Made by a program: the position numbers and the translations under genes. The notes beneath the pieces were generated by a model that saw only the letters and a list, made by a program, of their open reading frames with translations, was not told the DNA's origin and searched no databases. This document shows positions 1-64,000 of a DNA stretch of 64,000 bases, one piece after another (position 1 is the first letter of the stretch; the number at the start of each line of letters is the position of its first letter). The DNA comes from an uncultured delta proteobacterium (lineage in GTDB: Bacteria > Desulfobacterota > Binatia > Binatales > Binataceae). The DNA lies in assembly GCA_963813785.1 (NCBI GenBank), contig CAWFAJ010000002.1, positions 7,654-71,653 on the forward strand, given 5' to 3'.

Positions 1-1
1 A

Positions 2-340
2 TGCCGCGTCACCTATCACGACGCTTGTCACCTCGTGCACGGACTCGGGGTGCGCGAAGCGCCGCGCAAATTGCTCGCCTCGATTCCGGGCGTGACGATC
101 GTCGAGATGACGGAGTCCGATCTCTGCTGCGGTTCGGCCGGATCCTACAATTTGACCGAGCCCGCGATGGCGCGCGAGTTGGCACGGCGCAAAGCCGACA
201 ATATTGTTGCGACAGGCGCGGACTACGTCGTGCTGGCGAATCCCGGATGCGAGTTCCAGATCGCGGCCGAACTTCGCCGTCGCGGTTCGAAAATCAAGGT
301 CGTCCACCTCGCGGACTTTCTCGCGATGGCGTCTCAGTGA
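2..340 (+). CDS. C-terminal portion of a CCG-domain Fe-S oxidoreductase (GlcF/GlpC/HdrD-like); 5' end lies outside the window
   Basis: Frame 2 is open from the window edge. YHDACHL and CCGSAGSYN motifs match the tandem CCG cysteine-rich domain signature. It is a paralog of the protein at 58193..59494. Confidence 0.7.
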   Translation, partial: CRVTYHDACHLVHGLGVREAPRKLLASIPGVTIVEMTESDLCCGSAGSYNLTEPAMARELARRKADNIVATGADYVVLANPGCEFQIAAELRRRGSKIKVVHLADFLAMASQ

Positions 341-349
341 TCAGGTCCG

Positions 350-955
350 ATGAACGGCAGCCCGCACGAAATCAAGCTCTACTTTGCATACACGAGTCCG
401 TACTCGTACCTCGCGATGCAGCCCGCCTACGACCTCGAGCTGTCTCATAGCGTGCGCGTACGCTTCATCCCTTACGGGGTGAGCATCCGAAAGGTTTACG
501 GTCCGCTTGATCGCGAGGACGCCGACCGTCGCAAGGTTCGCTACCTGTATCTCGACGCGCGCCGAATCGCGAAGGAACGCGGACTCGTCATCTACCCGCC
601 GAAAAAGATTTTCAGCGCGCGGCTGGCGTTCTATGGAGGTCTCTACGCCGCGAACAATCGACAGTTCCGGCCGTACTCGAATCGCGTGTTCGAGCGATTC
701 TGGAAACAGGAACTCGATGTCGAAAACCGCGACGCGATTTCAGCAATCGTTACTGAAGTCGGTCTCGATCCCGCCGAATTTCTTCGCTATGCCGACAGCG
801 GCGCGCGCGCCGACCTGGATGCATGCTTCACCGAGGCCGATCGCGACGAGGTCTTCGGCGTGCCGACCTTCATCGTGGACGGCGAACCGTTCTGGGGCGA
901 GGACCGAATTGAGTGGGTGATTCGCAAGCTCGACGCGATGGGTTTGCGCCGCTGA
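350..955 (+). CDS. DsbA-like thioredoxin-fold protein (2-hydroxychromene-2-carboxylate isomerase family)
   Basis: 201-aa ORF; DSBA-like architecture with a conserved C-terminal GVPTFIVDGEPFWGEDR segment. Confidence 0.55.
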   Translation: MNGSPHEIKLYFAYTSPYSYLAMQPAYDLELSHSVRVRFIPYGVSIRKVYGPLDREDADRRKVRYLYLDARRIAKERGLVIYPPKKIFSARLAFYGGLYAANNRQFRPYSNRVFERFWKQELDVENRDAISAIVTEVGLDPAEFLRYADSGARADLDACFTEADRDEVFGVPTFIVDGEPFWGEDRIEWVIRKLDAMGLRR

Positions 956-995
956 AATTCCCGGCCTCGTTCGTCCGCTCGCGGCTATGCAGCGA

Positions 996-2441
996 TCAGA
1001 GTTCGGGACTCGAGGGCAGGAAGGTCTCGCCCATCAGGTAGGCATCGACGGCGCGCGCCGCTTCGCGCCCCTCCCATATCGCCCACACCACCAGCGATTG
1101 CCCGCGATGTGTGTCTCCGGCGGCGAACACTCCGGGCACGCTCGACATGTAATTCTCGCACTGCACGTTGCTGCGCGGGTCGAGCTTGACGCCAAGCTGC
1201 GAGATTATGCCCTCGGGCTCGGGGCCGAGAAATCCCAGAGCGAGCAGCACGAGGTCGCACTCGATCTCGAAATCGGTGCCTGGAATTTGCTCCATCACCA
1301 TCCGCCCGTTGTCATGCTTCCAGTTGAGCCGCGCACCGTGGAGTTTTTTCACCACGCCGTTTTCGCCGGAAAACCTGCTCGTGTTTACGCTCCAGTCGCG
1401 CTGCACGCCCTCTTCGTGGGAGCTCGAGGTGCGCATGATCATCGGCCAGTCGGGCCACGGCATCTCGGCGGTACGCTTTTCAGGCGGCATCGGGAGCAGT
1501 TCGAACTGATGCACGACGATCGCACCCTGGCGATTTGAGGTGCCCAGGCAATCGGAACCGGTATCGCCGCCGCCGAGAATGACCACGCGCTTTCCGTTCG
1601 CAGTGATCTCGGCCGCCGGATCGAGCGCGTCGCCGAAGTTACGCTTGTTCTGTTGCGGCAGGAATTCCATGGCAAAATGGATTCCCTTGAGCTCCCGTCC
1701 CGGGATCGGCAGGTCACGCGGCTTGGTCGCGCCCATCGCGAGTACGATGGCGTCGTACTTCGCACGCATCTCGTCCGCATGGATGTCGAAGCCGACGCGG
1801 CAGTTGGTGACAATCTCCAGGCCCTCGGCCTTCATTTGCTCAACGCGCCGGTTGACGATCCACTTTTCCAGCTTGAAGTCTGGAATGCCGTAAGTAAGCA
1901 ATCCGCCCACGCGATCCGATCGCTCGTAGAGCGTGACCGAATGTCCGGCGCGCGTGAGTTGCTGCGCGCAGGCCAGCCCCGACGGTCCCGAGCCTACGAC
2001 CGCAACGCGCTTTCCCGACTTGCGCGCGGGCGGCTGCGGCACGATCCATTTTTCTCCCCAGGCGTGATCGATGATGTTCTTCTCGATCAGCTTGATCGTG
2101 ACAGGATCGTTGTTGATGCTGAGGACGCAGGCTTCTTCGCAGGGCGCGGGGCAAACTCTGCCGGTGAACTCCGGAAAATTGTTGGTCGCATGCAGCCGGT
2201 CGATCGCCTCGCGCCAGCGGCCGCGGTAGATGAGATCGTTCCAGTCGGGGATGATGTTCCCGAGCGGGCAACCCTTGTGGCAGAAGGGAATGCCGCAATC
2301 CATGCAGCGGGCACCCTGCGCGCGCAGTTTGTCTTCGGGCATCTTGAGATCGAATTCGCGCCAATCCTTCAGGCGCTCCCCGACCGGACGCCGCGAAGGA
2401 GTCTCGCGCTTGATCTCCATGAAGCCCGTAATCTTGCCCAT
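996..2441 (-). CDS. gltD: glutamate synthase small (beta) subunit, NADPH-dependent
   Basis: The N-terminus [13 protein letters not shown]...CMDCGIPFC carries the Fe-S cysteines. The dinucleotide-binding motif [14 protein letters not shown] is present. It sits directly downstream of gltB. Confidence 0.9.
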
Positions 2442-2500
2442 CGCAGCCGTGATCTCCGGAGTCAGGTCAATTCTGACTAGTCAGTCGATTACTCACTCGG

Positions 2501-5500
2501 CTAAACTGCGGCCAGCCGCGCGAGATCGGAATCCATGTTGAGATGCTGCCGTTCGAGCACCATCCGGTACTCAGTCGGCAATACTTTTACAAACTTCGCA
2601 GCATAGTCGTCCCACTTGTCGAGGACTCGCCGCGCGACCGTGCTCTGCGTGTACTGCAAGTGCCGCACTATCAGCGCATGCAACTGCTTGAGTTCGTCGC
2701 GATTGGCGATTGGACCCAACTCGACCATCCCGGGGTTGCAGCGCGACGGAAACGAGCCGTCTTCGTCAAGCACGTACGCGACGCCGCCGCTCATGCCGGC
2801 CGAGAAGTTGCGGCCGGTCTTGCCTAGAACCACGACCAACCCGCGCGTCATGTACTCGCATCCATGGTCGCCGACTCCCTCGACGACCGTGTGCGCGCCG
2901 CTGTTACGCACCGCGAATCGCTCGCCGGCTACGCCGCGGAAGAACGCTTCGCCGCCGGTGGCGCCATAGAGCGCGACGTTGCCGATAATGATGTTGTCCT
3001 CGGCCTTGAAGGTCGCTTCTTGCGGCGGCCGCACCGAGATAAATCCGCCCGAGAGTCCCTTGCCGCAATAGTCGTTCGCGTCGCCTTCGAGATGGAGCGC
3101 GATTCCCGGCGCGAGCCACGCGCCGAAACTCTGGCCGGCCGAACCTTTGAGATGAATCTGAACCGTGTAGGGCGGCAGTCCCTCCGCGCCGAAGCGCCGT
3201 GACACTTCCGCCGACAGCATCGTGCCGACGGTACGGTTCACGTTGCGGATGGGAAGATGGATTTCGACCGGCTTGCGATGCTCGAGCGCTTCTTTTGCAA
3301 GCTCGATGATCTGATTGTCGAGCGCGGCGCCAAGGCCGTGATCCTGGAGCTCGACACAATGCAGCGGTTCATCCGGCCCGACATCGGGACGGCGAAGAAT
3401 ATTGGCCAGATCGACGTTGCGTGCCTTCCAATGCGCGATCGCTTCGTTGGCGTCGAGGCATTCGACGTGGCCAACCATTTCGGCAACGGTGCGAAAGCCC
3501 AACTGCGCCATGTATTCGCGCAGTTCGTCCGCGATGAACATCATGAAGTTCACGACGTGCTCGGGCTTGCCCGAGAACTTCGCGCGGAGCACCGGATCCT
3601 GCGTCGCGATGCCGACCGGGCAGGTGTTGAGATGGCAAACGCGCATCATGATGCATCCCGAGGCAACCAGCGCGGCGCTGGCGAAACCGAATTCCTCGGC
3701 GCCGAGAAGGGCGGCGATGGCGATGTCGCGGCCGGTCTTGAGCTGGCCGTCGGTTTCGACGTGAATGCGTCCACGCAGACCGTTCATCACCAGGGTTTGC
3801 TGCGTCTCGGCGAGTCCCAGCTCCCACGGAACTCCCGCGTGCCTGATCGATTGCAGGGGAGACGCGCCGGTGCCGCCGTCGTAACCGCTGATCAGCACGA
3901 CGTCGGCCTTGGCCTTTGCGACTCCCGCGGCGATGGTGCCGACGCCGACCTCGGCGACCAGTTTGACACCGATGCGCGCGCGATTGTTGGAATTTTTGAG
4001 ATCGTGGATAAGCTGCGCAAGATCTTCGATCGAATAGATGTCGTGATGCGGGGGCGGAGAGATCAATCCCACGCCGGGCGTCGAGTAGCGAATCTTCGCG
4101 ATGAAATCGTCGACCTTGTGGCCGGGAAGCTGGCCGCCCTCGCCGGGCTTGGCGCCCTGCGCCATCTTGATCTGAAGTTCGTCGGCGTTGACCAGGTAAT
4201 GACTGGTGACGCCGAAGCGCGCCGAGGCCACCTGTTTGATCGCGCTGCGGCGCCAATCGCCGTTGGCATCGGGCACGAAGCGCGCCGGATCCTCGCCGCC
4301 CTCGCCGGTGTTGCTCTTGCCGCCTATCCGGTTCATGGCGATGGCGAGGTTTTCGTGCGCCTCTTTGCTGATCGATCCAAACGACATCGCGCCGGTTTTG
4401 AAACGTTTGACGATCTCGGTGGCCGGCTCGACTTCCTCGAGCGGCACGGGCGGCCGAACAGAATTGAACTTGAGCATCGAGCGAAGGGTGGTGAGCGAGC
4501 GACTCTGCTCGTCAACCGCCCTGGTGTAATCCTTAAACAGCCGGTAATTTCCCGAGCGCACGGAATGCTGCAGTCGGGCGATCGTGTTGGGGTTGTACAT
4601 GTGGAACTCGCCGGCGCGGCGCCACTGGTACTGGCCGCCGACATCGAGATCGCCATCGAGGTTCGCGGCCACCTTGAACGCGTAGGTGTGACGCGCAGCC
4701 GTCTCGCGCGCGATCGCGTCGAGGCCGACGCCTGCCACGCGCGACGGCGTCCAGGCGAAGTACTTGTCGATCACGTCCTTGGCCAACCCGATCGCCTCGA
4801 AGATCTGCGCGCCGCGATAACTCTGCGTCGTCGAGATCCCCATCTTGGACGCGACCTTGGTAATGCTTTTGGAGACGGCCTTGATGAAGTTGTGGACGGC
4901 GGTGTCTTCGTCGATGTCCCGGAGCTGGCCGTCGCGAATCATCCCCGCCATCGTCGCGTATGCGAGGTACGGATTGACGGCGCCCGCGCCGTAGCCGACC
5001 AGCAGGCAGAAATGCATCGCCTCGCGCGGTTCTCCCGACTCGACGACGAGGCCGGCCCGGGTGCGCGTCCCTTCGCGAATCAGATGATGATGCACGGCTC
5101 CGGTCGCGAGCAGCGCCGGAATGGCGGCGTAGTCCGCGTTCACGCCACGATCCGAAAGCACGATTATCGTGTAGCCGGATTCGATCGCGTCCGATGCGGC
5201 GCGGCAAAGCGCGTCGAGCGCGGCGCGAAGCCCGCCTTCGCCGTCATCAACGCGGTAGAGCGTGGGAAGCGTGACGGTGCGCAGGCCCGCGACGGCCAGC
5301 CGTTTTATCCTTTGAAGTTCCTGGTTGGTGAGAAGGGGCTGCTTGAGCTGGAGCTGGCGGCAATGGAGCGGCGATTCTTCGAACAGATTATCCTCGGCGC
5401 CGATTGTCGTTTCGGTCGAGGTCACCAGTTCCTCGCGAATCGGATCGATCGGCGGATTCGTCACCTGCGCGAACAATTGCTTGAAGTAGTTGTAAAGCAA

Positions 5501-7050
5501 CTGCGGTCTGTTCGAGAGGACGGCGAGCGGAGTGTCGGTGCCCATCGAGCCGACCGGCTCCTGGCCGTTGGTGGCCATCGGCGCGAGGATCATTTTGAGA
5601 TCCTCGATCGTATAGCCAAACGATTGCTGCTGTTTCAGCAGCTCGTGGCCTTCAAAGCAGTCAACCGCTGGCGCACCGCTTGCCTCGGGGAGCGACTCGA
5701 GTGCGACGAGATTGGCGTCGAGCCAGCTGCGATACGGCTGTCGCGCCGCCATCGAATTCTTGATTTCTTCGTCCTGCACAATTCGGCCAAGCGAGGTATC
5801 GACAAGAAACATTCGGCCCGGCTGCAGCCGCCCTTTGAGCGCGACGTTGCCCGGCGCGATGTCCAGGACGCCGGTCTCGGACGCCATCACGACCAATCCG
5901 TCCTTGGTCACCGTGTAGCGCGACGGACGAAGGCCGTTACGATCGAGCACCGCGCCGATTCTGATACCGTCAGTGAACGCGATCGACGCGGGGCCGTCCC
6001 ACGGTTCCATCATGCATGAATGAAAGCTGTAGAAAGCGCGCTTGCCGTCGCTCATCTGCGGGTCGTTCTGCCACGCTTCCGGAATCATCATCATCATGGC
6101 GTGCGGCAGCGAACGTCCGGTGCGAACCAGCAGCTCGAGACAATTGTCGAAGGTTGCGGAGTCGCTGCCGTTGGGCTCGACGATCGGCAACAGCTTCTTG
6201 ATGTCGTCGCCGAACAGCGGTGAAGAGAAAAGCTTCTCGCGCGCGTGCATCCAGTTGATATTGCCGCGCAGCGTGTTGATCTCGCCGTTGTGCGACATGA
6301 AGCGGTAGGGATGCGCCCGGTCCCAGCTCGGAAACGTGTTGGTCGAAAAGCGCTGATGGACCATCGCGAGCGCGGTCTTGATGGCGCCATTTAGCAAATC
6401 GGGGAAAAACTGCGGGATCTGCGTCGAGATGAGCTGACCCTTATAAACGATGGTCAGCGCCGAGAGGCTGCAGAAATAAAACAGTTCCGGATCGAAGAGG
6501 CCGAGTTTTCCCGCCTCTGAAGTGGCGCGCTTGCGAATTACGTACAGCTTGCGCTCGAGCGCCTCGGCGTCGGGCAAGTCCGGGCCGCGCGCAATGAAGA
6601 CCTGGCGGATTGCGGGCATCCCGCGCCGCGCGATATCGCCGCACGCCGATTGCACCACCGGCACGTCGCGCCATCCGAGCACACGCTGACCTTCCTCGTT
6701 GACGATTCTCTCGAACGCGTGCTCGCAATCTTTGCGCTTGACCGGGTCGAGCGGCAGGAAAACCTGGCCCACGCCGTATTCGCCGGGCGCGGGCAGTTCG
6801 AAGCCGAGCCGGGCCGCTTCGCTCGAGAAAAACTCGTGCGGAATCTGCAGCAGGATTCCAGCGCCGTCGCCCGTGCGCGGATCGCATCCGCACGCGCCGC
6901 GATGGGTCAGGTTGTCGAGCACCTGCAGCGCTTTAGCCACGATGTCATGCGAGCGCTCGCCCTTGATGTTGACGACGAAGCCGACGCCGCACGCGTCGCG
7001 CTCATGGGCGGGATCGTAGAGGCCCTGTGCCTTCGGAATGCTTCGGTAGT
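2501..7050 (-). CDS. gltB: glutamate synthase large subunit
   Basis: The ~1515-aa product begins MMHNYRS...[10 protein letters not shown], the Ntn amidotransferase catalytic Cys. FMN/Fe-S central domain and C-terminal GXGXG domain motifs are present throughout. The ORF track extends further upstream, but the homology starts at the ATGATG at 7050. Confidence 0.9.
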
Positions 7051-7056
7051 TGTGCA

Positions 7057-7620
7057 TCATGATACTCGTCTTGGTTCCGCGGGCGCAGGTTTCGCGGCGC
7101 CGTGGCGATGGCGCCTGCCGTTGGCAGGCTCGTACGAGTCGCCGTTGGGATGAACCGAGATCAGACCGCGCTCGGTATGCGTCGACAGCACCACCATCGT
7201 CTCCGTCCGCGCCACTCCCTCGATCGAGCGGATGGTACTGATAAGCCGCTCGAGCGACGAAGTGTTGTCGGTTTTGATTTTCAGCAGGAGGGTGTGCTGA
7301 CCGGTGACGTGATGGCATTCGAGCACGTCGTCGAGCAGTGCGACGGATTCCTTGAACAGCGAGATTGTTTTCGGATGCGAAATCGACACGCCGATAAACG
7401 CGGTGACGTCCTTGCCGAGGCGGGTCGCATCGACGGCGGCGTGATAGCCGGTGATAACTCCGCCGTCTTCGAGTTTTTTGACGCGTTCGTTGACCGACGG
7501 CGCCGAAAGCCCGACTTGCTCTCCGAGCTTGACGAACGGAATGCGTCCGTGTTCCTGCAGGAGGCCGATAATCTGCAGGTCAATGGCGTCGAGTTCGGGG
7601 GAATCTCCGCCGAATTTCAT
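7057..7620 (-). CDS. lrp: Lrp/AsnC family transcriptional regulator
   Basis: N-terminal HTH ([42 protein letters not shown]) followed by a RAM/AsnC_C effector domain. It lies immediately upstream of gltB. Confidence 0.8.
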
Positions 7621-7894
7621 AAGGTTATCCTCGTCGAGTGACGATGAAGATAGGCGAAAAGCGGGATTGTGTCAAGTGTTTATAAGGATTTGACGAAGTA
7701 AAACATGAGTTTGTTCAAGCCAACCTGACGAGGGCCGACGAAATATAGGCCGAAACGGTCGATTGCCGCTCACCTATGCTGCGATTCTTGGGGTGCAAGC
7801 GCGATCGCTCAGGCAACGCGCAGCTTGGGCCGAACCGTCGGCTAACATTGAAAGATGTTTTACGCAACTTTTACGCGGATTCGATATTTTCGCA

Positions 7895-9328
7895 CTACGA
7901 ATGTGGATAGGCGTCGCTTCCCATCTCAAGCGCATCCAGCCCCGACCATTCCACTTCCACCAGCACGCGGTTGCCCACCGTGCGCTCGACGATCTTGAAG
8001 AACAGGATCGCAAGGCCGAATACCACGACTATGTTCACCGTGACACCGATCAATTGGGCGAAAAATTGACCAGCGTCGCCGTAGAGCAGGCCGCGCACCG
8101 GACCCGCGACACCGTTCCATCCGTCGCCGTAGGTACCGTCGGCAAACAGACCAAGCGCCAGCGCGCCCCATATTCCGCACGCACCGTGCACGGCAACCGC
8201 GCCGACGGGATCGTCGATTCGAAAGCGGCGTTCGAGTTCAAGCACCGCCCACACGACCAGCAGTCCCGCGATCGCGCCAATCAGAACAGCCGCCGCGGGC
8301 GTTACGAATGCGCACGGGGCGGTGATTGCGACCAGTCCGCCCAGCAGACCGTTGCAGGCGATCGCGACGTCGGGTTTGTGATACTGATTCCACAAATAGA
8401 GCAGCGCCGCGAGCGCGCCGGCCGCCGAGGAGAGCATGGTGTTCACCGCGATGATCGCGATTCGCGGATCCGATGCGGCGAGCGTTGAGCCGGCGTTGAA
8501 GCCGAACCATCCGAACGCGAGAATCAACGTTCCGCTGATGGCCATGGGCAGGTTATGTCCAGGCAACGCGCCGATGGCGCCGTCGCGCCGGAACTTTCCG
8601 ATGCGCGGACCCACCATGTAAGCGCCGGCGAGACCGGCCATTCCGCCCGTCATGTGCACCACCGACGATCCGGCGAAATCCAGATGGCCGTGGCCCAGGC
8701 CCAGGTTCGCGCCGAGCTGCGAGAGCCATCCTCCGCCCCATACCCAGTTGCCGTACAACGGATACAGGAACATCGACATGAACAGTCCGTAGATAAAGAA
8801 CGCTTTGAACTTCCATCGCTCCGCCATCGCACCCGTCGGAATGGTCGCGGCGGTATCCATGAAAACAAGCGAGAATAGAAACATGCCCAGGCTGGCCGGA
8901 TCGCGACTGACACTGAGCAGCGCGAACTTGCTAAAGCCGATGATTCCATACGAATGCGCGCCGATCGTGATCGACAGCTCGTGATGGCCGATCGCGGCCA
9001 TGCCAAGCGAGGGCCAGTGCGCGACCCCGCCCATCATGAAGCCGTAGCCGGTGAGCCAGAAGCCGATGATGCCGATCGGGTAAATGATCAGGTTCATCGC
9101 CATGGTGTTGACCGCGTTCTTGGAGCGCGTGAACCCCGTCTCCACCATGGCGAATCCGAGCTGCATGAACATCACGAGGAACCCCGCGACCAGCAGCCAC
9201 GCGAGGTTCAGCGAATTGTCCAGCGGCGGCGACGACGCGGCGGTCTGCGCGCGCGCCAGCGACGAAAATAGCGTCAGCGCGGCGAAAGCGGCGGCGGCCA
9301 ATCCGAGTTGCGATCGTCTCGGCATCAT
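7895..9328 (-). CDS. amt: ammonium transporter (Amt family)
   Basis: Signal peptide and multiple TM segments; Amt signature regions such as FLVMFMQLGFAMVETG and DFAGSSVVHMTGG. Start placed at the ATGATG at 9328 (MMPRRSQ...). Confidence 0.9.
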   Translation of the reverse strand: MMPRRSQLGLAAAAFAALTLFSSLARAQTAASSPPLDNSLNLAWLLVAGFLVMFMQLGFAMVETGFTRSKNAVNTMAMNLIIYPIGIIGFWLTGYGFMMGGVAHWPSLGMAAIGHHELSITIGAHSYGIIGFSKFALLSVSRDPASLGMFLFSLVFMDTAATIPTGAMAERWKFKAFFIYGLFMSMFLYPLYGNWVWGGGWLSQLGANLGLGHGHLDFAGSSVVHMTGGMAGLAGAYMVGPRIGKFRRDGAIGALPGHNLPMAISGTLILAFGWFGFNAGSTLAASDPRIAIIAVNTMLSSAAGALAALLYLWNQYHKPDVAIACNGLLGGLVAITAPCAFVTPAAAVLIGAIAGLLVVWAVLELERRFRIDDPVGAVAVHGACGIWGALALGLFADGTYGDGWNGVAGPVRGLLYGDAGQFFAQLIGVTVNIVVVFGLAILFFKIVERTVGNRVLVEVEWSGLDALEMGSDAYPHS

Positions 9329-10341
9329 CTCACCTGCCCTCGATATGACCGGCGCGGGGGAGTCGGCGACGCCGGGTAACGGTTTGCAAGCCAAATCAGA
9401 AATACGAAAATTCCGATGAGCGATGTGAAAAACAGCACGTACCCTGCAGTACGACGCGCGCGTTGCAGCGCGAGGCTGCGTGGATGGAGGTCCTGCGCGC
9501 GTCCCTTGGGAACGACGCGCGACGGATCTTGCAGGTCCGCAAGCATCTCGGCTGCGCTCGCATAGCGGTCACGCGGAGAGCGCTCGATCGCGTGAAGGAT
9601 GATCTCCTCCAGACGCGGATCAAGATCGGGCTTGAATGCGGTTGGCGGCTGCGGATCTTCCGAAGTCTTCGCGCGCATCACGTTGTAAACGTTGGGCCCG
9701 GAGTGCGGCAGGTGGCCGGTCAGCATTTCGTAGAGAATCACGCCGAGCGAATAGATGTCGGTGCGAACGTCGCCGCGCCGGCCGCTGACCTGTTCGGGCG
9801 CCATGTAGTCGGGCGTGCCGATGGTCGATGACAGGCCGGACCACGTCAGCCGCCGCGCGGATTCGTCGAGTGCGATTCCGAAATCCATAACCTTGGTGCG
9901 GCCTTCGGCCGTCACCAGCACGTTTTCCGGCTTCAAATCGCGATGCACCACGCCTTCACCGTGCATGTACACCAGCGTCTCCGCCAACTGGCGTGCGAGA
10001 TCGAGCGCCTTTTCCACCGATAGCCCACCGGGTTCATGCATCATCGCGCGCAGCGAGGGACCCTCGACGTACTCCATCGCGATATACATGCGGCTTTTGC
10101 GCTTGGGTGCGAGGACCTTGATGATGCCGGGATGGTTGAGGCGGCGCCCGACTTCTTCTTCGCGCTGAAAGCGGCCGTAGAAGACCACGTCGCTCTCGAA
10201 CTGCATGTAGGGGACTTTGATCGCGACGGTCGCGCCGTCGACTTGATCGATAGCTTTGAAGATCGACGCCATCCCGCTGCGCGCGATCACCTCGATCAAT
10301 TTGTACTGATCGAGGTTTTCACCAACGCCGACCTCGCGCAT
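9325..10341 (-). CDS. eukaryotic-type Ser/Thr protein kinase with a C-terminal transmembrane anchor
   Basis: The HRDLKPENVL catalytic loop, DFG and APE motifs and the ATP-binding Lys (VAIKV) are present. A hydrophobic tail follows. The stop overlaps the amt start by 4 bp. Confidence 0.85.
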   Translation of the reverse strand: MREVGVGENLDQYKLIEVIARSGMASIFKAIDQVDGATVAIKVPYMQFESDVVFYGRFQREEEVGRRLNHPGIIKVLAPKRKSRMYIAMEYVEGPSLRAMMHEPGGLSVEKALDLARQLAETLVYMHGEGVVHRDLKPENVLVTAEGRTKVMDFGIALDESARRLTWSGLSSTIGTPDYMAPEQVSGRRGDVRTDIYSLGVILYEMLTGHLPHSGPNVYNVMRAKTSEDPQPPTAFKPDLDPRLEEIILHAIERSPRDRYASAAEMLADLQDPSRVVPKGRAQDLHPRSLALQRARRTAGYVLFFTSLIGIFVFLIWLANRYPASPTPPRRSYRGQVR

Positions 10342-10427
10342 TTTTCAGACCGTCTTGAGAAAAAGACGGTGAGCGGACGTTAACATCCGGCACGCAGGCA
10401 ATGGAAGGGGATGCGGCGTCAAACGCT

Positions 10428-11255
10428 TCATCGCCCGAACAGTCCTCGCAATCGATCGCGCCATCCGCCGGTGGCCGCCGTATGCCCGGTCGGCGACGTC
10501 ATTCTGAAGACCGCGCAGGTCAGATTGTCGGCAGTACCGCGCTTATTGGCCGTGTCGATCAAGTTGCGGCATCCCGTCTGGGGGTCAACGCCGCGCGTCA
10601 GTGATTCCAGCTCCTTGTCATCCAGGACATTGTACATCCCGTCGCTGCACAGTATCAGGCGATCGCGCTCCAGCAGCGGCATCGCGATCCGATCGATCGA
10701 CACGATCAACTCGTGTCCAAGACTGCGCAGAAGCATCCCGCGCTCCGGATGATTCTTCGCGCGCGCCGCCGACATCACGCCCATCCTGACCCGGTCGGCG
10801 ACCATCGTGTGATCTTTTGTGATTTGCGAGATTTGGCGGTGACGGATCAGATGCAGCCGGCAATCTCCGACGTGCACCGCCGACAGCATCCCCTTCTCCA
10901 CCGCAACCGCGGTCATCGTGGTCGCCATCCGGCCCAGCTCCGGGACGGTCAGCGCCTTGTCGTGAATCTCGATGTTGGCCCGGGTGATCGCGCGATGGAG
11001 CCGTTTGGCGGCGCCCCATGCTGGCGGACTCTCGCGGTAAGCCTCAAGAGTTATGTCGATCGCCATGCGGCTTGCGATTTCACCGCCTTCGTAGCCGCCG
11101 ACGCCGTCGGCAATCGCGAACACCACACTGTCGGGACTCTCGATGAAATGCCCGCACGAGTCTTCATTGTCGGGGCGGTCGGTGCCTACGTCGGACAACA
11201 GCGCCAATTCGAAAGCTTGCTCTACCGAAGCAGGAGCGGCGACCGACGAATCCAT
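10428..11255 (-). CDS. PP2C-family Ser/Thr protein phosphatase
   Basis: PP2C motifs: FAIADGVGG, metal-binding Asp residues, and DG near the C-terminus. Located upstream of the kinase on the same strand. Confidence 0.85.
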   Translation of the reverse strand: MDSSVAAPASVEQAFELALLSDVGTDRPDNEDSCGHFIESPDSVVFAIADGVGGYEGGEIASRMAIDITLEAYRESPPAWGAAKRLHRAITRANIEIHDKALTVPELGRMATTMTAVAVEKGMLSAVHVGDCRLHLIRHRQISQITKDHTMVADRVRMGVMSAARAKNHPERGMLLRSLGHELIVSIDRIAMPLLERDRLILCSDGMYNVLDDKELESLTRGVDPQTGCRNLIDTANKRGTADNLTCAVFRMTSPTGHTAATGGWRDRLRGLFGR

Positions 11256-11308
11256 TTGGATTGAGCTACCCGGCTAACGCTGAGGAGTAAAGTCGGTTCA
11301 ACGGCCAA

Positions 11309-11340
11309 GGGGCGGGCCGCGCTCCCACGCGGCCCGCCCC
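11309..11340 (-). terminator. perfect 13-bp-stem hairpin downstream of the permease pseudogene
   Basis: GGGGCGGGCCGCG-ctccca-CGCGGCCCGCCCC; located about 30 bp past the permease stop. Confidence 0.5.
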
Positions 11341-11370
11341 ACGGATTATTCGCCAAACCAGCGCCTGGGA

Positions 11371-13042
11371 TCAGGCCGGCTTGGTTACCAGAATCGTCTC
11401 TTTGCCCCGCTTCTTGGAATTACGCATGAAGTAAACCGCGCCGTAGATTCCCCAAATCGCGGCAGATCGCGACCGCCATCAGCGGTTCCTTCACGCTGCC
11501 GAGCCCCTCCAGCGGTCCGATGATGTAGAACGCGAGGCAGGCAAAGTTCGCGACCGCGCCGAACACCGGCACCACCATGTGCTTGAATCCATGGAACTCG
11601 TGACGCTCCGAGTAGGCCACGATGCACACGATGTTGGTCAGACCGTAGAGCAGGAAGGTTCCGAAGTTTGAAGTGAGAGTGACCAGCAGCAACCCGTTGG
11701 GCAACGACGAGAGCGACGCGTTGGAGCTCATTCCGAGCGCGTACCACAGGTTGTGCGGCAGCGTCGCAATCGTCTTGTCATCAGGCGCCGATCCGCCGGC
11801 GAAGTAGAACAGCGCGGCGTATGCGCCGAGGACTGCCGATATCGTTGCAAGCACCCAAATCGCGCGATGCGGCGTCAGGTTCTGGCCGTGCAGAAGACCG
11901 AAGTGCTCGGGCACTTCCTCGTCGCGGCCCATCGCGTAGGTCACGCGCGCGCCGGTGTTGATGCACGACAGCGTGGTGCCGATCAGCGCCAGAAAAACCG
12001 TCAGCGCTTCCATCAGCATGAACGCCTGCCGTGTCCGCCGAGCAGCGCGTTGCCGATGATCACCATCATGTCGCCGAGCGGAGCCGCCGAACCTTTGGCC
12101 TCCGCAAGACTGTAGGCGCTGTTCAGGAAATAGTTGGCCGCGAAGTATTCGATCAGGTAGCAGAACAACCCCTGGATCGTCAGCGACAGCAGAACGCCGC
12201 GCGGGATGTCCTTTTTGGGGTTCTTCGCTTCCTCGCCAAGCGCGGTCACCGACTCGAAGCCGACCAGCAGCAGAATCGCGACCGTTGCCTGCAGCATCAC
12301 CCAGTCAAACCGGTGCGGCAGGATGACCGAGAGTGCGCTGGCGTGCGACGGGTGGTCGCCGGTAATGCCGTAGGGCCCAGGGTCGCAGCGATCGTGTTGC
12401 CATTGGCGTCGAGCGCCAGGCCCGCCGAGCCTGCGGGATGCCCGGCACGGTAAGCGATCGCAAGCGCCGCAGAAGAACAGCAACGCGACGATCTGGACTC
12501 CGTTGATCCCGATATTGACGATGCGTGGAACCGTTGACTCCCCGGAACGCGATCCATGCCACGGCGTAAGCGAAAATTATCGCAATTATCGCCATGAATA
12601 CCGGGCCGGGGATTCCCGCGTTCATCGTGCTCGGCGCGACCGTGCCGACGATGTATCCGATCATGATGCCCATCGTGGCGACCATGACTCCGGGATACAT
12701 CCAGTAATACAGATGCGACGACCATCCGATTACGAACTTGGCCACGCGCGCGAACTTGTACGCGTGGGTTTTGCTCAGGAAGGCCTGCTCCGCAAACAGA
12801 TACGAACTGCCCGCGCCCGGATAGAGTTTGGCGAGCTCTGCGTACGAAATTGCGGTCGCGTACGCCAGCATCAGCGCGACGAAAATACCGGCCCACATCG
12901 CCATCCCCGACGGAAACGCGTAACCCGCCTGCTGGACGAATGTAATCCACAGGAAGGCTCCTGGGGCGATGAGCGCCATGGCGTTAACCGTGACCCCGGT
13001 CAAGCCCAGCGTCGGCACCATCTTTTTCTGTTCTTCAGCCAT
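11371..13042 (-). pseudogene. APC-superfamily amino-acid permease interrupted by at least 5 frameshifts
   Basis: Recognisable APC permease sequence is spread over three reading frames (ORFs 12305..13042, 12013..12483, 11420..12019). An authentic C-terminus (WGIYGAVYFMRNSKKRGKETILVTKPA*) sits in a fourth frame ending at 11371. Frame switches were traced by hand near 12524, 12470, 12385, 12020 and 11460. Confidence 0.7.
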
Positions 13043-13346
13043 CTTGCCTCCTTCAATTCATGGCGGAGCGGTTGTCCCCCGCGCGCACGCGTGGCTCCCG
13101 TTACGGGCGGGAGCATGAAGAAGGCTCAAAGCAGGAAAAGTGCCACTTCATAATCGAGTGAGTATTGATGAAAAATGCAACGTGCCTGCTCAAACGACAG
13201 GCATCCGCTTATCAGGCAGTCATCAGCGCCACGCCACGGCAGTCAACGGTCAATCCACCGATATTGACGCGCCGCGGGAAAAATGACTCTGCTATGCTGC
13301 GCCGCAGTTCAGTCTATACTTGACGATCCGTCCGCTGGAGGAATCT

Positions 13347-13931
13347 ATGCCGCGTCCGAGCGTCCGCCGCCACTGTTCACGAACGTTGACTGCCGCGAGT
13401 CCGTCGCCGGCGAGCGCGCGCCGCGTTGCCCTTGCGGCGCTGACGATTCTGCTCGCATGCGCGACCTCCTCTTGCAATTCGCAGTCGTTCCAACAATCTC
13501 CGGGGCCATCGATGCCGATGCTTCCGCCTGCTCCCGTGCAGCCGCCCGCGCAGCCGATGAACGTGGCGAGGTTGCTCAACGGAAACTGGATGGCCACCTA
13601 TCCGGGCGGCCCGCTTCGAGTGGTTATCGGTCTGGACCCGATGTTACGCGGCCGCAATTACGTCGCGACGCTGGTGGACGGCAACAAAGATATCCCGCCG
13701 GGCAATGTCGTGTGGCGCGGAACACTGGATCAGCACGTGCCGGGCATCGTGGTCGCCGATCAGATATGCGCCGAGCGTGGGTTCCAGCAGGCGCGATGGG
13801 TGAAGGCGCGAATTATCGTCAGTGACGCGAGCAATTTCCGCGAAGAACTCGTCAATCCAAGCGACTGCCACGGATTCCCGGTAAAGTTCACCCGCATCGG
13901 ACCCGCGCCGACAGCCCCGGTCAAAGATTGA
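13347..13931 (+). CDS. hypothetical secreted protein or lipoprotein
   Basis: GGAGG ribosome-binding site 4 bp upstream of the ATG. RR-containing N-region then a hydrophobic stretch LTILLAC. No recognisable domain. Confidence 0.5.
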   Translation: MPRPSVRRHCSRTLTAASPSPASARRVALAALTILLACATSSCNSQSFQQSPGPSMPMLPPAPVQPPAQPMNVARLLNGNWMATYPGGPLRVVIGLDPMLRGRNYVATLVDGNKDIPPGNVVWRGTLDQHVPGIVVADQICAERGFQQARWVKARIIVSDASNFREELVNPSDCHGFPVKFTRIGPAPTAPVKD

Positions 13932-13945
13932 CGGCGCCGTCGCGC

Positions 13946-15139
13946 TTACACGAGCATCCCGGCCTGCACCACGACGGGTCCGTCGCTCTTGGGAATATTC
14001 GGCTCGGGTTTGCGCTTCATCGCCTTTTCCAGGATCGGCGCCATCCGCTCGGCCTTCTGCCTGGCGCGCTTTTGTTCGCGCTCCTTGAACTCGGGCATGA
14101 CCTTTTCGGCGAACAGGCTGAGCGACGAGCAGATGTCCTCGTGCTTGTTGTTGCCCGCCTGCGAGATGAACACCACCTGGTCAACGCCGGCTTGCTCGAA
14201 TTCGCCAAGGCGCGTGCGAATCTGGTCGGGCGTTCCGACGCATGAGTTCGCCCCGTCCATACCCGGCAAATTGATCGGGCTGGTTTTGAAATTGTTCCAG
14301 ATACTCGTTTTGCCCGGCTGGTGCTGGCCAAACGCATAATGATGGCCAAGGGCGTACCCGAAAAACTTCAGCCCCTCTTCGCCCATCTTGCGCGCCCGCT
14401 CGGCGTCGTTGTCGCACATGAAGCCGGTGACGATCGCGATGTTCGCATTGACCGCGTATCCGATCGGCTCGCACTCATTCTCGAGCGTCGTGTAATAGTC
14501 GTTGACCCACTCCCGCGCCTCCTGCGGCGATACGAACGCGAACGTCAGCGCGCCGATTCCAAGCTTGGCCGCCAGATGAATCGTCTCGCGCCGCGAGCAT
14601 GCGACCCACAGCGGTGGATGCGGTTTCTGCACCGGCTTGGGCACCACGTTACGCACCGGCATCTTGAAGTACTTGCCCTCATGACCAAGAAACGGCTCCT
14701 CGACAAACATTCGCGCGATCGCACCCAGCGACTCCTGCCACATCGCGCGCTTGTCCGCGCGCGGGATGCAAAACCCGCCCAGCTCCAGCTCCGCCGACGA
14801 TTCACCGGTGCCGAACTCGACCCGCCCGCCGCTCACCAAATCCAGCGTCGCGATCCGCTCCGCGACGCGCGCCGGATGGTTGTAGCCCGGCGGCAGCAAC
14901 ACGATTCCGTGACCGAGCCGAATCTGCCTGGTGCGCTGACTCGCCGCGGCCAGGAAAATTTCGGGCGCCGACGAATGCGCGTACTCCTCGAGGAAGTGAT
15001 GCTCCACTTCCCACATATGGTCGAGGCCGAGCCGGTCCGCGAGTTCGACCTGATCGAGCGCATCCTGGAAGAGCTTCAGCTCCGCGCCCTCCTTCCATGG
15101 ACGCGGCAGCTGATGTTCATAAAAGGTTCCCAACTTCAT
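13946..15139 (-). CDS. LLM-class (luciferase-like) flavin/F420-dependent oxidoreductase
   Basis: 397 aa. Typical LLM N-terminus (MKLGTFYEHQLPRP...LGLDHMWEVEHHF) and a TIM-barrel-length sequence. Confidence 0.8.
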   Translation of the reverse strand: MKLGTFYEHQLPRPWKEGAELKLFQDALDQVELADRLGLDHMWEVEHHFLEEYAHSSAPEIFLAAASQRTRQIRLGHGIVLLPPGYNHPARVAERIATLDLVSGGRVEFGTGESSAELELGGFCIPRADKRAMWQESLGAIARMFVEEPFLGHEGKYFKMPVRNVVPKPVQKPHPPLWVACSRRETIHLAAKLGIGALTFAFVSPQEAREWVNDYYTTLENECEPIGYAVNANIAIVTGFMCDNDAERARKMGEEGLKFFGYALGHHYAFGQHQPGKTSIWNNFKTSPINLPGMDGANSCVGTPDQIRTRLGEFEQAGVDQVVFISQAGNNKHEDICSSLSLFAEKVMPEFKEREQKRARQKAERMAPILEKAMKRKPEPNIPKSDGPVVVQAGMLV

Positions 15140-15897
15140 AAGTGCAATTTTCTCCTTCGAGTTTTCGTCGATTCATTCTCCAAGCGCGTGCCACGCGCTC
15201 GCGTCTCTACTAACTCTAAGGACCGCTCGGCGCCGTCAACCGTGAAAAGCGTGCGCTCGACCATGTCGGTCAGTTCGTGCTTGCGCCGCTCAACCATCGC
15301 AGGCTCGAGCAGGTTCACGTCCCACAGCCGCCGGATCATCGACGCGATCGTGAAGTAGCCGATCGTGATCGCGTTGAGGCCCCACATGAAATGAAGCGGA
15401 TCTACATCGGTGCGGAATTCGCCGTCGCGCTGGCCGCGGAAAATAAAAGTGACCGCGGTGGCAAACAGCGGCGGCAGCCGCCGTTTGAGCACTTGCCGCC
15501 CGGTTCCGCTTTCGTCGGCCATCTCCTTCCACATGATTCGCACGAAATCGGGGTGGCCGGCGATAAAGTCGACCGTGTGCCCAACCGCCTGGCGCATCCG
15601 CTCCTGCCGGCTTTCGTGCTTCCAGGCGATTCCGTTGGCCGCATTCTCCAGACTCTCGAACATCTGGTCCAGCACCGCGAGATAGAGCTGTTGCTTGGAC
15701 GGAAAATGATGCAACAGCGACGGCGCCTTGACCCCGATTCGCCTGGCGATGTCTCGCAGGCTGGTGCCGCGATAGCCGCGCTCGGCGAACAGCGCCTGCG
15801 CCGCCTGCAGCACGCGCTCACGCGTATCGATGGGCCGTCGCAGGTCAACCACCCTGGCGCTGGCGCGCACGGCTGAATTTTTCGAAGCGCTTCGCAC
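15136..15897 (-). CDS. TetR/AcrR family transcriptional regulator
   Basis: TetR HTH (RERVLQAAQALFAERGYRGTSLRDIARRIGVKAPSLLHHFPSKQQL); overlaps the LLM start by 4 bp. Confidence 0.8.
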   Translation of the reverse strand: MRSASKNSAVRASARVVDLRRPIDTRERVLQAAQALFAERGYRGTSLRDIARRIGVKAPSLLHHFPSKQQLYLAVLDQMFESLENAANGIAWKHESRQERMRQAVGHTVDFIAGHPDFVRIMWKEMADESGTGRQVLKRRLPPLFATAVTFIFRGQRDGEFRTDVDPLHFMWGLNAITIGYFTIASMIRRLWDVNLLEPAMVERRKHELTDMVERTLFTVDGAERSLELVETRARGTRLENESTKTRRRKLHL

Positions 15898-16032
15898 TGA
15901 CTTTCCAAAAATTTATCTAACGTCTGTTAGGCTGTCAAACCGCGCCTGCGGACCGCCTTCATTTCGCTTTCGCTTTCTAACTTCGGGCGCATCGTAGTAA
16001 GTTCGGCTCGGCGGATTTCGCGTCCTCACATT

Positions 16033-16075
16033 TTACTGGGTGCAGGGGTCACCCCTGCCGCCAGTGAAAAAACCG
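16033..16075. repeat. REP/MITE-like palindromic element, copy 1 (module B, inverted orientation)
   Basis: TACTGGGTGCAGGGGTCACCCCTGCC is the reverse complement of GGGCAGGGGTGACCCCTGCACCCAGTA at 59565..59590; it contains a palindromic core. Confidence 0.6.
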
Positions 16076-16107
16076 CGCAGGTGATTATTCCTCGGGAGGT
16101 ATTCGCC

Positions 16108-17517
16108 ATGACCGAATTGTATTGGAAGCCGGCACACGAACTCGCCGCCATGATTCGCAAACGCGAAATCAAGCCCAGCGAATTGATGGAGCTGACCATC
16201 AGGAGAATCGAACAGACCAACCCCAAGCTCAACGCGTTTTGCGCGCTGCGCGCCGACGACGCGATGGCCGACGCGCGCGCGCTGGACGAAAAGGTCGCGC
16301 GGCGGGAAGAAGTCGGAGCGCTGGCGGGGTTGCCGCTCGGCGTCAAAGACCTCGAGGACGCCGTGGGCCTGCGGACCACCTACGGCTCGAAGCCGTTCAA
16401 GGACAACATGCCCAAGTCCGATTCGATCCAGGTCGCGCGGCTGAAAGCAGCCGGCGCAATCGTGATCGGCAAGACTAACGCGCCCGAGTTCGGCTACACC
16501 GCTTTCACCAAGAACCTGTTGTTCGGTGTCACCCGCAATCCATGGAATCTCGAGCGCACGCCCGGCGGATCGTCGGGCGGTAGCTCGGCCGCCATCGCCG
16601 GCGGCGTCGTACCGATCGCGACCGGCTCCGACGGCGGCGGGTCCGTGCGAATCCCTGCTTGTTATACTGGATGCTACGGGTTGAAACCGACCTTCGGCAG
16701 GATTCCGAACGACCCGACGCTCGGGATGCAACAATGGAACGACACCTCCGTGCATGGAGCGCTCACGCGCACCGTGCGCGACGCCGCGCTTTTCATGGAC
16801 GCAGTTGTCGGCTATCACCCGGCCGATCCCGACTCCGTACCGCATCCGGGAATTTCCTATCAGGCCATACTTGACCGCATCCCCAAAAAACTTCGCATCG
16901 CATTTCATCCCGACTTCGGCCAACTCGTGCAGCGCGACGTGGCGCGCGAAATCGCAAAAGCTGCCGCCGTGTTCAAGAACCTCGGCTACGATCTGACGAC
17001 CATCGATGACCCCGTGCCCGATACCGGCCGCGCCTGGATGCAAGTCGGCGCGACGCAAGGCTACGCGATGCTGCATGAATGGCTCGACAAGGATCGCGAG
17101 AATTTCGGGCGCGCGTTCACCACCGGCACCGAAGGCGCGCCTCGCGTTACGTGGAAGCATTATGGCGCGGCGTATCGACGCCGCCGCGAGTTCAACGATT
17201 GGTGCCAGCGCGTGTTCGAGCGCTTCGACTTGCTGCTGTGTCCCGTGCTTCCGACCGAGGCCTTTCCCGCGAAGGGTCCGATGCCGACCGAGATCAACGG
17301 CCAACCGCTCAAGGACCCGCTGAATGCCGTCGTGTTCACCTATCCATTCAACATGAGCGGCCATCCCGGCGCGTCGGTGCGCGCGGGACTCACCGACTCC
17401 GGCCTTCCCTGCGGATTGCAGATCGTTGCGGAGCGTTATCGCGAGGACCTTGTCCTGCAGGCTTCGTACGCGTACGAACAGGCGCGCCCCTGGAACAACA
17501 AATGGCCCGAGATCTAA
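16108..17517 (+). CDS. amidase (amidase signature family)
   Basis: GGAGG RBS. Signature stretch [14 protein letters not shown]...[12 protein letters not shown] with a Ser-cisSer-Lys triad context. Confidence 0.85.
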
Positions 17518-17584
17518 ACCCAGGAATAAGCTCTGAGGTCGGGTTCACGATCAGACACAACTTCCCCAAAAAAAGGAGGCCACC

Positions 17585-18076
17585 ATGGCGGATTTCAACG
17601 AGAAAGCGATGCCGGGACTCAGCGACAAACAGATGGAAGAGTTTCGCGCCAACGATAAGGCGCTGCGCGAATTCAACGATAAGCTGATCGAAGAGTTCCG
17701 CGCCAATGGCGGCAAGGTTCTCAGCGGCCCGTTCGTGGGCGCTCCGCTGCTTCTGCTGACTACGACCGGCGCGAAGAGCGGCCGTCCCACTACCACTCCG
17801 CTGGTGTACACCAGGGATGGCGATCGAATCGTTATAATCGCGTCGAAGGCCGGAGCGCCGACACATCCCGCCTGGTACCACAACCTCAAGGCTCACCCGA
17901 CGCCGACGATCGAGCTGGGGGTCGAACGCTTCCAGGCCAGGGCTGTCATTACCAGTGGCTCCGAGCGCGAGCGGCTGTTCAACGCCCAGGCCAAAGCGAT
18001 GCCCGCCTTTGTCGGCTACCAGAAGAACACCACCCGTCAAATCCCGGTCATCGTTCTGGAGCGTATCAAGTCGTAA
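17585..18076 (+). CDS. deazaflavin (F420)-dependent nitroreductase family protein (DUF385 / PNPOx-like)
   Basis: 163 aa; motifs LLLTTTGAKSGRPTTTPL, IIASKAGAPTHPAWYHNL and ITSGSERERLF are typical of this family. Confidence 0.75.
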   Translation: MADFNEKAMPGLSDKQMEEFRANDKALREFNDKLIEEFRANGGKVLSGPFVGAPLLLLTTTGAKSGRPTTTPLVYTRDGDRIVIIASKAGAPTHPAWYHNLKAHPTPTIELGVERFQARAVITSGSERERLFNAQAKAMPAFVGYQKNTTRQIPVIVLERIKS

Positions 18077-18095
18077 CCGATGTTCGCGCGACCGG

Positions 18096-19338
18096 CTATG
18101 CGCCGAATTGCTTGCGCACGGCCTCGAACGCTTGCTCGGTGACGGCCAACGTCTGCTCGATATCGCGCTCGGTATGCGCCGCCGAGATGAACCAGTTGTG
18201 ACGCGGCGCGAAGTACACTCCGCTGCGCGAGCATGCGCCGCAGAAAACCCTGGCGCGATCGAAATGACCCGCGTCGGCCTTGAACGTCATGTACGGCATC
18301 GCCGGCGGTCCGGAGTACGTCACCTCCAGTCCCGCGCTGCGCGCCTGCGCGAGCAGGCCGGTGCGCAGCTTCTCGCCGTTGGTGCGCATCCTCTCTATTC
18401 CGCCACCCGCCTGCAGCTCCTTGAGATTCGCCAGCGCCGCCGCCATCGGCACGGCGCTGGTGAAGTACGATCCCGTAAAGAACACTTCCTGCGCTGCCTG
18501 CTTGAGGCTGTCGCGCCCAAGGCATGCGGCAAGCGGATAGCCGTTGGCGATCGCCTTGCAGTAAGTCGTGAGATCCGGGCGCACTCCGAACAACTCGCCT
18601 GAGCCGCCCATGTGCAGGCGGAAGCCGGCGCGAACGTCGTCCAGGATGAAGACGATGCCGTTGTCGTCGCAGATTTTCCGCACACCGGACAGAAATCCTT
18701 CGACCGGCAACTCCGAGTCGTGTCCGGCGTCGTGTTTGAACGGCGACAGAATTACGCCCGCGATCTTGCCGCTGTTTTCCTCGACCGCGTGGCGCAGGCT
18801 CTCGAGATCGTTGAATCGAAAATAAACCATGTTCGCGCGATCTTCCGGCGTCACTCCGCCGGGAAGCGGCGTGCACCATGCATCGGTGCCGTGGTATGCG
18901 CCGGCACACATTGCGATCTTCGGCCGCCCCGTCGCTTGACGCGCGACTTCGGTCGCCCAGGTGCATACGTCGGACCCGTTTTTCGCGAACACCGTCCAGT
19001 CGGCGAACGGCGTGATCGAGACAAGATGCTCCGCGAGGTCGACCCACACCGGCCCCGGCGCGTTGAAGCAGTTGCCGAGTTCCATCTGGCGGCGCGCGGC
19101 TTCCTCGACTTTGGGATGCCGATGGCCGAGCACAATCGGGCCGTATGAACAAATGTAGTCGATGTACTCATTGCCATCGACGTCCCAAACGTGCGAACCC
19201 TCGCCGCGCGCGAAAAATGACGGATAGGCGCCTCGGGTAAGCAGCACAGGCGCCTGATGGCCGTAGATGCCGCCGGGAATAACTCTCTTGGCACGCTCCA
19301 TCAGCGCGTCGCTATGCTCAAATGTGTAGGGTTTCACA
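18096..19338 (-). CDS. class-III aminotransferase (glutamate-1-semialdehyde aminomutase-like)
   Basis: Start assigned to the GTG at 19338 (VKPYTFEHS...), preceded by AGGAG. PLP-fold motifs are present. The longer ORF in the track is an in-frame upstream extension. Confidence 0.8.
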
Positions 19339-19501
19339 GCAACTCCTGTGCGATGATTTTCGCCGCAGTGCAAGTCCTGTCTGCTCCCGGGCAGACCATC
19401 AGCGAGAATCCTATTTGCCGGCGCGAGCGTCAACCCTGCAAAATCGAACGGGCCGTGAGTTGCGCGACTCACAGCCCGTGTGCGAATGCGATCAAGCTTG
19501 A

Positions 19502-19978
19502 CTAGTGGCGATATTCCGGAGGGGCCGGCCGGTGCGATTGCGGCAGTGCGCCCACGCGCACCAGCTCGTCGCGCAGCTTGGCGCGCGACAGCGGCTTGCA
19601 CAGGACGGCAGACGCGCCGAGTTGGTAGCTCTCCGCAATATCGCGGTCGTAGAGCGAGCTCGTGATAACAAACATCGGCACCCCCGCCAGCGCCTCGTTC
19701 GCCCGCGTCGCCTGCAACACGGAGAAGCCGCCGTTGTCAGGCAAACGCAAATCCACCAAAAACAAATCCGGGCGATCGTGCTCGGTGAACTGCGCGATCA
19801 TTAGCAATGCCTCGTCGGCATTCGACGCATGCACCAATTCGATATCGTCGCCCAGCACCTGCCTTACCACGGTGAGCGCGATAAAAACGTGGTCCGGATT
19901 GTCTTCGACGAGAAAAATCCGGACCGCAGAGGTCAACAGAGTCGGTTCCTGGTCTTTTTCTTTCTCTTGGTCGCTCAT
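19502..19978 (-). CDS. single-domain response regulator (CheY-like receiver)
   Basis: Receiver-domain residues: acidic pocket (LVEDNPDH), phosphoacceptor Asp (LFLVDLRLPD), conserved T and K. No output domain and no adjacent kinase. Confidence 0.75.
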   Translation of the reverse strand: MSDQEKEKDQEPTLLTSAVRIFLVEDNPDHVFIALTVVRQVLGDDIELVHASNADEALLMIAQFTEHDRPDLFLVDLRLPDNGGFSVLQATRANEALAGVPMFVITSSLYDRDIAESYQLGASAVLCKPLSRAKLRDELVRVGALPQSHRPAPPEYRH

Positions 19979-20398
19979 AATCCCCCATCTGCTGACGAAT
20001 CGTCGGCAACCGGTTCTCAAAACATGGCGACTGGCGACGCCTGGGCAAAGCCGGATGAAATCCCTCGTCGATTAGTCATCCAATTGCCGTGCCATTTAGC
20101 CCGGCGGTGTATTCAAGTCGCGACATGACGAAGGACGACGTGTCTAATCGACCTATGATGCTGCCGAGCCAGTTGTAACTCTCAATGACCCGCAAATCTC
20201 CGATTTGGACGTTGAACATCACTTCCATCCCGCATACCGCTGCTGAATCATTGATGCGTCAACCTCCCGCAAGCGATTGGGTGTGGCAAATATGCTACAC
20301 TGCGTACCGCGACTGTGCCGAGCCGACACATGCTGCTAATCATTGATATTGCAGGGTGACTCGCCGAGCCGATTCCAGGCGGGGAAAGGATCGCAGCA

Positions 20399-22141
20399 TT
20401 GGGAATCTTCGCGAACTTCCTGGATTCGAAATTCCTTAAGCATCCCCTATTGCGAAAGTACACCGCTCTGGTCAATGAAGACCTGACGGCAACGTACTCG
20501 CGCGACATCCAGAAATGGCTTCTCGTCGCGCCTGTCATCGGTGTTTTGACCGGCCTCATCATCACTGGGATCGCCGTGCTCATTCTCGACATCCTCTGGG
20601 CGGCACTACTTCCCTACTACCTTGCCCATCATGGGGCAATCGTGGTCGGACTCGTCGCCGGCTTCTTCGTGACGGGGCTGATAATGCAGTTTCGAACGCC
20701 CGACCCCGACCAACACTCGACCGAGGAGATCGTTCGTTCCTACCACGAGCATCAGGGCGACATCGACATGCGCCCGTTCTGGTGGAAGTTGCTTGCCGCG
20801 GTGACCACCGTCGGTTCGGGCGGCAGCGCGGCGCTCGAAGGACCCAGCATTTACAGCGGCGGCGCGATCGGATCGTGGCTATGGACCAAGCTGCGCCGCT
20901 TCGGTCTGGAAACCCGCGACCGCCGCATCATGTTGATCAGCGGCGCAGCGGCGGGCATGTCGGCGGTCTTCCGCGCTCCCCTTACCGGCATCGTGTTCGC
21001 GCTCGAGATGCCGTACAAGGACGACCTCGCGCACGAAGCGCTGCTGCCGTCGCTGATCGCGTCGGTGGTTGCTTACGCAACGCTGGTGTCGATCGTCGGC
21101 GCCAAGCCGTTGTTCGGTTTCGCGGGCAGCACCAGCTTCCGGGCAATCGACGTTGCATGGTCGGCGCTGCTCGGCGCTGGAATCGGGCTCATCGCAATCG
21201 TCTTCGACATCACCTTTCGCCGCGTGCGCACGTTTTTCATCACTCGCAGGATACCGCATACGCTCAAGCTCACGATCGGCGGACTCGGTACCGCGCTGTG
21301 CGGCCTGGCGTTCGTGACGATTTACAACGGCCCGCTCATTCCGATCGGTCCCAACTACGAGGCCGTCCGCTACGTACTCAGGCATCCGATTCCGACCGAG
21401 GTGCTGCTGGCATTCGCCGCGTTGAAGTTGCTCGCGACGATTTTCTCGCTCGGCTCGGGCGGCGTCAGCGCGATGTTCGTGCCGCTGTTGCTGGTCGGCG
21501 GCGCGCTCGGCAACGCCTACGCGCAGTCTGTAGTTCACTCGCCGACGCACGATCTCTATGCCGCGGTCGGGATGGCGGCGTTCCTCGCGGCCGGATACAA
21601 AGCTCCGCTCACGGCAGTGGTCTTCGTCGCGGAAACCACCGGCGGTCATTCCTACATCATCCCGAGCCTCATCGGCGCCGCGGTCGCCTACGCAATCTCG
21701 GGCGAGGCGTCGGTCTCCGGCGATCAGCATCTTCACGAGACCGCCAAACTCGCCGAACTATCCGGGATGGCGGTGCGGGACGTGATGCAGCGTCGCGTCG
21801 TCGCCGTGCAGGCCGGGTCAACGATTCGCGAATTCGTCTCGGGGGTCGCGGCCCGTCATCGGCACACAATCTTCCCCGTGTACGAAGGCGAGCAGGTCGT
21901 GGGGACGATTTCAGTATCCGATCTCAGCCGAGTCGCGCCTGAGGATTGGGACAAAATCACCGTCGCCGAATTCGCCGACCGCGGCGCGATCCGCGTGACC
22001 GACGACTGCGACTTGAGCGAGGCACTGCGCCTGCTGGTGCGCGAGCGCGGCGCGCAAATGCTGCTGGTGACGGGCGGCGCCGGCGCTCTCAATGGAATCG
22101 TGACCAAGACCGACATCCTGCGCGCCGTCGTGAAACAGTGA
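20399..22141 (+). CDS. ClC-family voltage-gated chloride channel with a C-terminal CBS pair
   Basis: GSGGSAALEGPS and GxFxP-type selectivity segments in about 10 TM helices, followed by two CBS domains. Confidence 0.85.
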   Translation: MGIFANFLDSKFLKHPLLRKYTALVNEDLTATYSRDIQKWLLVAPVIGVLTGLIITGIAVLILDILWAALLPYYLAHHGAIVVGLVAGFFVTGLIMQFRTPDPDQHSTEEIVRSYHEHQGDIDMRPFWWKLLAAVTTVGSGGSAALEGPSIYSGGAIGSWLWTKLRRFGLETRDRRIMLISGAAAGMSAVFRAPLTGIVFALEMPYKDDLAHEALLPSLIASVVAYATLVSIVGAKPLFGFAGSTSFRAIDVAWSALLGAGIGLIAIVFDITFRRVRTFFITRRIPHTLKLTIGGLGTALCGLAFVTIYNGPLIPIGPNYEAVRYVLRHPIPTEVLLAFAALKLLATIFSLGSGGVSAMFVPLLLVGGALGNAYAQSVVHSPTHDLYAAVGMAAFLAAGYKAPLTAVVFVAETTGGHSYIIPSLIGAAVAYAISGEASVSGDQHLHETAKLAELSGMAVRDVMQRRVVAVQAGSTIREFVSGVAARHRHTIFPVYEGEQVVGTISVSDLSRVAPEDWDKITVAEFADRGAIRVTDDCDLSEALRLLVRERGAQMLLVTGGAGALNGIVTKTDILRAVVKQ

Positions 22142-22314
22142 AACACTGAAACGGTGAAGATGCCGTCAGCAGCGCCGCGCCCCGGCCATTAGCATGGTTT
22201 GACTGGCGGGCGGGGCGCTGTTAGAAACTTTTACGTTCCTCGGCTGTATTCCCGGGCAACCTCGTGTGTTTTCGGATTCAACCGATGCATCAACGAATGC
22301 GTGGAGTTTAGGCT

Positions 22315-23061
22315 TTGAAGATTCTAGTACCAATCAAGCGAGTTCCCGATCCCGCCACCACCATCCGCGTCCTCCCCGACGGCACCGGCATTGCCACCGA
22401 CAACGTGAAATGGGTCATCAACCCGTTTTGCGAAATCGCCATCGAAGAAGCGCTCCGCATCAAGGAGAAGCAGACCGGCGAGGTCGTCCTGGTCTCGGTC
22501 GGCCAGTCCACCTGGCAGGAGCAATTGCGCACCGGGCTGGCGATGGGCGCCGACCGCGCAATCCTGGTCAAGACCGACGCCGCGCTCGACTCGCTCGCAA
22601 TCGCGAGAATCCTCGCGAAAATTGCGGGCGACGAGAAGCCCGAGCTGATCATCCTGGGCAAGCAGGCGATCGACGACGACGCGAACCAGGTCGGGCAGAT
22701 GGTGGCCGAGCTGCTGGGATGGCCGCAGGCGACATTCGCATCCAAGGTTGAGATTGCGGCCGACAAGGTCTCGGTGGTGCGCGAGGTTGACGGCGGTCTG
22801 GAGACCATCGCGTTCAAAATCCCCGCCGTCATCACCGCCGATCTGCGCCTCAACGAGCCGCGCTATGCCTCGCTGCCGGGAATCATGAAGGCGCGTAAAA
22901 AAGAACTGAAAGAGATTGCGGCCGACAGCCTCGGCGTCGACCTCGCGCCGAAGCTCAAGATAAAGACTCTCGCCGCTCCACCCAAGCGCCAGGGCGGGCG
23001 CAAGGTCGCGTCGGCGCAGGAGATGGTGTCGCTGCTGCACACCGAAGCAAAAGTTATTTGA
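22315..23061 (+). CDS. etfB: electron-transfer flavoprotein beta subunit
   Basis: MKILVPIKRVPD...VSVGQ classic EtfB. Confidence 0.9.
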   Translation: MKILVPIKRVPDPATTIRVLPDGTGIATDNVKWVINPFCEIAIEEALRIKEKQTGEVVLVSVGQSTWQEQLRTGLAMGADRAILVKTDAALDSLAIARILAKIAGDEKPELIILGKQAIDDDANQVGQMVAELLGWPQATFASKVEIAADKVSVVREVDGGLETIAFKIPAVITADLRLNEPRYASLPGIMKARKKELKEIAADSLGVDLAPKLKIKTLAAPPKRQGGRKVASAQEMVSLLHTEAKVI

Positions 23062-23100
23062 TCGCGACTTTTACGATCGCGAACGCCGGAGTGAATTGAC

Positions 23101-24075
23101 ATGGGTGACGTTGTGATTTTCGCGGAGCATCAGGGGGGACATTTCCCCAAGGCCACGCTGACCGCCGTTCATGCGGGCCTCGAGCTGGCGAAAAAGCGCG
23201 GCGGCAAAGCTATCGCGGTCGTGGTGGGCGACGCGCCGGAGGCGGCCGCGGGCGAAATCGCCAAGTACGGCGTCGCCAAGGTGATCGCGCTGGCGCATCC
23301 CGCGTTGAAGAACTATCTCGCCGACGCACACGCGCAGGCGCTTGCCGCAATCGTGAAAAAGGAAGGCGCGGAATTTGTAATCGCGACGGCGACTGCGATG
23401 GGCAAGGACCTGTTTCCGCGGCTGGCCGCCCGCCTCGGCGCCGGGATGGCGTCGGAAATCACCGCCATCAACGACGACCAGACCTTCGTGCGCCCCACTT
23501 ACGCGGGCAACGTGATGGCGACGGTCGAGATCGACGGTCCGATCAAAGTATTGACGGTGCGCGGCACCGCCTTCGACGCCGCCAAGCCGGGCGACAGCGC
23601 CGCGCCGGTCGAAAAGCAAAATGCCGAGATCGACGCCGGCGCTCTCAAGATGGAATTTGTTTCGTTCAACGCGACCAAGAGCGATCGCCCGCAACTCACC
23701 GAGGCGCGCATAATCGTTTCGGGCGGACGCGGCCTCAAGGCCGGCGAAAACTTCAAGACCGTGCTCGAGCCGCTCGTCGACGAGCTCGGCGCCGCGATGG
23801 GCGCGTCGCGCGCGGCGGTCGATGCGGGCTTCGTGCCCAACGACCTGCAGGTTGGACAGACGGGCAAGGTGGTTGCGCCTGAACTTTACATCGCAGTGGG
23901 AATATCAGGCGCGATACAGCATCTGGCCGGGATGAAGGACTCGAAGATCATCTGCGCGATCAACAAGGACGAAGAGGCGCCGATTTTCGCGGTCGCCGAC
24001 TACGGCCTGGTCGCCGATCTGTTCAAAGCGGTGCCCGAGATGACCGAGGAAATCAAAAAGCTCAAGCATTCTTAG
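23101..24075 (+). CDS. etfA: electron-transfer flavoprotein alpha subunit
   Basis: FAD-binding C-terminal region (IVSGGRG...[34 protein letters not shown]). Confidence 0.9.
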
Positions 24076-24102
24076 TCCGCGCACGAGGCAAGAATCATTT
24101 CG

Positions 24103-25062
24103 ATGCCCGAACTGCAGCACAAATTCGTCAACAGCAACGGCATCCGCATGCACTACGTCGAGTCGGGCGCGGGTCCGCTGGTGATCCTGTGCCACGGATG
24201 GCCCGAATCCTGGTACTCGTGGCGCCATCAGATTCCGGCGCTCGCAGCCGCGGGCTTCCGCGTCGTCGCGCCCGACCAGCGCGGCTACGGGCAGACCGAC
24301 GCGCCCGAGCCGATCGAGTCGTACAACATATTCAACCTGGTCGGCGATATCGTCGGGCTGGTCAACAGCCTCGGCGTCGAGACGGCAGTGATTGTCGGCC
24401 ACGATTGGGGCGCGCCGGTGGCGTGGAACTCCGCGCTTCTGCGCCCCGACATCTTTCGCGCGATCGCACTGCTCAGCGTTCCTTATTTTCCGCGCTCTCC
24501 GATGCGTCCGACCGACGCGATGAAGGCCCTGGCCGGCGACCAGCATTTCTACCAGCTCTATTTCCAGGAGCCGGGCAAGGTCGAGAAGGAACTCGACGCC
24601 GATCCGCGCCGCTCGATGGCGATGATCCTCTATTCGGCGTCGGGCGATGCGCCGCGGACCGGCGAGTTCTCGTTCCTGTTCCCCAAGACGAAAAAGTTTA
24701 TCGAGACCGGCGTCGTGCCGGATAAACTGCCGCCGTGGCTGACGGAAGCCGACCTGGATTTTTTTGCCGGCGAGTTCAAGCGGGCTGGCTTTCGCGGCGG
24801 CGTCAACTGGTATCGCAACTTCGATCGCAACTGGGAGCTGACGCCCTTCCTCGACGGCGCCAAGCTGCGCCAGACCGCCGTGTTCGCCGCCGGTGAGCAT
24901 GACCTGGTAGGCAAAATGATCCCTGGCGGATACGCGATGGCGGGGGCGTTCACTCCGAATCTGAAAAAGAAAGTGATCATCCCCGGCGCCGGCCATTGGG
25001 TGCAGCAGGAACGTCCCAAAGAGATCAACGAGATCCTGATCGAGTTCTTGAAGAGTCTCTAA
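24103..25062 (+). CDS. alpha/beta-hydrolase, epoxide-hydrolase-like
   Basis: HGWPESWYSWRHQ motif, nucleophile elbow GHDWGA, and C-terminal His region. Confidence 0.8.
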   Translation: MPELQHKFVNSNGIRMHYVESGAGPLVILCHGWPESWYSWRHQIPALAAAGFRVVAPDQRGYGQTDAPEPIESYNIFNLVGDIVGLVNSLGVETAVIVGHDWGAPVAWNSALLRPDIFRAIALLSVPYFPRSPMRPTDAMKALAGDQHFYQLYFQEPGKVEKELDADPRRSMAMILYSASGDAPRTGEFSFLFPKTKKFIETGVVPDKLPPWLTEADLDFFAGEFKRAGFRGGVNWYRNFDRNWELTPFLDGAKLRQTAVFAAGEHDLVGKMIPGGYAMAGAFTPNLKKKVIIPGAGHWVQQERPKEINEILIEFLKSL

Positions 25063-25237
25063 CGGCGGGCAGCGTATTTTGATCCGGTTGATTCGCGGTT
25101 ATCGCGCGGATAGTTTCGATATATCCCTCACTGGAGAGACTGCAGGCGTGCGGAAGTAACTACTCCATAGTTCGGGTCTTCGGACAATCGCTCGCGCGGC
25201 GAGATCAGCGCGCGGGCATTTTTGTGGAGCAGTTACG

Positions 25238-26758
25238 ATGTTCGTGCGAGTATCAGGTCTCTCTTTTTCGTATACCGATTCCGTTTCCATTCTGACCGAC
25301 GTCACTCTCACGCTCGCGACGGGCTGGACGGGAGTGGTCGGGCCTAACGGCGCCGGCAAGACTACACTGGTCCGCCTTATCGCGGGCGACCTCGAGCCGG
25401 CGGCAGGCCATGTGCATCTCGATCCGCCCCGCGGCGTCATTCGAACGTGTGCGCAGACCGTCGAGCTGATGACGCAGGAAATTGCCGCATTTGCGCGCTC
25501 GACCGACGGCGTTGCGCGGCGAATCCATGGCGAGTTGCGCCTCGACGCTTCGTCACTGGCGCGATGGCCGACGTTGTCGCCGGGCGAGCGCAAGCGATGG
25601 CAGGTTGGCGCAGCGCTCGGCGCGGAGCCGGCGGTGCTGATGCTCGACGAACCGACCGACCATCTTGATGCGGAGGCGCGCGAGCTGCTGATCGCGGGCC
25701 TCGAACGCTTTGGCGGCGTCGGAATCGTTGTCTCGCACGATCGCGCGATCCTCGATCGTCTCACGAGCCACACCGTGCGCGTGCATGATGGCGCCGCACG
25801 CCTCTGGCGCAATTCCTACAGCGGCGCAAAGCGCGCGTGGGAGGCCGAGGAGCGCGAGCGTCACGCGGAATACGAGCGCCTGAAGCACCATCGCGAGAAC
25901 CTCGCGCGCCGGCTCGCCGACAAACGGCGCCTGGCAACGTCGGCCGAAGCGCAGTCAAACGCGGGCACCCGAAAACGCATGAAGTTCCGGGGTGACCATG
26001 ACGCCACCAGCGCGCGCGCGAAGGGCAAAGCCGAGATGGCCTCGCGCAGAATTTCCCGCGACGCGGCGGTGCTGCGTGCAAACGTTGACCGCGTCTCGGA
26101 AAAACTCGGCGAGTACAAATTTCGCAGGGCGAAGGGACGCTCGATTTTTGTCAATTTCACCCCCGCGCCGGTGGCCAAGGTTTTCACGCTCGACGAGGCC
26201 GCAATATTCGCGGGCGATGCGCGGCTGCTGGAAGACGTTCATCTCGCGGTGCTGCGAGACGCGAAAATTCGCGTCGCCGGCCCCAATGGAATCGGCAAGA
26301 GCACGCTGCTTGCCGCGATGATCCGCGGATCCCACGTCGCCGCCTCGCGCATTCTTTATCTCCCGCAGGAACTCACCGCGCGCGACGGTACCCTGATGCT
26401 CGACAAGGTCCGCGAGCTCAACGCCGACGAGCGCGGGCGCGTGCTCACGCTGGTCGCGGCGCTCGGCGTCGATCCCGACCACCTGCTCGAGTCCGCGGCA
26501 CCGTCGCCCGGCGAGGCGCGCAAGCTCGCGATGGCGTACGGGCTGGGGCGGCAGGTGTGGGCGATGGTGCTCGACGAGCCGACCAATTATCTGGACATGC
26601 CGGCAATCGAACGGCTGGAGGATGCGCTCGTCGAGTATCCAGGCGCGATGATGATCGTGACGCATGACGACACACTCGCGCGAAGGTGCGCATCGATCGA
26701 GTGGCGGCTCGACGCGGGAAGAGTAGAAGTGTCAGGAACCCTGGTTCCTGCACCTTGA
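25238..26758 (+). CDS. ABC-F-type double-NBD ATPase (no transmembrane domain)
   Basis: Two Walker A motifs (GPNGAGKTTL, GPNGIGKSTL), two degenerate signature motifs (LSPGERKR, PSPGEARK), and a coiled-coil/Arg-rich linker between the NBDs. Confidence 0.7.
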   Translation: MFVRVSGLSFSYTDSVSILTDVTLTLATGWTGVVGPNGAGKTTLVRLIAGDLEPAAGHVHLDPPRGVIRTCAQTVELMTQEIAAFARSTDGVARRIHGELRLDASSLARWPTLSPGERKRWQVGAALGAEPAVLMLDEPTDHLDAEARELLIAGLERFGGVGIVVSHDRAILDRLTSHTVRVHDGAARLWRNSYSGAKRAWEAEERERHAEYERLKHHRENLARRLADKRRLATSAEAQSNAGTRKRMKFRGDHDATSARAKGKAEMASRRISRDAAVLRANVDRVSEKLGEYKFRRAKGRSIFVNFTPAPVAKVFTLDEAAIFAGDARLLEDVHLAVLRDAKIRVAGPNGIGKSTLLAAMIRGSHVAASRILYLPQELTARDGTLMLDKVRELNADERGRVLTLVAALGVDPDHLLESAAPSPGEARKLAMAYGLGRQVWAMVLDEPTNYLDMPAIERLEDALVEYPGAMMIVTHDDTLARRCASIEWRLDAGRVEVSGTLVPAP

Positions 26759-26775
26759 GACGTCGCGAAAGTGCC

Positions 26776-26803
26776 GACGGCGGGCCCGTAAGGGCCCGCC
26801 GTC
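26776..26803. terminator. bidirectional hairpin between the convergent ABC-F and secreted-protein genes
   Basis: GACGGCGGGCCC-gtaa-GGGCCCGCCGTC, a perfect 12-bp stem. Confidence 0.6.
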
Positions 26804-26914
26804 CCGATCCGGAGTTATAGGTTCCAACTCACATTTAGTTCTGGCAGGTCACCGGACTCGAGGTATCCCCGACCAACTGGCAAGCCATGCTGCATCTAGG
26901 CGGACTCATTTTAG

Positions 26915-28102
26915 TCACAGTACTGGCCCTAGTGGCGAGCCTGGTGCCGGAGGCACGGCTAGAAAGGTGCAAGTCGACATTTCGCCTGGTGGAATGAATG
27001 GTAACTCTGTTTCAGTAAGTCCGGTCACCGTGGCATAGGCGTTCTGATCGGAGCTGCCCCAGGCCACCTGGCTGGATTCGAATCCGGCGCCGGCGTTCGC
27101 CGCATTGGTGCATCTCGGGTCGGTGGGAGAGTTGGTGATGCTGGTCCAGAGGTTGCTGGTACCGTCTGCGAATGCGGCGGGGCCATCATAAGGATCAAGA
27201 ATCGCCGTGAAGTTGCAGGCCGTGTTGTTGGACGGAGGTACCGGGACCCCGGGGGTAACCTGGAGGTTATCATTGCTATTGAAGCTGAGGATTCCGGTGG
27301 CTGGGCCGCTCAGGGGGATTTGCACCGACCCAACAGCCGTGCCGTAGCCTCCCGTGACTCCGCCGGAGAGCTCATTTTCGATGTAGGCGATGACGTCGTC
27401 TTCGTTGGCGCTGTACCCATTGCAAATGATTCCAAAACTGCCGAAATACGGTGGGCGGCCAAAGGTGGTAGGTATCCCGTGGGGACCTGGCGACTGCTGC
27501 TGCATCGTCAAAGTGAGAACCGGTGCAGTCGGTGATGGGACCGTGTTGCCGACCAGCGTGGAGTCGCCGGCCGTCTCATGGATAGTGAATGCGAATGGCA
27601 TACTGCCCGTGAGGGTGGGGCCAAGGGTTAAGTCGTAGTAGTTGAAGTTGGCAGTGAATTTCAGTAGCGCCATCCCCGGCGGCTCTCCCGCGGTCGTGAC
27701 ACTTGCAGCGGTGAAGTGGTTGCCACCGTCGAAGCACGGCAGAGCTCCTGTTATCACCGATTGTGCCGAGTAGCAGGTAGCGGGGGCGCCAGTGACGCCG
27801 ACGCCAGTCTCGAGGAATTGGATGTCGCCGTCGTTGTAGATCAATTCGCCGCTGATCTTACTACAGCCTGCGGAGAACTGGAGGACGCCAACGCCAACGA
27901 TGGCGGTGAGCGCCCCGTTGTATCCCCCCGGCGGGGCTAGCCCCCCCGATCCACTCGCTGGAAGGAGGCTGGGTTCGGCTCCCTGCATCAGCATCGCGTA
28001 GTTGTGTCCGCAAAAGCCGGGTGGCGTGGCCGCACTCGCAATGGGCGCCATCATGAGTGCCAGGCCACCAGCCAGGATTAGAAACAGAAGCTGCCTTTTC
28101 AT
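26915..28102 (-). CDS. hypothetical secreted Gly/Thr/Pro-rich protein
   Basis: Clear signal peptide (MKRQLLFLILAGGLALMMAPIASAA). Low-complexity but cysteine-containing mature region. No recognisable domain. Confidence 0.5.
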   Translation of the reverse strand: MKRQLLFLILAGGLALMMAPIASAATPPGFCGHNYAMLMQGAEPSLLPASGSGGLAPPGGYNGALTAIVGVGVLQFSAGCSKISGELIYNDGDIQFLETGVGVTGAPATCYSAQSVITGALPCFDGGNHFTAASVTTAGEPPGMALLKFTANFNYYDLTLGPTLTGSMPFAFTIHETAGDSTLVGNTVPSPTAPVLTLTMQQQSPGPHGIPTTFGRPPYFGSFGIICNGYSANEDDVIAYIENELSGGVTGGYGTAVGSVQIPLSGPATGILSFNSNDNLQVTPGVPVPPSNNTACNFTAILDPYDGPAAFADGTSNLWTSITNSPTDPRCTNAANAGAGFESSQVAWGSSDQNAYATVTGLTETELPFIPPGEMSTCTFLAVPPAPGSPLGPVL

Positions 28103-28479
28103 ACATCCTCCCTAATCTAACCGTCGATGCCGAACTAATTTCCTATAGCTTCCCACCACTGAGATTCAGGGCTTATCTCGAACCGAAGGAAAACCTCCTC
28201 TCTGGCGGCGCGCGGCCACAGACGGAGCGGGCGCGGCACCGAAATCTGCTCGTTTGCGGACGATTAGCCTCCCGGTCGATACTCGCGATCGGTCGATCGG
28301 TGAAATCAGGCACGCTCGCTGCTCAATCTACCTACCGACCGGTAGCTTCGACGACGCATAATAGTTACGGTTCCGGCGAAGGTCAAATGCTCCGCGAACT
28401 TGATGCGTTGAAGGCTGCCCTGGCGTCGATAGGCGCCGTCCGCGGCGAGAGCGAACGGCGCCGCACGCGTGAGCAAATT

Positions 28480-29138
28480 TCAGCTAGGGCTCAAGAGTAT
28501 CTCCATCCGGCGCAGCACTTGACTTCGAATAACCGCGATACTGTCGGGCGAGAACACCTCGATGCCAGTGCAGGCTTCGACCACCGGCGCAAAGGAGTAC
28601 GCGAGGATCGGCATTGCAAGTGCGATAAGCGTCAGACTTATAGGACCTTCGCCATCGCGGATGATCCCCATCTCGGCGCCGCGGATCACCAGTTGAGCCA
28701 TCTCGATCACCAGCGGCTTGATGAACACCTCGGATGAGCCGCGCACGCTGGCCGGGTCTTCAAGCACGCGATGCATCAATAGGCGCGCGTGGTTCGGATG
28801 GCTCGCGATGAAATCGTGCAGGCGCAAGATGATCGCGAGCATGTGTTCCTTTGGATTCTCGATTGCGGCGGTCTCGCTCCTGATGGAGACGAGCTGATCA
28901 AAAATTCGCCGGACGACCGCGTCGAAAATCGTGCGCTTGCTGTCGAAGTGATGGAACAGCGACGCCTTGCGAATGCCGGTGCGGCGGGCGATCACCTCCA
29001 GCGAGGTGCCGTTGTATCCGCGGTTGGCGAACTCTTGCTCGGCGACGGCGAGAATCTGTTCATAGGTGTCGGAGATCGCGTGAGTCACGCGCCGGGTGCG
29101 CACGCCCTTTAGTTTGCTCTTGCGTAATTGCCTGGGCA
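28480..29138 (-). CDS. TetR/AcrR family transcriptional regulator
   Basis: Start set at MPRQLRK (29138). HTH motif ILAVAEQEFANRGYNGTSLEVIARRTGIRKASLFHHFDSKRTIF. Confidence 0.75.
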
Positions 29139-29360
29139 TGTTCGCTGTTGTTGGGTTTCCTCGGGGGCGCAATATCAGACTGCCGTTGCGGGCTCGGCAA
29201 GGGTCTGGGTGATTCGATTCAGACCGCCTACCGGCCGCTTGGTAGGGAGAATAACGATCGTTCACCTTAGTGTAAACGACATTCGAGTCCACCCTATGCG
29301 GTTTCGGCGCAACTCCCTCGCAGCCGCGTCTCATGCTGAAATGACGGGCGAGGTAAGTCG

Positions 29361-30551
29361 TTAGGCGATCGTCCCGGAGGTGCGCAGGCGCTTGAGATCA
29401 TCGGGCGTGTAGCCGTGCGCGGCGAGGACTTCGTCGGTGTGCTCGCCAGCCAGCGGCGGGCGCGTGACCTTGCCCGGCGTCGCCTCGAGCTTGGCGGCCA
29501 GCCCGGTCGTCAGGTACTCGCCGAGTTCGGGATGCGGCATCCTGAGCAGCATCTCGCGGGCTGCGGTCTGCGGATGCTTGAACATTTCCTCGACGGTGAG
29601 TATCGGGCCCGACGGGATGCCTTCGCGGTTGAACAATTGGATCCAATGCTCCGCGCGATGCGGGGCGAGCGCGCGATTTATTTCCAAGGTCAACGCCGCG
29701 CGATTTTTCAGCCGCCCGCCGCTGCTCTTGAATCGATCGTCGGCGGCGAGTTCCGGCCGTCCAATTGCGGCGACGAGGTTTTGCCACATCGTCTCGTTCC
29801 CGCATGCGATGTTGAACGGCCGATCCGATGCCTCGAACGTGCCGTAGGGCGACACCAGCGGATGATGGTTGCCGGCGGGCGCAGGAGTCTTTCCGGTTTC
29901 GAAATAAATTCCCGCCGACCAGGTCAGGATGCTGACGATGGATTCGAGCAGCGAAGTCTCGACGCGCTGGCCGCGACCGTCGCGATGGCGCGCCTCGAGT
30001 GCGAGCAGGATGCCTTGCGCGGAAAAAATTCCGCCGAGCAGATCGCAGATGGCGATGCCGACGCGGGTCGGCCCGCTCTCGACGGTTCCCGTCACGCTCA
30101 TCAGTCCCGACATCCCCTGCGCTATCTGATCGAAGCCGGGGAAATCGCGCAGCGGCCCGGTCGAACCGAAGCCCGAGATCGAGCAGGTGATGATGCGCGG
30201 ATTGCGAATCGCAAGCGTTGCGTAGTCCAGCTCGAGCGCTTGCATCACGCCGGGCCGGAAGTTGTCCACGACCACGTCGGCGGCGTCGATCAGGCGCATC
30301 AGGATTTCGCGCCCCTCGGGCTTTTTGATGGCGACTCTTAAACTTTTCTTGGATCGATTGGCGGAGAGAAAGAAGTAGTTGTCGGGACCCTTGCTGGCGC
30401 CCAGCTCGCCGCGCGGATTTTCGACCGGTTCGATCTTGAGAATCTCGGCGCCGTAATCGCCGAGGATTTGCGTGCAGAACGGACCGGCGAAATACCTCGT
30501 CAGATCGACGACCTTTATTCCCGCCAAGGGCGGCGGCTGCTGTTCGGCCAT
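29361..30551 (-). CDS. CoA-transferase family III (CaiB/BaiF-like)
   Basis: KVVDLTRYFAGPFCTQILGDYGAEILKIE N-terminal signature and conserved Asp region. Confidence 0.85.
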   Translation of the reverse strand: MAEQQPPPLAGIKVVDLTRYFAGPFCTQILGDYGAEILKIEPVENPRGELGASKGPDNYFFLSANRSKKSLRVAIKKPEGREILMRLIDAADVVVDNFRPGVMQALELDYATLAIRNPRIITCSISGFGSTGPLRDFPGFDQIAQGMSGLMSVTGTVESGPTRVGIAICDLLGGIFSAQGILLALEARHRDGRGQRVETSLLESIVSILTWSAGIYFETGKTPAPAGNHHPLVSPYGTFEASDRPFNIACGNETMWQNLVAAIGRPELAADDRFKSSGGRLKNRAALTLEINRALAPHRAEHWIQLFNREGIPSGPILTVEEMFKHPQTAAREMLLRMPHPELGEYLTTGLAAKLEATPGKVTRPPLAGEHTDEVLAAHGYTPDDLKRLRTSGTIA

Positions 30552-30678
30552 GGCGGTAACCCTACTCGAAACTTCCGCGGCGGAGCTACGTCTAAGAAGC
30601 GATGGTCCACTTTTCGTTTTCGTTTTCCGTTTCCCGTTGGAAAGCGATTAGCAACGGGATAATAATTGAGCACCACCC

Positions 30679-31905
30679 ATGAAATTGTCCAGCATGAAAA
30701 ATAGCGCGTGGATGCTCGCGATCGCCGTGATCATCGTAGTCGCAGGCGTTTGGTATTTCCTTGGCGGGAGTTCGTCCGGGACAAGAATTGTTACGGCCAA
30801 GGTCACAGCAGGGCCGATCGTGCGGTCGGTCACGGCGACTGGAACGGTCAATCCGGTCATCACGGTGCAGCTCGGCACCTATGTGTCGGGACCGATCATC
30901 GCAATTTATAGAGACTACAATGCGGCTGTGAAAAAAGGCGAGCTGATCGCGAAAATTGACCCGAGCAGCTACCAGGTGACGGTCGATATTGCGCGTGCGA
31001 CGCTGGCGAACTCGATAGCGCAACTTGGCAAGGATACCGCCGACCTCAACTACAAGAAAGTCACCTACGGTCGCAACTTGGCGCTGTACAAGGCGGACTC
31101 GGTCTCGAAGGACACGCTGGATTCGTCGTACAGCGCATGGCAGATGGATGTCGCGCAGATCAAGCTCGATCACGCCAATATCCAGCAGCAAACGGCCAAC
31201 GTGAAAGCGGCCGAGGTCAACCTGAATTACACCAATATCGTGTCGCCGGTTGACGGCACGGTGGTCTCGCGCAACGTGGACGTGGGACAGACCGTGGCGG
31301 CGAGCTTTCAGACGCCGACGCTGTTTCTGATCGCGAAGGACCTGACCAAGATGCAGGTGGACTCCAACGTCAGCGAGTCCGATATCGGCTACGTGCAGCA
31401 GGGACAGAAGGCGACGTTTCGAGTGGACGCGTTTCCCGACCGCGATTTCGACGGCGTGGTTGCCCAGGTTCGGCAGGCGCCGATCACGGTTCAGAACGTG
31501 GTGACCTACGACGTGGTGGTGAGCGTGGAAAATCCCGAGCTGCTGCTCAAGCCCGGGATGACGGCGAATGTGACTATCGTGACCGCGTCAAAAGCCAACG
31601 CCGTGCGCGTTCCGGTCGACGCGCTGCGCTTTGCGCCGCCCGGAGAACCGCCGGCGGATTCCGCGGCGCTCGATGGAACGCCGGGCCGCCAGACTCGAGT
31701 CTGGGTTCTCGACAATGGCAAAGTCACACCGGTCACGATCACCACCGGGCTGAGCGACGGAACCTGGGTCGAAGTCGCCGAGGGCGACGTGCACGCGGGC
31801 GAACGCGTGGTGACCGACGAAGTTCGCAGCGCGGGATCGCATGGCGGAGGATCGGGGTCGCACAGCGGCAGCCCTATGACCGGAATGGTGCACATGCCCC
31901 ACTAG
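30679..31905 (+). CDS. macA: periplasmic adaptor (membrane-fusion protein) of a MacAB-type ABC exporter
   Basis: N-terminal TM anchor, coiled-coil/lipoyl/beta-barrel order (HlyD-family); immediately upstream of macB. Confidence 0.8.
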   Translation: MKLSSMKNSAWMLAIAVIIVVAGVWYFLGGSSSGTRIVTAKVTAGPIVRSVTATGTVNPVITVQLGTYVSGPIIAIYRDYNAAVKKGELIAKIDPSSYQVTVDIARATLANSIAQLGKDTADLNYKKVTYGRNLALYKADSVSKDTLDSSYSAWQMDVAQIKLDHANIQQQTANVKAAEVNLNYTNIVSPVDGTVVSRNVDVGQTVAASFQTPTLFLIAKDLTKMQVDSNVSESDIGYVQQGQKATFRVDAFPDRDFDGVVAQVRQAPITVQNVVTYDVVVSVENPELLLKPGMTANVTIVTASKANAVRVPVDALRFAPPGEPPADSAALDGTPGRQTRVWVLDNGKVTPVTITTGLSDGTWVEVAEGDVHAGERVVTDEVRSAGSHGGGSGSHSGSPMTGMVHMPH

Positions 31906-31920
31906 GCGCGCCGTTATCCG

Positions 31921-34062
31921 ATGAAAAGCGTGATTGAATTGGTCGATTTGACCAAGACCTACGTGCTCGGCGAGGTCGAGGTTAACGCGCTGCGCGGCGT
32001 CAACCTGAAGATCGAGCGGGGCGAGTTCGTCGCGGTGATGGGGTCGTCGGGCTCGGGCAAATCAACCCTGATGAACATGCTGGGATGCCTGGACCGGCCC
32101 ACCAGCGGACGCTACATGCTCGAGGGCGAGGATGTCGCGCGGCTGAACGAGTCGGAGTTGGCGACGATTCGCAGCCGTCGAGTCGGGTTCGTCTTCCAGA
32201 ACTTCAACCTGCTGTCGCGAACCTCGGCGCTGGAGAACGTCGAGTTGCCGCTGTTCTATTCAGCGTGGACTTCGGACGGAGAGAGTCGCGCCACTGAACT
32301 GGTGAAACTGGTCGGGCTGGCGGGCCGCGAGCAGAGCCATCCCAATCAACTCTCGGGCGGGCAGCAGCAACGCGTGGCGATCGCGCGCGCGCTGGTCAAT
32401 CGCCCGTCGATCCTGCTAGCCGACGAGCCCACCGGCAATCTCGACTCGACCAACTCGGCCGAGATAATGGAGGTGCTCAGCAAGCTCAATCGCGAACAGG
32501 ACCTGACGGTGATCGTGGTGACGCACGATCCGGATGTGGCGGCTTACGCGGACCGGACCGTCACGTTCCGCGACGGCGTGATCATCTCGGATACGCGAAA
32601 AGACGGCGCCGGCGCGCGTGCTGGCGCCGGCGGCAACGCGGCTGCGCCGGCCACAGTGGCGGAGGATCAAGCGGCGTCGCTGGTGGACGAGGTGTGGACG
32701 TTTGGCAGCATGGCGATGGTGGCGGCGGGTCGCGCGATCAAGCGCAACAAGCTGCGCGCAGCGCTCACGATGCTGGGCATTTTCATCGGCGTCGCGGCAG
32801 TGATCACGATGGTGGCGGTGGGCGACGGGGCGCGATCGTCGGTCGAGGCGCAAATCAACAGCCTCGGCACCAACCTGCTGATAGTGGTGCCGGGCGCGAC
32901 GACCGCCAACGGCGCACGCGCGGGGCTGGGCAGCAATTCCACCCTTACGGTCGGCGATGCGCAGGCGCTTGCGCATAGCGGAGGCGCGGTCGCGCTGGTG
33001 ACGTACATGGATCGGCAGGTAGCGCAGGTGGTCTCGGGAAATCGCAACTGGAGCACCAACATCCAGGGGACGACGCCGAGTTATTTTGCGATCCGAGACT
33101 GGCCGCCATCGATCGGACGCATCTTCACCGACGCGGAAGAAAAGGCGGGCGCGCCAGTATGCCTGCTCGGACAGACGGTGGTGAACAATCTGTTCGGCGA
33201 GGGACAGAATCCGGTCGGCGCGACCATCAGGGTGAAAAACTCCCCGATGAAAGTAATCGGCGTGCTCAGCCTCAAGGGACAGTCGAGTTACGGACAGGAC
33301 CAGGACGACGTGGTAATCGTCCCGTTCAACACCGCCGAGCGCAAAGTGCTGGGCGTGTCGGCACCGTCGGCAGCAGCGTCGTCCGCGGCGGTCGCCACGG
33401 CGAGTTCGACCAACCCTTACGCGTCGGTGCCGACGACCAATTCGGTTTACAGCTCGACCACCGAATCGACCAGCCCCTTCGGCAGTGCGCCAAAAATCGC
33501 CGGCATCGTTAATGTGATGTTTATCAAGGCGAGCGGTTCCGACCAGATGGACAACGCGGTTACGCAAATCACGCGCATGTTGCACGAGCGCCATCACATC
33601 CAGCCCAAACAGGACGACGACTTCACGGTGCGCGATCTAAGCGAAATAGCGGCGGCGTCCGAGGGCGCCACGCAGGTGATGACGATGTTGCTTTTAGCAG
33701 TGGCGTCGATTTCGCTGCTGGTGGGCGGAATCGGAATCATGAACATCATGTTCGTGTCGGTGACCGAGCGCACGCGCGAGATAGGAATTCGCATGGCGGT
33801 CGGCGCGCGCCGCATCCACATCATGCTGCAGTTCCTGGTCGAGGCGATGCTGCTATCGGCGATGGGCGGGCTGGCGGGGGTGATCCTGGGAATACTCGTG
33901 TCGAAGCTGATTTCAGCGCTGGCGGACTGGCCGACGGTGGTTTCGCCGACGGCGGTGGTGGGCGGTTTCGTCTTTTCGGCGGCAGTGGGAGTTTTCTTTG
34001 GCTATTACCCGGCGCGCAAAGCGAGTCTGCTACATCCGATCGAAGCTCTGCGCTACGAATAG
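31921..34062 (+). CDS. macB: MacB-type ABC transporter, fused ATPase plus FtsX-like permease
   Basis: Walker [10 protein letters not shown], signature [15 protein letters not shown], Walker [12 protein letters not shown]. Then a MacB periplasmic domain and four C-terminal TM helices. Confidence 0.85.
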
Positions 34063-34095
34063 TTCAGAAGCGATCACGGTTTCGGGCATTACCCC

Positions 34096-34198
34096 GCCCG
34101 GGCAGAACACGCCCGAGCGCGAGTGCTGGTACATCTATACGGGCGCGGTGGACAAAGATTTCTTCACCGCCGACGCAATCGTAAAGGCCACCAATTAG
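34096..34198 (+). pseudogene. 3' relic of a third DUF1329 paralog abutting the macB stop codon
   Basis: Translates to PGQNTPERECWYIYTGAVDKDFFTADAIVKATN*, homologous to the last ~35 aa of the two intact copies (PGQHTPERECWYVNMGAVDKDFCSVKAMVAAAP*). It is followed by the same conserved intergenic unit. Confidence 0.6.
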
Positions 34199-34413
34199 CA
34201 AATTAGCTAGATAAATCAGGAGGCTTTGCGTCCATCCAATAGCTCGAACGGGGCGACGCAGCGAAAAAGCTGCGCCGCCCCACGCTCTTCCGCCTCGGCA
34301 AATCAGCCTGTAGAGTTAAAAAACAATTCGATAATATGATGGATATATCCTTGACTTCAGAAAATCTCGCGATTATGAATTAGAGCTCTAAAGACGGATA
34401 GGAGATTATATTA

Positions 34414-35706
34414 ATGGCCAAGCATGCACTGGGGAAGATATTGCTGGGCGTGGGAATGTTAATGCTCTTATGTCTCAGCGTGGCATCAACAAATGCGGCG
34501 GTGAAGCCAGGTGACACCATAACACCTGAAAACGCGGCGCAGGTCAAAGATCTGGTTTCGCCCGGCGTGTATTACGCGGTGACTCATGGAATGCACATGG
34601 AGATCGTGCCCCCCGAGCGGATCGACTGGCCACCGCCTTACAGGGAGGCGACAGAAAAATATTCCTCGCAGGCGCGGCTCAGTAACGATCATCGCAGCTT
34701 GGTCGGCTACGTCGCCGGCCAGCCGTTTCCGTTGATCGATCCTAACGACCCCTATGTGGGGTCGAAAGTCATGTGGAACAACGTGTTTCGGCCCATGTCG
34801 AGCGATGACTACGACCTGCGCTTCTACGATTGCCAGAGCCAGTACGTTCGTCCGGGCCAGGACCAGAACGTGATCGAGGACTTGGAGATCGGTCATTACG
34901 CCGGATACAACCTGTTCGGACGGACCGAGGTCGAGCCGATGCCGGTCGATCCCGACTTTAAACAGTCGGGGCGGATGTGGCTATTCAGTCTATACCCCGT
35001 GCTTTCGCCGGCGGACCAACGCGGCGTCGGAATAGTCCGCTATCGCTACGTGGATCCGAACCGCGGCGACGACACCTGGGATTGGCAGCCCGGCACCCGT
35101 CGCGTGCGGCGCCTGAACGAGGCGATAAACAGCAGCGCGACGGGAGCGCAGAGCTTCGACCCCGACCATTATGCAGGCTTCAACCCCAAGACCGAGCAGT
35201 ACAACTACAAGTTCCTGGGTGAGAGGCAGATGCTCGCGAGCGTGCATGCGCAGCATTCGCCCGAAGATACTTGCCCCTACGATGGCGGTGCGACCGCATG
35301 CCCCGAGGCTTGGGAGATGCGCGACGTATACATCGTCGAGGCGCTGCCCCGGCGCGATTCGAACAATCCGGGTGCGCTCGACAAGTTGACCAACGTCTAT
35401 GTGGACACCGAATTAGGCTTCAACCCGTATATCGACACTTACGACCAGAAAGGTCGTTTGTGGCGCTCGCACATCTACTGGCTGACCTATCGCGACCGCC
35501 CGGTGCCCGATGCCCGCGTGGCGATCTACCCGTTCAAGCGGGAGTTCATAGTGGGTGCGGCCTCGATCGACATGCAGGCCAACTTCTCGACAATGTGTTA
35601 CCTGCCCGGCCAGCACACGCCTGAGCGCGAATGCTGGTACGTCAACATGGGGGCGGTCGATAAGGATTTCTGCTCGGTGAAGGCGATGGTGGCCGCAGCT
35701 CCTTGA
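34414..35706 (+). CDS. DUF1329 family periplasmic protein (LolA-like fold), copy 1
   Basis: Signal peptide, then the motif block QPFPLIDPNDPYVGSKVMWNNVFRP that I recall from DUF1329; 430 aa. Confidence 0.65.
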   Translation: MAKHALGKILLGVGMLMLLCLSVASTNAAVKPGDTITPENAAQVKDLVSPGVYYAVTHGMHMEIVPPERIDWPPPYREATEKYSSQARLSNDHRSLVGYVAGQPFPLIDPNDPYVGSKVMWNNVFRPMSSDDYDLRFYDCQSQYVRPGQDQNVIEDLEIGHYAGYNLFGRTEVEPMPVDPDFKQSGRMWLFSLYPVLSPADQRGVGIVRYRYVDPNRGDDTWDWQPGTRRVRRLNEAINSSATGAQSFDPDHYAGFNPKTEQYNYKFLGERQMLASVHAQHSPEDTCPYDGGATACPEAWEMRDVYIVEALPRRDSNNPGALDKLTNVYVDTELGFNPYIDTYDQKGRLWRSHIYWLTYRDRPVPDARVAIYPFKREFIVGAASIDMQANFSTMCYLPGQHTPERECWYVNMGAVDKDFCSVKAMVAAAP

Positions 35707-35923
35707 GCGAGTTGGCTATATAAATCAGGGGCTTTACGTCCCTCTAAATTGCTCGAACGGGGCGGTGCAGCGAAAAGCTGCGCCGCCTCGCGCTTTTCTT
35801 CCGTCCGCAGATCAGATTGTAGAATTAAGGAACAATCTGATAATATTTGCAGTCGCATACTTGACTTGGGAAAATTTCGGGGGCCAAAATTAGAATTCCT
35901 AAGACGAACAGGAGGTTGTACTA

Positions 35924-37219
35924 ATGGCCAGGCATGCTTTGGGGAAGATATTGCCGGGCGTGGCGACGCTAACACTCTTGTGTCTCATCGTGGCGCCAGC
36001 AAATGCGACAGTGAAGCCGGGGGACACCATAACGCCCGAAAACGCGGCGCAGGTCAAAGACCTGGTTTCGCCCGGGGTGTATTACGCGGTGGCTCATGGA
36101 ATGCACATGGAAATCATACCTACCGAGCGGATCGATTGGCCGCCGCCTTACAGAGAGGCGACGGAAAAGTATTCCTCGCAGGTACGGCTCACTAACGATC
36201 ATCGCAGCATGGTCGGCTACGTCGCCGGCCAGGCATTTCCGCTGATCGATCCGAACGACCCTTATGTAGCGACGAAAATCATGTGGAACAACGTGTTCCG
36301 TCCGATCAGCACTGACGACTACGATCTGCGCTTCTACGATTGCCAGAGCCAGTACGTTCGTCCCGGCCAGGAACAGAACATCATCAACGACATCGAGATC
36401 GGTCATTACGCCGGGTACAACCTCTTCGGACGGACCGAAGTCGAGCCAATGCCGGTCGATCCGGACTTCAAGCAGTCGGGGCGCATGTGGTTGTTCGCTC
36501 TCTATCCGCTGCTCGCGCCGCAGGAATCGCGCGGCCAAGGCCTGATCCGCTATCGCTACGCGGATCCGAAACGCGGCGACGACAGCTGGGATTGGCAGCC
36601 CGGCACCCGTCGTGTGCGGCGCCTGAACGAGGCGATGCTCTCCACCGCGACCGGTGCGCAGAGCTACGATCCTGATCACTATTCAGGCTTCAACCCCAAG
36701 ACCGAGCAGTACAACTACAAATTCCTGGGTGAGCGGCAGATGCTCGCGACCGTGCATGCGCAGCATTCGCCCGAACAGACTTGCGCTTATGATGGCGGTG
36801 CAACCGCATGCCCCGAGGCTTGGGAGCTGCGTCACATGTACATCGTCGAGGCGACACCCCGGCGCGATATCGGCGAGGCAGGCAGCGCGCTCGACAAGTT
36901 GACCGACGTCTATCTGGACACCGAATTATGTTTCGAGCCGTACGTCGACACCTACGACCAGAAGGGTCATTTGTGGCGCGCGCACATCTACTGGCTGGCC
37001 TATCGTGACCGCCCGGTGCCCGATGCCCGCGTGGCGATCTACCCGTTCAAGCGGGAGTTCGTGGTCGGCGCAGCTTCGATCGACACGCAGGCTAATTTCT
37101 CGACAATGTGTTACCTGCCCGGCCAGCACACGCCTGAGCGCGAATGCTGGTACATCAACATGGGGGCGGTCGATAAGGATTTCTGCTCGGTGAAGGCGAT
37201 GGTGGCCGCAGCTCCTTGA
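35924..37219 (+). CDS. DUF1329 family periplasmic protein, copy 2 (tandem paralog, about 80% identical to copy 1)
   Basis: Colinear with copy 1 over its full length. The upstream intergenic region is also duplicated. Confidence 0.65.
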   Translation: MARHALGKILPGVATLTLLCLIVAPANATVKPGDTITPENAAQVKDLVSPGVYYAVAHGMHMEIIPTERIDWPPPYREATEKYSSQVRLTNDHRSMVGYVAGQAFPLIDPNDPYVATKIMWNNVFRPISTDDYDLRFYDCQSQYVRPGQEQNIINDIEIGHYAGYNLFGRTEVEPMPVDPDFKQSGRMWLFALYPLLAPQESRGQGLIRYRYADPKRGDDSWDWQPGTRRVRRLNEAMLSTATGAQSYDPDHYSGFNPKTEQYNYKFLGERQMLATVHAQHSPEQTCAYDGGATACPEAWELRHMYIVEATPRRDIGEAGSALDKLTDVYLDTELCFEPYVDTYDQKGHLWRAHIYWLAYRDRPVPDARVAIYPFKREFVVGAASIDTQANFSTMCYLPGQHTPERECWYINMGAVDKDFCSVKAMVAAAP

Positions 37220-37512
37220 GCCCGCGCTTCAAGCTGCCTGATTGATTGCTGAAACAGGCGCGGAGCAGAGCGGTCAGTCGCCGTGGCGCTCCGCGCTCTG
37301 GTTTTTCCACAGCGCGCGAAGGCAAGTCGTTTACATACGCCGGCTCCCGCAATATATTCCGCGTATCGCGCGATTGCGGTCTTTGCACCACAAGCGCGAT
37401 CGCAGCAAAGGTCCCGTGTCCGAAGCCGGCGCGGATACGCCTCGCAGGTCCAACGAGTCGTTCTGCGCCGGCAACTTTCCCGCCCCACCAGGCGCATCGC
37501 CGCGCCGCCGGG

Positions 37513-38559
37513 TCAGACCTTGAAGCGGATGTGAATCATGTCGCCGTCGCGCATCACGTAGTCGCGGCCCTCGAGTCTGAGCTTGCCGGCTTCCTTGACC
37601 TTCGCGTCGGACTTGTGGATGGCAAAATCCTCGTAGCTGACAACTTCGGCCCGGATGAATCCGCGCGCGATATCTGTGTGGATTACGCCGGCGGCATCGA
37701 GCGCCGACTCGCCGCGGCGCAGCGGCCATGCATGCGCCTCGGGTTCGCCGGCGGTGTAGAAAGTGATCAGCCCGAGATGGTTGAAGAGCGCGCCGATCAG
37801 CCGATCGCGCGCGGGCGCGTCGAGTCCCGCGTCCTTGAGCATCTCCTTCTGGCCGGCCTCGTCGAGTTCCCACAATTCCGACTCGAAAGCGGCCGCGAGC
37901 CTGAACACCTCGAATCCGTGCGCGCGGACCGCGGCGCGCTCGGCGTCGGTGACATCGGCGGCCGCGCGTTCCATCTCGCAGTTGACGGTGACCAGCGCGG
38001 GCTTTCGCGAAAGAAACCCGAAGCTCGAAAATGCCTGCGCTTCCTGCGCCGTCAGTTCGAGCAGTCGCAGCGCTTTGCCGTCGCCGAGCCATGCGATCAC
38101 TTTCTCGAGCGCCGCGCGTTCGAAGTCGCTGCCGCCCTTCTCCTTCTTCAGCCGCTCGAGGCGGCGTTCGGCTTGATCGAAGTCGGCGAACACCAGCTCG
38201 CCCTCGATGCTTTCGAGCGTCGCGACCAGATCTTTTTCCATGCCGGCGAATTGCGGAATCACGATCAGCAGCGCGTCCATGTCGCGCACCAGCGGCAGCA
38301 GACTCGGATCGAGCGCAGCGCCCTCCTTCTGCTCTTTGGGATTTGGCGCGAAGTCGAGGATGGTGAGCTCGACCGGAATCTTTTTCTTCGAACCGTACGC
38401 CGATTCAAGAAAATCCAGACGCGGATCCGCGACCTTGATTTGTCCCGGGCGCGCACGATTGCGGCCCTCGGCCGCGCCCGCAATCGGCGCGAGTCCTGTC
38501 AGTGCGTGAAATACGGTTGATTTCCCGGCGCCGCGTGCGCCGATGATCCCGGTCTTCAA
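37513..38559 (-). CDS. ychF: YchF/Obg-family GTP/ATP-binding protein with a C-terminal TGS domain
   Basis: P-loop GARGAGKST. C-terminal block (IHTDIARGFIRAEVVSYEDF...EAGKLRLEGRDYVMRDGDMIHIRFKV) aligns with E. coli YchF. The G1 motif is divergent. Confidence 0.75.
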   Translation of the reverse strand: MKTGIIGARGAGKSTVFHALTGLAPIAGAAEGRNRARPGQIKVADPRLDFLESAYGSKKKIPVELTILDFAPNPKEQKEGAALDPSLLPLVRDMDALLIVIPQFAGMEKDLVATLESIEGELVFADFDQAERRLERLKKEKGGSDFERAALEKVIAWLGDGKALRLLELTAQEAQAFSSFGFLSRKPALVTVNCEMERAAADVTDAERAAVRAHGFEVFRLAAAFESELWELDEAGQKEMLKDAGLDAPARDRLIGALFNHLGLITFYTAGEPEAHAWPLRRGESALDAAGVIHTDIARGFIRAEVVSYEDFAIHKSDAKVKEAGKLRLEGRDYVMRDGDMIHIRFKV

Positions 38560-38764
38560 TTGCTCCCACCTCGATCCCGGGGATTCTACACCACCGCAAT
38601 TCGCGAGTAAGCCCTTCGCCCACCAGCGTCGAGGCGTGTCGCGCTCGGCGCAAATGCGCCTGAATCGAGATCGCGTTCCCGCCCGCCCCCGCCCGCCGAG
38701 TCTTTCTCGGCAGCGCCGGCTTCGCTAATCTGCTATTCCCGTCGGCGGAGCAGCGCGATGGAGA

Positions 38765-38840
38765 GCCACCCTAGCTCAGTTGGTAGAGCAGCTGATTCGT
38801 AATCAGCAGGTCGCCGGTTCGAATCCGGCGGGTGGCTCCA
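38765..38840 (+). tRNA. tRNA-Thr (anticodon CGT)
   Basis: 76-nt cloverleaf. Acceptor stem GCCACCC/GGGTGGC, D-arm GCTCAGTTGGTAGAGC, anticodon loop TTCGTAA, T-arm GCCGGTTCGAATCCGGC, CCA end encoded. Confidence 0.85.
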
Positions 38841-39187
38841 AACAAAACCCCACGCGCAGAGCCACAATCTGAATCCGGCCGGTTTCCGGCGTAGCTCTGA
38901 ATCAGCTCTTAGGCAACCCCTAGGCAACCGACCGGCGTTGCCGGCACCGGCGGGATAGGCGGAAGGTTGATTGCGGAAAAACTTGGTCGGTGGGAAGCAG
39001 AGCGGGGAGCGGTGCGTCGAGAATCTCCTGCAAGAGCCGCCGAACCGTCTTGGAAAGCGTCCGGGACGGCTTGCAGTGGGCCACCGCTACCACCGCGAGG
39101 GGCCACGACGGTCAGACTGGGACCGAGTTGACGCTGGAGCGGCTATCCGGCTAAAACTCTCGTGGTTGCAGAGTCAAAATCGAAATT

Positions 39188-39235
39188 CCGGCTGAGACGC
39201 GGCAGAACTTCGGCGCCGAACCCGGTCGAGCGACC
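39188..39235. repeat. direct repeat A (LLM-family gene C-terminal relic) flanking the cytochrome gene
   Basis: CTGAGACGCGGCAGaACTTCGGCGCCGAAcccGGTCGAGCGA. The minus strand encodes ...GFGAEVLPRLS. Confidence 0.6.
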
Positions 39236-39312
39236 GCCACGCCGGCGAATGACGACTACGTTGCGTCCCAAATGTGCGGATTGGCCTGCTTGTCTTTACG
39301 TGAGGATTTGCG

Positions 39313-41511
39313 ATGAAACTGCAGCATCGACTGATTTCCTGCCGCGAGCGAGTCGCAAGACAAAGCACCTGGCGGTCAATCCTAAGAATCCATGCCTTGG
39401 CACTGCTGGCGTGGGGGTTTGCTGGCTCGCCGAGCGCATTGGCGTTCGACGTAAAGAGCGCAAAGCTGATCGATAAGGGTTTCAAGCTTTTCACCCAGGA
39501 AACATTCAAGGGCAACGGCCGTACCTGCTCAACCTGCCATATACCCAAGGACGACTACACGATCAGCCCGGCGGATTTTCCCACGCTGAGCGCCCATGAC
39601 AGGAACCTCGTGCTGGCGACACACAATTCGCAGCTCGAAAACCAGAACTTGGTAAATCAATTCGCCCTGTTCAACATCACTAACGAAACGCCGGCCGCGA
39701 GCGGAAATGGTACCACGCCGACCGGTCCGTTCCGCGCCTCGATGCAGCTAAGCGGATTGGCGCTCACCACGCTGAACGACTGCCCGAATGCGACATTGAT
39801 TGCGGCGGCCACCGACACCGGCGCGACCGCCGAGATCACAACCGTCACGCCTCCCCTCTTCCCGTTTGTGGTAAACGAACTCGTAAGAATCGAGGGAGTC
39901 AGCGTCGCCGGCTACAATGGCAGTACTTTTGAGATCTCCAGCGTAATCAGCCCCACCACATTCCAGTACACGACGTTGACTGGAGCCGATATCACCGGAC
40001 TCCCCTCGGCAGGGCCCGGCGGCGGTGTCAGCGGGCTGCCCACTCCACCGACTACTACTACCGGGTCGGGAGTGTGTTCCACTGCGCCTAATTTCGTGAC
40101 ATCCCCAACCACCACAGGCACCCGGTTCATAGAGCTCGGTTGGGCGGGAGACGGCGCACCCGTCGACCCCACGCTTTTCGAAGTTGGCAAACCTCGCGAC
40201 TACGCGGATTGCGTAACCTCCGTCAACAACGCTAATTCTAACCCCAACGTCCTCGGCCCGGTGTTGAATGCGTTCTCGACCGGAGCCGTCAGGCACCATT
40301 TCACGCGCACCAATTCCCGCGTGCCTGGAAAGGATTTCCGCTGCCCGACCTCCGCTGAGTTGAATGCGCTGGCGGCATTTCAAGAGTACCTCGGGCGCCA
40401 ATTCCCATCTGGTACACCTCTCGAACTCGCCTTGGAAGGAGGAACAACTTTCCCGGGAACACAAGTCAGCTCGTTGCAGCCCGTGATCACCTTTAACGAT
40501 TCCACGGCGGAGACGGGCAAGGCGATATTCTTGAATCCGAGCGCGGCTTGCAATTTCTGCCACTTCAATGGCGGCGCGAGCATGAGTACAACCCAGGTAA
40601 AAACGGAGCCGTTAGGAGACCCGCCGCTGCCGTTTCCCGGTCGCAACGAGAACAACTCGCAACTCGTGAACGTCTTAACCGACACCACCTTTATTATTCC
40701 GTCAACCGGACAGACGGTCACTGGCGGGCTTGACGGCTTGACGCCGGTGACCATTGGCAATGATCCCGGCGACGGAACTCCTTTCAGCGACAAGCATGGC
40801 GGGTTCATACCCATATTCAACGTCCAGTCAATTATAGAAGCGCCGCGCAAAAAGAGTTTTTTCCACAATGGTTCCTTCACTACCAGCGTGGAGGACGCGG
40901 CGTCGTTCTACTTTGGTAACCCTACGGTCAATATTTCGGGCAGCACACTCATCACGCCCGGTTTCGACCTCGCCAACGGCAATTTCGCGGTTGGCACCAA
41001 CCAGGACGGCTCACTAGTTACCGTCGCGTCAGGGTTGCCAAACCCACTGCCAAGAGCAGCCGGGGGAGAAACCGGCACCCAAGCCCTTGTGCAACTTGCC
41101 GGCACCTACTTTCCTTCCGATTCGGTGGCCGGCAACGTGCTGACTTCGCCGGGTGGGCAGGACGTGCTCAACACGCTTGGGTTCTTCCTGAGGGCGCTCA
41201 ACGTGGTTTACAGCATCGCCGATTGCGAGCGGCTGGTGGACGATACGGTCAGCCGTCTCCATGCGGGCTTGCCGACACAGGTGCCGGTCCTCAACTGCAC
41301 CACGGACTTGGGCGATGTGGACCGCGTCATTGCGGGCGCGCGTGTGACCGTGCCGGACAACTACCTCGCCGTCCAGACGCAGGCGCAGGAACTCCAGGGC
41401 CAGTTGAAGAAGTATGCCAAGCATGGCAATCGCGTGAAGTTGATAGGGATTACTAACCAGCTGAAAGCCATGAGGGAGTCGATTGCATCGATCTCGCCAG
41501 ACCTGCCGTGA
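39313..41511 (+). CDS. di-haem c-type cytochrome, CCP/MauG-like, with a large Thr/Gly-rich insertion
   Basis: Signal peptide. First CxxCH sits in the CCP-type context FKGNGRTCSTCHIP. A second CxxCH (AACNFCHFNGG) lies about 370 aa later, against about 145 aa in canonical CCPs. 732 aa in total. Confidence 0.55.
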   Translation: MKLQHRLISCRERVARQSTWRSILRIHALALLAWGFAGSPSALAFDVKSAKLIDKGFKLFTQETFKGNGRTCSTCHIPKDDYTISPADFPTLSAHDRNLVLATHNSQLENQNLVNQFALFNITNETPAASGNGTTPTGPFRASMQLSGLALTTLNDCPNATLIAAATDTGATAEITTVTPPLFPFVVNELVRIEGVSVAGYNGSTFEISSVISPTTFQYTTLTGADITGLPSAGPGGGVSGLPTPPTTTTGSGVCSTAPNFVTSPTTTGTRFIELGWAGDGAPVDPTLFEVGKPRDYADCVTSVNNANSNPNVLGPVLNAFSTGAVRHHFTRTNSRVPGKDFRCPTSAELNALAAFQEYLGRQFPSGTPLELALEGGTTFPGTQVSSLQPVITFNDSTAETGKAIFLNPSAACNFCHFNGGASMSTTQVKTEPLGDPPLPFPGRNENNSQLVNVLTDTTFIIPSTGQTVTGGLDGLTPVTIGNDPGDGTPFSDKHGGFIPIFNVQSIIEAPRKKSFFHNGSFTTSVEDAASFYFGNPTVNISGSTLITPGFDLANGNFAVGTNQDGSLVTVASGLPNPLPRAAGGETGTQALVQLAGTYFPSDSVAGNVLTSPGGQDVLNTLGFFLRALNVVYSIADCERLVDDTVSRLHAGLPTQVPVLNCTTDLGDVDRVIAGARVTVPDNYLAVQTQAQELQGQLKKYAKHGNRVKLIGITNQLKAMRESIASISPDLP

Positions 41512-41577
41512 CACAGAATTGTGAGATCGAGAGCCCTCGGGCAACTCCGGGGGGTTTCTTTTTCCCGCATCGCGGCT

Positions 41578-41625
41578 ACCTGAGACGCGGCAGGACTTCG
41601 GCGCCGAAGCGGTCGAGCGAGCGTC
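41578..41625. repeat. direct repeat B (second LLM C-terminal relic)
   Basis: About 42 of 45 nt identical to repeat A. The minus strand encodes MIELIVVPQLPGLDPAKARRSLDRFGAEVLPRLR*. Confidence 0.6.
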
Positions 41626-41990
41626 GCGCCTTGGCGGGATCGAGCCCCGGCAACTGCGGCACGACGATAAGCTCGATCATTGGGGTAATTGAAGCTGCCG
41701 GTGATGACGGTCGCACCGTTGACGACCATGACCTTGTTGTGCATCAGACCCGGCACAAAGTATCCACGAGGTCAGGTACGCCGGCTGAAACAAGGCGCCC
41801 CACGGCCTAAGTCTCGCCTTAGGATAACCGCAATCCCGATAATCGCGAAAAGGACTGGACGTAGCAGAAACCCGGTAACGACAACAAGCAAGATTACACC
41901 CGCCCAGATCACAAGAATCTCGTGGCGCACTAAGGTCCACCAGAAGTGGTGGGCAATCAGTAAGACGGGCTTGTCAGAAGAGATCACGTA
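41580..41990 (-). pseudogene. possible internally deleted relic of a phospholipase-D / cardiolipin-synthase-like gene
   Basis: ORF 41772..41987 encodes two hydrophobic helices typical of a Cls N-terminus. Fifteen bp downstream, in another frame, is an HKD-like motif: HNKVMVVNGATVITGSFNY. Confidence 0.35.
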
Positions 41991-42392
41991 GAGGCCAGGC
42001 GGTGTACCGCCTCCGGGCCGATATGTCGCCTCAAGCCGAACACAACCGCGTGGATTCAGATTTAGCTTTCAAACGAGAGTCCGCCATTGTCCGCACCGTA
42101 GAAGAGTCCCGCTCTAATAGCCTTCTTCAAGTGAGAAGAAAATTCCGGTTAGGTTGATAATATCCCGCGTAAGCAAAAAGCGTGAGTTTCTCATATCCGC
42201 AGCGATCCGGCGCTTCGAATCGCTGCCAATCGGCTTCCGACTCGTCGAGGAAGTCCGCGTAGCTCTGATCGACGAGAAGGCGGCGGTGAGGTGTTTGCGC
42301 CGCTTTCGAAGTTTTGAGAAGGCACAGGTCAACATATTCAACAAGGATTTACGCTGCGCGGGCAAAATGCGGTGCGATCCGGGGCGCCTTCC

Positions 42393-43366
42393 TCAGGCCG
42401 TGCGCACCGCCCAGAAGATGCCGTAGTCGATCATTCCCAGGCGCAGTGCGCGATAGGACCGCGTCACGTGCTCGTGGACGTTGTCCAAGTCCACTCCCGC
42501 GCGCGCCCTCACGTACCCTTTGTACATCCGGTAGAGCGGCGGGGTCTCAAAGAAGAGCGCGAAGATGCGGCAGTACTGTTCGAAGTAGCGCAGATTCTTC
42601 GCGGTGCAGATCTCCGCTTCGCGAAGCGTGAAGCCGGCCTTGGTGATCTTCGCACGATAGCTGTGGATCGTCTCCAGATAGGGCACGTCCCATGCCTCGA
42701 GGAAGCTCCTGTAGATCCGGCGATTTCTCTCCGAAGCGTTGACGACCCGATCTACCACCAGCAGATCGGCGAATGCGAATGCTCCGCCCGGTTTGAGCAC
42801 CCGCGCAGCTTCTTTTAGGAACTGGCCCTTGTCCTTGAAGTGCGCGGGAGCCTCGATTGACCACGCAAGCGAGTATTCTCGATTGCGCACTGGTAGCTTC
42901 AGCGCGTCTCCTTCGGTGAATCCGACGTGCCCTGGCGAAATCTTCCGGGTGGCGCTGTTGCGGTTCGCACGCCGAACGTTGAATGGAGTGAAGTCGAGGC
43001 CGAGTACGTCCAACCCGTATTTTTTGTGCGCACGAATCGCGGGACCACCACGCCCCGAGGCGATATCGAGGAGACGCGGGGGATCGTCACCCTTGTAGGG
43101 GCCGGTGTTGTGAAGAGCGAGCAGTCCCTCAGCAATCCGATCGATCAGGCGAAGATGAGCCCTTTTGCTCCAGTGACGCTGGCGCGAATCTGAGTATCCT
43201 ATGTTCAGGTAGGTACCGAGATCCGACCACTGGCCCAGGAATCGATATAGATCCGAGTGCGAATTACCATAGCTGTAGTGCCGGCGGACGTCATCATCGA
43301 CCCAATGCTCGTTCCTTATCGCGGACGCGTCCGGGGCGCCGGCGGGGCTATTCCTTGCGCGCATTG
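42393..43366 (-). CDS. class-I SAM-dependent methyltransferase (cyclopropane-fatty-acyl-phospholipid / mycolic-acid synthase-like)
   Basis: SAM motif I LLDIASGRGGP; CMAS-family C-terminal region. Start chosen at MRARNSP (43366); the track ORF extends further upstream. Confidence 0.7.
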
Positions 43367-44793
43367 CCAATCTGCCAGTGGCGGGCCAGTTTCGTAGGAA
43401 TTTGAAAGGGTGGCCGATCGCCCCCGCGCTCCGACAGATGCAGGCCTTCCGCCATCCTGCGAAACAGCCATTCCGCCGCGAGCCGGATCGGCGGTAGCTG
43501 ATCGATGTCTTCGGCATCGAGATGGCGCAGGCCTCCGGCCTTCAGTAAATCCTGGAAAACGGTTGCAGCCCAGTCGAGGTCGATTCCGGCCAGGCCCGCG
43601 ACGCCGGTGCCGATCCGATGTGCATGGGTGAGACCGCGGAGCATCTGCAGGCCAAGGGTGTCTTTCCAGTCAAGGCGCAGCCCAATTGCGCCCGCGATCT
43701 TCGAGCTAACCAGTTCGCGGGTGATTATACGCGGGATGCGGCGCAACGGCTCGAAGGTCTCGGGAACAAAGTCCTCCATGTACTCGAGCAGCGCCTTCTC
43801 CAACGATCTGCCCTCGTTGGTTCTGGCGATGACGCCGGGCCTCAGCCAGATGCGCTCGTATAGCTCCTGCGCCTCCTCCATCGACTCTTGGCCCTTGGGA
43901 AGGAGCATTCTGTCATCGACACCCATGATCGCGCCCACGACGTTCCAGCAGTGAAGATATGCTTTTTCTTCGAAGTGGGTGAGATCGACCCCCAACTTGC
44001 GAAGACTGCGAAGCACTACGTAGGAGAAACTCAGGATCGCCATGCTCATGGCAACTTGGTTAGCCGGCTCGCCCCACTCTTGTTCGTGCCAGCGCATCTG
44101 CAGGAAGGCGTTTCCGAGTTCAGATCCCGGTTTGCCGTTGGCGGGCATTTTGGTGGGCTGCTGCTTGATCAGATATCTGATCGCGGCGTGCATCAGGCGC
44201 ACCTTTTGCGCCGCCTCGACGCCTTCGTCGCTCAAGCCTTGCACGTTGTCTTCGCGCTCTTGCATCAGGTTGACCACAAACAGGGATGTTTCCCACAGGC
44301 GGCGCTGGGTGTGACTCAGGAGTTGCTGCGTCATTCCCAAAACCTTTGCGCCATAGGAGGTGGCGTAGGATTCCGGCAGACTGGCGCATCCCAAGATTGC
44401 AAAGGCAATCATACCGTTTTGTCTAAAGACGCGCTGGCCGGTCGCAATCAGCTCTGGCTCAGCCCAAGGTACTATTCTTGTGTCGTCGAGGTATTTGTCC
44501 AGGAGTTCGCCAACTTTCTTGCGATCGCCGGGACTAGAGCCTTTAAAGGCGTCGGTCAGCTTGCTTCTGAAATGTCCGATTCTCTCATGTTGAATCATGT
44601 TGCGCAGTAGGTCCGCGAGCAGTGGCAGTCCACCTTGAGTCTGCTGCGCGACCTTGGTCACCAAAGCGTCTGCCAGGTCGTCCCCCTTCCGACACATCTC
44701 GTCAATAAGATTTTCGCTCCATCCTTGTGTCTGCTCGATTTCCTGCCTTCCTCTCCCTCTTGCTTTTGCTCGATCGCGGGCTCTTTTTGGCAT
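43348..44793 (-). CDS. DUF2236 (MpaB/oxygenase-like) family protein
   Basis: 481 aa, all-helical, with a central block VRLMHAAIRYLI that I recall as the DUF2236 core; the family assignment is tentative. Confidence 0.45.
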   Translation of the reverse strand: MPKRARDRAKARGRGRQEIEQTQGWSENLIDEMCRKGDDLADALVTKVAQQTQGGLPLLADLLRNMIQHERIGHFRSKLTDAFKGSSPGDRKKVGELLDKYLDDTRIVPWAEPELIATGQRVFRQNGMIAFAILGCASLPESYATSYGAKVLGMTQQLLSHTQRRLWETSLFVVNLMQEREDNVQGLSDEGVEAAQKVRLMHAAIRYLIKQQPTKMPANGKPGSELGNAFLQMRWHEQEWGEPANQVAMSMAILSFSYVVLRSLRKLGVDLTHFEEKAYLHCWNVVGAIMGVDDRMLLPKGQESMEEAQELYERIWLRPGVIARTNEGRSLEKALLEYMEDFVPETFEPLRRIPRIITRELVSSKIAGAIGLRLDWKDTLGLQMLRGLTHAHRIGTGVAGLAGIDLDWAATVFQDLLKAGGLRHLDAEDIDQLPPIRLAAEWLFRRMAEGLHLSERGGDRPPFQIPTKLARHWQIGNARKE

Positions 44794-44805
44794 CCTCGAT
44801 TCCCT

Positions 44806-47800
44806 CTACATGGTTGCCGATTCCGTCAGGAGCGCCTTGGCGTCCTTAAGATCGGGCGTATCGAATCCCTCGGTGAACCAACCGTAAACCGACTCCAAAG
44901 TCTTGCGAGCCGATTGCGGATTGCATTGTTTGCGCTTGAGACGGTAAAGGCTCATCGCGGTCCGCAGCTCCCATGACTTCGCGCTCTGGCGCCGCGCGAC
45001 TTCCAGGCTCTTCATGAAGGCTGCTTCCGCACTCGCCTCCTGCGGACGGGTCAGCGCGAGCAAAAGCGCGCCTTTAAGCCGGTACAACTCGGCTTCGTAG
45101 TATTCCTCGCGGGTGCTGGCAACCTCGGCGAGACCCTCGCTGATGGCTTCGAGGCCTTGCTCAGGGTGGCCGGACTTCGCCAGCGCGTCGGCCAGCAGTC
45201 CTTGCTGATGAGGGCCTGTCACGGGGGCTCCCAAGGCGCGACATGCGTCCTTCGCGCCACGCAGTACAGCTACAGCCTCCTCAGACTGCCCGAGCTGGTT
45301 CAGCGCCCATCCGAGGCTGAATCGAGTAGCCAACAAGAGGAAGGCGAATCCATGCTCCGTCGAGAGGGCGAGACCTTCATCAGCGAGTTGTTTGCCCAAT
45401 GGAATGTCGCGGAGCAACTGGCAGAGGGCGGCCCCGTACGTCTTGGCGTACGCAAGACTGAATTTGTGAGACAGCCCGCTAGCCAGCATGAAGCAGTCGC
45501 GCTGCCTTGAAAGCGCTTGTTCAGGATAGCCTTGAAACCACAAGATCCAAGGCAGAACGGAGCCCGCGACGATACCGGGGTCCTGACCGTAGGCCAGCGC
45601 ATGGCCTTGGTGACTGCGCGGATCGTAAATCGACAACACTTTCTCGAAATGGGAGCGCGCCCGGGCAAGATCGCAGCCTCCGTAGAATGCGTTCTGTCCG
45701 CTCACTGCATGCGCTTCCAGAAGCAGATCCGGGTCGCGCTGACGTTCGGCCAGACTCAGAAGCTGACGGCCGATTTCCTGGGAGTCTCGATACTCGGCGC
45801 GGACGAGATAATAGCCCCACAAGCCATAAAGCACCGGGTAAAGCTGCGGAGTATCTCCGAATCCGGCGCATAGTTCGCGCGCGCGGCTGAACGCGCCCTC
45901 CACATCCGGCGACGAGTAACCCTTCGCGAACATCAACGATTGCCCAAGGTTTAACTGCAGACCAAGTTCCAACTGATCGCGCTGCGGGCCGGCGGCGATC
46001 GCCGGCAGCAATTCCAGACCTGAAGTGAAATGAGCTATTGCGTCGGCATAGGCGGAGCGTGCTGCTACCTTCTGCCCGGCCAGGTAAAAGTACGGTGCGG
46101 CTTTGTTCGCGTCGGACCCGCGTGAGTAGTGGCGCGCGAGCTCTTCGACGTAATCGTCTAAGTGATTGGCAAACGTCGCCTCGATCGCTTCACCGATGCG
46201 GAGGTGTAGCGCCTTGCGCCGTTCGGCAAGCACCGAGCCGTAGGCCACTTCCTGCGTCAGCGCGTGTTTGAAGACGTATGCGGCATCGGGGAACGTCGGC
46301 AGCTCGTGGATGAACTCCGCCAATTGCAGGCTGGCGAGCATTCGCTGGAGATCCTCACCGTCCGTCGCCGCGACCTGCTCGATCAGGGCGAGTGGAATTT
46401 CCTTGCCAATCACCGCGAGCGTTTGCAGCAATTCCTTTTCCCTGGGGACACGCCGGTCGATGCGCGAGGCAAGTATTCCCCGAACGGTCGGCGGGATACG
46501 CAACTCCGCCAGCGGCTTCGCGAGTCTCACGGCGCCATCGCGCACCAGTGCGCTCTCTTCGAACATCGATTGGACGATCTCCTCCATGAAAAACGGATTG
46601 CCATCGGTCTTTTCGACGATGAGCCGTTTCAGTCCGGACAGGTCGTCGTCGCCGTGCTTTGCAGGGGCGGATCGGGAACCGTCCGCCGCCGCGAACACGC
46701 GCGCGTGTCGGGCGTCTTCGCGTTCGCCACTGTGCTCCTGGTCAGGCAGAGGAAAGGAAGTGTCGAGCAGCGCGGACAGCATCTCCTCGGCGCTGTCCTT
46801 GCCGAGCGGATCGAGCCGCAGCTGCGTGTAGTAGGTCTTGCTTCCCCATTCGTGGTGATACTCGGGGCGATAGTTGACCAGCAGCAGAATCCGCGTGTTG
46901 GCGATTGCCTCTGCCAACATGTTCAACAGTGCCTGGCTCTCGCCGTCTATCCAGTGCAGGTCTTCGAAGATCAGCATCATCGGCTGCTCGCGGCTCTCGC
47001 GCAGCAGCAGGTTCTTCACCGCTTCCAGGGTTCGCCGTCGTTTGAGCTGCGGTTCCATCCCCGCGAGCGTGTTGCTCTCGTCCGTCACGCCGATAAGCGC
47101 AAACAGATAAGGGAGGGTTGTTTCCAGGGCGCGGTCCAGGGTCATCACCCTGCCGCTGACCTTCTCACGGCGCTTGCCATGGTCGTCTTCGGGCGTGATT
47201 TCGAAATAATCTCTGAGCAAATCAACCACCGGCAGATACGCCGGAGCCTTTGCGTGGGAGACCGAGAAGGTTTCGAGCAGCATCCAGCCCGACTGATTCC
47301 TGGCTTTGAACTCGTGGAACAGGCGCGATTTGCCGACTCCGGGCTCGGCCATCGCCGCCACGATTTGTCCGCGCCCTTGCTTTGCAAGCTCCGCGGCATG
47401 CGTCATCGCCTCGATCTCGCGCTCGCGTCCGACGAACTTCGTGAGTCCGCGTCCCGCTGACCGCTGCAGTCGGGTGCGCAGCGGTCCCAGCCCGGTAACT
47501 TCGTATACCTCGACCGGCTCGCTGATGCCCTTGATGCGCGCGGGGCCAAGCGCCTTCAGCGTGAAGTACCCCTCGACCAGCTTGCGGGTCGCCTCGGTGA
47601 TCGCAGTTGCACCAGGATGGGCCAGGGTCTGCATTCGCGCGGCGAGATTGGCGGTGTGTCCAATCGGCGTGTACTCGACATTGCCGCCGCCGGTGGCAAT
47701 CGAGCGCACCACGACCTCGCCGGTGTTGATTCCAATCCTGATCAGCAAGGGCGCGCGGCCCTCTCCCTGGAGCCTCTCTCCGTAGCGGCGCAGCTCTTCC

Positions 47801-48300
47801 TGAATGCGCAGCGCCGCATAAAGCGCACGCTGCGGATGGTCCTCGTCCGCGATCGGTGCGCCGAACAGCGCGAAGATGCCGTCGCCCGTGGACTGCACTA
47901 CGTAACCGTCGTACCGATGGACCGCATCGATCATGAGCTTCAACGCTGGGTCAATAATCGCGCGCGCCTCTTCCGGATCGAGGTCTTCCTCCAGTGCGGT
48001 GGAGCCCTTGATGTCGGCGAACAGCGCCGTCACGGTCTTGCGCTCGCCGTCGACGACGAGCGAGGAATCCGATTGCTCCTGCGTAACAAGGATGCCGGAC
48101 GCGGCGGGTTCGGTTATAGAAGCTTTAGGCGCATTCGCTGCAGCCGTGTCGACGAGAGTGGCTCCGCATTCTCCGCAGAACTTCTCGCCGGGTTCGTTGG
48201 ATGCGCCGCAGCGCGTACAGCTGGTCGAAATCGGAGCGCCGCATTGCGCACAGAATTTGCGCCCTCCCCGGTTCTCACCTCCGCATTTCGTGCAACGCAT
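44806..48300 (-). CDS. multidomain signalling protein: double zinc-ribbon, class-III adenylate/guanylate cyclase, STAND/AAA ATPase and TPR repeats
   Basis: N-terminal CxxC x4. Cyclase-domain motifs FADIKGSTAL, VQSTGDGIFALFGAP, IRIGINTGEVVV. P-loop AEPGVGKSRL. A long helical TPR-like C-terminus. 1164 aa. Confidence 0.85.
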   Translation of the reverse strand: MRCTKCGGENRGGRKFCAQCGAPISTSCTRCGASNEPGEKFCGECGATLVDTAAANAPKASITEPAASGILVTQEQSDSSLVVDGERKTVTALFADIKGSTALEEDLDPEEARAIIDPALKLMIDAVHRYDGYVVQSTGDGIFALFGAPIADEDHPQRALYAALRIQEELRRYGERLQGEGRAPLLIRIGINTGEVVVRSIATGGGNVEYTPIGHTANLAARMQTLAHPGATAITEATRKLVEGYFTLKALGPARIKGISEPVEVYEVTGLGPLRTRLQRSAGRGLTKFVGREREIEAMTHAAELAKQGRGQIVAAMAEPGVGKSRLFHEFKARNQSGWMLLETFSVSHAKAPAYLPVVDLLRDYFEITPEDDHGKRREKVSGRVMTLDRALETTLPYLFALIGVTDESNTLAGMEPQLKRRRTLEAVKNLLLRESREQPMMLIFEDLHWIDGESQALLNMLAEAIANTRILLLVNYRPEYHHEWGSKTYYTQLRLDPLGKDSAEEMLSALLDTSFPLPDQEHSGEREDARHARVFAAADGSRSAPAKHGDDDLSGLKRLIVEKTDGNPFFMEEIVQSMFEESALVRDGAVRLAKPLAELRIPPTVRGILASRIDRRVPREKELLQTLAVIGKEIPLALIEQVAATDGEDLQRMLASLQLAEFIHELPTFPDAAYVFKHALTQEVAYGSVLAERRKALHLRIGEAIEATFANHLDDYVEELARHYSRGSDANKAAPYFYLAGQKVAARSAYADAIAHFTSGLELLPAIAAGPQRDQLELGLQLNLGQSLMFAKGYSSPDVEGAFSRARELCAGFGDTPQLYPVLYGLWGYYLVRAEYRDSQEIGRQLLSLAERQRDPDLLLEAHAVSGQNAFYGGCDLARARSHFEKVLSIYDPRSHQGHALAYGQDPGIVAGSVLPWILWFQGYPEQALSRQRDCFMLASGLSHKFSLAYAKTYGAALCQLLRDIPLGKQLADEGLALSTEHGFAFLLLATRFSLGWALNQLGQSEEAVAVLRGAKDACRALGAPVTGPHQQGLLADALAKSGHPEQGLEAISEGLAEVASTREEYYEAELYRLKGALLLALTRPQEASAEAAFMKSLEVARRQSAKSWELRTAMSLYRLKRKQCNPQSARKTLESVYGWFTEGFDTPDLKDAKALLTESATM

Positions 48301-48558
48301 TACCTAGCCCATCAACTGACTTCGGGCGCGCCCACCCGAATTATTAATTCGAAATTTCCGATTTAACGCCTCGGGTCTGAATACTCATAGCTTGCCGCGC
48401 GCGCTTTAGCGCAAAGGGCTGGGCCTTACACGCAGTTTAGGTCCGGGCTCGGCCACGCCGGGTCCGATTCCGCCATTCCGACCTGGCCGAAACCTTGCTA
48501 CGATGCATGCGCGGCCGACCTGCAGCGACACACACTCTGCGAGTGCGAGGCGATCGAA

Positions 48559-49233
48559 GTGGCGCCATTTCTGACAATCAAGCGTGAGACAGACCTCATT
48601 GCACTTGCTGCCTTTATTCTTGCATTCGGAGCGGTGACCTATCAGGTCACGGCGTATTTTCGCGGCGCGAACGTAAAGCTATTTGGACCTGAGCAGATAT
48701 TGATCCATGGCGATAAATATCCTGACGGCGAAACCTACGTCCGGTTCGCGGCTCGAATGTCGTATCTAAACTCCGGCGACATCGGCTACAACGCTGTAGT
48801 CGGTCATGAGTCACTACAGATCCAGATTGATAAGGGCCTTTACAGGCAGACATGGCAATATTTCATTCACTCTAGTTCTCCGGACGGTCAGACGCTGAGT
48901 TTGGGAGATCAGGTTGAAGCCGTCCCGACTCCGATAAATGGGGGAGATGCCAAATCACATGAGACTTACTTTGCTCCATGGCCTATCGACTGCAAAAGCA
49001 CCGTCGGCGCCGATTGCAGACCCGGCGCGAATTTCCTGCCGTGGGACACCTTCCTGAATTCGATAAAGTCAGGGGACGTTCTCAAATTTGAACTCATAGC
49101 CGACATTTTTGGAAGCAAGGCTCAAATGGTTACTTGCACGGTCGATGTAGATGATGCACTGATCGCGCAGCTAAAGACTACGCCGAACAAGTGGAGTGCT
49201 CCTGCCTGCCGGGAAGCTTTGTCCTCTCAGTAG
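48559..49233 (+). CDS. hypothetical membrane-anchored protein in a lower-GC islet
   Basis: One N-terminal TM helix and a 190-aa Cys-containing ectodomain. Local GC is about 50-53%, against about 65% in the flanks. Confidence 0.45.
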   Translation: MAPFLTIKRETDLIALAAFILAFGAVTYQVTAYFRGANVKLFGPEQILIHGDKYPDGETYVRFAARMSYLNSGDIGYNAVVGHESLQIQIDKGLYRQTWQYFIHSSSPDGQTLSLGDQVEAVPTPINGGDAKSHETYFAPWPIDCKSTVGADCRPGANFLPWDTFLNSIKSGDVLKFELIADIFGSKAQMVTCTVDVDDALIAQLKTTPNKWSAPACREALSSQ

Positions 49234-49591
49234 GACTCGATTCGACCCTCATTCAGTCGCGCTCGAATCCGCGTTTGACCCGCTTTCCATGCAACGACGG
49301 ATAGTCCGCAGGGCTCAGAATCGACTGCCAAACGACTGCCGATCACGACCGAACAGGACCGATCACCACCGACCTCGATTCTGACAAAATCCCCGTGTCG
49401 CGCGGGTGTTGCTGCGTCGTGATCGATGGTGATCGCCCCGGGACTCGTTGCTGGTCAGCGGCGCCATGTGAATCCCCTGTCGTACAAGGGGTTCAACGTC
49501 AATTATGATCGTCTATGATCGAAACCACCGGGAAATAGCCTATGACCGATCTGTCATAGACAGGTGACACACGATTTGAGATAAGCGCAGT

Positions 49592-50701
49592 ATGACACCG
49601 CTCGAACGCGTACACGTTGGTCTGATTGGTTGCGGGCGCATCGCCAGCCTGCAGGTCCTGGGCTATCGCGATCACCCGCGCGCGGAGCTGACAGCAATCT
49701 GTGACAACGACGAAGCGCTACTAGGTCAGCGACAGCAGGAGTGGCAACCAAAGAAGACCTATCGTGACTATCACCAGCTTCTCGCCGACTCCGACGTGAA
49801 CGCCGTGGAGATCCTGATACCACACCACTTGCATCGCGAGGTCGCCATCGCCGCGTTGCAAGCAGGCAAGCATGTGTCGTTGCAGAAGCCGCCGGCGTTG
49901 ACGCTCCGCGAACTCGGCGACGTGAATGAAGCGGCGAAACGTGCGGGACGCCGGCTGCGTGTCTTCGAGAACTTCATGTACTATCCGCCGCACGTCAAGG
50001 CGCGCGCGCTGATCCAGGAAGGCGCAATCGGTGAGCCCATCTCGGTGCGTATCAAGACGGCGGCCGGACGTTTCGATGACGGCTGGCGGGTGCCGGCCAC
50101 GTCGCTGGCGTGGCGCATGAATCCGGAAACCTGCGGTGGCGGCCCAACCTGCTTCGACCACGGCTACCATTGCTACAACATGGCGCGCTTCTTCGTCGCC
50201 GAGCCGGTCGAACGCGTGCACGCGTGGATTCACGTCAACCGGTTTGGATCGGACGCTTTCTACGACGGGCCCGCTTTGATCAGTTGGAAGTACGCCGGCG
50301 TACCCAAGTTCGGCAGCTGGGAAGTGATCGCGTCGGTGGGCATGCGGGTACGCTCGAAGTACTACGCCAGTGACGACCGCATCGAAATCCACGGGACCGA
50401 GGGCATCATCTGGATCAACCGCTGTACCGGTTCGCTTCTCGACGAGCCTGCGCTGGTCCTGTATCGGGACGGCCAGACGCGCGCCTGGCACGACATTCCA
50501 AACGACTGGTCGGAAAGTTTTCGCCTCGGCGTGCACGATTTCATCGACGCGTTGATTGAAGGCCGCCAACCCCCACAGGATGCCGGCGATGCAGCGGCAA
50601 CGCTCGGCTTCGCCATAGCAGCCCACGTCTCGGCCTGCGAGCACCGCGAAGTGCGTCTCGACGAGATCGGGCCGGACACCAGAGCGCGACTCCCGATCTG
50701 A
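49592..50701 (+). CDS. Gfo/Idh/MocA family oxidoreductase
   Basis: N-terminal Rossmann motif VGLIGCGRIA. Confidence 0.85.
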   Translation: MTPLERVHVGLIGCGRIASLQVLGYRDHPRAELTAICDNDEALLGQRQQEWQPKKTYRDYHQLLADSDVNAVEILIPHHLHREVAIAALQAGKHVSLQKPPALTLRELGDVNEAAKRAGRRLRVFENFMYYPPHVKARALIQEGAIGEPISVRIKTAAGRFDDGWRVPATSLAWRMNPETCGGGPTCFDHGYHCYNMARFFVAEPVERVHAWIHVNRFGSDAFYDGPALISWKYAGVPKFGSWEVIASVGMRVRSKYYASDDRIEIHGTEGIIWINRCTGSLLDEPALVLYRDGQTRAWHDIPNDWSESFRLGVHDFIDALIEGRQPPQDAGDAAATLGFAIAAHVSACEHREVRLDEIGPDTRARLPI

Positions 50702-50786
50702 CTGGCTGTCCGTCCCGAGAACTCGTGCGGGTGCTTTTTTCCGGGACGATATCCGCCAGTCTCGCGTCCAGCCGCGTGAGGATCGG

Positions 50787-51617
50787 CTATCGCGCTGCCG
50801 GCGCCAGCATCGCGAGCGCGATTTTGTGCAGCTCGCGGTCGCCGGCGGCGACTATCTGCCCGCCGTCATATGGCGGCCCGCCCGACCAGCTCGTCACGAT
50901 TCCGCCTGCGGCCTCGATGATCGGGATGAGCGGTTGGATATCGTAAGGCTGGAGGCTCGATTCGATCACCAGATCGATGAAGCCCGCGGCGAGCAGGCAG
51001 TACGAATAGCAATCGCCGCCGTAGCGCCTCATCCGCGCCTTGGACGCGAGCCGGCGAAACGCGTCGCGTTCGCCCGGACCCGAGAACATCGCCGGATCGG
51101 TTGCGCAGACGATCGCGTCTTCCAGCCGCCGGCATTCGCGCACCCGCAGCGTGGTGCTTGGGCCGCGACCCCTCAGTTCGGCGCCCAGCCGTGAACCGAC
51201 GAACGTCTCGCCCGTGTACGGCTGATGCATCACGCCGATCACCGGTCGCGCGCCGTCGTTGAGTGCGATCAAAACGCCCCAATGCAGTTGTCCGATAATG
51301 AAGGCGCGCGTGCCGTCGATCGGATCGATGATCCAGGTCAGCGCCTCGCTGCCGGGCGCGAAGCCGTGCTCCTCGCCGAGGATTCCGTGGCCGGGATGGA
51401 CGCGGTGAATCTCGTCGCGGATCGCTCGCTCGGCCCCGCGATCGGCGAGCGTCACCGGGTCGTAGCCGCTGCCGCCTGCCTTATTCTCGACCGCGAGGCG
51501 CACGCGAAAATACGGCAGGATCGTGCGTCCCGCCAGATCCGCCAGATGGCAGGCAAAGGCGGCGTACTCTTCGATCGCGCGATCGTTCATCGTCGGCATA
51601 GGCTGCTCTGCTCGCAA
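50787..51617 (-). CDS. inositol-monophosphatase family protein (possibly histidinol-phosphatase HisN-like)
   Basis: Metal-binding motifs WIIDPIDGT and GGDCYSYCLLAAGFID. Confidence 0.7.
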   Translation of the reverse strand: MRAEQPMPTMNDRAIEEYAAFACHLADLAGRTILPYFRVRLAVENKAGGSGYDPVTLADRGAERAIRDEIHRVHPGHGILGEEHGFAPGSEALTWIIDPIDGTRAFIIGQLHWGVLIALNDGARPVIGVMHQPYTGETFVGSRLGAELRGRGPSTTLRVRECRRLEDAIVCATDPAMFSGPGERDAFRRLASKARMRRYGGDCYSYCLLAAGFIDLVIESSLQPYDIQPLIPIIEAAGGIVTSWSGGPPYDGGQIVAAGDRELHKIALAMLAPAAR

Positions 51618-51627
51618 GCCGGCCCGG

Positions 51628-53055
51628 TTACGGGACTTCGGTGCTCGCGTCGAGCCACGCGAACATCATTTCCTTCACCATCGATGGATCGAGCGAGACT
51701 GCGCCGCCGCCGTACACCGCGCCGCTGCGCGCGGGCGTCGCGGGCGGATGCTTGGCGTACTCGACGCCGGCCGCGATGTCCCTGACGAAACGCGTCGCCA
51801 CTCCCGGAAGCGTCTGCGGCAAGGTGACGCACAGGTGAAAGCCCGCGGGCCGTTGCAGCCCGTTAAGCCGCCATCCACGCTCCGCCAGATAATCGTTGAC
51901 GTGGAAGATGTCCACGACCTCGGACGTAATCGCGATGCAGTAGGTCGGCTTGCCGATAATCTTGAGCTCCGGGATTTTTGCGACGCCCGACTTGATCGTG
52001 TCCGCCGCCTTCATGATGCGGCGGGTCGCCTTCAGGTAGCCCTCCTCGCCGAGCGTGACCATCGCCGCCCATGTCGATGCGCTGATTCCCTCCGAGCGGC
52101 TGCCCGCCACCGTCGGCGACGCATACAACCCGCCCTGCCAGTCGGTTATCGCGAAGTACATGCGCCGGCGCAACGCGCGATTGCGATAGAGCACCACCGA
52201 CGCGCCCTTGAGCCCGTAGCCCCATTTGTGCGTATCGCAGGACATCGAGGTGACGCCCGGCAGGCGGAAGTCGAACGCCGGAACGTCGTAGCCGAGCTTT
52301 GCGATCCACGGCAGGATGAAACCGCCGAAGCAGCTATCGACGTGCAGACCGACGCCGGCTTCAAGCGCGAGCGCGGACAACTTCTCGATCGGATCGATCA
52401 GTCCGTGCGGATAATTTGCCGCCGAGCCCGCGATCGCGATGGTGTTGGGCCCGATCGCGAGCCGCATCGCGTTCACGTCGGCCAGGTAATCGGCTCCGAC
52501 CGGCACGCGAATCAGCTTGATGCCGAAAAAATGCGCGCCCTTGGAAAATGCCGGATGAATCGTCTCCGGCACCACCATCTCGGGCGCCGTGATTCCGCGC
52601 TCGGCCCTGGCTTTTTCCCGATACGCCAGCATCGGCAAAATGATGCTCTCGGTGCCGCCCGAAGTGATCGCTCCGCATACCTCGGCCTGCGGATCCTTTT
52701 CGCGCGCCAGCTCCGCGCCCAGCATCCGCGCCGTCATCGCGATTATCTCGCCCTCGAATTTGGTGCCGCTCGGGCACATGTCGCGCTGCAGCAGGTTGAC
52801 GTGCGAGAACAGCGAGAACACGCGGTTGAGGTACGCGTAGTGCTCCATCCCGCCGTGGTAGTAGGTGCCCGAGATCTGGCCGGTCTGCCAGCGCGCGTTC
52901 TCCTGGCGCGCGATACTGCGCAACTCGCGCATGACCTCCTCGGGCTGGCGGCTTTTCGTCGGCAGCTCGTGGTAGGTCTCGAAGGTTTCGCGATAGGGGA
53001 ACATATCTCCGAACGGTCCGGAGGGCGCTGGCTGTTTCTTCGCTGCCTTGGGCAT
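51628..53055 (-). CDS. PLP-dependent group-II decarboxylase (sphingosine-1-phosphate-lyase / glutamate-decarboxylase-like)
   Basis: Start at MPKAAKK (53055) preceded by AAGGAG. PLP-Lys motif SMSCDTHKWGY. Confidence 0.8.
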   Translation of the reverse strand: MPKAAKKQPAPSGPFGDMFPYRETFETYHELPTKSRQPEEVMRELRSIARQENARWQTGQISGTYYHGGMEHYAYLNRVFSLFSHVNLLQRDMCPSGTKFEGEIIAMTARMLGAELAREKDPQAEVCGAITSGGTESIILPMLAYREKARAERGITAPEMVVPETIHPAFSKGAHFFGIKLIRVPVGADYLADVNAMRLAIGPNTIAIAGSAANYPHGLIDPIEKLSALALEAGVGLHVDSCFGGFILPWIAKLGYDVPAFDFRLPGVTSMSCDTHKWGYGLKGASVVLYRNRALRRRMYFAITDWQGGLYASPTVAGSRSEGISASTWAAMVTLGEEGYLKATRRIMKAADTIKSGVAKIPELKIIGKPTYCIAITSEVVDIFHVNDYLAERGWRLNGLQRPAGFHLCVTLPQTLPGVATRFVRDIAAGVEYAKHPPATPARSGAVYGGGAVSLDPSMVKEMMFAWLDASTEVP

Positions 53056-53171
53056 GAAACGACTCCTTGGGAATTGCGGCGCCCGGATAATCCGGCGCCG
53101 GGGCCAAATATAACTTATTGTCCGGCGCTTTCCGAATTCCCCGGACAGGCCCTGTCCGCCAAGGGTACTTC

Positions 53172-53200
53172 TTGACAAATGTAAATTGTCATTTTACAAT
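53172..53200 (+). promoter_or_regulatory. near-consensus sigma-70 promoter of higBA with an embedded inverted repeat (candidate HigA operator)
   Basis: TTGACA-17 bp-TACAAT. The palindrome TGTAAA-ttgtca-TTTACA spans the spacer and -10 element. The -10 ends 7 bp before the higB GTG start. Confidence 0.55.
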
Positions 53201-53206
53201 GAGCAG

Positions 53207-53485
53207 GTGATAACGGGCTTTCGCCACCGTGGCCTAAGGCGGCTCTACGAAAAGGACGACCCCGCCAAGGTTCCGGCCGGGGACTTAACCCGCATCCGCC
53301 TCATCCTCGCCGCGCTTGATGCGGCGCAGAGCGCAAAGGACGTGGACATACATGCGTTCCATCTCCACCCGCTCAAAGGTGACCTGAAAGGCTTCTGGGC
53401 CATTACCGTGCGGGCCAACTGGCGGATTATTTTTCGCTTCGAAAGAGGCAGCGTTTGCGAGGTCGATCTCGTGGACTATCACTGA
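53207..53485 (+). CDS. higB: HigB toxin (RelE/ParE superfamily, plasmid-killer type)
   Basis: 92 aa from the GTG start. C-terminal signature WRIIFRFERGSVCEVDLVDYH. Followed by the antitoxin 20 bp downstream. Confidence 0.75.
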   Translation: MITGFRHRGLRRLYEKDDPAKVPAGDLTRIRLILAALDAAQSAKDVDIHAFHLHPLKGDLKGFWAITVRANWRIIFRFERGSVCEVDLVDYH

Positions 53486-53504
53486 ACGACAGGAGTGCCA
53501 GACC

Positions 53505-53795
53505 ATGCCAATGAAGAATCCGCCCCATCCCGGAGAACTGATACGGGAAAATCTCGAGGACCTTGGCCTATCGGTGGCCGATGCCGCCGCGGGACTCGGT
53601 GTAACGCGCCAGCAGCTCTACAACGTCATCAACGGCAAGAGCGGTATAACGCCAGAAATGGCACTGCGCCTTGAAAAGGCTTTCGGCGGTTCCGCCGATA
53701 TCTGGCTTCGGATGCAGGTTAACTATGACCTTGCCGCGGTCCGCCGGCGCGCCTCGGAAATCACCGTCGTACGCCTGAGTCCGAGGCTGGCGTAG
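53505..53795 (+). CDS. higA: HigA antitoxin (XRE-family HTH)
   Basis: HPGELIRE...GLSVADAAAGLGVTRQQLYNVINGKSGITPEMALRLEKAFGGSADIWLRMQ. Confidence 0.75.
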   Translation: MPMKNPPHPGELIRENLEDLGLSVADAAAGLGVTRQQLYNVINGKSGITPEMALRLEKAFGGSADIWLRMQVNYDLAAVRRRASEITVVRLSPRLA

Positions 53796-53882
53796 ACCGC
53801 TCCTCTAGCCAGAACAACCTGTCGGGTTCCGGTTCCCAAGAATCCCGCGGCGGAGCTCTCGTTCGTGCCTCCGGCGGCGGAA

Positions 53883-55466
53883 CTAAAGCAAGGCGGCCGG
53901 GTTGAGGCGCCGGTAGATCGCGCGGTTGCGCTTATAGAACTCGAGGAACTCGCGGAACTGCCGATCGTACAGGCGCCGGTTGATATCGATCGGCCGATAC
54001 TCGGCGGCGATCTTCACCCGTGCGGAGATTTCCTCGACTGCGATCTCGCCCAGTGCGGCAAACGCCGCCATCGCGGCGCCCACCGCGTTGGCATTGCGCG
54101 GATTGGCCACTTGCCGCACCGTGCATCCGAGCACGTCGGCCTGGATCTGGCACCACAGATCGGAGCTCGCGCCGCCGCCGATGAAATTAAGCTGCTCGAA
54201 CGGCCGCCCGATGAACTTCTCGACGTGAGCCTTGAGCCATCGCAGGTTGTACGCGACCCCTTCCATCACTGCGCGCACGTAATGGCCGCGGCTGGTGCGC
54301 GCGTTCTGATTGAAGAAGGCGCTATGCGTCGCTGCGTCCTCGTGCGGCGCGAGCACGCCGTTGATCCATGGCGTGAAGATCAATCCGTCGCTCCCCGGCG
54401 CAACCTCCGCGGCAAGCCGGTTCATGTCGGCGTAAACGTCGATGGGAGAATTCGCGCCGCCGGCGGGATAAAGGATGTCTTTCAGGAACTCGAGACTGCG
54501 CCCCGCCGCGCCCTGCTCCGCACTGACCATGTATCGGCCCGGCAGCGCGGCCGGCATCGCGCTCAACATGTGGAGCGGGTCGGTCTTCTTCGCCGGCACG
54601 TGGCAGCTCATCCACGCCGTGGTGCCGATATAGAAGTAGCCCTCGTAGTTGCCCACCGTGCCCGCGCCCAAGGTCGCCGAATGGCCGTCGCACGAGCCCA
54701 TCACGACGCGAGTGGATGGCGCCAGGCCCAGGTCCGCTGCGACTTCGGGCTTGAGGGTGCCGAGGACGGCGTTAACCGGACGCAAGTCGGGCAATTTGGC
54801 GCGATCGACGCCGGCCATCGCAAGCAGCTCAGGCACGTAGTCAATCCTGTTGGGGTTGCGATTATCGGTCAGCCAGTAGGTGAACATCGTCGCATACGAA
54901 GCCGCGAATTGGCCGGTGAGCCGCAGATTGAGGTAATCCATCGGCTCGAGAAACTTGAAGGTCCGCGCATATATCTCGGGGCGCTCATTCTTGAAGAACA
55001 GGATATGCCCCAGGCCATCGACGCCCGATTGAACCGGCGCGCCGCCGGTGAAGCGCAGCCATTTGAGCAGCTTGAACAAGCCGTAGCCCTGCACTCGCGG
55101 CCATCCGCCGGCGACCGCGCGATTGTATTTCGCGCCGCGGGTGTCCATCCACGAGATCGCGTTGCCGATTGCGGCGCCGTCCTTGTCAACGGCCACCGTG
55201 ACGGCCCACAGCGTGGTGCATGCGACGGCGATGATTTGCGCCGCAGGCACGCCCGAGGCCGCGATCGCCTCCTTCGCCGCGTCGCACACGGCCCGCCACC
55301 ATTGCTCGGGATCCTGCTCGACCGCGCCGCCCTCCATCATCATGGTGGTCGTGTGCCGCAATGCCGACGCGACGACCTCGCCTGCGCTCGAGACGACTGC
55401 GGCCTTGGTGCTGCCGGAGCCCATATCGATGGCGAGCACGTACTTAAGCGGATCGGAGGAAGGCAT
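53883..55466 (-). CDS. FGGY-family carbohydrate kinase
   Basis: N-terminal LAIDMGSGSTKAAV, FGGY_N/FGGY_C architecture, 527 aa. Confidence 0.85.
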   Translation of the reverse strand: MPSSDPLKYVLAIDMGSGSTKAAVVSSAGEVVASALRHTTTMMMEGGAVEQDPEQWWRAVCDAAKEAIAASGVPAAQIIAVACTTLWAVTVAVDKDGAAIGNAISWMDTRGAKYNRAVAGGWPRVQGYGLFKLLKWLRFTGGAPVQSGVDGLGHILFFKNERPEIYARTFKFLEPMDYLNLRLTGQFAASYATMFTYWLTDNRNPNRIDYVPELLAMAGVDRAKLPDLRPVNAVLGTLKPEVAADLGLAPSTRVVMGSCDGHSATLGAGTVGNYEGYFYIGTTAWMSCHVPAKKTDPLHMLSAMPAALPGRYMVSAEQGAAGRSLEFLKDILYPAGGANSPIDVYADMNRLAAEVAPGSDGLIFTPWINGVLAPHEDAATHSAFFNQNARTSRGHYVRAVMEGVAYNLRWLKAHVEKFIGRPFEQLNFIGGGASSDLWCQIQADVLGCTVRQVANPRNANAVGAAMAAFAALGEIAVEEISARVKIAAEYRPIDINRRLYDRQFREFLEFYKRNRAIYRRLNPAALL

Positions 55467-55677
55467 CTTGGTGAGTTCCGCTCTTGGTAGATTTACCTGA
55501 TGCGTCGGCCGAGTTTGATGCGTCGCGCGAGTTCTTCAGAATGACCGCATCACGAAAAATAATCCAGCAGTTTGGAACTCGTCGCGGAGAGCGCAACGGT
55601 TTCGCAGGCTCGCCCCCGCGCTTGCGCGGCGATGCGACGGCGGTGTAATCGAAGCGTCGAGGTCGGAGAATTCTCAG

Positions 55678-56970
55678 ATGGCCAAAGCTGACTCCATTGT
55701 CACATTGGGCGTCGATGCGGCTCGGGCGCGTCGTCCCGCGATCATCGATCGTTTCGCGCGCGGCGCGGTTCTGAGCCGTCTGGCGGGAATCAAAACCGGC
55801 CGCATCGTGATCGAAGATGGCGACGAGCGCATCCCGTTCGGCCAGGACATCGAGGACGCCGATTTGCGCGCCACCATCCGCGTCAAGGACCGCCGCTTCT
55901 ATTCCGACATCGCGCTCGCGGGCAGCATCGGCGCCGGTGAAGCGTACATGGCCGGCTCGTGGACGACCGATGATCTGACCGCGCTCGCCCAAATCATGAT
56001 CCGCAACCGCGAAGTGATGGAGGGCATGGATGGCGGCCTGGCGCGGCTGGCCAATCCCGTCCGCCGCTTCATCCACTATCTCAATCGCAACACCAAAGCC
56101 GGGAGCCAACGCAACATCGCGGCGCATTACGACCTCGGCAACGATTTTTTCGAGCTGATGCTGGATCGCACGCTGATGTACTCGTGCGCGATCTTCGAGC
56201 GCGCCGGCGCGACGCTGGAAGAGGCGGCGACGGCCAAGGTCGATCGCATTTGCCGCAAGCTCGATCTTCGCGCCCACGATCAGCTGGTCGAGATCGGCAC
56301 GGGATGGGGCGGGTTTGCGATTCACGCGGCCAAAAACTACGGATGCCGCGTCACGACCATCACGATTTCGCGAGCGCAGCACGACTACGCCGTCAAAAGA
56401 ATCGCCGCCGAGGGCCTGGCGGATCGCATCACCGTGCTGCTCAAGGATTACCGCGACCTCAGCGGCCAGTTCGACAAGGCCGTCTCGATCGAGATGATCG
56501 AAGCGGTCGGGCATCAGTTCGTCGATTCATATTTCCGCAAATGCGGCGAGCTGTTGAAGCCCGACGGCATGATGCTGTTGCAGGCGATTACGATCACCGA
56601 CCGCGAGTATGCGGGCGCGCTCAAGCGCGTCGATTTCATCAAGAAGTACATTTTCCCGGGCAGCTTCATTCCGTCGGTCACCGCGCTGTGCGATTCGATC
56701 ACGCGCGCGAGCGACCTGCGGCTGTTCCATCTCGAAGATCTCACGCCCAATTACGCCGAGACCTTGAAGAACTGGCGAACCCGGATGTTCAACAACATCG
56801 AACGCGTGCGCGCGCTCGGATATCCGGAAGAATTCATCCGGATGTGGGAGTTCTACCTTTGCTACTGCGAGGCCGGCTTTCGCGAGCGTTATATCGGCGA
56901 CGTGCAGATGATCCTGACCAAGCCCGATTCAAGACGCGCCCCAATTCTTCCAATTCTGCCCCGGCTGTAA
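55678..56970 (+). CDS. cfa: cyclopropane-fatty-acyl-phospholipid synthase
   Basis: SAM motif LVEIGTGWGGFAIHAAKNYGCRVTTITIS; CFA-synthase C-terminal YLCYCEAGF. Confidence 0.85.
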   Translation: MAKADSIVTLGVDAARARRPAIIDRFARGAVLSRLAGIKTGRIVIEDGDERIPFGQDIEDADLRATIRVKDRRFYSDIALAGSIGAGEAYMAGSWTTDDLTALAQIMIRNREVMEGMDGGLARLANPVRRFIHYLNRNTKAGSQRNIAAHYDLGNDFFELMLDRTLMYSCAIFERAGATLEEAATAKVDRICRKLDLRAHDQLVEIGTGWGGFAIHAAKNYGCRVTTITISRAQHDYAVKRIAAEGLADRITVLLKDYRDLSGQFDKAVSIEMIEAVGHQFVDSYFRKCGELLKPDGMMLLQAITITDREYAGALKRVDFIKKYIFPGSFIPSVTALCDSITRASDLRLFHLEDLTPNYAETLKNWRTRMFNNIERVRALGYPEEFIRMWEFYLCYCEAGFRERYIGDVQMILTKPDSRRAPILPILPRL

Positions 56971-57012
56971 GCGAGCGGCCGGTCAATTTGCGCGAGCGCG
57001 GGTACATCCCGC

Positions 57013-57046
57013 TTGACAACAGCGATAACCAGATGATAATTATTAT
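57013..57046 (+). promoter_or_regulatory. promoter with a Fur/PerR-box overlapping the -10 element (autoregulation candidate)
   Basis: TTGACA (57013-57018) is followed by a 17-bp spacer. The near-palindrome GATAATTATTATC (57034-57046) then overlaps the candidate -10 element ATAATT. Confidence 0.5.
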
Positions 57047-57053
57047 CACCTAG

Positions 57054-57560
57054 GTGATGGAACTACAGCTGGTAAACGAACGACGACGCGGCCCCTATGC
57101 CGCCAAGCGCCTGTCCGAGTTCGCGGCGCGATGCCGCCACGGCGGGCTGGCGGTTACGCCGCAGCGCCTGGCGATCATCAAGGCGCTGCTCGGCTCCGGC
57201 GAGCATCCGCGCGCCGACGCGATCTTTGCCGCGGTCCGAGTGCAGCATCCTTATATTTCGCTGGCGACCGTGCATCGCACCCTGGAAACGCTGTGCGACA
57301 TCGGCGAGGCGCGCAAGGTCACGATGCTGCACGACAGCGCGCGCTACGACGGGAATGTCACCCCGCACCATCATGTGGTATGCGTCAAGTGCCGGCGCAT
57401 CCGCGATATCGAGATTCCGCAGCTTGACCGCCTGCTCGCCGGGCAATCGGAGCTGGGCGAGTTCACGGTGCTCGGCTCGTCGCTGGAGATTCACGCGCTG
57501 TGCGAGGAATGCGGGGCCAAACGCGCCAGCGCGAATCGGACAAGGAAGCCGCGGCGTTGA
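57054..57560 (+). CDS. Fur-family metalloregulator (PerR-like by context)
   Basis: DNA-binding helix LAVTPQRLAIIKAL; HHHVVCVKC...CEEC metal-site cysteines. Upstream of rubrerythrin. Confidence 0.8.
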   Translation: MMELQLVNERRRGPYAAKRLSEFAARCRHGGLAVTPQRLAIIKALLGSGEHPRADAIFAAVRVQHPYISLATVHRTLETLCDIGEARKVTMLHDSARYDGNVTPHHHVVCVKCRRIRDIEIPQLDRLLAGQSELGEFTVLGSSLEIHALCEECGAKRASANRTRKPRR

Positions 57561-57615
57561 TTTTTTAAGTCAGCTCAATCAAACCAATTGAAGTCAGACA
57601 CGGGAGAAACAAAAA

Positions 57616-58032
57616 ATGGCAAATCTCAAAGGAACCAAAACCCATCAGAACCTCAAGGATGCGTTCGCAGGCGAGAGCCAGGCTAATCGCCGCTATCTGT
57701 ATTTCGCCAAGATCGCCGACGTCGAAGGCCAGCCGGAAATCGCGGGCCTGTTTCGCGATACGGCCGAAGGCGAGACCGGACACGCCCACGGCCATCTCGA
57801 CTATCTGAAATCGGTCGGCGATCCGGCCACCGGCTTGCCGATCGGCGATTCGATGACGAACCTCAAGTCCGCGGTTCATGGCGAGACTCACGAGTACACC
57901 GACATGTACCCGGGGATGGCGAAGACGGCGCGCGAAGAGGGCTTCGCGGAAATTGCCGATTGGTTCGAAACTCTCGCCAAGGCCGAGAAGTCCCACGCGG
58001 GACGCTTCGCCAAGGCGCAGGGCACGCTCTAA
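57616..58032 (+). CDS. rubrerythrin-family di-iron protein (erythrin domain only, no rubredoxin domain)
   Basis: ExxH di-iron ligands ([17 protein letters not shown]) in a 138-aa ferritin-like fold. Confidence 0.85.
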
Positions 58033-58192
58033 GAGGGTATCGCAAACATCGCCAGCGGGCGGGCCTCCGAGAAGCCCGCCCGCTATTTCAACGGCGACGC
58101 CGCGCCGGACTGCGGTACGCGCGGTATCACGCCAGGCACGCACGAGCGCGCGCGCGCCCATATCGAAAAGTCCGCAGCCAGGATTTTTCCCG

Positions 58193-59494
58193 ATGGCCAA
58201 CCGAATCGAGGCCAGGCCGAGCGACGGCCTTTCCTACAATTCCACAGAAGCGAAGTACTGGGACCGCGCCGGACTGGACAAGGAAGTCGAGCGGGTGTTC
58301 GACATCTGTCACACCTGCCGCCTGTGCTTCAATCTTTGCCCGTCGTTCCCGGCGCTGTTCGACGCGACCGATCGCAACGACGGCGACGTGAGAGGGCTGA
58401 CGGCGGCCGAGAAAGAGCGCGTGATCGAGCTCTGCTACGGATGCAAACTGTGCGAGATCAAATGTCCCTACACGCCGCGCGACGGTCATGAGTTCCAGCT
58501 GGATTTCCCGCGCCTGATCCTTCGCGCCAAGGCGGTGAGCGCCAAGGAAGACGGCGTCAAGCTGCGCGAGCGGATCCTGGCCCGTCCCGATCAACTCGGC
58601 AAGGCGGGGGCGATGGCGCCGGCGCTGGCAAACTGGGGATGCCATCGGAAGTTTCAGCGCGTGATGATGGAAAAGCTGCTCGGGATCGATCGCGGCAAGC
58701 TGCTTCCCGACTTCGCCGCCGAGACTTTCGACCAGTGGCTCAGGCGCACCGGCCTGCCCGCAATCCCGGCGGAGCCGGCGGCGAAGGTCGCGATTTTCCC
58801 GACCTGTTTTGTCAATTACTACAACCCCGGGCCGGGCAAGGCGGCGGTCGAGGTATTTGCGAAAAACGGATGCGCGGTGAAATGCCCGAAGCAGAACTGC
58901 TGCGGGATGCCGGCGCTGGACGGCGGCGACGTCGAGTTCGCGCGCAAGGAAGCACGGGCGAATATCGATTCGATGCTGCCGCTGGTGCGCGAGGGCTACA
59001 AAATCGCGGCGATCAATCCGACCTGCTCGCTGATGATGCGCGCGGAATATCCCAACCTGCTCAGCGGCGACGAGGTCAGGGAGTTCGCCGCGGCGGTGGT
59101 CGATTCGCACGAGCTGCTCTACGAGCTGCATCGCGCCGGCAAGTTCAACAAGGAGTTTCTGTCCACGCCCGGCACTATCGCGTATCACGTCCCGTGCCAT
59201 CTCAAGGCCCAGGGTATCGGATTGCGCTCGCGCGACCTGATGCGCCAGATTCCAGGCGTGGAAGTAACCACAGTCGATGCATGCACGGCGCATGACGGGA
59301 CGTGGGCAATGAAAAAAGAGTTCTTCGCGCTCTCGATGAAATGGGGCGAGAAGGCCTTCACCGGGATGCGCGAAGCGGGAGCGCGAGTGATGGCGACCGA
59401 CTGTCCGCTGGCGGCAGTGCAAATCGAGCAGGCGACGGGAGTGCGTCCGCTTCATCCGCTGGAGGTGCTAGCGCGCGCGTACCAGCAGGGGTGA
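58193..59494 (+). CDS. Fe-S oxidoreductase with 2x[4Fe-4S] ferredoxin motifs and two CCG domains (heterodisulfide-reductase-related / GlpC-like)
   Basis: Start at MANRIEARP. CxxCxxCxxxCP x2, then two CCG domains (CCGMPALDGG; HVPCHL). The longer track ORF from 57878 overlaps rubrerythrin out of frame. Confidence 0.75.
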   Translation: MANRIEARPSDGLSYNSTEAKYWDRAGLDKEVERVFDICHTCRLCFNLCPSFPALFDATDRNDGDVRGLTAAEKERVIELCYGCKLCEIKCPYTPRDGHEFQLDFPRLILRAKAVSAKEDGVKLRERILARPDQLGKAGAMAPALANWGCHRKFQRVMMEKLLGIDRGKLLPDFAAETFDQWLRRTGLPAIPAEPAAKVAIFPTCFVNYYNPGPGKAAVEVFAKNGCAVKCPKQNCCGMPALDGGDVEFARKEARANIDSMLPLVREGYKIAAINPTCSLMMRAEYPNLLSGDEVREFAAAVVDSHELLYELHRAGKFNKEFLSTPGTIAYHVPCHLKAQGIGLRSRDLMRQIPGVEVTTVDACTAHDGTWAMKKEFFALSMKWGEKAFTGMREAGARVMATDCPLAAVQIEQATGVRPLHPLEVLARAYQQG

Positions 59495-59530
59495 CGATAC
59501 GCCGGAGCGTATGACGGGAGAACTTGATTA

Positions 59531-59590
59531 TATGCGGAACCCACCGTGGGTTCCGCACCTCCTTGGGCAGGGGTGACCCCTGCACCCAGT
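59531..59590. repeat. REP/MITE-like element, copy 2 (modules A+B)
   Basis: Palindrome TGCGGAACCCACCGTGGGTTCCGCA followed by the palindrome-containing GGGCAGGGGTGACCCCTGCACCCAGTA. Confidence 0.6.
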
Positions 59591-59737
59591 AGTAAGAAGA
59601 CGCGAAAATCTGCGCAGCGCATCTTTTCGCGACTACGCAATGGCAGGGCTGAGCCTCTGGGCGCAGTGAAAAGAGAAGAGAGAAGATGCGGGACTGCGTC
59701 CCGGTTAGAATTTCATCTGCTGCAAGGAGAATGACAA

Positions 59738-60319
59738 TTGAAGAGGATCACTTTTGAGGAAATACTTTCGCTGGGCGATTACGGACGCGTGCGCGAGCGG
59801 CTGCGGCCCTTGTTTATTCATGAGAAGGAACGGCGCCGGCTCCACGTCGGGTCGCATCTGACGCTGCTGTTCGAGAACCCGCAGACCGCGTGGTACCAGA
59901 TCGAGGAGATGATCAGGGCCGAGAAAATGACGGAGCGCGAGGCGATCGAGCACGAAATCGACACTTACAACGATCTGCTTCCGGCCGCGGGCGAAATTGC
60001 CGCGACGCTGTTAATTGAATACGCCGAGGCGCAGGAACGCGACGCCGCGTTGATCCGGCTGGTCGGCCTGGAACGCCATCTGTGGCTCAAGGCGGGCACC
60101 CAAAGGATCGCGGCCAGATTCGACGATCGCCAGATGTCAGAGGAAAGAATCAGCGCGGTGCAATTTGTCAGGTTCAGGCTGGAGGGCGTGGACGCATCCC
60201 GGTTTCTCGAACTCGCCGGCAAAGGCGAGGTATCGGTCCAGGCGGACCATCCGAGCCTGGCGGCACAGGGCGCGATCGAGGGATTGCTGGCAACCTCGCT
60301 CGCGGAGGATCTGCGCTAG
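59738..60319 (+). CDS. DUF3501-like conserved hypothetical protein
   Basis: 193 aa, acidic, no signal peptide. I recall DUF3501 genes commonly sitting next to rubrerythrin plus HdrD-like Fe-S oxidoreductase pairs. Confidence 0.45.
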   Translation: MKRITFEEILSLGDYGRVRERLRPLFIHEKERRRLHVGSHLTLLFENPQTAWYQIEEMIRAEKMTEREAIEHEIDTYNDLLPAAGEIAATLLIEYAEAQERDAALIRLVGLERHLWLKAGTQRIAARFDDRQMSEERISAVQFVRFRLEGVDASRFLELAGKGEVSVQADHPSLAAQGAIEGLLATSLAEDLR

Positions 60320-60335
60320 CGGGAGGGAGATTGAA

Positions 60336-60412
60336 TGTGAAACCCACCGTGGGTTTCACGCTTCCTTGGGCAGGGGTAACCCCTGCACCGCAGGGCTGAG
60401 CCCTGCACCCAC
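60336..60412. repeat. REP/MITE-like element, copy 3 (modules A+B plus an extra hairpin)
   Basis: GTGAAACCCACCGTGGGTTTCAC, GGGCAGGGGTAACCCCTGCACC and GCAGGGCTGAGCCCTGC. Same orientation as copy 2. Confidence 0.6.
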
Positions 60413-60418
60413 CGTTAA

Positions 60419-60690
60419 GGCCGCCCGCCGATGGCGGGCGGTCGTTGGCACGACGGGCCGTGCGATGGTCTTGGTCCAGTGCCCTCTCCTTGTCCGAGGA
60501 GAGGGTTAGGGAGAGGTGCCACGATCGAAAGAGAATGGCGACGCGGGCGTTGAACCTCTCCCGGCGCGCTAGGAATCGCGCCGACCTCTCCTCGGACAAG
60601 GAGAGGTTAGGTCGTGTCTCCCCCGGTACAAACCGGCGTCCGGTTATGCAGAGCTCTCCCTGAGAGGCGAGGAAAATACAGACGCGATGG
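60419..60690. repeat. array of at least 6 short GC-rich hairpins built around GGAGAGG/CCTCTCC motifs
   Basis: GCCGCCCGCC-gat-GGCGGGCGG; CCTCTCC-ttgtccga-GGAGAGG (60483-60504) and its exact reverse complement at 60586-60607; GGCGCG-ctaggaat-CGCGCC; AACCGG-cgt-CCGGTT; additional CCTCTC/GAGAGG copies. Confidence 0.5.
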
Positions 60691-60700
60691 GGCACAAAGA

Positions 60701-60735
60701 GGAACACCGAATCCGGCAATCCGGATTCGGTGTTC
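60701..60735 (-). terminator. perfect 15-bp-stem hairpin downstream of the NHL pseudogene
   Basis: GAACACCGAATCCGG-caa-CCGGATTCGGTGTTC, about 35 bp past the stop at 60770. Confidence 0.6.
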
Positions 60736-60769
60736 GCTGTTCGCGTTTAGTTCGTGTGGCTAGCGGCTG

Positions 60770-62368
60770 TTATTCGCAGGCTCCGTCAGCACGTACCCCG
60801 GCGTACGTGCAGGTAGGTTCCGGCGTGGGGGTAAACGCCGGCAAGGCAACGCCGACCGGCAAGTTCATTTTCGCCCCGGGATTTGCAATGACCAGCGTCG
60901 GGGGAATGTCGCCGCCTGACGTCGGGAAATCGGTAAACATCTCGAGCGAATTGTTGCCGTTGCTTACGACGTAAAGAGCCGAGTTGTCCGCGTCGATCGC
61001 GATGCCCTTGGGAGTTTTGAGTTTCGTGTGTTTGCCGGAAATCGTGCCCAGCAGTTCGCCATCGAAAGCGAAGATATTGATCATCGAAATTGGTGAAGGG
61101 ATAGAAGATTTTGATGCTGTTATCGCCCATGTCTGTCACGTACAAGTTGTCATCGAAGTCAACCGCATCACCGATCGGTTGATTCAATGAGTCCACTGTC
61201 GGACTTTCAGCGCATCTAGCGCCGCAATTACCGATGAGGGTGGTCGGAAATTGGTCGCCAACCGCGCCAGGAGGATACACGGTTACGTATCGAGGGGCAC
61301 ACGAGAGGTCGAAGGCGAGGGTGCCGGCGTTGTTGACGACAAACAGGTAGCCAATGTCGTCAAACGTGAGGTTTGCCGGCCCCGCCAGTAGAGTAAAGCA
61401 TCCGCCGATGGTGGAGTTCTGGCTATATGGCTGCAAGGGTCAACGGGTTGATCGCGTCCACCACCCATCCGCCGTAGGGAAACGAGGGCGGAATGTTGTT
61501 GAGGCCGGGAACCAAGGTCGAGCGATCATACTCGGTAATCGTGCCCAAGCTCGCGCCAGGCCCAACCGGGCCGCCGCCGCATACTCCGGGGTGTCCCGGG
61601 CTAGGTTCAATGTTCGTGGGCGCGTCCGCGCAGGCGGCCAGGCCGCACTCTCCCCCGGGGCAGTCAGGAGAACCATATACCTCGGGGAACATGTTCGCGA
61701 CGGCTAACTCATCGTGGCCGGGGTCGATTGATCCCATCGTAGGGGCTTTCAAATGCGACGCCCTGGGGGAAGAAGATGCCGGTAGTGTTGGGGAAACCGT
61801 ACGCGAAAAGGGGTGAGCAAATTATGTTTTCCGGCGCCGAGTTGCCATTGGCTTCAGGAGAGAAGATTTCGACCAAGCCAGTGCCATATAACAACGGACT
61901 CACGGTGCCGGGTGCGGGCTGTCCAAAAGGACCGCAGAGAACGCTATCGAGATCGAAAAAGTCGATCGGCATCGAGACCGCGACGTGAGCGTCCATCGAG
62001 CTCACCGAGTCGAAAGCCGCACCGGTGCTGGCGCCCAAATTGGTGTTGGTGCCGTGGACAAAAAATTTGGGCTTGGAACTGTGTCCGGCACCGGCGACAA
62101 AGGTCTCGAGGCTGCCGTCGAAAACAGCGCCATAACTCGAGACGACGACCGTGTCTTGGAGACGGCGGGCCGGGGGGGTGTTTTTAATCTTCTTCTTGGA
62201 TTTCGCGTAGCTGGTGCCCGCTGTACCCACGAGGAGCGCAGCGATCACGAACGCCACGGCCACGAGCGAAAGCCGACGAGCGACGGCGGTAAGCTTGAGC
62301 GCCCGCGCGTGCGCCAACGAGATCCCATCCCTGCCCTGAGTCATCGCCTGCATCCTTCCATGCGTCAT
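60770..62368 (-). pseudogene. NHL-repeat beta-propeller secreted protein split into four frames by at least 3 frameshifts
   Basis: Four ORFs (61709..62368 with signal peptide/TM, 61423..61752, 60786..61436, 60770..61084) form one colinear protein. NHL-like repeats LNQPIGDAVDFDDNLYVTDMGDNSIKIF and LKTPKGIAIDADNSALYVVSNGNNSLEMF are present. Confidence 0.6.
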
Positions 62369-62925
62369 TGTATCTAACCCCCGCCGAGTCGAATCGGTGT
62401 TCCGTGTGCTGACCCAATCAGCCTAGAAAACCCACGCAGCCGTCGGTTCGTTCCACTCCCCGCAAAGCCAACGGAAGCCCCGCCAAGGTCCGGAAATCGC
62501 CCCGGACGCGTATTCGGTCGTGGTACTTACACGGATCGGATGACAAATTCAAGTGCTACGTAACTCTTCGTTAATGAGCCGGAGATGACGGCGAATCGAG
62601 AATCGACTATGCGGAATGGATCGAAGCGCGAGGGAGCTTTAATGATGTGGCCGGGAGGGAGGCAAGCGACGGGCGGCCGGCGATGCGGGCGCGAATGGAA
62701 TTGCAACCGGCGGATTGGGGATGGGCAAAATCACGCGGCGCTTAACGGACTGTTGCGAGGGCATTACCGGCGCGTGCAAGCTTCTTGACAAGGTACGGGG
62801 GGTAATGATAGCTAAGCCGCGTTCGTAGATTGTTGCGCACGAACGGGGAATGAGTGTCGGACGCTTGCCTGGTGGACAATCGGGCGAGGAGTCGTAACCA
62901 CGAGGGCTCCAGCTTGGGGGTGACT

Positions 62926-64000
62926 ATGCAGAACGGGAATGAAGGAATCGGCGGAACGCGGTGGCGGAGTCTATTGGTGGCCGCCGTGGCAGCGGTCGGG
63001 ACGCTATGGGCATCGGCCGCAATGGCGACGATCACGCAGGGCGATTTTTCAGTTTTTGGATTTTTCGAAACTCGCGAGGCCGGTCACTGGGGCGCAGGCA
63101 GCTCGAGTATCGACTCAACGCCGACGAGGCTGGTTCAATCCGCCGGACAGACGTACGCGCTTCCCGGGCAGTCGTTCGGGATGACGGGCGGCAGTTTCGA
63201 TTTCAATCATTGGGATCTGGCGGAGCAGCGCAACCTGGCGGACGTGCGGCCCGATTACCACATGATCAAGAACTACAAGCTGCTGGGCCGCTTCGACACG
63301 CTGTTTATCAAGGATGCGGACTTCTTCGCGTACTACCGGCCGTGGTACGACTCGTACGGCTCGCTCAAGAACGACGGGCGGCAGAGGCCGAACACGGATG
63401 TGGTTCCGTACTCCTCGCAAGGAATGCAGGCGATCCAGCAGCAATACATCAAGGATGATCTGCGCGAGTATTATGCGCAGTTGAACTTTACCGACAACTT
63501 CTCGGCACGAATCGGCAAGCAGCAGGTGATCTGGACGGAAGCCGACGCGCTGTCAGGAACCGAAGTCACCAACCCGGTTAATGCGACCTGGCACGGAGTA
63601 TATGGAGCAGAGTCGCCCGAAGACCAGCGCACCAACGTGCGGATGATCAAGCTGAACTACATCCTGCCCGACTACTTCAAGACCGCCAACAACGAGATCG
63701 AAGCCTTCATCATCCCCGGCGACTTCCAGGGCGCCGGGATTAAAGTCCAACAAGACCCGCGCAATCCGTGGGTGGCGCCGGCGGCCCTGTTCGGTGGCTG
63801 CCCGATCAAGACCTGCCCATCTACGACCGCTGGCCTCGGCGGCATCGACTCGCCGTTTCCGTTCAACTTCAACCAGAACGGGCAGATGATAAACGTCAGC
63901 GAACTGCCCAACGCGGGTGGATGGAACTTTGCACAGTCGATGATCGCGCTGCCCTTCGGATCGTATAAAGGGAAGCCCGCGTATCAATTTTACGATGTCA
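62926..64000 (+). CDS. partial (3'-truncated by the window) secreted outer-membrane-type protein, possibly DUF1302-like
   Basis: Not in the supplied ORF track because no stop is reached. The frame was checked by hand and is open from the ATG at 62926 to the window end (358 codons). Signal peptide LLVAAVAAVGTLWASAAMA; aromatic-rich beta-strand-like sequence; an IGKQQVIWTE motif. The DUF1302 assignment is from memory only. Confidence 0.4.
   Translation, partial: MQNGNEGIGGTRWRSLLVAAVAAVGTLWASAAMATITQGDFSVFGFFETREAGHWGAGSSSIDSTPTRLVQSAGQTYALPGQSFGMTGGSFDFNHWDLAEQRNLADVRPDYHMIKNYKLLGRFDTLFIKDADFFAYYRPWYDSYGSLKNDGRQRPNTDVVPYSSQGMQAIQQQYIKDDLREYYAQLNFTDNFSARIGKQQVIWTEADALSGTEVTNPVNATWHGVYGAESPEDQRTNVRMIKLNYILPDYFKTANNEIEAFIIPGDFQGAGIKVQQDPRNPWVAPAALFGGCPIKTCPSTTAGLGGIDSPFPFNFNQNGQMINVSELPNAGGWNFAQSMIALPFGSYKGKPAYQFYDV

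Follow-up and report, generated by a model that had tools for sequence, protein, structure and literature searches.

In the canonical glnK-amtB system, a dedicated regulator gene is tightly linked, and often translationally coupled, to amt, the fast post-translational gating of AmtB being supplied by GlnK, which plugs the transporter. Ser/Thr phosphorylation is also tied to nitrogen signalling in bacteria: the stand-alone, soluble cyanobacterial PP2C PphA dephosphorylates PII-P at the T-loop residue Ser49, and the soluble, multidomain actinobacterial Hanks kinase PknG, which acts via an FHA protein (GarA/OdhI), is linked to GOGAT. The partner kinase of PphA is reported as unidentified (PMC11863333), and the PknG/OdhI system is mentioned in PMC2784874. 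In eukaryotes, plant AMT1 is reported to be controlled by C-terminal Thr phosphorylation and yeast Mep2 by phosphorylation as well (PMC6760267, PMC4852598, 10.1101/2020.11.03.367383). Finally, two Amts, Ks-Amt5 (Amt-histidine kinase) and Sd-Amt1 (Amt-HAMP-GGDEF), act as ammonium receptors. An N1/N2 signature, QX6EX15NX2D[F/T]X54-60TX2[S/T], was published for such receptors, and the AMT1-like branch holds about 30% of Amts (PMC11152129).

Here, a stretch of 64,000 nucleotides (the window) from a soil bacterium of the family Binataceae was analysed. It carries a member of an undescribed, nitrogen-linked Ser/Thr kinase/phosphatase system that is widespread beyond Binataceae, and no experiment or publication on the kinase/PP2C-amt module was found in the literature. 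As in glnK-amtB, dedicated regulator genes are tightly linked to amt; the regulator is however a Hanks kinase with a PP2C, encoded 5' of amt rather than 3', and no PII gene adjoins the transporter gene. If our proposed mechanism is true, ammonium uptake would be under phosphorylation control rather than under the usual GlnK plug.

The PP2C-kinase-amt locus

The original prediction had read, on the minus strand, the order PP2C phosphatase, Ser/Thr kinase and amt, and both order and identities are upheld by Pfam and NCBIfam (Table 1). Amt scores 371.9 bits with PF00909 (cut-off 23.2) and 384.9 bits with TIGR00836 (cut-off 343.3). The motif MQxGFAxxE places it in the AMT1-like branch, and its short C-terminal region stops 3 residues past the AY motif. 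Pore motifs are present as WVWGGG (195), LDFAGS (216), VVHMTGG (223), GWFGFNAGS (273) and AVHGACG (379), and we take the Trp/Ser recruitment, Phe-gate, twin-His and Asp positions to correspond to those of AmtB, having matched them by eye rather than by structural alignment.

Table 1. Positions of the features discussed, counted from the first letter of the window
Feature	Position	Strand	Basis
gltD	996..2441	-	Pfam
gltB	2501..7060	-	Pfam
Lrp/AsnC regulator	7057..7620	-	Pfam
Sigma-70-like promoter, TTGACA-17-TATCTT, in the 275-nt amt-Lrp gap	7647..7675	-	10/12 consensus matches
Ammonium transporter amt, 477 aa, signal-peptide-like N-terminus	7895..9328	-	PF00909, TIGR00836
Candidate phospho-acceptors in the cytoplasmic Amt C-terminus, S462 (7945-7943) and S471 (7918-7916)	7916..7945	-	EVEW-S-GLDALEMG-S-DAYPHS
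Kinase-amt junction (translational coupling): Shine-Dalgarno-like AGGTGA (9335-9330) and ATGA overlap (9328-9325)	9325..9335	-	Sequence
Hanks-type Ser/Thr kinase, 338 aa	9325..10341	-	Pkinase PF00069, 157 bits
C-terminal transmembrane anchor of the kinase, residues 301-319, YVLFFTSLIGIFVFLIWLA	9385..9441	-	Top hydropathy window, mean Kyte-Doolittle 2.42
PP2C-type Ser/Thr phosphatase, 275 aa, soluble	10428..11255	-	PF13672, PF00481
Perfect 13-bp GC-rich inverted repeat, no T tract, between permease and PP2C	11309..11340	-	Sequence
APC-superfamily permease, uncharacterised subfamily, ~552 aa if intact	11374..13042	-	tblastn with the intact L003 orthologue
Sigma-54-type promoter-like motif TGGCACTTTTCCTGCT, 88 nt 5' of the permease start	13130..13145	-	1 mismatch

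The phosphatase matches PF13672 (PP2C_2) at 55.5 bits (cut-off 24) and PF00481 at 38.1 bits (cut-off 20.3), which places it in the PPM/PP2C family by profile score. Equivalog status with Stp1 was rejected, the Stp1/IreP model NF033484 reaching 205 bits against a cut-off of 230.

The kinase shows the Hanks motifs VAIK (39-42), HRDLKPEN (133-140), DFG (153-155) and APE (181-183). Across 79 family members, K42, E61, HRD133-135, N140, DFG153-155, T166 and the GTPDYMAPE stretch are invariant or nearly so, and the G-loop is unusual yet conserved ([IL][AS]RSGMA[ST]I[FY]KA), the window having the atypical ARSGMAS. Past the domain (residues ~15-266) come a conserved juxtamembrane stretch, a single C-terminal transmembrane helix and a tail of ~17 residues, and neither an extracytoplasmic sensor domain nor PASTA was found with Pfam and the family alignment. 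The membrane anchor claimed by the original prediction is borne out as a single hydrophobic segment, which is shared by nearly all aligned family members in every phylum sampled. Identity with the Stk1/PknB PASTA kinases was rejected, NF033483 scoring 288 bits against a cut-off of 450, over the kinase domain only, with some 17 residues past the helix. Orthologues of 338 aa with 75-98% identity occur in many Binataceae.

The overlap of the kinase stop with the amt start is real, the TGA lying at 9327-9325 and the ATG at 9328-9326. In the junction sequence (...GGG CAG GTG AGA TGA TG...), the AGGTGA hexamer stands immediately 5' of this ATG. A longer amt ORF reaching a TTG at 9394 is possible in the ORF listing, but the ATG at 9328 is preferred, because an ATG at -4 is found in nearly every Binataceae relative (at least 19 of the 21 Binataceae loci carrying amt) and because the signal-peptide-like N-terminus begins there. 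A -4 ATG or GTG is also found in the Polyangia loci L028, L029 and L031, the remaining Myxococcota junctions lying within 20 nt. The 4-nt overlap is retained in most Binataceae and several Myxococcota loci. Such overlaps are by themselves common between adjacent bacterial genes, even unrelated ones; what exceeds chance expectation is the conservation of the overlap over many species-level genomes, not the overlap itself.

The three genes are under purifying selection, with dN/dS values of 0.08-0.24 overall, 0.13-0.16 for PP2C and 0.08-0.15 for amt, which contradicts the reading of this amt as a decaying paralog.

Distribution of the module and its neighbours

The comparison covered 22 Binataceae, 14 Myxococcota and 44 other species loci (n=80). 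The linkage of kinase and amt, which the original prediction left open to being unique to one strain, extends well beyond it: amt directly follows the kinase gene in 21 of the 22 Binataceae and 11 of the 14 Myxococcota loci, the arrangement being repeated on independent contigs and thus recurring in two phyla. In 19/22 Binataceae loci, the PP2C gene precedes the kinase gene. Anaeromyxobacter has a different gene order, Amt2<-PP2C / kinase->Amt1 with a convergent permease, but keeps the genes in a cluster.

PP2C and kinase are two separate genes in Binataceae and Myxococcota, whereas in about eight other phyla the subfamily forms one fused protein of ~600 aa (32 of the 44 loci outside the Binataceae and Myxococcota sets), of whose N-terminal half the window PP2C is the split counterpart. 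The original prediction had mentioned neither this fusion nor the APC-type permease 5' of the module, its most conserved partner. The fused gene stands beside this permease and is preceded by a sigma-54-like motif; PII, Amt or GlnA are frequently close by. Despite rearrangements, the module is tied to Amt, PII, GlnA or permease over about ten phyla. Amt lies within 10 kb in 53/80 loci, while roughly 1% would be expected for a random 20-kb window by our own estimate, which assumes that a genome of ~6 Mb carries 2-3 amt genes.

The permease adjoins the PP2C/kinase module in 57/80 loci and is its most widely conserved neighbour, with 50-66% identity between phyla as against 45-53% for the kinase. 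Intact orthologues match PF13520 and PF00324, and the PDB relatives are only distant (CAT1 and GkApcT, E about 1e-9). In the window, the gene is broken by three single-base frame changes, appearing as four tblastn pieces in different frames and as single-base indels relative to L006. The window contains three matches with 1 mismatch to the -24/-12 element TGGCAC-N5-TTGCW, among them the motif 5' of the permease, and the same motif class lies ~90-260 nt 5' of permease, PII-permease or amt in 23 related loci of several phyla, against a chance expectation of about 4 loci anywhere in the scanned ranges. If the motif is a genuine promoter, expression under nitrogen limitation would be expected, as for glnK-amtB.

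The original prediction had placed the kinase and phosphatase "instead of" a PII protein, a statement that holds in part. A tblastn search of the 64-kb window with E. coli GlnB, E. coli GlnK and a Binataceae PII gave no match, and the kinase-coupled Amts form a single clade without adjacent GlnK/PII genes. Binataceae nevertheless own PII: it lies directly 5' of the permease-PP2C-kinase-amt cluster in L010, L021, L086 and L087, and the ~6 kb block in which the L086 PII gene resides is missing from the window. Further amt-PII pairs occur in the family (L025, L088 and L090). PII also adjoins amt in L070, L074, L076 and L077. In the sister clade of the coupled Amts, the transporter gene lies 0.4-1.4 kb 3' of a fused PP2C-kinase gene and is still directly followed by GlnK in 3/6 cases, as in glnK-amtB.

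A putative phospho-switch on Amt and its alternatives

Our tentative preference, held with somewhat less than even confidence, is that the kinase/phosphatase pair reversibly phosphorylates Amt. The module would be the Binataceae form of a nitrogen-linked phospho-switch, whose core, a tail-anchored Hanks kinase and its cognate PP2C, would be encoded downstream of a sigma-54-type promoter together with nitrogen-uptake proteins, namely the APC-type permease, Amt and in many cases PII, and whose kinase gene would have become translationally coupled, in Binataceae and Myxococcota, to an AMT1-like amt without adjacent GlnK. The membrane-tethered kinase would phosphorylate the short cytoplasmic C-terminal trans-activation region of Amt, with S471 and S462 as candidate sites, the PP2C would remove this phosphorylation, and the switch would thereby take over the fast post-translational gating supplied by GlnK for canonical AmtB. 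The identity of the substrate (Amt), the residues modified, the direction in which the modification acts and whatever signal sets the kinase/phosphatase balance are all inferred. In favour of this reading are the conserved kinase-amt linkage and junction, which hold up in rearranged clusters, the lack of adjacent PII in the coupled Amt clade, the Ser/Thr residues described below, the tail-anchored, sensor-less kinase with its full set of catalytic residues, the purifying selection on all three genes, the sigma-54-like motif, the persistence of an intact PP2C-kinase-amt set in the window despite a frame-broken permease and no PII, and the plant and yeast precedents.

The two serines were singled out by alignment: column 471 holds Ser/Thr in 32/32 kinase-coupled Amts vs 0/29 other Amts, in which Glu is commonest, while at column 462 Ser/Thr occurs in 26/32 of the coupled Amts, the others having mostly Glu. 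Both are candidate phospho-acceptors; the coupled Amts form one clade, and the pattern may reflect one inherited change instead of a functional need. The likeness to plant AMT1 (CIPK) and yeast Mep2 lies in the AMT1-like character of the window Amt (MQxGFA), whose nearest PDB relatives belong to a cluster also holding plant AMT1, and in the location of the candidate sites in the conserved cytoplasmic C-terminal trans-activation region. Unlike in these systems, the kinase is a tail-anchored bacterial Hanks kinase unrelated to CIPK/Npr1, the Amt C-terminus is very short, and the operon encodes a dedicated phosphatase. The equivalent of T460 in AtAMT1;1 (GxDxT) is presumably Leu467 in the window (G463-L-D-A-L467) and not a Thr, which, though a weak test, counts against the reading.

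Against Amt phosphorylation, the steadiest neighbour of the module across phyla is the permease, so that Amt could be a late add-on, and PII is kept in the same cluster by some relatives, so that the module is no strict PII replacement. Besides, a sensor-less kinase needs an input, which fits a transporter acting as sensor at least as well as Amt acting as substrate. The main rival, which we regard as rather unlikely, sees Amt (in other phyla the APC permease) as a receptor that senses the ligand for the kinase/phosphatase pair, substrate occupancy or flux being relayed via membrane contacts and the kinase then acting on other targets, for example PII, regulators or enzymes of assimilation. 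The arrangement would amount to the sensor Amts Ks-Amt5 and Sd-Amt1 in split form: in both cases the Amt is genetically tied to a signalling enzyme of the cytoplasm, although this enzyme is here a separate Ser/Thr kinase polypeptide encoded by a 5' ORF, and the Amt C-terminus bears no signalling domain. A kinase that has only a transmembrane anchor outside the cytoplasm-facing domain, with anchor and juxtamembrane motif conserved across phyla, would suit such a receptor; translational coupling suggests a stoichiometric kinase-Amt complex, and the kinase-phosphatase fusion implies a switch governed by external input. In addition, the nearest solved structures are those of the two ammonium receptors, Ks-Amt5 (6eu6, 2e-66) and Sd-Amt1 (8qj3, 8e-62), followed by AmtB (3e-50), and further Amt-based signalling systems are anticipated in the literature (PMC11152129). 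However, the similarity to Ks-Amt5 may reflect only membership of the AMT1-like branch, and the pore-residue motifs make Amt resemble a working transporter. A regular expression of the published N1/N2 signature moreover matched no Amt among the 61 in the loci: the window reads Q-x6-E-x15-N-LI-I-Y...TAAT, and in the window as in all coupled Amts, Ile stands in place of Asp, Tyr in place of F/T, and Met in place of the Lys/Arg that precedes Asn.

It is also conceivable, but improbable, that the pair sets the phosphorylation of PII at the T-loop Ser49, Amt and permease being neighbours because PII regulates them. Like the PphA system, the module does combine a PP2C with a Ser/Thr kinase activity in the context of nitrogen signalling. 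PII lies directly 5' of permease-PP2C-kinase not only in the Binataceae loci named above but also in the Verrucomicrobia (L052, L054-L056, L060), and residue 49 is Ser (YRGSEY) in many module-adjacent PIIs and Thr in L025. However, PphA is a stand-alone protein, no cyanobacterial member was found among the best 80 genome hits, PII lies within 10 kb in only 19/80 loci, and the module is kept intact in the window, which is devoid of PII. Ala49 is found in the module-linked PIIs of Planctomycetia and L060, as in the post-Amt GlnKs of Nitrospirota and Geomonas. In Verrucomicrobia, Ser49 is present whether the PII is linked to the module or to Amt, which indicates that this residue follows lineage and not the module.

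The chance is smaller still that the pair really works with the permease, which would be its target or its sensor, and that amt is a passenger which entered the operon in a Binataceae/Myxococcota ancestor, both being responsive to nitrogen limitation. The adjacency and high identity of the permease point in this direction, as does the sigma-54-like motif, which usually precedes permease or PII-permease. Yet PP2C-kinase-amt is intact and constrained in the window although the permease is frame-broken, kinase-amt is equally intact in L008 and L025, where the permease is absent, half of the Myxococcota loci have amt without a permease nearby, and the start/stop overlap joins the kinase to amt, not to the permease.

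That a general-purpose Stk/Stp-like pair (cell envelope or growth control) sits beside amt by chance is very improbable: the Stk1/PknB and Stp1 models are the best NCBIfam matches of this likewise adjacent PP2C-kinase pair, and four-nucleotide overlaps do arise between unrelated genes, but both scores fall below the equivalog cut-offs, PASTA and essentially any extracellular part are absent, the G-loop signature is distinct, and the genomic context is that of nitrogen genes over about ten phyla.

Downstream genes and the permease-PP2C spacer

The inverted repeat between permease and PP2C was not called as an intrinsic terminator and is possibly an attenuator or an mRNA-stabilising hairpin.

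Lrp, gltB and gltD lie 3' of amt on the same strand, as originally described, with no ORF between amt and Lrp. This recalls PknG-GarA/OdhI, in which a Hanks kinase governs nitrogen/glutamate assimilation; unlike in that system, none of the neighbouring genes inspected was noticed to encode an FHA protein, and the gltBD linkage is lineage-specific. Lrp-gltB is found within 10 kb 3' in 14/22 Binataceae, 0/14 Myxococcota and 1/44 other loci, with variable spacers, the linkage thus being Binataceae-specific. The sigma-70-like promoter 5' of Lrp speaks for separate transcription of Lrp-gltBD. Finally, the Lrp stop and the gltB start likewise overlap as ATGA (7057-7060).

The gene cluster and its conservation

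On the minus strand of the window, seven genes lie between positions 996 and 13042, with a permease gene first and gltD last. At 9325-9328, the kinase stop codon TGA and the amt ATG share the sequence ATGA, with AGGTGA before it, and the kinase has one hydrophobic helix close to its C-terminus (residues 301-319). No second amt, kinase or PP2C gene was found in the 64 kb, and tblastn with E. coli GlnB, E. coli GlnK and one Binataceae PII detected no credible PII gene there. Since gene order, ATGA overlap, C-terminal helix and PII absence were all found, the original prediction, which had noted a PP2C-kinase-amt order with overlapping stop and start, a C-terminal kinase anchor and no PII gene, is correct in every particular.

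Genes of the cluster in the window, in order of transcription
Gene	Position	Strand	Remark
APC-type permease	13042-11374	-	frame-disrupted
PP2C phosphatase	11255-10428	-	275 aa
Hanks-type Ser/Thr kinase	10341-9325	-	338 aa
ammonium transporter (amt)	9328-7895	-	477 aa
Lrp/AsnC regulator	7620-7057	-	
gltB	7060-2501	-	
gltD	2441-996	-	

Conservation was assessed in the best 80 species-level genome loci encoding kinase relatives, together with the neighbourhoods of two kinase orthologues. Scoring for Amt, PP2C, PII, Lrp, GltB/D, permease and GlnA used tblastn rather than curated gene calls; the loci were grouped according to how identical their kinase is to that of the window, and record titles supplied the taxon names. 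Kinase orthologues of exactly 338 aa with 75-98% identity are numerous, and their named sources are Candidatus Binatus or Binataceae. Among the 22 Binataceae loci (kinase at least 66% identical), Amt lies directly downstream of the kinase in 21, a separate PP2C upstream in 19 and a permease is present in 20. The 14 Myxococcota loci (55-62%; Polyangia, Anaeromyxobacter) have Amt directly downstream in 11, and in one more the contig stops at the kinase. In the 44 loci from other phyla (below 55%; Verrucomicrobiota, Planctomycetota, Nitrospirota, Acidobacteriota, Gemmatimonadota, Eremiobacterota, Desulfobacterota, Chloroflexota), Amt directly follows in only 2 of 33 assessable cases, while Amt, PII and GlnA occur within 10 kb in 20, 14 and 6 loci, respectively, and the permease is adjacent in 30. 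At least 19 of the 21 amt-bearing Binataceae loci offer an in-frame ATG at -4 relative to the end of the kinase stop codon; several Polyangia loci have ATG or GTG at the same position, and in the remaining Myxococcota junctions kinase and amt are spaced within 20 nt. Restriction of the linkage to this strain, envisaged when it was first noticed, clearly does not apply.

Across the 80 loci, linkage of Lrp-gltBD to the module is all but confined to Binataceae. Lrp and the large glutamate synthase subunit themselves appear to be translationally coupled, since the Lrp stop and gltB start overlap as ATGA (7057-7060, minus strand); the same junction shows a 1-nt overlap or a 2-nt gap in the related loci L002 and L003.

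The kinase subfamily

Alignment of 79 family members gave a common architecture of kinase domain, conserved juxtamembrane stretch, single TM helix and very short tail, the latter comprising 2-6 residues outside Binataceae and about 17 in the window kinase. Catalytic residues are invariant or nearly so, and an RRLT in the activation loop is invariant. At residues 19-30 of the window kinase (10287-10252, minus strand), the glycine-rich loop IARSGMASIFKA replaces GxGxxGxV, corresponding to an unusual family loop, [IL][AS]RSGMA[ST]I[FY]KA. As this variant is kept in 79 members across about ten phyla, it is, judging from the alignment, a family signature and no defect. The conserved catalytic residues, shared loop and RRLT, single TM helix and short tail thus mark a recognisable subfamily of tail-anchored kinases, predicted to be active and to have no extracytoplasmic sensor. 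Assignment of the window kinase to the PknB/PASTA kinases was rejected by NCBIfam profile comparison.

In 32 of the 44 loci from other phyla, PP2C and kinase form a single ORF of about 600 aa, as confirmed with Pfam for L052. These fused proteins, found among loci L043-L082 (e.g., L052 9206-10966 and L076 9185-10984), have a TM anchor at the C-terminus and are predicted to be membrane-tethered bifunctional kinase/phosphatases; their genes are usually preceded by the same conserved permease.

The coupled transporter, PII and the permease

The motifs holding the pore-defining residues are present in the window Amt, these residues being assigned by eye. In a simple neighbour-joining tree of 61 Amts from the loci, which carries no support values, all Amts encoded directly after the kinase in Binataceae and Myxococcota form one clade. 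No co-directional PII gene adjoins these coupled Amts, the sole nearby one (locus L033) being convergent. The sister clade consists of Amts encoded 0.4-1.4 kb downstream of a fused PP2C-kinase in Nitrospirota, Geomonas and Desulfobacteraceae, and GlnK then follows 3 of these 6. The C-terminus of the coupled clade is short and highly conserved (GNRVxxEVEW[S/T]GLDxLEMG[S/T][D/E]AYPxx). At window position 471, 32 of 32 coupled Amts have Ser/Thr, against 0 of 29 others, where Glu is commonest; at position 462, Ser/Thr is found in 26 of 32 coupled Amts and mostly Glu elsewhere. Because the coupled Amts are a single clade, these counts do not represent independent events. The counterpart of T460 of the plant transporters is probably Leu467 in the window Amt. 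PP2C, kinase and amt are all under purifying selection (dN/dS 0.08-0.24).

What these data establish is a conserved module associated with nitrogen, rather than a mechanism. Our tentative preference, held at somewhat below even confidence, is that the kinase, tethered in the membrane, and the phosphatase gate the coupled Amt by way of the transporter's C-terminal region and would thus take over the function of GlnK for this Amt. It draws mainly on four observations: start and stop codons are coupled, GlnK shows a complementary distribution, the coupled clade has its own Ser/Thr at a position where canonical Amts are acidic, and PP2C-kinase-amt has survived in a genome whose PII and permease are gone or broken.

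Alternatively, the Amt could serve as the sensor for the sensor-less kinase, which we consider unlikely but worth keeping in mind. Among solved structures, the window Amt is most similar to the ammonium receptors Ks-Amt5 and Sd-Amt1, and less so to E. coli AmtB. A receptor signature has been proposed by Pfluger et al. (PMC11152129), and receptor identity by this N1/N2 signature was rejected: in the window and all other coupled Amts, Ile-Tyr replaces the required Asp-Phe/Thr, and Met the transducing Lys/Arg.

Concerning PII, the proposal that the kinase and phosphatase stand instead of it is only partly right: Binataceae are not PII-less, as several loci carry PII. The gene lies directly 5' of permease-PP2C-kinase-amt in four loci (L010, L021, L086, L087), an Amt-PII-Amt group shortly precedes the module in L025, PII-Amt and PII-DUF1646 adjoin the kinase in L088, and L090 has Amt-PII-DUF1646. 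In Binataceae, PII repeatedly occurs with a gene for a DUF1646 membrane protein straight after it (L088 8001-10534, L090 8001-9383); in L088, this pair lies directly 5' of a kinase belonging to the family (337 aa), beside which neither permease nor PP2C nor Amt was called. By synteny, the window shares the left flank of L086 (amidase, TetR regulator, luciferase-like monooxygenase), and a block of about 6 kb of L086 (2583-8634), encoding DsbD_N, a cyclase/amidohydrolase, a nitroreductase and PII, is missing, with about 960 bp at 13025-13987 standing in for it. The replacement segment holds only a 180-aa ORF without Pfam match (13283-13825, plus strand). A 41-aa PII match at 47297-47419 (E 0.003), probably spurious, was dismissed; it falls within a large protein (44806-48300, minus strand) that combines a double zinc ribbon with domains of the adenylate/guanylate cyclase and AAA_16 types. 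That PII is the substrate of the kinase and phosphatase is quite improbable: among module-adjacent PIIs, Ser49, the cyanobacterial phospho-site, is frequent but inconsistent. Ser49 was also rejected as a module marker, following lineage instead.

The permease as the real partner is more doubtful still, for all its frequent adjacency to the module. In the window, three single-base indels, as judged against L006 and L003, break it into four pieces in different reading frames, next to intact gltB, amt, kinase and PP2C; these breaks reflect either very recent pseudogenisation or an assembly error. The pieces otherwise share 70-91% identity with the unbroken orthologue of L003, the minimum falling in a variable stretch, and the only relatives identified are distant cationic amino-acid transporters. 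Finally, a coincidental kinase-amt adjacency is scarcely credible.

The permease start is preceded, at a distance of 88 nt, by a sigma-54-type motif, TGGCACTTTTCCTGCT, the only well-placed one in the window, none being present directly 5' of PP2C, kinase or amt at up to 2 mismatches. Motifs of this class at the equivalent position occur in 23 related loci from several phyla, against a chance expectation of about four across the scanned ranges, and precede permease, PII-permease or amt. A perfect 13-bp GC hairpin without T tract separates permease and PP2C, a terminator scan gave no convincing intrinsic terminators between the genes, and a good sigma-70-like promoter lies 5' of Lrp. An Rfam scan of the whole window revealed no riboswitch or leader near the locus, its sole match being a lone tRNA gene (38765-38837, plus strand). 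In the close relatives L002 (4574-6742), L006, L007 and L026, a second Amt of 496-520 aa, very different (about 40% identity) and extended at its C-terminus by a long charged stretch, lies about 1 kb upstream of the permease and is followed by a 154-aa ORF without Pfam match; this pair is absent from the window.

A possible nitrogen signalling system

In the literature examined, fast control of bacterial ammonium uptake is described only as GlnK plugging AmtB, with histidine-kinase/GGDEF-fused Amts as the sole exception (PMC10433425, PMC11152129), and a 2023 review of prokaryotic Amts names no regulatory partners beyond GlnK and the histidine-kinase fusion of Ks-Amt5 (PMC10433425). No published Ser/Thr phosphorylation of a prokaryotic Amt was found in the literature, a full-text search returned no report of a bacterial Ser/Thr kinase-Amt or PP2C-Amt system, and titles and abstracts of Binatota papers held nothing relevant on a kinase-Amt system. 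An Amt linked genetically to its own regulator is familiar in itself, and the pairing with a Ser/Thr kinase and PP2C appears to be a variant of it. A kinase/phosphatase pair tied firmly to Amt in two phyla would represent a third control logic, and members of this kinase subfamily neighbour genes for nitrogen uptake and PII in about eight further phyla.

More broadly, and with rather more doubt than its suggested control of the coupled Amt, the tail-anchored RSGMA-loop PP2C-kinase family, fused or split, may constitute an unrecognised phylum-spanning nitrogen signalling system, working at the membrane with APC permease and Amt, in which GlnK was displaced as post-translational Amt controller in Binataceae and Myxococcota. 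Such a displacement, if true, would be a bacterial counterpart of plant and fungal AMT/Mep phospho-regulation. The system possibly also acts on PII Ser49, and the module may bear on which kinases phosphorylate PII. Many carrier phyla are soil lineages that are abundant and for the most part uncultured (Binatota, Verrucomicrobiota, Acidobacteriota, Nitrospirota, Planctomycetota). The two candidate Amt phospho-sites, S462 and S471, and the signature-bearing kinase supply objects for testing, and cultured carriers are Geomonas sp. Red32, which has a fused PP2C-kinase and Amt-GlnK, and Anaeromyxobacter oryzisoli SG63, the latter a possible experimental system. In SG63 (L038, 5769-12540), all components are present in a rearranged cluster: one strand bears Amt2 and PP2C, the opposite strand kinase-Amt1 with a 3-nt gap, and the permease is convergent.

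Follow-up and report, generated by a model that had tools for sequence, protein, structure and literature searches.

The window, by which we mean the whole 64,000-nucleotide stretch of DNA analysed here, contains three loci at which short palindromic repeats lie beside protein-coding genes. Copy 1 is flanked by a TetR gene (15136–15897, minus strand) and an amidase gene (16108–17517, plus strand), both assigned with Pfam. Copy 2 lies 3′ of a CCG/4Fe-4S gene (57878–59494) and 5′ of a DUF3501 gene on the same strand (Pfam); an exact-protein look-up of the CCG gene matched no record. Copies 3 and 4 lie 3′ of DUF3501, and a convergent gene of 523 amino acids faces copy 3, as given in the gene table of the related locus L187 (related loci carry L-numbers and are 8 kb each). 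The original prediction described a palindromic module at three sites, inverted at copy 1 and carrying a substitution at copy 3, and all of this was borne out. The 15-mer CAGGGGTRACCCCTG, with up to two mismatches, occurs at 16043–16057, 59568–59582, 60371–60385 and 60391–60405, where 0.12 matches were expected and 0 of 100 shuffles equalled the count. These matches lie within a hairpin, B, with the sequence GCAGGG(G/C)T(G/A)A(C/G)CCCTGC followed by ACC, which is found at 16042–16058 (minus strand), 59567–59583, 60370–60386 (loop TAA) and 60390–60406; the window also has one degenerate and one half copy. A repeat finder placed four 22-nt copies in one group (family D6) and aligned the composites 59526–59586 and 60329–60389 over 61 nt at 85% identity. 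By BLAST against the related loci, DNA of the window that recurs many times elsewhere is confined to 16034–16062, 59527–59638, 59680–59710 and 60329–60440.

Site 2 reads half-B, leader, hairpin A, hairpin B, cassette C4, degenerate B and cassette C1:

59485–59494, plus strand: left half of B (GCAGGGGTGA), in whose TGA the CCG/4Fe-4S gene terminates
59495–59533, plus strand: leader of copy 2 (..ACTTGATTATAT; family consensus ACTTnATTgAAT after a purine-rich run)
59534–59556, plus strand: hairpin A of copy 2 (GCGGAACCC-ACCGT-GGGTTCCGC), 97% standard pairs, three pairs with compensated changes
59557–59566, plus strand: pyrimidine-rich spacer of copy 2, ACCTCCTTGG
59567–59583, plus strand: hairpin B of copy 2, matched by covariance model R1 with 96.1 bits over 59505–59598
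59584–59598, plus strand: tail of copy 2, ACCCAGTAGTAAGAA
59599–59638, plus strand: 3′ cassette C4, a hairpin (GACGCGAAAATCTGCGCAGCGCATCTTTTCGCGACTACGC)
about 59643–59672, plus strand: degenerate B and tail (GCAGGGCTGAGCCTCTGGGCGCAGTGAAAAG), read off the sequence; intact in L188 and L045
59686–59710, plus strand: 3′ cassette C1 (ATGC-hairpin-GGTTAGAA; family consensus ATGCGGGACTTCGTCCCTGTTAGAAC)

Site 3 consists of a leader, A, two consecutive B hairpins and C3; beyond C3 lie a pair of unrelated inverted repeats and, after them, the native terminator:

60320–60336, plus strand: leader remnant of copy 3 (CGGGAGGGAGATTGAAT), beginning one base past the DUF3501 stop codon
60337–60359, plus strand: hairpin A of copy 3 (GTGAAACCC-ACCGT-GGGTTTCAC)
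60360–60369, plus strand: spacer of copy 3, GCTTCCTTGG
60370–60386, plus strand: hairpin B of copy 3, loop TAA
60390–60406, plus strand: hairpin B of copy 4 (GCAGGGCTGAGCCCTGC), head-to-tail with copy 3 and with a stem pair swapped from G-C to C-G
60407–60443, plus strand: tail ACCCACCGTT and 3′ cassette C3 (AAGGCCGCCCGCCGATGGCGGGCGGTC), a GC-rich hairpin

Site 1 lies on the minus strand at 16033–16093 and reads A2, 13 nt, B and tail:

15941–16092, no strand assigned: replacement segment of 152 nt, made up of copy 1 and 92 nt of unique DNA (BLAST of L182, L183, L185 and L186 against the window)
16034–16041, minus strand: tail of copy 1, ACCCAGTA, an unpaired ACC followed by CA complementary to the loop TG
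16042–16058, minus strand: hairpin B of copy 1 (GCAGGGGTGACCCCTGC on the minus strand), with a 7-bp stem and loop TGA (covariance model R1)
16072–16093, minus strand: 5′ partner module A2 of copy 1 (GGAATAATCACCTGCGCGG); in a BLAST of 15941–16107 against all loci, only 16033–16093 was repeated DNA

Model R1 matches 16027–16135 on the minus strand with 33.7 bits. Elsewhere A2 has the form AATCACCTGCGCGGTGGGCG and directly precedes B, an arrangement found 16 times in the loci; in copy 1, 13 extra nucleotides (16059–16071) intervene. A second palindrome had been predicted 8 nt upstream of copies 2 and 3. It is present (AACCCACCGTGGGTT at 59538–59552 and 60341–60355, expected 0.03), but the spacer measures 10 nt. 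Likewise, the predicted position between convergent or co-directional gene ends holds for copies 2 and 3 but not for copy 1, which lies between the starts of TetR (minus strand) and the amidase gene (plus strand) and therefore between divergent 5′ ends. Pieces at 60390–60406, about 59643–59672, 59485–59494, 59599–59638, 59686–59710, 60417–60443 and 16072–16093 had been overlooked.

Where the window has 152 nt with a repeat at site 1, locus L182 (92–95% identical) has 684 nt with an HD-domain gene, and its gene table gives the order amidase, HD-domain gene, TetR. The HD gene is kept in L186 (98–99% identical), from which the amidase gene is absent, and both are absent from L183. A perfect 7-3-7 palindrome in the 210-nt divergent TetR/amidase region might be taken for the operator of the adjacent TetR repressor, with the other copies belonging to the same regulon. 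We rejected this reading because the orthologous TetR loci L182, L183, L185 and L186 (82–99% identity) have no upstream B module. In addition, a TetR promoter-like site (TTGACA-17-TAAATT, 15938–15910) abuts the breakpoint and lies outside the inserted segment, and B follows unrelated genes in many genomes. An operator function is thus extremely improbable. As for termination, scans found no terminator-like site at copy 1 and no plus-strand one at the modules, and the native hairpin at 60702–60735 was the single strong site. Intrinsic termination by the modules is thus not supported, as no U tract was found after the module hairpins.

We scanned one genome per species for the pattern GCAGGGSTNASCCCTGCACC and found at least 119 stretches that contain it; the motif is therefore not private to the three sites, and the further copies that had been anticipated exist. 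Among the matches listed, nearly all came from Candidatus Binatus/Binataceae or from MFD MAGs named “uncultured delta proteobacterium”, often at a density of 2–4 copies per 8 kb. A few of the matches listed came from Polymorphobacter (Alphaproteobacteria), in which the B hairpin follows GCCTCCGGCGG and forms inverted doublets, as in L100. The three repeat loci in the 64 kb of the window comprise 4–6 copies, which by rough extrapolation would correspond to a few hundred copies per genome. NCBI names of TetR homologues, together with the genomes that carry the pattern, place the window in Candidatus Binatus (Binataceae, Binatia, Candidatus Binatota). The pattern was also present in seven stretches of viral contigs, some of them ordinary Binatia-like composites, and the sequence around these viral-contig matches showed no mobilising element.

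Reading 159 copies in context revealed a modular architecture, with units of about 115–170 nt. The commonest unit runs from a purine-rich stretch (GGGGAAGGGGAAATC) through ACTTnATTgAAT, hairpin A (GTGAAACCC-n5-GGGTTTCAC), the spacer gCTTCCTTsG, hairpin B and ACC with its tail to a cassette. After the unpaired ACC, the tail of the full unit is CAGTATTAAG / CAGTATTAAGAGAAG, and the full unit ends in one or more interchangeable hairpin cassettes:

C1: ATGC-hairpin-TGTTAGAAC
C2: AATCGCAAAATGGCGAGGACGCCATTTTGCTCTCAGG
C3: AAGGCCGCCCGCCGTTGGCGGGCGCGGCC
C4: GACGCGAAAATCTGCGCAGCGCATCTTTTCGCGAC
C5: GCGCAAAGTTGCGCG..GCGC.ACTTTGC

The conserved unpaired flank is ACC(C) on the 3′ side of the B stem, which is GGGT on the 5′ side when read on the other strand. 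Alternative modules can precede B, among them A2 (AATCGCCTGCGCGGCGGGCG) and A3 (GCGGGGCTGCGCGCCCCGC); the 5′ partner was A in 90 cases, A2 in 16, A4 in 7 and A3 in 4. B was also found solo or head-to-tail in tandem. Modules always run in the same order, A to B to C, and in the same direct orientation; the arrangements counted were A-B-C1 (24), A-B (22), A-B-C2 (at least 20), solo B (11) and A2-B-C5 (5). A crude ORF filter placed 26 of 160 copies “inside genes”, mostly because of spurious ORFs made by the repeat itself; the spurious AGVTPAP peptide, which had been predicted, is frame 1 of the B module as read off the sequence. GTTAGAA in cassette C1 raised the question of integron attC sites. 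We rejected this candidate, as the core-site consensus is not matched, there are no arrays and the neighbours are ordinary metabolic genes.

Strain-to-strain polymorphism, proposed in the original prediction as a check, was apparent at orthologous loci, some of them empty and others holding the repeat or a different set of modules. Looking for loci that encode relatives of DUF3501 gave 62. The 53 orthologous DUF3501 loci were mostly empty, and about 10 carried differing module sets. At empty sites the CCG gene is about 16 codons longer than in the window, reaching with its TGA into the ribosome-binding site of DUF3501, and a conserved terminator hairpin lies about 25 nt past the DUF3501 stop. 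At filled sites the repeat has changed gene ends. In the window, L122 and L137 the CCG gene ends in ..CAGGGGTGA, the left half of B; DUF3501 ends likewise in a left half-B in L137, and in the ATGTGA of module A in L128 and L134. Across all loci, half-B copies comprised 30 left halves, which end in TGA, and 6 right halves, a surplus that fits retention of the part that has turned into coding sequence and stop codon. Module content also varies: L123, L125 and L126 have A-B-C1 after DUF3501, and L127 has a single A-B there and B-C4-B-C1-B-C1 upstream. Differences extend to very close relatives. At site 2, L187 (98–99% identical) contains two B-C4 units and an additional 64 nt, so that the B-C4 unit at 59565–59641 is duplicated in that strain; from the sequence comparison, the single unit of the window is best read as the probable product of recombination between two B-C4 units. 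In L188 (96.7% identical), site 2 carries another A subfamily, and site 3 differs in both its mosaic and its stop codon. Presence or absence of units and swaps of modules at orthologous loci thus occur even at 97–99% nucleotide identity, and these comparisons demonstrate gain, loss and reshuffling between close relatives, with effects on neighbouring genes.

The original prediction likened the repeats to both REPs and MITEs. As a classical MITE, the element would derive by deletion from an insertion sequence of the DDE type, would move by cut-and-paste and would show terminal inverted repeats and target-site duplications. Small size (about 115–170 nt), absence of coding sequence, dispersal and strain polymorphism all suit this description. 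However, the two ends of the unit (GGGGAAGGGGAAATCAC... versus ...CTGTTAGAAC or other cassettes) do not form an inverted repeat, module content varies and single modules occur alone. L127, the one simple filled site, has about 20 nt replaced by the element; filled sites show no duplicated flank relative to empty ones, and no insertion sequence with matching ends was found in 1.23 Mb. The MITE half of the comparison is largely refuted, and we regard a MITE origin as very unlikely. The REP half stood, given the short, compensated GC-rich hairpins, the extragenic location, mostly a little 3′ of genes, and the donation of stop codons, all of which are described for REPs (PMC3733652).

We called flanking genes with a local coding-frame test and found co-oriented coding sequence on the 5′ flank of 93 elements and opposite coding sequence on that of 45. 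In co-directional spacers the element was sense in 38 cases and antisense in 11 (p about 1e-4, a normal-approximation estimate). The 76 fully classified sites comprised 49 co-directional, 17 convergent and 10 divergent ones, the last including copy 1. From the upstream stop codon to B the median distance was 48 nt, about the length of leader, hairpin A and spacer. This orientation and placement correspond to the REP pattern described in PMC3733652, in which repeats lie in co-directional or convergent spacers near the 3′ end of the upstream ORF and repeat termini donate stop codons.

Both hairpins are under structural constraint. Hairpin B, with its 7-bp stem and 3-nt loop, had Watson–Crick pairs in 1293 of 1309 cells and 99.6% of cells paired; its central 5-mer was GTGAC in 126 copies, CTGAG in 25, GTAAC in 19 and CTAAG in 10, with two unpaired combinations. 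Hairpin A was Watson–Crick in 896 of 936 cells, with compensated changes at three pairs; the composites of the window differ by two compensated pair changes in hairpin A (GCGGAA..TTCCGC versus GTGAAA..TTTCAC). The two composites fold with −37.3 kcal/mol (z −4.5) and −75.2 kcal/mol (z −6.5), and RNAalifold finds both hairpins.

Mutual information on the alignment ranked non-hairpin column pairs highest. The third loop base of hairpin A covaries with the spacer base two before B, being G-C in 45 copies and C-G in 33 with 2 exceptions in 80, and it does so on four stem backgrounds (ATGAAA, GTGAAA, GTGGAA and TTGAAA). Its neighbours are a C-G pair and a pair that is G·U in 50 copies, G-C in 6 and A-U in 5. 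In copy 2, spacer bases T64-G65-G66 are complementary to loop bases G46-C45-C44 of hairpin A (numbers are the last two coordinate digits). The subfamily with a TCCGC loop has CCGCGG as its spacer, which makes four pairs in a row. The loop of B is matched to its tail in a comparable way: TGA goes with ACC-CA or ACC-CG, TAA with ACC-TTA, and the long loops TGCG and TGCA with ACC-CGCA, with pairs that include U-A (42) and U·G (22). In a 69-sequence alignment, two hairpins and two loop–flank helices taken as one structure had 97.4% of cells paired; as a control, partners shifted by 1–3 columns gave only 36–53%. No consistent covariation was found by eye or by mutual information for leader–spacer or leader–tail pairing.

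With a linker of 6–7 nt, an H-type pseudoknot on hairpin A is sterically possible, and the loop A–spacer pairing could form one. An alternative hairpin A′ (43–49 with 59–65 in alignment A1) was counted and proved far weaker than hairpin A, and we therefore prefer the pseudoknot reading. A further three-way link ties the pair formed by position 4 of hairpin A to spacer base 3; the three bases (position 4, its partner and the spacer base) are A:T:T in 60 copies and G:C:C in 18, with 2 departures in 80, neither at the spacer base. Together with its invariant neighbours, this link could represent three parallel pyrimidine-motif triples, and could equally represent one inherited linked change. For B, a 3-nt linker cannot span a stem of 7–8 bp, so loop B and tail would have to pair in trans, within a protein complex or through some other conformation. 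Because the loop–flank wobble pairs work only on the sense strand of the element, the covariation indicates that a strand-specific folded single strand, either ssDNA or RNA, matters. That the whole unit acts as such a folded nucleic acid, each loop pairing with a short 3′ stretch (a pseudoknot on A, perhaps with three triples, and a match on B that is impossible in cis), is a tentative proposal that we hold with low confidence.

These features raise the possibility that the repeat is primarily a functional structured RNA in the 3′ regions of mRNAs, a double hairpin that carries a pseudoknot on A and serves as a terminator or as a block to exonucleases, and that it spread by this function, with DNA mobility secondary. 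The loop A–spacer covariation, the sterically possible pseudoknot and the wobbles that work on the sense strand only (50 G·U at loop A, 22 U·G at loop B) all argue for such an RNA. So do the sense bias in co-directional spacers, the median distance after the upstream stop, and the location of units between stop codon and native terminator at site 3 and its orthologues. Against this, a gene start adjoins the 5′ side of one third of copies, and divergent promoter regions hold 10, including copy 1; positions differ between close relatives; and G·U (or G·T) is no commoner than A·C in the hairpin stems, with 6 against 11. Moreover, the modules have no U-tract terminator signature, loop B–tail pairing cannot occur in cis, and Rfam yielded no match: at gathering score the whole window gave only a tRNA, and a permissive search of 59400–60600 gave nothing better than E = 0.56 (16.5 bits). 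We therefore consider an RNA function as the reason for spread unlikely, although selection on RNA fits the sense-only G·U pairs, the loop–flank covariation and the orientation bias as well as selection on ssDNA does.

Our preferred reading is that the palindrome is probably module B of a lineage-wide, modular non-coding repeat family of Binatia (phylum Binatota). Units would behave as non-autonomous selfish DNA of the REP/BIME/BOX kind, and new copies would arise through a hairpin-dependent, strand-specific, single-strand process for which an HUH/Y1-type enzyme acting in trans, not found in the sampled DNA, is the leading candidate. Recombination between modules would then reshuffle existing copies, and recombination or gene conversion could lie behind much of the polymorphism. 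The hairpins are very stable, and co-transcription would place them in the 3′ part of the mRNA, with a change in 3′-end stability or in operon polarity as a probable side effect. Comparison of filled with empty sites showed neither a duplicated target sequence nor a clean boundary of insertion, and for this reason we infer transposition rather than observe it.

We searched for a mobilising enzyme in several ways, including the RAYT partner proposed in the original prediction; RAYT is a Y1 HUH transposase (PF01797) whose gene typically has REPs on either side. A tblastn search with an approximate E. coli RayT query gave no match in 0.95 Mb (the window and loci L001–L119), and a six-frame scan for the Y..NP motif of RAYT gave none in 1.23 Mb of sampled loci. 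Pfam assigned the ORFs between inverted B pairs to FUR, rubrerythrin, NmrA and similar families and to no transposase, and clustering all locus ORFs for a recurrent transposase returned only metabolic paralogues. Overall, no transposase of any kind was found beside about 200 copies or elsewhere in the 1.23 Mb sampled; this is a weak negative, and a RAYT may lie in other parts of the genomes. A literature search found no paper with the core sequence, none linking Binatota to repetitive extragenic palindromes and nothing relevant on transposases in Binatia. The family is new as a family, and it is atypical in its directional modular grammar, in having neither a GTAG nor a CGTC tag and in having no inverted doublets in Binatia.

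Binatota are an abundant uncultured phylum of soil and peat that, to our knowledge, is represented only by MAGs. The repeats are contig break points for assembly and binning, and they disturb gene calling by creating spurious AGVTPAP ORFs and by altering real C-termini and stop codons. Dense hairpin mosaics are relevant to strain typing, and through their fast turnover genes are lost or shortened and the partners of an operon become uncoupled. REP-type elements thus exist outside the GTAG and CGTC super-families. The loop–flank covariation is the one feature that could raise this family above ordinary repeats. If the folded-strand reading is true, it would represent a guide-like code for an ssDNA transposase or recombinase that moves untagged REPs, or a mobile module that protects RNA 3′ ends. 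If the complementarity is what a mobilising enzyme recognises, it would offer a handle on how REPs without a dedicated RAYT spread.

In the broad sense, a REP is a palindromic unit of 20–40 nt that can fold into a stable hairpin. Among known systems, REP elements, described by Di Nocera et al. (2013, PMC3733652) as GTAG- and CGTC-tagged palindromic repeats, are comparable in several respects. As described there, they share with the Binatia repeats a GC-rich hairpin, here of 17 nt, whose unpaired tail is short and one-sided, high copy number, extragenic location, strand asymmetry and subfamilies that differ in stems, loops and tails. The Binatia tag, however, is ACCC, read as GGGT on the opposite strand, and matches neither GTAG nor CGTC, and the host belongs to a candidate phylum outside that survey. 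No GTAG (or GTGG) tetranucleotide stands at the foot of the B hairpin, unlike in RAYT-associated REPs and REPINs, and no RAYT was found in the 1.23 Mb of sampled Binatia DNA. Whereas REPs form head-to-head dimers, Binatia copies are arranged head-to-tail or in a fixed-order mosaic; similarly, in contrast to the REPIN doublet, B is single or head-to-tail in Binatia, and inverted doublets were seen only in the Polymorphobacter loci.

Like the BIMEs of Escherichia coli, the Binatia repeats are mosaics of REP-like hairpins with a few conserved motifs, in combinations that vary by locus and strain. Successive REPs alternate in orientation in BIMEs and are separated by defined linker motifs, whereas Binatia modules keep one orientation and order, and there is no sequence similarity. 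The BOX elements of Streptococcus pneumoniae (boxA-boxB(n)-boxC) are directional, modular, non-coding, strongly folding, intergenic sequences of about 100–200 nt in which the number of internal modules varies, and we know of no transposase for them. Binatia repeats resemble BOX in being directional, modular and non-coding; they differ in sequence and host, and in that their modules are individually perfect compensated hairpins that also circulate singly.

REPs and the ends of IS200/IS605 elements are recognised as strand-specific folded ssDNA, the IS608 cleavage site pairs with a guide tetranucleotide, and REP cleavage sites are CA or CT dinucleotides 3′ of the hairpin (PMC8266576). In Binatia the 3′ flank is complementary to the hairpin loop, rather than to the 4 nt 5′ of the stem as in IS200/IS605, and no Y1 transposase gene was seen in the sampled Binatia DNA. 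By analogy with the subterminal hairpins of IS200/IS605 and with REPtrons (PMC8266576), the Binatia units may nevertheless be recognised through a folded, strand-specific form, their loop bases and complementarity outside the hairpin.

The spacer downstream of the DUF3501 gene contains, besides B (the 17-nt hairpin module with an unpaired ACC tail at the core of the Binatia mosaic repeat family), a palindrome that differs from the B family. Its two parts lie within this one long spacer, approximately 65 nt apart:

60482-60517 and 60584-60611, palindromic repeat CCCTCTCCTTGTCCGAGGAGAGGGTTAGGGAGAGGT and inverted partner ACCTCTCCTCGGACAAGGAGAGGTTAGG

This pair looks like a second REP-type family in an inverted-doublet arrangement. 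A piece related to this palindrome was found in L105, a locus from a related genome. Further short repeat families, GTCATCCTGAGCGAAGCGAAGGAAC.. and CCTCCTTCGGCTTCGCTCAGGACAGGCTCT, which are unrelated, were present in the same spacers of relatives:

L120 and L121, 3' and 5' of DUF3501
L127 and L137, spacers
L021, L041 and L081, further loci

Spacers at these positions therefore serve as sinks for more than one repeat family. The CCTCCTTCGGCTTCGCTCAGGACAGGCTCT family was also fused directly to the left half of B in three independent loci, with the junction GCAGGGGT[GA]A|CCTCCTTCGG.

At the other end of DUF3501, C1, one of the hairpin cassettes found 3' of B, has a purine-rich run and an ATG at its start (AGAAGATGCGGGAC..); in the window, this opens a reading frame:

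59686-59757, C1 together with the 22-codon ORF that its ATG opens and that overlaps the DUF3501 start

The ATG is kept among C1 copies; despite this conservation, the ORF is probably meaningless.

Window positions 15941-18075 and the loci L182, L183 and L186, which share 92-99% nucleotide identity over the parts in common, differ in gene content. Four genes come and go in varying combinations: those for the amidase and for an HD-domain protein, plus two seen in L186 that encode a DOPA-dioxygenase fragment and a 289-aa protein. This segment is a small hypervariable island adjoining the TetR/luciferase-like monooxygenase operon. Elsewhere, a MacB-type ABC transporter gene precedes three paralogous genes in tandem (34093-38520; spacing of approximately 1510 bp), which are 76-92% identical in parts:

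34414-35706, DUF1329/LolA-like lipoprotein gene
35924-37219, DUF1329/LolA-like lipoprotein gene
~37246-38520, third paralogue; the ORF taken there had no Pfam match

Two other features of the window are:

38765-38837, single tRNA gene, the window's only Rfam match at gathering score
39313-41511, 732-aa ORF of coding-like composition, with no Pfam match

The B hairpin, with an ACCC tail, was also found in loci of an alphaproteobacterial genus (L007, L038, L082, L100, L107 and L192; Polymorphobacter and similar), and thus a single core hairpin is common to two distant phyla. The 5' motif preceding B in the Polymorphobacter loci is GCCTCCGGCGG, unlike that in Binatia. In these loci B forms inverted doublets, an arrangement in which it resembles REPINs.

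Follow-up and report, generated by a model that had tools for sequence, protein, structure and literature searches.

A macAB-DUF1329 gene cluster of the Binataceae and the deletion and duplication history of its tandem array

The DNA analysed came from a metagenome-assembled contig of an uncultured soil bacterium, Candidatus Binatus (phylum Binatota, family Binataceae); the window, i.e., the whole stretch that was analysed, is 64,000 nucleotides long. On the forward strand, macA and macB are followed by a 105-nt fragment encoding a DUF1329 C-terminus and then by two intact DUF1329 genes. All elements named in a preliminary description of the locus were found in place, and its domain assignments (MacA, MacB and DUF1329) agreed with profile matches. 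The features were as follows:

29361..30551 (-): family III CoA-transferase gene (PF02515, E 4.6e-119), divergent from macA
30567..30595 (unstranded): element CGAAAC-N15-ACGTCTAA in the divergent CoA-transferase/macA intergenic region
30637..30666 (+): promoter-like site 5' of macA, TTGGAA-18-AATAAT (consensus scan)
30679..31905 (+): macA, periplasmic membrane-fusion adaptor with N-terminal transmembrane helix (HlyD_D23/HlyD_3 domains)
31921..34062 (+): macB, fused ATPase/permease of the MacB (type VII ABC) family (ABC_tran + MacB_PCD + FtsX, 713 aa)
33361..33540 (+): MacB periplasmic-domain insert of ~45-60 residues, aa 481-540 (alignment with E. coli MacB)
34093..34198 (+): pseudogene relic, last ~34 codons and stop of a type-A DUF1329 gene (best matches all type A)
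34250..34281 (+): GC-rich hairpin, predicted intrinsic terminator of the destroyed type-A gene, now 3' of macB (RNAalifold covariation)
34310..34405 (+): predicted promoter/5'UTR of copy 1 (upstream-region alignment)
34414..35706 (+): DUF1329 copy 1, type B, predicted secreted LolA-fold protein, 430 aa
35759..35789 (+): predicted intrinsic terminator of copy 1 (terminator scan, 14 pairs then CGCTTTTCTT; covariation)
35819..35915 (+): predicted promoter/5'UTR of copy 2 (promoter scan, TTGACT-18-CAAAAT; upstream alignment)
35924..37219 (+): DUF1329 copy 2, type B, 431 aa (PF07044, E 1.7e-39)

NCBIfam matches of the CoA-transferase all fell under equivalog cut-offs. Most Binataceae loci have this gene, oriented away from macA, and it belongs to the conserved part of the cluster; the TetR gene with which it had been paired as a cluster partner was not conserved. 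Among 22 aligned CoA-transferase/macA intergenic regions, the end motifs CGAAAC and ACGTCTAA were conserved, and the sequence that they delimit may act as an operator or promoter element. The TGGAAA box of the promoter-like site before macA was also conserved in relatives. MacA aligned over its full length with the MacA equivalog model (189 bits, cut-off 342), and macB starts 15 nt after macA. MacB could be aligned end to end with its E. coli namesake (5nik; phmmer, E 7e-122), and its ATPase domain gave good scores against LolD models. The lineage-specific periplasmic insert was missing from E. coli MacB and found in 43/43 Binataceae MacB orthologues, where it carries the motifs NPYAx (ten further residues not shown) and PFGxAPKITGVVN.

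Both DUF1329 copies matched PF07044 with E ~1e-40, well above the gathering score. The N-terminus comprised a hydrophobic helix followed by ANA|AV, there was no lipobox in this region, and the cysteines were conserved. A confident structure model (pLDDT 91.6) predicted the half-barrel of LolA and LolB, a fold that accommodates hydrophobic ligands. The earlier suggestion of a LolA-like protein was supported by this fold and by sub-threshold matches of both copies to PF17131 (LolA_like), though not by the LolA Pfam family, which the DUF1329 proteins did not match.

An intergenic unit of ~215 nt precedes each intact gene (34199-34413 and 35707-35923), the two being ~74% identical. As described previously, each unit contained an imperfect hairpin and a TTGACTT box, noted here as CTTGACT. 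The terminator hairpin had 11 predicted pairs with compensatory changes in 10 of the 11 (RNAalifold), and in most species it was followed by a T-run. Upstream of copy 1 there was an AT-rich block (34310-34337), a -35 element CTTGACT (34350-34356), a -10-like TATGAAT and a Shine-Dalgarno sequence AGGAGA (34400-34405); copy 2 was preceded by an AT-rich block, CTTGACT at 35860-35866, a -10 element CAAAAT and AGGAGG. CTTGACT was invariant in 33 aligned upstream regions, 61-65 nt 5' of the ATG. Each DUF1329 gene is thus its own transcription unit, with a sigma-70-type promoter, a strong Shine-Dalgarno sequence and an intrinsic terminator; since a terminator and a promoter separate these genes from macAB, they do not share its transcript.

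The relic reads PGQNTPERECWYIYTGAVDKDFFTADAIVKATN* (34093/34096-34198) and starts 31-34 nt past the macB stop. It shared 76-77% DNA identity with the 3' ends of both intact copies, and in tblastn a type-A DUF1329 was matched with E 1.5e-12 and copy 1 with E 2.6e-9, values too low for a chance match. Its protein identity was 84% to type A and 68% to type B, and it carried type-A diagnostic residues; in most Binatus species an intact type-A gene stands between macB and the type-B gene. The relic occurred with the same junction in independent assemblies (L001, L002-L005, L012 and L013), bore indels in L012 and L013, and was mostly deleted in L009 and L010. These comparisons indicate that the ancestral Binatus order was macB, type A, type B, and that a single deletion of ~1.4 kb, common to five assemblies, destroyed the type-A gene, removing its promoter and ~92% of its coding sequence while leaving 105 nt and the type-A terminator. 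After the deletion, the type-B gene was duplicated in tandem together with its upstream terminator/promoter unit. The preliminary description had interpreted the fragment as a truncated third member of a recent duplication, the first unit of which had been truncated by, or recombined with, macAB. Neither proposal survived, since the diagnostic residues identify a different, older paralogue, and one deletion accounts for the junction; macAB truncated nothing.

Identity between the two intact copies, reported before as ~80%, was 87% for the DNA and 85% for the proteins. Between them dN was 0.09 and dS 0.34 (dN/dS = 0.27), and both are under purifying selection. That dS exceeded the values to orthologues in the nearest relative (0.24-0.26), and each copy grouped with its own orthologue in L001 (L001_c2 in the case of copy 2). 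Duplication of whole gene-plus-promoter units, as first proposed, was therefore upheld in substance but not in age; the event predates the split from the nearest sequenced relative and was not especially recent. Mis-assembly of array and fragment would be a natural concern for a metagenome-assembled contig, tandem repeats being easily mis-assembled, yet its probability is negligible: the same relic, junction and gene order recurred in independent assemblies from different samples, no assembler collapse is expected of copies that differ by 13% in DNA, and each copy retains an uninterrupted reading frame on which purifying selection acts.

It could also be argued that the two copies are functionally equal and serve only the dosage of one carrier, which was the earlier view. 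In keeping with this, copy number varied from 1 to 3 among close relatives, with lineage-specific duplications in L010 and L012; the promoter was duplicated along with each copy; and dS fell to 0.075 over the last 45 codons, a segment homogenised through gene conversion. However, 15% of residues differed, replacements were clustered in codons ~201-250 and ~301-350 (dN 0.18-0.20), and each copy has kept a separate orthologue since before the L001 split. The older paralogue types (A, B and others) formed distinct clades kept across genera, the pattern expected of specialisation, and have been maintained through genus- and family-level divergence under purifying selection. Pure redundancy is accordingly rather improbable, and gene dosage is only half of the story.

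The neighbourhood was compared across 60 informative Binataceae loci drawn from species-representative genomes. In 48 of them MacB lay upstream of DUF1329 in the same orientation, at a distance of no more than 600 nt in 40 cases, which bears out the conserved adjacency anticipated earlier. Where arrays could be counted, one DUF1329 copy was present at 9 loci, two at 25 and three at 5. The adjacency held down to ~60% MacB and 66% DUF1329 identity with changing flanks, the downstream genes including YchF, a transglutaminase-core gene and a Linocin gene. Of the 48 linked loci, 8 had unrelated genes, for the most part on the other strand, filling 1.7-6.6 kb between macB and the array; the 12 loci without macAB included 8 in genomes that also held a macAB-linked array, and triple arrays without macAB inside 5 kb were observed. 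Other DUF1329 paralogues adjoined catabolic genes, namely alpha/beta-hydrolases and, in L078/L080, three CoA-transferases. The present locus is the local form of a cluster kept throughout the Binataceae, in which a CoA-transferase gene is divergent from a macA-macB operon; after the operon come, in the arrays that could be counted, one to three DUF1329 genes, each monocistronic and encoding a secreted protein.

Cooperation between pump and carrier, the 'dedicated export route' of the preliminary description, is something we infer from gene neighbourhood. The DUF1329 proteins would be abundant, soluble periplasmic carriers of a hydrophobic or amphipathic molecule, exchanging cargo with the MacB periplasmic domain, site of the conserved lineage-specific loop; MacB would use ATP to drive the cargo outward via MacA and an unlinked outer-membrane channel, and different paralogues might broaden the range of cargoes or divide it among themselves. 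Conservation of the CoA-transferase suggests a cargo tied to organic-acid or acyl metabolism. Such coupling is plausible because all characterised type VII ABC transporters have a dedicated periplasmic partner (EnvC, LolA, MacA-TolC or TesA) (PMC12646458) and because docking of DUF1329 to an inner-membrane pump has been predicted elsewhere (PMC10866462). Against it, the MacA/TolC duct is expected to take the cargo, so that a soluble carrier is not obviously needed, and the catabolic neighbours of other paralogues hint at substrate handling instead of export. Taken as a whole, the reading that combines a Binataceae cluster, its deletion and duplication history and a DUF1329 carrier working with MacAB is judged a little better than evenly probable.

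All of the evidence comes from one bacterial family, and room is therefore left for inherited synteny without physical coupling, a possible but distinctly less probable explanation. MacAB would then be an ordinary efflux pump and the DUF1329 proteins periplasmic chaperones, acting alone or with unlinked partners, for hydrophobic compounds that support growth, for instance alkanes, fatty esters or organic acids. The individual promoters and terminators, the unrelated genes that intervene at 8 loci, and the frequency of paralogues without macAB are consistent with this, as is the recurrence of alpha/beta-hydrolases and CoA-transferases beside unlinked paralogues, which resembles DUF1329 catabolic contexts in other bacteria. 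P. putida DUF1302/DUF1329 mutants cannot grow on Tween 20 or butyl stearate, monoterpene growth requires AmeB, and Binatota are predicted to degrade alkanes and fatty acids. Nevertheless, the CoA-transferase/macA/macB/DUF1329 block has stayed intact over family-level divergence while both flanks turned over, and the array, where linked, was always 3' of macB on the same strand. Nor is a separate promoter evidence against coupling, because a strong one is expected for a stoichiometric carrier beside a catalytic pump.

The macAB-DUF1329 neighbourhood is apparently new to the literature, no published description of the pairing having been found among reports mentioning DUF1329; the occurrence of DUF1329 beside inner-membrane pumps of another type is already known. 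DUF1302/DUF1329/BNR (Ycf48-like)/MMPL-RND clusters, i.e., AmeABCD of Castellaniella defragrans, PP_0765-0766 with PP_2018-2019 of P. putida and Sama_1588-1591 of Shewanella, likewise encode a secreted DUF1329 protein (PF07044, LolA-like fold) beside an inner-membrane envelope transporter, and are associated, as is the present locus, with the handling of hydrophobic compounds. The organisms with these clusters also commonly have DUF1329 paralogues. There, however, a proton-driven MMPL/RND transporter and a BNR protein take the place of the ATP-driven MacB-type pump and MacA, and it is the present genes that form tandem arrays of diverged paralogues; neither the window nor the flanks sampled at 12 further loci contained a gene for a DUF1302 outer-membrane barrel, BNR protein or MMPL pump. 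E. coli MacAB-TolC (5nik) resembles the present system in its fused ATPase/permease, alignable throughout, its MacA-type adaptor encoded immediately upstream and its unlinked outer-membrane channel gene. The present MacA and MacB are not orthologues of that pump, since they score under NCBIfam equivalog cut-offs; MacB has its conserved extra loop of ~45-60 residues, and nothing in described MacAB systems corresponds to the LolA-like genes found downstream here.

In LolCDE-LolA, too, a type VII ABC transporter is paired with a soluble protein of the periplasm that has the LolA half-barrel fold. Extraction of lipoproteins by MacB, as by LolCDE, and their transfer to the outer membrane by DUF1329, as by LolA, would fit this shared architecture, the LolD-like ATPase scores and the predicted fold; but LolCDE has neither an adaptor nor an ATPase-permease fusion, the LolA Pfam family was unmatched, and free gain and loss of paralogues ill suits essential trafficking. 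LolA3 of P. gingivalis (9tp6), the closest solved relative, shows no binding to LolB and is regarded as functionally separate from LolA; a Lol-like route is thus very unlikely. LolA3 and PF17131 proteins (3bk5) have ~240-270 residues, lack the extra N- and C-terminal parts of DUF1329 and share 15-16% sequence identity with it. A P. gingivalis gene annotated as outer membrane lipoprotein-sorting protein lies in a TetR-MMPL cluster and not by MacAB. In Borrelia, BBJ23-BBJ29 combine a predicted MacB-like ABC transporter, a LolA-like protein and an Omp85 barrel, and were proposed to export lipoproteins or non-polar ligands. That cluster differs in having no MacA adaptor, separate ATPase and permease proteins, a barrel within the cluster, and a small, LolA-sized protein that is not DUF1329 and forms no tandem paralogue array. 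A precedent for the proposed pump-carrier cooperation is YbbAP-TesA of E. coli, where a type VII ABC transporter pulls hydrophobic compounds from the inner membrane and passes them to a dedicated soluble periplasmic partner, although TesA is an enzyme (a periplasmic lipid hydrolase) rather than a LolA-fold binder, and that system works with no adaptor protein.

Mapping of ORFs, a search for repeats and scans for protein domains confirmed every element of this locus listed in the preliminary description, which had read it as a MacAB exporter joined to a recently amplified array of DUF1329 genes. That reading was partly right; its main correction concerns the supposed truncated third copy. The features were as follows.

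28480-29334, minus strand: TetR-family gene, directly downstream of the CoA-transferase gene and on the same strand
29361-30551: family III CoA-transferase gene, upstream of macA and divergent from it
30679-31905, plus strand: macA, with HlyD_D23/HlyD_3 membrane-fusion domains
31921-34062, plus strand: macB (713 aa), with ABC_tran, MacB_PCD and FtsX domains
33361-33540, plus strand: insert in MacB (aa 481-540), Ser/Thr/Ala-rich, in the periplasmic domain; no counterpart in E. coli MacB
34093-34198: DUF1329 relic, 31 nt past the macB stop, 76-77% identical in DNA to DUF1329 3' ends
34414-35706: DUF1329 copy 1 (PF07044, E ~1e-40)
35924-37219: DUF1329 copy 2 (PF07044, E ~1e-40)

The gene order of the cluster was widely retained. 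In homologous regions whose DUF1329 proteins were 92%, 84%, 79% and 73% identical, the order was always CoA-transferase (divergent), MacA, MacB and DUF1329, while a 69%-identical homologue belonged to a triple DUF1329 array with macAB not within 5 kb. A search through species-representative genomes then yielded 524 relatives, and the window proteins were mapped on the best 75 loci, all from Binataceae-type MAGs; of these 75, the 60 with at least 4 kb of sequence upstream of the first DUF1329 gene were taken as informative. MacB lay upstream on the same strand in 48 of the 60, and within 600 nt in 40 of those 48. Among MacB-linked loci where copies could be counted, DUF1329 was single in 9, double in 25 and triple in 5. 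The CoA-transferase gene was kept in most mapped loci. The block of CoA-transferase, macAB and DUF1329 was thereby shown to be conserved across the family, while the flanks outside it varied between genera. The CoA-transferase and TetR genes had been put forward together as a possible source of substrate or regulation, and only the former proved to be conserved with the cluster; the TetR gene was rejected as a conserved regulator, its homologue occurring in one other locus (L014) and at a different position, across the ABC-F gene.

The persistence of the block while its flanks turned over, and the constancy of gene order and strand, argue for functional coupling, in which secreted DUF1329 proteins of LolA fold would exchange hydrophobic cargo with the MacAB pump. 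We lean slightly towards coupling of this kind. Several features of the same loci count against it. Unrelated genes sometimes intervene between macB and the array: the eight larger gaps contained such genes, mostly on the opposite strand, including adenine glycosylase and transposase-like ORFs. DUF1329 paralogues are also abundant elsewhere, beside catabolic genes, and a single family supplies all of the evidence. No macAB was present in 12 of the 60 informative loci, where alpha/beta-hydrolases and CoA-transferases were recurrent neighbours of DUF1329 but DUF1302, MMPL and BNR genes were not; eight of the 12 came from genomes that also yielded a macAB-linked array, and these were therefore interpreted as extra paralogues rather than alternatives. 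DUF1329 may instead function independently of MacAB, a reading that we consider less likely than coupling.

Two observations from these loci may be recorded separately. In L015, a locus on a complete Binataceae chromosome, transposase-like and HNH-like ORFs (5524-8114) lay between macB and the DUF1329 pair. In L078 (6243-11272) and L080 (6287-11266), which had no macAB, three tandem family III CoA-transferase paralogues were found directly upstream of DUF1329 on the same strand, representing a second, independent association of DUF1329 with CoA-transferase.

MacB has the architecture of its family, with an N-terminal ATPase fused to a four-helix FtsX-type permease whose TM1 and TM2 are separated by a large periplasmic domain; the domain matches were ABC_tran (residues 24-171), MacB_PCD (281-492) and FtsX (594-702). 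It aligned with E. coli MacB (5nik) from end to end (E 7e-122), apart from residues 481-540. A MacA-type adaptor is encoded in the same operon, macA ending 15 nt before macB. Both proteins scored under the NCBI equivalog cut-offs (MacB, NF007826, 513.8 bits against 966; MacA, aligned over its full length, 189 bits against 342), and were therefore regarded as members of these families and not as orthologues of the E. coli macrolide pump. No TolC-type channel was found, there being no OEP-family match among the ~40 large ORFs scanned in the window; in E. coli, tolC is unlinked to macAB. The insert at residues 481-540 was present in 43 of 43 Binataceae orthologues extracted, with two conserved motifs, NPYAx followed by ten further residues, and PFGxAPKITGVVN. 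This insert may serve as a docking loop, and the presence in MacB of a conserved periplasmic loop specific to the lineage is a further point in favour of coupling; a pump with a MacA adaptor, however, has no obvious need of a soluble carrier.

Both intact copies matched PF07044 well beyond its gathering threshold of 23.1 bits (141.9 and 136.6 bits), and each also gave a sub-threshold match to PF17131 (LolA_like). Between the copies, identity was 87% at the DNA level and 85% at the protein level. Their nearest database proteins were named DUF1329 and came from Candidatus Binatus or Binataceae; a protein identical to copy 1 is known from a MAG contig of 336 kb. Direct reading of the N-termini identified a hydrophobic helix (residues 2-22) followed by a conserved ANA-(A/T)VKPGD motif, the hyphen marking the putative cleavage site, and no lipobox was seen by eye. 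On these grounds, the proteins are predicted to carry a Sec signal peptide and to be soluble, periplasmic and not lipoproteins. Searching the PDB by sequence alone produced marginal matches only (E 0.005-0.2), and a fold search was required. An AlphaFold model built on 119 aligned sequences, for which two divergent groups of Binataceae paralogues served as seeds, reached a pLDDT of 91.6 and a pTM of 0.89; another, made from 49 sequences only (all at least 68% identical), had a pLDDT of 41 and was not used. In the fold comparison about 236 of 430 DUF1329 residues superposed, and no more, the extra parts outside this core being N-terminal (about residues 30-125) and C-terminal. Within that extent the modelled structure confirmed a LolA/LolB-like unclosed beta-barrel, and it places DUF1329 in the LolA3/PF17131/DUF1329 branch rather than with LolA proper.

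The units of ~215 nt that precede the two intact genes were about 74% identical to one another, and were aligned across 33 orthologous upstream regions from different species. Each unit comprised, in order, a stop-proximal block, a 13-bp GC-rich hairpin followed by a T-run, an AT-rich block (GTAGAATTAAnGAACAnTTTGATGATAT), CTTGACT, a -10-like xAxAAT and a GGAGG Shine-Dalgarno sequence. The CTTGACT was invariant in the aligned units, 61-65 nt before the ATG. RNAalifold recovered 11 pairs in the hairpin, with compensatory changes in 10 (at one position, for example, 15 sequences had GC and 11 had AU), and a terminator scan also detected the hairpin 3' of copy 1. The conserved 'imperfect hairpin' and 'TTGACTT box' noted earlier were thus both present; given the covariation and the terminator scan, the former is now read as an intrinsic terminator, and the latter is a predicted -35 element. 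Each DUF1329 gene is, on this pattern, predicted to be a transcription unit of its own. Transcription of DUF1329 independent of macAB weighs against coupling, and it is what a function independent of MacAB would lead one to expect. A known RNA family in the intergenic units was considered and rejected, as no Rfam family matched the region. In the divergent intergenic region between the CoA-transferase gene and macA, a CGAAAC-N15-ACGTCTAA element (30567-30595) and a TGGAAA box before macA (30637-30643) were conserved in 22 relatives; together these may constitute an operator with a promoter.

The fragment 3' of macB had been taken for a truncated third copy from the recent duplication, cut short by, or recombined with, macAB. 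It translates to PGQNTPERECWYIYTGAVDKDFFTADAIVKATN and then a stop, and derives from a different and older paralogue. Most Binatus species carry two old DUF1329 paralogues after macB, type A first and type B second, about 71% and about 80% identical, respectively, to copy 1. Phylogenetic analysis of 130 copies placed type A and type B in separate clades, with both window copies in type B. The best matches of the fragment were type-A C-termini without exception (84% identity, against 68% to type B), and it shared PGQN, DKDFFT and VKA with type A, where type B has PGQH, DKDFCS and VAA. When compared with genomes that retain type A, homology continued through the macB stop, was broken for ~30 nt and resumed ~105 nt before the type-A stop; this indicates a deletion of about 1.4 kb, rather than truncation by macAB. 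The junction between macB and the relic was identical in the window, in the nearest sequenced relative (L001) and in L002, L012 and L013, and the suspicion that array and fragment were an assembly artefact is effectively excluded.

Annotation of the fragment as a small ORF in relatives (41-44 aa) raised the possibility that it is functional. This was rejected, since there is no in-frame start codon or Shine-Dalgarno sequence after macB, family-invariant positions have been replaced (N411 and M412, WYINMG becoming WYIYTG), and the relic has acquired indels in two relatives (L012 and L013) and has been largely lost from two others (L009 and L010).

The intact copies were themselves older than they had seemed. 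In the tree of 130 copies, each paired with its own orthologue in L001. Between copies 1 and 2, dN was 0.091 and dS 0.344 (dN/dS 0.27), while dS between the window and L001 orthologues was 0.24-0.26; the duplication is therefore older than the divergence from L001. Over their last ~45 codons (35572-35706 and 37085-37219) the copies were nearly identical, with a dS of 0.075 against 0.34 for the whole gene, which points to recent gene conversion in this 3' tract. Taken together, the relic, tree and dS results showed a succession of events: from the ancestral order macB, type A, type B, type A was deleted, leaving its last ~34 codons and terminator; the unit of terminator, promoter and type-B gene was duplicated in tandem; and the two copies were then partially homogenised. 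Independent duplications occurred in other lineages (L010 and L012). What had been presented as recent dosage amplification is more aptly viewed as long-lived paralogues undergoing birth-and-death evolution. The locus is a clean, datable example of that process in a tandem array: one paralogue was lost, its neighbour was duplicated again together with a terminator/promoter cassette, and the 3' ends underwent gene conversion.

A distant third DUF1329 paralogue, about 30% identical, occurred 5' of the ABC-F gene in several species and was absent from the window, where the corresponding position (25063-25237) has 176 nt only and no relic. In L058 (1535-2827), and also in L016, L017, L022, L059 and L064, this paralogue was flanked by an alpha/beta-hydrolase gene on one side and the ABC-F gene on the other, and lay just upstream of the macAB cluster in several Binatus species.

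Sequence composition across the window was unremarkable, and its other genes (glutamate synthase, ammonium transporter, ETF, ABC-F protein, YchF, kinases and oxidoreductases) were those of an ordinary chromosome. An outer-membrane partner was sought among unannotated ORFs and rejected, two large ORFs having no likeness to a barrel. The first (39313-41511, plus strand, 732 aa) had no Pfam or NCBIfam match; its N-terminal signal-like segment and its two haem-binding CxxCH motifs, CSTCH and CNFCH, make a secreted di-haem c-type cytochrome or peroxidase-like protein the probable product. The second (26915-28102, minus strand, 395 aa) had a clear signal peptide, was rich in Gly, Ala, Pro and Thr, and matched no family; its codon-position GC pattern indicated that it is coding. 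A few kb downstream of the cluster (43348-48300, minus strand) were two genes, the first encoding a 1164-aa zinc-ribbon/adenylate-guanylate cyclase/AAA_16/TPR protein and the second a protein with an MpaB/Lcp (rubber-oxygenase-like) catalytic domain. A luciferase-like monooxygenase gene was accompanied by the second TetR_C_29-type regulator of the window (13946-15897, minus strand), this C-terminal domain being common to that regulator and to the TetR beside the CoA-transferase gene.

The large DUF1329 family, whose function is unknown, recurs in clusters for the degradation of hydrocarbons, terpenes, steroids and fatty esters, and its members can rank among the most abundant proteins of such degraders; for Binatota, breakdown of alkanes and fatty acids is predicted. 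Elsewhere, cofitness or co-localisation links DUF1329 to DUF1302 (an outer-membrane barrel of 18 strands), to a BNR/Ycf48-like protein and to an MMPL/RND pump, as reported for Shewanella, Pseudomonas, Kangiella, Castellaniella (AmeABCD) and a benzene-degrading member of the Desulfobacterota, and its proposed roles range from export of cell-wall components to transport of hydrophobic substrates. The window departs from that system in lacking both the adjacency to DUF1302 and the MMPL and BNR components. DUF1302 (PF06980) had no match in the window or among the 25 most frequent families of 80 neighbour ORFs from 9 loci; no MMPL/RND (COG1033) pump or BNR/Ycf48-like protein was found in the window or sampled flanks, although one relative has a weak BNR-like gene in an unrelated operon 4 kb downstream. 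A TetR-MMPL cluster of P. gingivalis includes a gene whose annotation is outer membrane lipoprotein-sorting protein. The only paper to combine a LolA-like protein with MacB makes its proposal on computational grounds, for a cluster on a Borrelia plasmid, which differs in having no adaptor and a small LolA-like protein. No report of DUF1329 paired with MacAB was found in the literature mentioning DUF1329, and the neighbourhood appears to be undescribed.

A Lol-like lipoprotein route would share the carrier fold and an ATP-driven transporter, but it is very improbable here. The Lol pathway employs a carrier of the LolA family (PF03548; about 180-200 aa), to which the DUF1329 copies do not belong, and separate LolC/LolE permeases with a LolD ATPase and no adaptor, whereas the window encodes a fused ATPase-permease with MacA. 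Moreover, such a carrier would bind triacylated lipoproteins and pass them to LolB, while LolA3 of P. gingivalis (9tp6), which of the solved structures is the nearest to DUF1329, does not bind LolB and has yet to be assigned a function.

The comparison with other type VII ABC transporters is more favourable to coupling, as each characterised system has a dedicated periplasmic partner, YbbAP-TesA being a recent example (PMC12646458). The functional link is drawn from gene neighbourhood in an uncultured lineage. We would propose only tentatively, and with more doubt than conviction, that the Binataceae DUF1329 proteins are dedicated soluble periplasmic partners of the pump, a diverged LolA-fold array feeding hydrophobic cargo to MacAB or receiving it, with the MacB loop as the point of docking. 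The occurrence of DUF1329 beside an ATP-driven MacAB throughout a lineage widespread in soil and peat offers another, independent setting for probing the function of the family, and suggests that the carrier may be modular in its energy source; were the proposal true, it could be plugged into RND/MMPL or ABC energisers alike. The locus nominates a candidate class of periplasmic partner, which would follow FtsEX-EnvC, LolCDE-LolA, MacAB-TolC and YbbAP-TesA as a further pairing among the type VII transporters.

Follow-up and report, generated by a model that had tools for sequence, protein, structure and literature searches.

Genomic islands that are linked to tRNA genes and carry a tyrosine integrase are inserted exactly at the 3' end of the tRNA gene, are missing from close relatives and hold a mosaic cargo, with the integrase gene adjoining the tRNA and partial copies of the tRNA at the far end. 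Campbell-type (single-crossover) integration and tandem duplication leave scars of another kind, a segment lying between direct repeats that copy the sequence adjoining one of its ends. Among the di-haem cytochromes, canonical CCPs are ~320-350 aa long, and the MauG/BthA/MbnH branch (PF03150) consists of proteins with an N-terminal export signal and two CxxCH motifs. The six-coordinate haem of canonical CCPs is ligated by His and Met, whereas in BthA its axial ligand is Tyr463 (PMC6405878). The locus described below, located in a 64-kb stretch of DNA analysed as a whole and referred to as the window, can be compared with all of these systems. With a probability that we put at about 0.7, it represents a cytochrome module relocated together with an old duplication of the flank of an LLM gene into a decayed tRNA-Thr island of Candidatus Binatus (Binataceae). 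The region is an ordinary island mosaic and, at the same time, carries a gene from a branch of a known enzyme superfamily that is still uncharacterised. Its features are collected in Table 1.

Table 1. Features of the tRNA-Thr island and its surroundings, in window coordinates.
Feature	Position	Strand	Basis or remark
tRNA-Thr(CGT)	38765-38840	+	ARAGORN; Rfam 72 bits
Decayed genomic island(s), 11.9 kb	38847-~50770		Missing from closest relatives L009 and L013
Spacer	38841-38993		Restricted to the window and L004, its 99% twin
Segment S	38994-39187		Common only to L005 (86%), there also before the cytochrome gene
Left copy of LLM 3' end (CCGG + ~57 nt of LLM tail, ...GFGAEVLPRL)	39188-39248	-	DNA match
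Upstream region of the cytochrome gene, GGAGGA ahead of ATG	39249-39312	+	Alignment
Intact, exported di-haem cytochrome, 732 aa, CCP/MauG superfamily	39313-41511	+	ORF, profile, model
Terminator hairpin and T-run, between cytochrome gene and LLM relic	41534-41563	+	Copies flank the cytochrome gene in relatives
Right copy: LLM relic, last 36 codons and stop	41576-41686	-	Homology to relatives ends at 41686
Fragment with PLD-type HKD-like motif (HNKVMVVNGATVITGSFN), joined to LLM relic	41682-41756	-	Pfam PLDc_2
Hydrophobic 71-aa ORF	41772-41987	-	ORF call
Relic of tyrosine integrase C-terminus (VDQSYADFLDESEADWQRF)	42218-42274	-	57 nt, 19 codons, of 449-aa Phage_integrase
Stretch resembling the distal part of the L068 island (78% identity)	49314-49449		Sequence match
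Inositol-monophosphatase-family gene	50787-51617	-	First gene past the island; adjoins tRNA-Thr in L009 and L013

The tRNA-Thr gene, besides which Rfam recognised nothing over positions 38600-42500, is the attachment point of the island. Homology to the two closest relatives, L009 and L013, is lost at its 3' end (38840-38846) and comes back at 50772-50778. Both relatives have an empty site, in which a few bases (AACAAA in L009) separate tRNA-Thr from sequence 94-95% identical to that of the window from 50772/50778 onward. Because tRNA-Thr is thus directly followed by the inositol-monophosphatase gene in these relatives, the intervening DNA of the window is an island, and its position exactly at the tRNA 3' end, together with its absence from close relatives, marks it as a tRNA-integrated one. 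Along with the cytochrome mosaic and the integrase relic, it contains methyltransferase, MpaB-like, cyclase/AAA_16, orf224 and GFO_IDH_MocA genes (Pfam assignments for the cargo). The initial annotation was right in suspecting an insertion hotspot adjacent to the tRNA; judging by the synteny break and by the integrase islands that occupy the same point in relatives, tRNA-Thr is a real one. The empty site that it predicted, tRNA-Thr followed by an intact LLM gene, is wrong and differs from the sites found in L009 and L013.

In L010 and L011 a 449-aa Phage_integrase gene, complete in L010, lies right by the tRNA, the matching element being located ~70 nt past tRNA-Thr. The window retains a relic of this gene and differs from typical tRNA-linked islands in this reduction, in the loss of the distal tRNA repeat and in the presence of foreign fragments, the cytochrome module among them, between the tRNA and the integrase relic. 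In L017, L021, L041, L046 and L068, islands of 0.6-4.6 kb are bounded by a partial copy of the tRNA 3' end, and such a far-boundary repeat (attR) is present in these five and in L014; in the window, a search with the last 25 nt of the tRNA, allowing up to three mismatches, gave no hit besides the gene itself. In L068 the counterpart of the stretch at 49314-49449 adjoins a 49-nt partial copy of tRNA-Thr, which the window lacks. An eroded attR at ~49450-49475 was considered and rejected, the tRNA alignment score of 8 against a null of 8.1 being not above chance. An inverted repeat (38866-38884 and 42044-42062, 16/19) was likewise dismissed as the ends of an island or transposon, as about one such pair per 5 kb is estimated to arise by chance.

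The cytochrome gene is bordered by a direct repeat, 39192-39243 and 41580-41630, with 46 of 51 nt identical in the aligned core, slightly more than the 42 of 45 initially reported. It consists of two blocks separated by a 1-nt indel, the first (39192-39220 and 41580-41608) identical at 28 of 29 nt and the second (39223-39243 and 41610-41630) at 18 of 21. The 29-mer occurs twice in the 64-kb window (up to three mismatches) and never in 100 shuffles, and the upstream and downstream flanks of the cytochrome gene align locally with a score of 38 against a null of 11.2 +/- 1.3. In minus-strand translation each copy gives ...GAEVLPRL, as had been noted, within ORFs 39143-39271 and 41576-41716. The second of these had been described correctly as an ORF ending at that tail, but its length is 46 codons from a GTG, of which 36 are LLM-homologous, and not 34. 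The proposed LLM homology holds, the repeats being derived from the 3'-terminal part of an LLM oxidoreductase gene. The right copy matches residues 301-336 of the orthologous LLM of L002 (Bac_luciferase, 208 bits) with 83% identity (tblastn, E 2e-13), and 39278-41686 is collinear with L002 7921-10331 at 85% (blastn). The left copy, whose stop codon was removed by a 4-nt deletion, is recognisable at the DNA level only, with 76-86% identity to orthologous LLM tails. The same tail is found, at 80-82%, in the cytochrome-less loci L174 and L175, and of the other LLM paralogs in 1.77 Mb of Binataceae DNA none matched the repeat. Searches of Pfam and NCBIfam with the short relic ORFs and peptides gave no match, and the 46-aa LLM-relic peptide yielded just spurious SLX4 matches (E 0.5) against the PDB. 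The repeats have no present function.

The origin of the repeats becomes apparent when cytochrome loci are compared. In L001, L002, L006 and L172 the cytochrome gene is followed by the hairpin and by an intact, convergent LLM gene, an arrangement collinear with the right side of the window. In seven of the eight independent loci (the window, L001, L002, L003, L006, L172 and L173, and not L005) part of this 3' flank is copied upstream of the cytochrome gene; the flanks of these seven align with scores of 22-39 against nulls of 10-11 +/- 1.3. The upstream copies variously hold the terminator hairpin, the LLM stop codon and the LLM tail. The LLM relics are equally far from the start codon in the window (-121 to -70) and in L003 (-131 to -90), L173 has the hairpin, the LLM stop and the tail, and the hairpin part lies upstream in four further loci. 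All 11 occurrences of the hairpin motif in 1.77 Mb flank the cytochrome gene, whose own upstream region is alignable in all cytochrome loci from ~39249-39272. With the flank copied in seven of eight loci, the ~120-nt duplication is therefore old and moved along with the gene, and the repeats are not the footprint of a local insertion for which they had been taken, since the contexts of these loci differ. Like the scars of Campbell-type integration or tandem duplication, the segment in the window lies between direct repeats copying the sequence adjoining one end; unlike them, the duplication is short, old, partly eroded and carried off from its locus of origin. A pre-duplication locus, i.e. collagen gene, single hairpin and LLM gene with no cytochrome gene, was not recovered, L174 and L175 having other genes in this interval. 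A 531-aa gene upstream in L173 was tried as a tandem paralog of the cytochrome and showed no similarity to it.

The history that we favour would begin at a former locus where collagen-like genes, the cytochrome gene and the hairpin were met by the LLM gene, a convergent neighbour, with an SDR gene behind it. Before the cytochrome lineages split, a duplication would have left the cytochrome gene with an LLM 3' flank at either side; the duplicated DNA begins just past the cytochrome stop codon, takes in the hairpin and the stop codon of the LLM gene, and reaches ~57 nt inside that gene. On the upstream side, the lineages have since retained different pieces of it. In the ancestry of the window, a piece reaching from the LLM tail upstream of the cytochrome gene as far as LLM nucleotide 111 would then have been excised and have landed between the tRNA and the integrase remains, where it now adjoins fragments of other genes. 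The island inserted at the 3' end of tRNA-Thr(CGT), of which the region is the tRNA-proximal part, would harbour a relocated single-gene module composed of the intact cytochrome gene, its own upstream region and its hairpin. We infer this order of events from the comparison of the loci; under it, the 61 nt of the left copy would have been lost in L005 as opposed to gained in the window. Several observations stand against this history, among them the missing pre-duplication locus and the missing attR. The window copies are 90% identical, more than expected for a duplication that predates the radiation of lineages separated by dS ~0.45, and decay has gone much further in the upstream copies of L003 and L173, so that one has to assume gene conversion or a re-integration driven by homology at a later time. 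Moreover, L005, the nearest relative of the cytochrome, has no left copy at all.

The last two points are the strength of another explanation, which takes the left copy for a recent acquisition of 61 nt, inserted from a template or patched in by gene conversion from the downstream LLM tail after the split from L005, the relics of L003 and L173 being independent. L005 joins S straight to 39249, lacking exactly 39188-39248 with no trace of the 61 nt, and the identity of the copies would be accounted for. On the other hand, the relic of LLM stop and tail that L003 has equally far from the start codon, the hairpin, stop and tail in L173 and the hairpin part in four more loci would then require that the same flank was inserted independently at the same place in several lineages, and we consider a young left copy improbable. 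Much less can be said for an insertion of the cytochrome gene into an LLM gene beside tRNA-Thr, with the repeats as the duplicated target. The repeats are indeed direct, LLM-derived and placed on both sides of the gene, and the tRNA is a hotspot, but the empty sites continue with the inositol-monophosphatase gene, the inserted DNA is 11.9 kb long with limits (38847 and ~50770) away from the repeats at 39192 and 41580, which are thus no target-site or att duplication, the LLM ortholog sits elsewhere, in an SDR-LLM locus, and the same flank duplication is seen at other loci; such an insertion is scarcely credible. That an IS110-family element brought the cytochrome gene to new sites is suggested by L005, where a truncated, frameshifted transposase gene of this family abuts S directly upstream of the cytochrome gene. 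However, S is absent from all 80 related copies, whose homology to L005 stops at ~8840-8853, so that it is neither the guide-RNA region nor the right end of the element, and the window contains no IS110 features (DEDD and Transposase_20 domains, element ends), the transposase being found only in L005; the involvement of IS110 is very unlikely.

The surroundings of the cytochrome gene are of at least five kinds, and L173 resembles a circular permutation of the unit, beginning on the left at ~+7 of the 3' flank and ending on the right at ~+4 to +10. These findings, a second, unrelated flanking repeat of 72 nt in L003 and the 90% identity of the window copies would suit a repeat-flanked mobile cassette, which leaves as a one-copy circle by recombination between its flanks and enters again through homology to LLM 3' ends, creating fresh repeats, or illegitimately. 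Neither a circular form nor a tandem array was seen, the segment in the window exceeds one unit in reaching LLM nucleotide 111, each locus has different breakpoints, and ordinary rearrangement with island decay suffices without a dedicated mechanism, so that the cassette is a doubtful alternative to the relocated module. Two bolder proposals are long shots: one is that a cassette without a recombinase spreads among Binatus genomes, exiting via its own repeats and re-entering by the widely conserved LLM 3' end; the other is that the enzyme is a new MauG-like protein-modifying oxidase, whose original clients would be the products of the three collagen-like genes next upstream at the old locus. 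What the relocated module does illustrate is that relic repeats beside a tRNA gene can mislead, being real and gene-derived, yet recording an older event elsewhere.

The cytochrome gene is intact and constrained (dN/dS ~0.2 against loci of the old type), and its product is probably still functional. The two CxxCH motifs and the Thr/Gly/Pro-rich linker pointed out in the initial annotation were confirmed, the motifs (C72-x-x-C75-H76 and C413-x-x-C416-H417) being invariant in 36 homologs; the architecture, supposed to be unseen elsewhere, recurs throughout a family that counts at least 787 clusters at 50% identity (E <= 1e-10). The check with the CCP_MauG Pfam model (PF03150) gave no match for the 732-aa protein at E <= 1, and NCBIfam gave none, though 19 of the 36 family members match the Pfam model weakly (E <= 0.1, best 2.2e-5) and two remoter relatives pass its cut-off of 25.6 (P0136 with 35.5 bits and P0182 with 28.2 bits). 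A profile search against PDB sequences retrieved BthA (E 1e-3) and MbnH (E 1.1e-3). A first AF2 model, based on 36 sequences, was discarded as too poor (mean pLDDT 59); the final one is of only moderate confidence (mean pLDDT 70.7), and with both models Foldseek recognised only the beta-barrel insert. The protein has the two-domain di-haem CCP/MauG fold.

With the MauG/BthA/MbnH branch the protein shares the order of the CxxCH motifs, the GNG..C..CH context at the first haem, the export signal and an FFHNG...FY motif, whose invariant Y533 (SFYF) aligns with position 397 of 6nx0_A, i.e. BthA Tyr463, in a borderline profile match (domain E 0.011). It differs from MbnH in ~190 extra residues between the haem motifs, including the beta-barrel of ~85 residues (~160-242) and the low-complexity linker, and from the whole branch in an additional C-terminal four-helix bundle of ~140 residues (~588-728), in escaping the Pfam model and in having no conserved partner or substrate gene beside it (e.g. 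the mau operon or mbnP) over six contexts, its neighbours being collagen-like genes at some loci and unrelated genes at others. Canonical CCPs (those of Pseudomonas, Nitrosomonas and Shewanella, and YhjA) are shorter, and the family differs from them in the invariant Tyr at the position aligned to the ligand. From these alignments, a MauG/BthA-type oxidising enzyme with a predicted His/Tyr-ligated haem is more likely than a canonical peroxide-detoxifying peroxidase. For enzymology, this large di-haem peroxidase/MauG branch, common in the uncultured soil phylum Binatota and distinguished by its predicted Tyr-ligated haem and two extra domains, is a possible target for expression and spectroscopy. 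Neither this point nor the one concerning genome biology upsets current understanding.

The remaining fragments around the cytochrome gene are small. An exact 31-mer of segment S found no match in metagenome contigs. The fragment joined to the right LLM relic, whose motif has Asn in place of Asp, is probably a gene relic, as the initial annotation assumed, with Pfam scores below the cut-offs (PLDc_2 22.6 bits against 27, E 1e-4; PLDc 15.5 bits against 21.9) and no match in NCBIfam. The 71-aa ORF next to it, which had been regarded as the N-terminus of a cardiolipin synthase, has no credible family match in Pfam or NCBIfam, and tblastx against the 1.77 Mb of Binataceae loci revealed no homologs of either. 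The lower GC content reported downstream was also observed, 0.52-0.55 at 41800-42400 against ~0.60 nearby.

The region 3′ of tRNA-Thr(CGT) is a decayed tRNA-linked island holding a relocated cytochrome gene that bears inherited scars. This tRNA gene, the only one in the window according to ARAGORN and Rfam, is preceded by ychF. A search with the YchF protein gave 80 loci, the best with 99% protein identity, and the titles of nearly all of them refer to Candidatus Binatus, Binataceae or unclassified (delta)proteobacterial MAGs. The homology of the window to its closest relatives stops at 38840-38846. In two of these, L009 and L013, the tRNA gene is followed by a few bases (AACAAA in L009) and then by the sequence from window position 50772-50778 onward, 94-95% identical over 2.3-5.8 kb. 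Because L009 and L013 join the tRNA to this sequence, the window holds an 11.9-kb insertion, from 38847 to about 50770. The initial annotation had predicted an empty site consisting of tRNA-Thr followed by an intact gene for an LLM-class flavin oxidoreductase (LLM); L009 and L013 have an inositol-monophosphatase-family gene there instead. The islet it delimited is only the first third of the island, and an LLM gene was never needed beside the tRNA.

Its view of tRNA-Thr as a hotspot is borne out by the integrase genes or tRNA-bounded islands of the relatives. In L010 and L011 the end of a gene for a 449-aa tyrosine recombinase (Phage_integrase, 65 bits) lies about 70 nt past the tRNA, and in the window a relic of an integrase C-terminus is left. 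Islands of 0.6-4.6 kb, each closed by an incomplete copy (32-50 nt) of the tRNA 3′ end, are present in L014, L017, L021, L041, L046 and L068, and the same integrase C-terminus opens several of them. The tRNA-Thr(CGT) gene beside ychF is thus a recurrent integration site across Binataceae. There is no second tRNA copy in the window. Its segment 49314-49449 shares 78% identity with the far end of the L068 island, beside the partial tRNA copy of the latter. Since the GFO_IDH_MocA gene lies beyond this segment yet still within the insertion, two islands in tandem are suggested. Within this segment lies CTGCCAAACGACTGCCGATC, similar to the CTGCCAAATCGCTGCCAATC with which the islands end on the integrase side; the two may be arm-type sites for recombinase binding.

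Features of the tRNA-Thr(CGT) locus and the island in the window
Feature	Position	Strand	Remark
DUF1329 (LolA-like) paralogs	34414-35706, 35924-37219		two in tandem upstream of ychF
ychF	37513-38559	-	precedes tRNA-Thr(CGT)
tRNA-Thr(CGT)	38765-38840	+
Unique spacer	38841-38993
Segment S	38994-39187		common to L005 only
Left LLM copy	39188-39248
Cytochrome module	39249-41575
Cytochrome ORF	39313-41511	+	732 aa, intact, two CxxCH motifs
Intergenic hairpin	41534-41563
LLM relic (right copy)	41576-41686
Fragment with HKD-like motif	~41682-41756		PLDc_2 below threshold
Hydrophobic ORF, 71 aa	41772-41987		without recognisable family
Integrase C-terminus relic	42218-42274	-	57 nt, VDQSYADFLDESEADWQRF; remainder of gene gone
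Longest methyltransferase ORF	42393-43517	-
MpaB/Lcp-like oxygenase ORF	43348-44793	-	481 aa, intact
Segment similar to L068 island	49314-49449
GFO_IDH_MocA gene	49592-50701
Inositol-monophosphatase-family gene	50787-51617	-	directly after tRNA in L009 and L013

Both flanks of the tRNA gene are variable, as L013 and L014 carry 4-5 kb inserted between ychF and tRNA-Thr. The DUF1329 paralogs also vary in copy number, from one to three in the relatives. Further into the island, the MpaB/Lcp-like ORF is split into 249 and 224 aa in L004, the contig 99% identical to the window. As the longest methyltransferase ORF and this one share 170 nt, a later start is probable for the methyltransferase, which has 323 aa in L004.

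The cytochrome is flanked by a direct repeat composed of two blocks, 39192-39220 versus 41580-41608 (28/29 nt) and 39223-39243 versus 41610-41630 (18/21 nt), separated by a 1-nt indel; 46 of the 51 nt of the aligned core are identical. The 29-mer occurs twice in 64 kb with up to three mismatches and not at all in shuffled sequences; translated from the minus strand, each copy gives ...GAEVLPRL. This repeat, the cytochrome gene, the tRNA gene and a drop in GC content had all been seen in the initial annotation and were confirmed; the cytochrome ORF is intact, and GC is down to 0.52-0.55 at 41800-42400. The derivation of the repeats from an LLM gene, also proposed there, is supported by related loci of an older type (L001, L002, L006/L007/L008 and L172), in which three collagen-repeat genes are followed by the cytochrome, a hairpin, a convergent LLM gene and an SDR gene, with Rieske and cupin genes beyond the latter in all but the short contig L172. 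Their cytochrome DNA is ~85% identical to that of the window. L002 and L006 have a full-length LLM gene (336 aa), whereas a frameshift splits it in L001 and the contig end cuts it in L172; the L002 protein scores 208 bits against Pfam Bac_luciferase. Window 39278-41686 is collinear with L002 7921-10331, the homology spanning the cytochrome, the intergenic hairpin and 111 nt of LLM and ending where the PLD-like fragment starts. In tblastn, window 41579-41686 (minus strand) matches LLM residues 301-336 with 83% identity (E 2e-13). The right copy is the in-place 3′ end of the LLM gene. The LLM orthologs of L174 and L175, two loci lacking the cytochrome, carry the same tail. For the left copy, identity is 76-86% with the LLM tails of other lineages and 90% with the right copy, and no other LLM paralog matching it was found in the 1.77 Mb of Binataceae DNA fetched. 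In an alignment to the 3′ ends of LLM from L174 and L175, the left copy reaches CCGG at 39188 and shows a 4-nt deletion that removed the stop codon.

The interval between a GRDB-family gene and LLM is a second variable region in Binataceae (L175:9159-12161, L174:9069-14168, L002:5157-10154). In some genomes it contains the three collagen-repeat genes and the cytochrome, in L175 a 1000-aa MmeI-like methylase/restriction gene, and in L174 unrelated ORFs.

The repeats had been regarded as marks of a local insertion, a reading contradicted by the presence of the same flank copies at other cytochrome loci. When the upstream region of each cytochrome was aligned with its downstream region in eight loci, with shuffled controls (null scores 10-11 ± 1.3), an upstream copy of part of the 3′ flank was detected in seven: the hairpin in L001, L002, L006 and L172 (scores 24, 27, 32 and 31), the hairpin with LLM stop and tail in L173 (39), LLM stop and tail in L003 (22), and the LLM tail in the window (38). 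The LLM relics are equally far from the start codon in the window (-121..-70) and in L003 (-131..-90). All 11 occurrences of the hairpin motif CCCCGG(3-10 nt)CCGGGG in the 1.77 Mb lie beside the cytochrome; since a related hairpin lies 3′ of the LLM gene in the cytochrome-less L174, the flank is native to LLM. From the upstream copies, the relic positions and the hairpin distribution we conclude that an old duplication has enclosed the cytochrome since before the lineages split (dS between cytochrome lineages ~0.45). It comprises ~120 nt of the 3′ flank of LLM, starting ~+5 past the cytochrome stop and reaching ~57 nt into LLM. The upstream copy is absent only from L005, the nearest relative of the window gene (95.5% DNA identity), which lacks exactly 61 nt, window 39188-39248; as L003 and L173 carry relics, this absence is read as a deletion.

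The two window copies are more similar than an old duplication predicts; gene conversion would account for this, as would a circular form that re-entered later through homology. L173 resembles a circular permutation of the cytochrome unit. L003 has a further direct repeat of 72 nt around the cytochrome, unrelated to the first (7800-7871 and 10253-10324, 89% identical). This repeat derives from the 5′ part of a PMT_2 glycosyltransferase gene, in which its right copy is located, while its left copy is at the end of a 102-aa ORF; there the module may have inserted into the PMT_2 gene. The L173 permutation and the L003 repeat hint at a rearrangement-prone module, and no direct evidence of a dedicated mobility mechanism for it was found.

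In L005 segment S adjoins a truncated (at ~7908), frameshifted IS110-family transposase gene, and could have been the end of that element. However, the 80 related copies from soil metagenomes match L005 over ~7908-8853 only and none carries S, which is thus flanking DNA; the window contains no IS110 sequence. Soil metagenomes contain many copies of the element itself (L005:7856-8891; L092-L171), at 80 or more loci with 65-100% protein identity.

Pfam and NCBIfam assign the cytochrome to no family. At least 77 homologs are present in a 90%-identity collection, and contigs were fetched for the closest; weak CCP_MauG matches (E <= 0.1) were given by 19 of 36 homologs. Searched against PDB sequences, the family profile matches BthA (E 1e-3) and MbnH (E 1.1e-3), and in the alignment with MbnH the first and second haems of the two proteins correspond. 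The CCP-type fold recognised initially is upheld. The supposed uniqueness of the architecture is not: a search of 1.84 billion representative proteins with the profile gave 1419 matches at E <= 1e-3 and 787 at E <= 1e-10, and sampled distant ones give CCP_MauG matches, two exceeding the Pfam threshold. The cytochrome thus belongs to a known enzyme superfamily, in a large branch that is uncharacterised. The aligned length is 215-269 residues. None of the neighbouring genes is shared throughout the family.

The haem histidines are 341 residues apart versus ~150 in MbnH, so the insertion size estimated earlier was about right. Much of this insert is conserved in the family (ELGWAGDG, AVRHHF...RVPG.DFRCPT), and only ~105 residues are clade-specific. 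There are two extra parts, a beta-barrel of ~85 residues (~160-242), which Foldseek matched alone and weakly to E1 FCCH and endosialidase barrels, and a confidently predicted C-terminal four-helix bundle (~588-728). By inspection, the N-terminal sequence resembles a Sec signal (...ALLAWGFAGSPSALA/FD). The invariant Tyr533 (FFHNG...SFYF) aligns, in a borderline alignment, with position 397 of chain 6nx0_A, whose numbering is offset by 66 from that of the paper (first haem His at 126 = His192), so that this position is BthA Tyr463, the axial ligand of the six-coordinate haem; MauG uses Tyr294, where canonical peroxidases have Met (PMC6405878). An enzyme of the MauG/BthA type is therefore suggested, which, the alignment being borderline, we only infer. 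The dN/dS of the window cytochrome is ~0.2 versus the old-type loci and 0.52 versus L005 (window 39313-41511 against L005:9120-11318), where distances are small (dS 0.073); the higher value, between two relocated copies, may reflect relaxed constraint after relocation.
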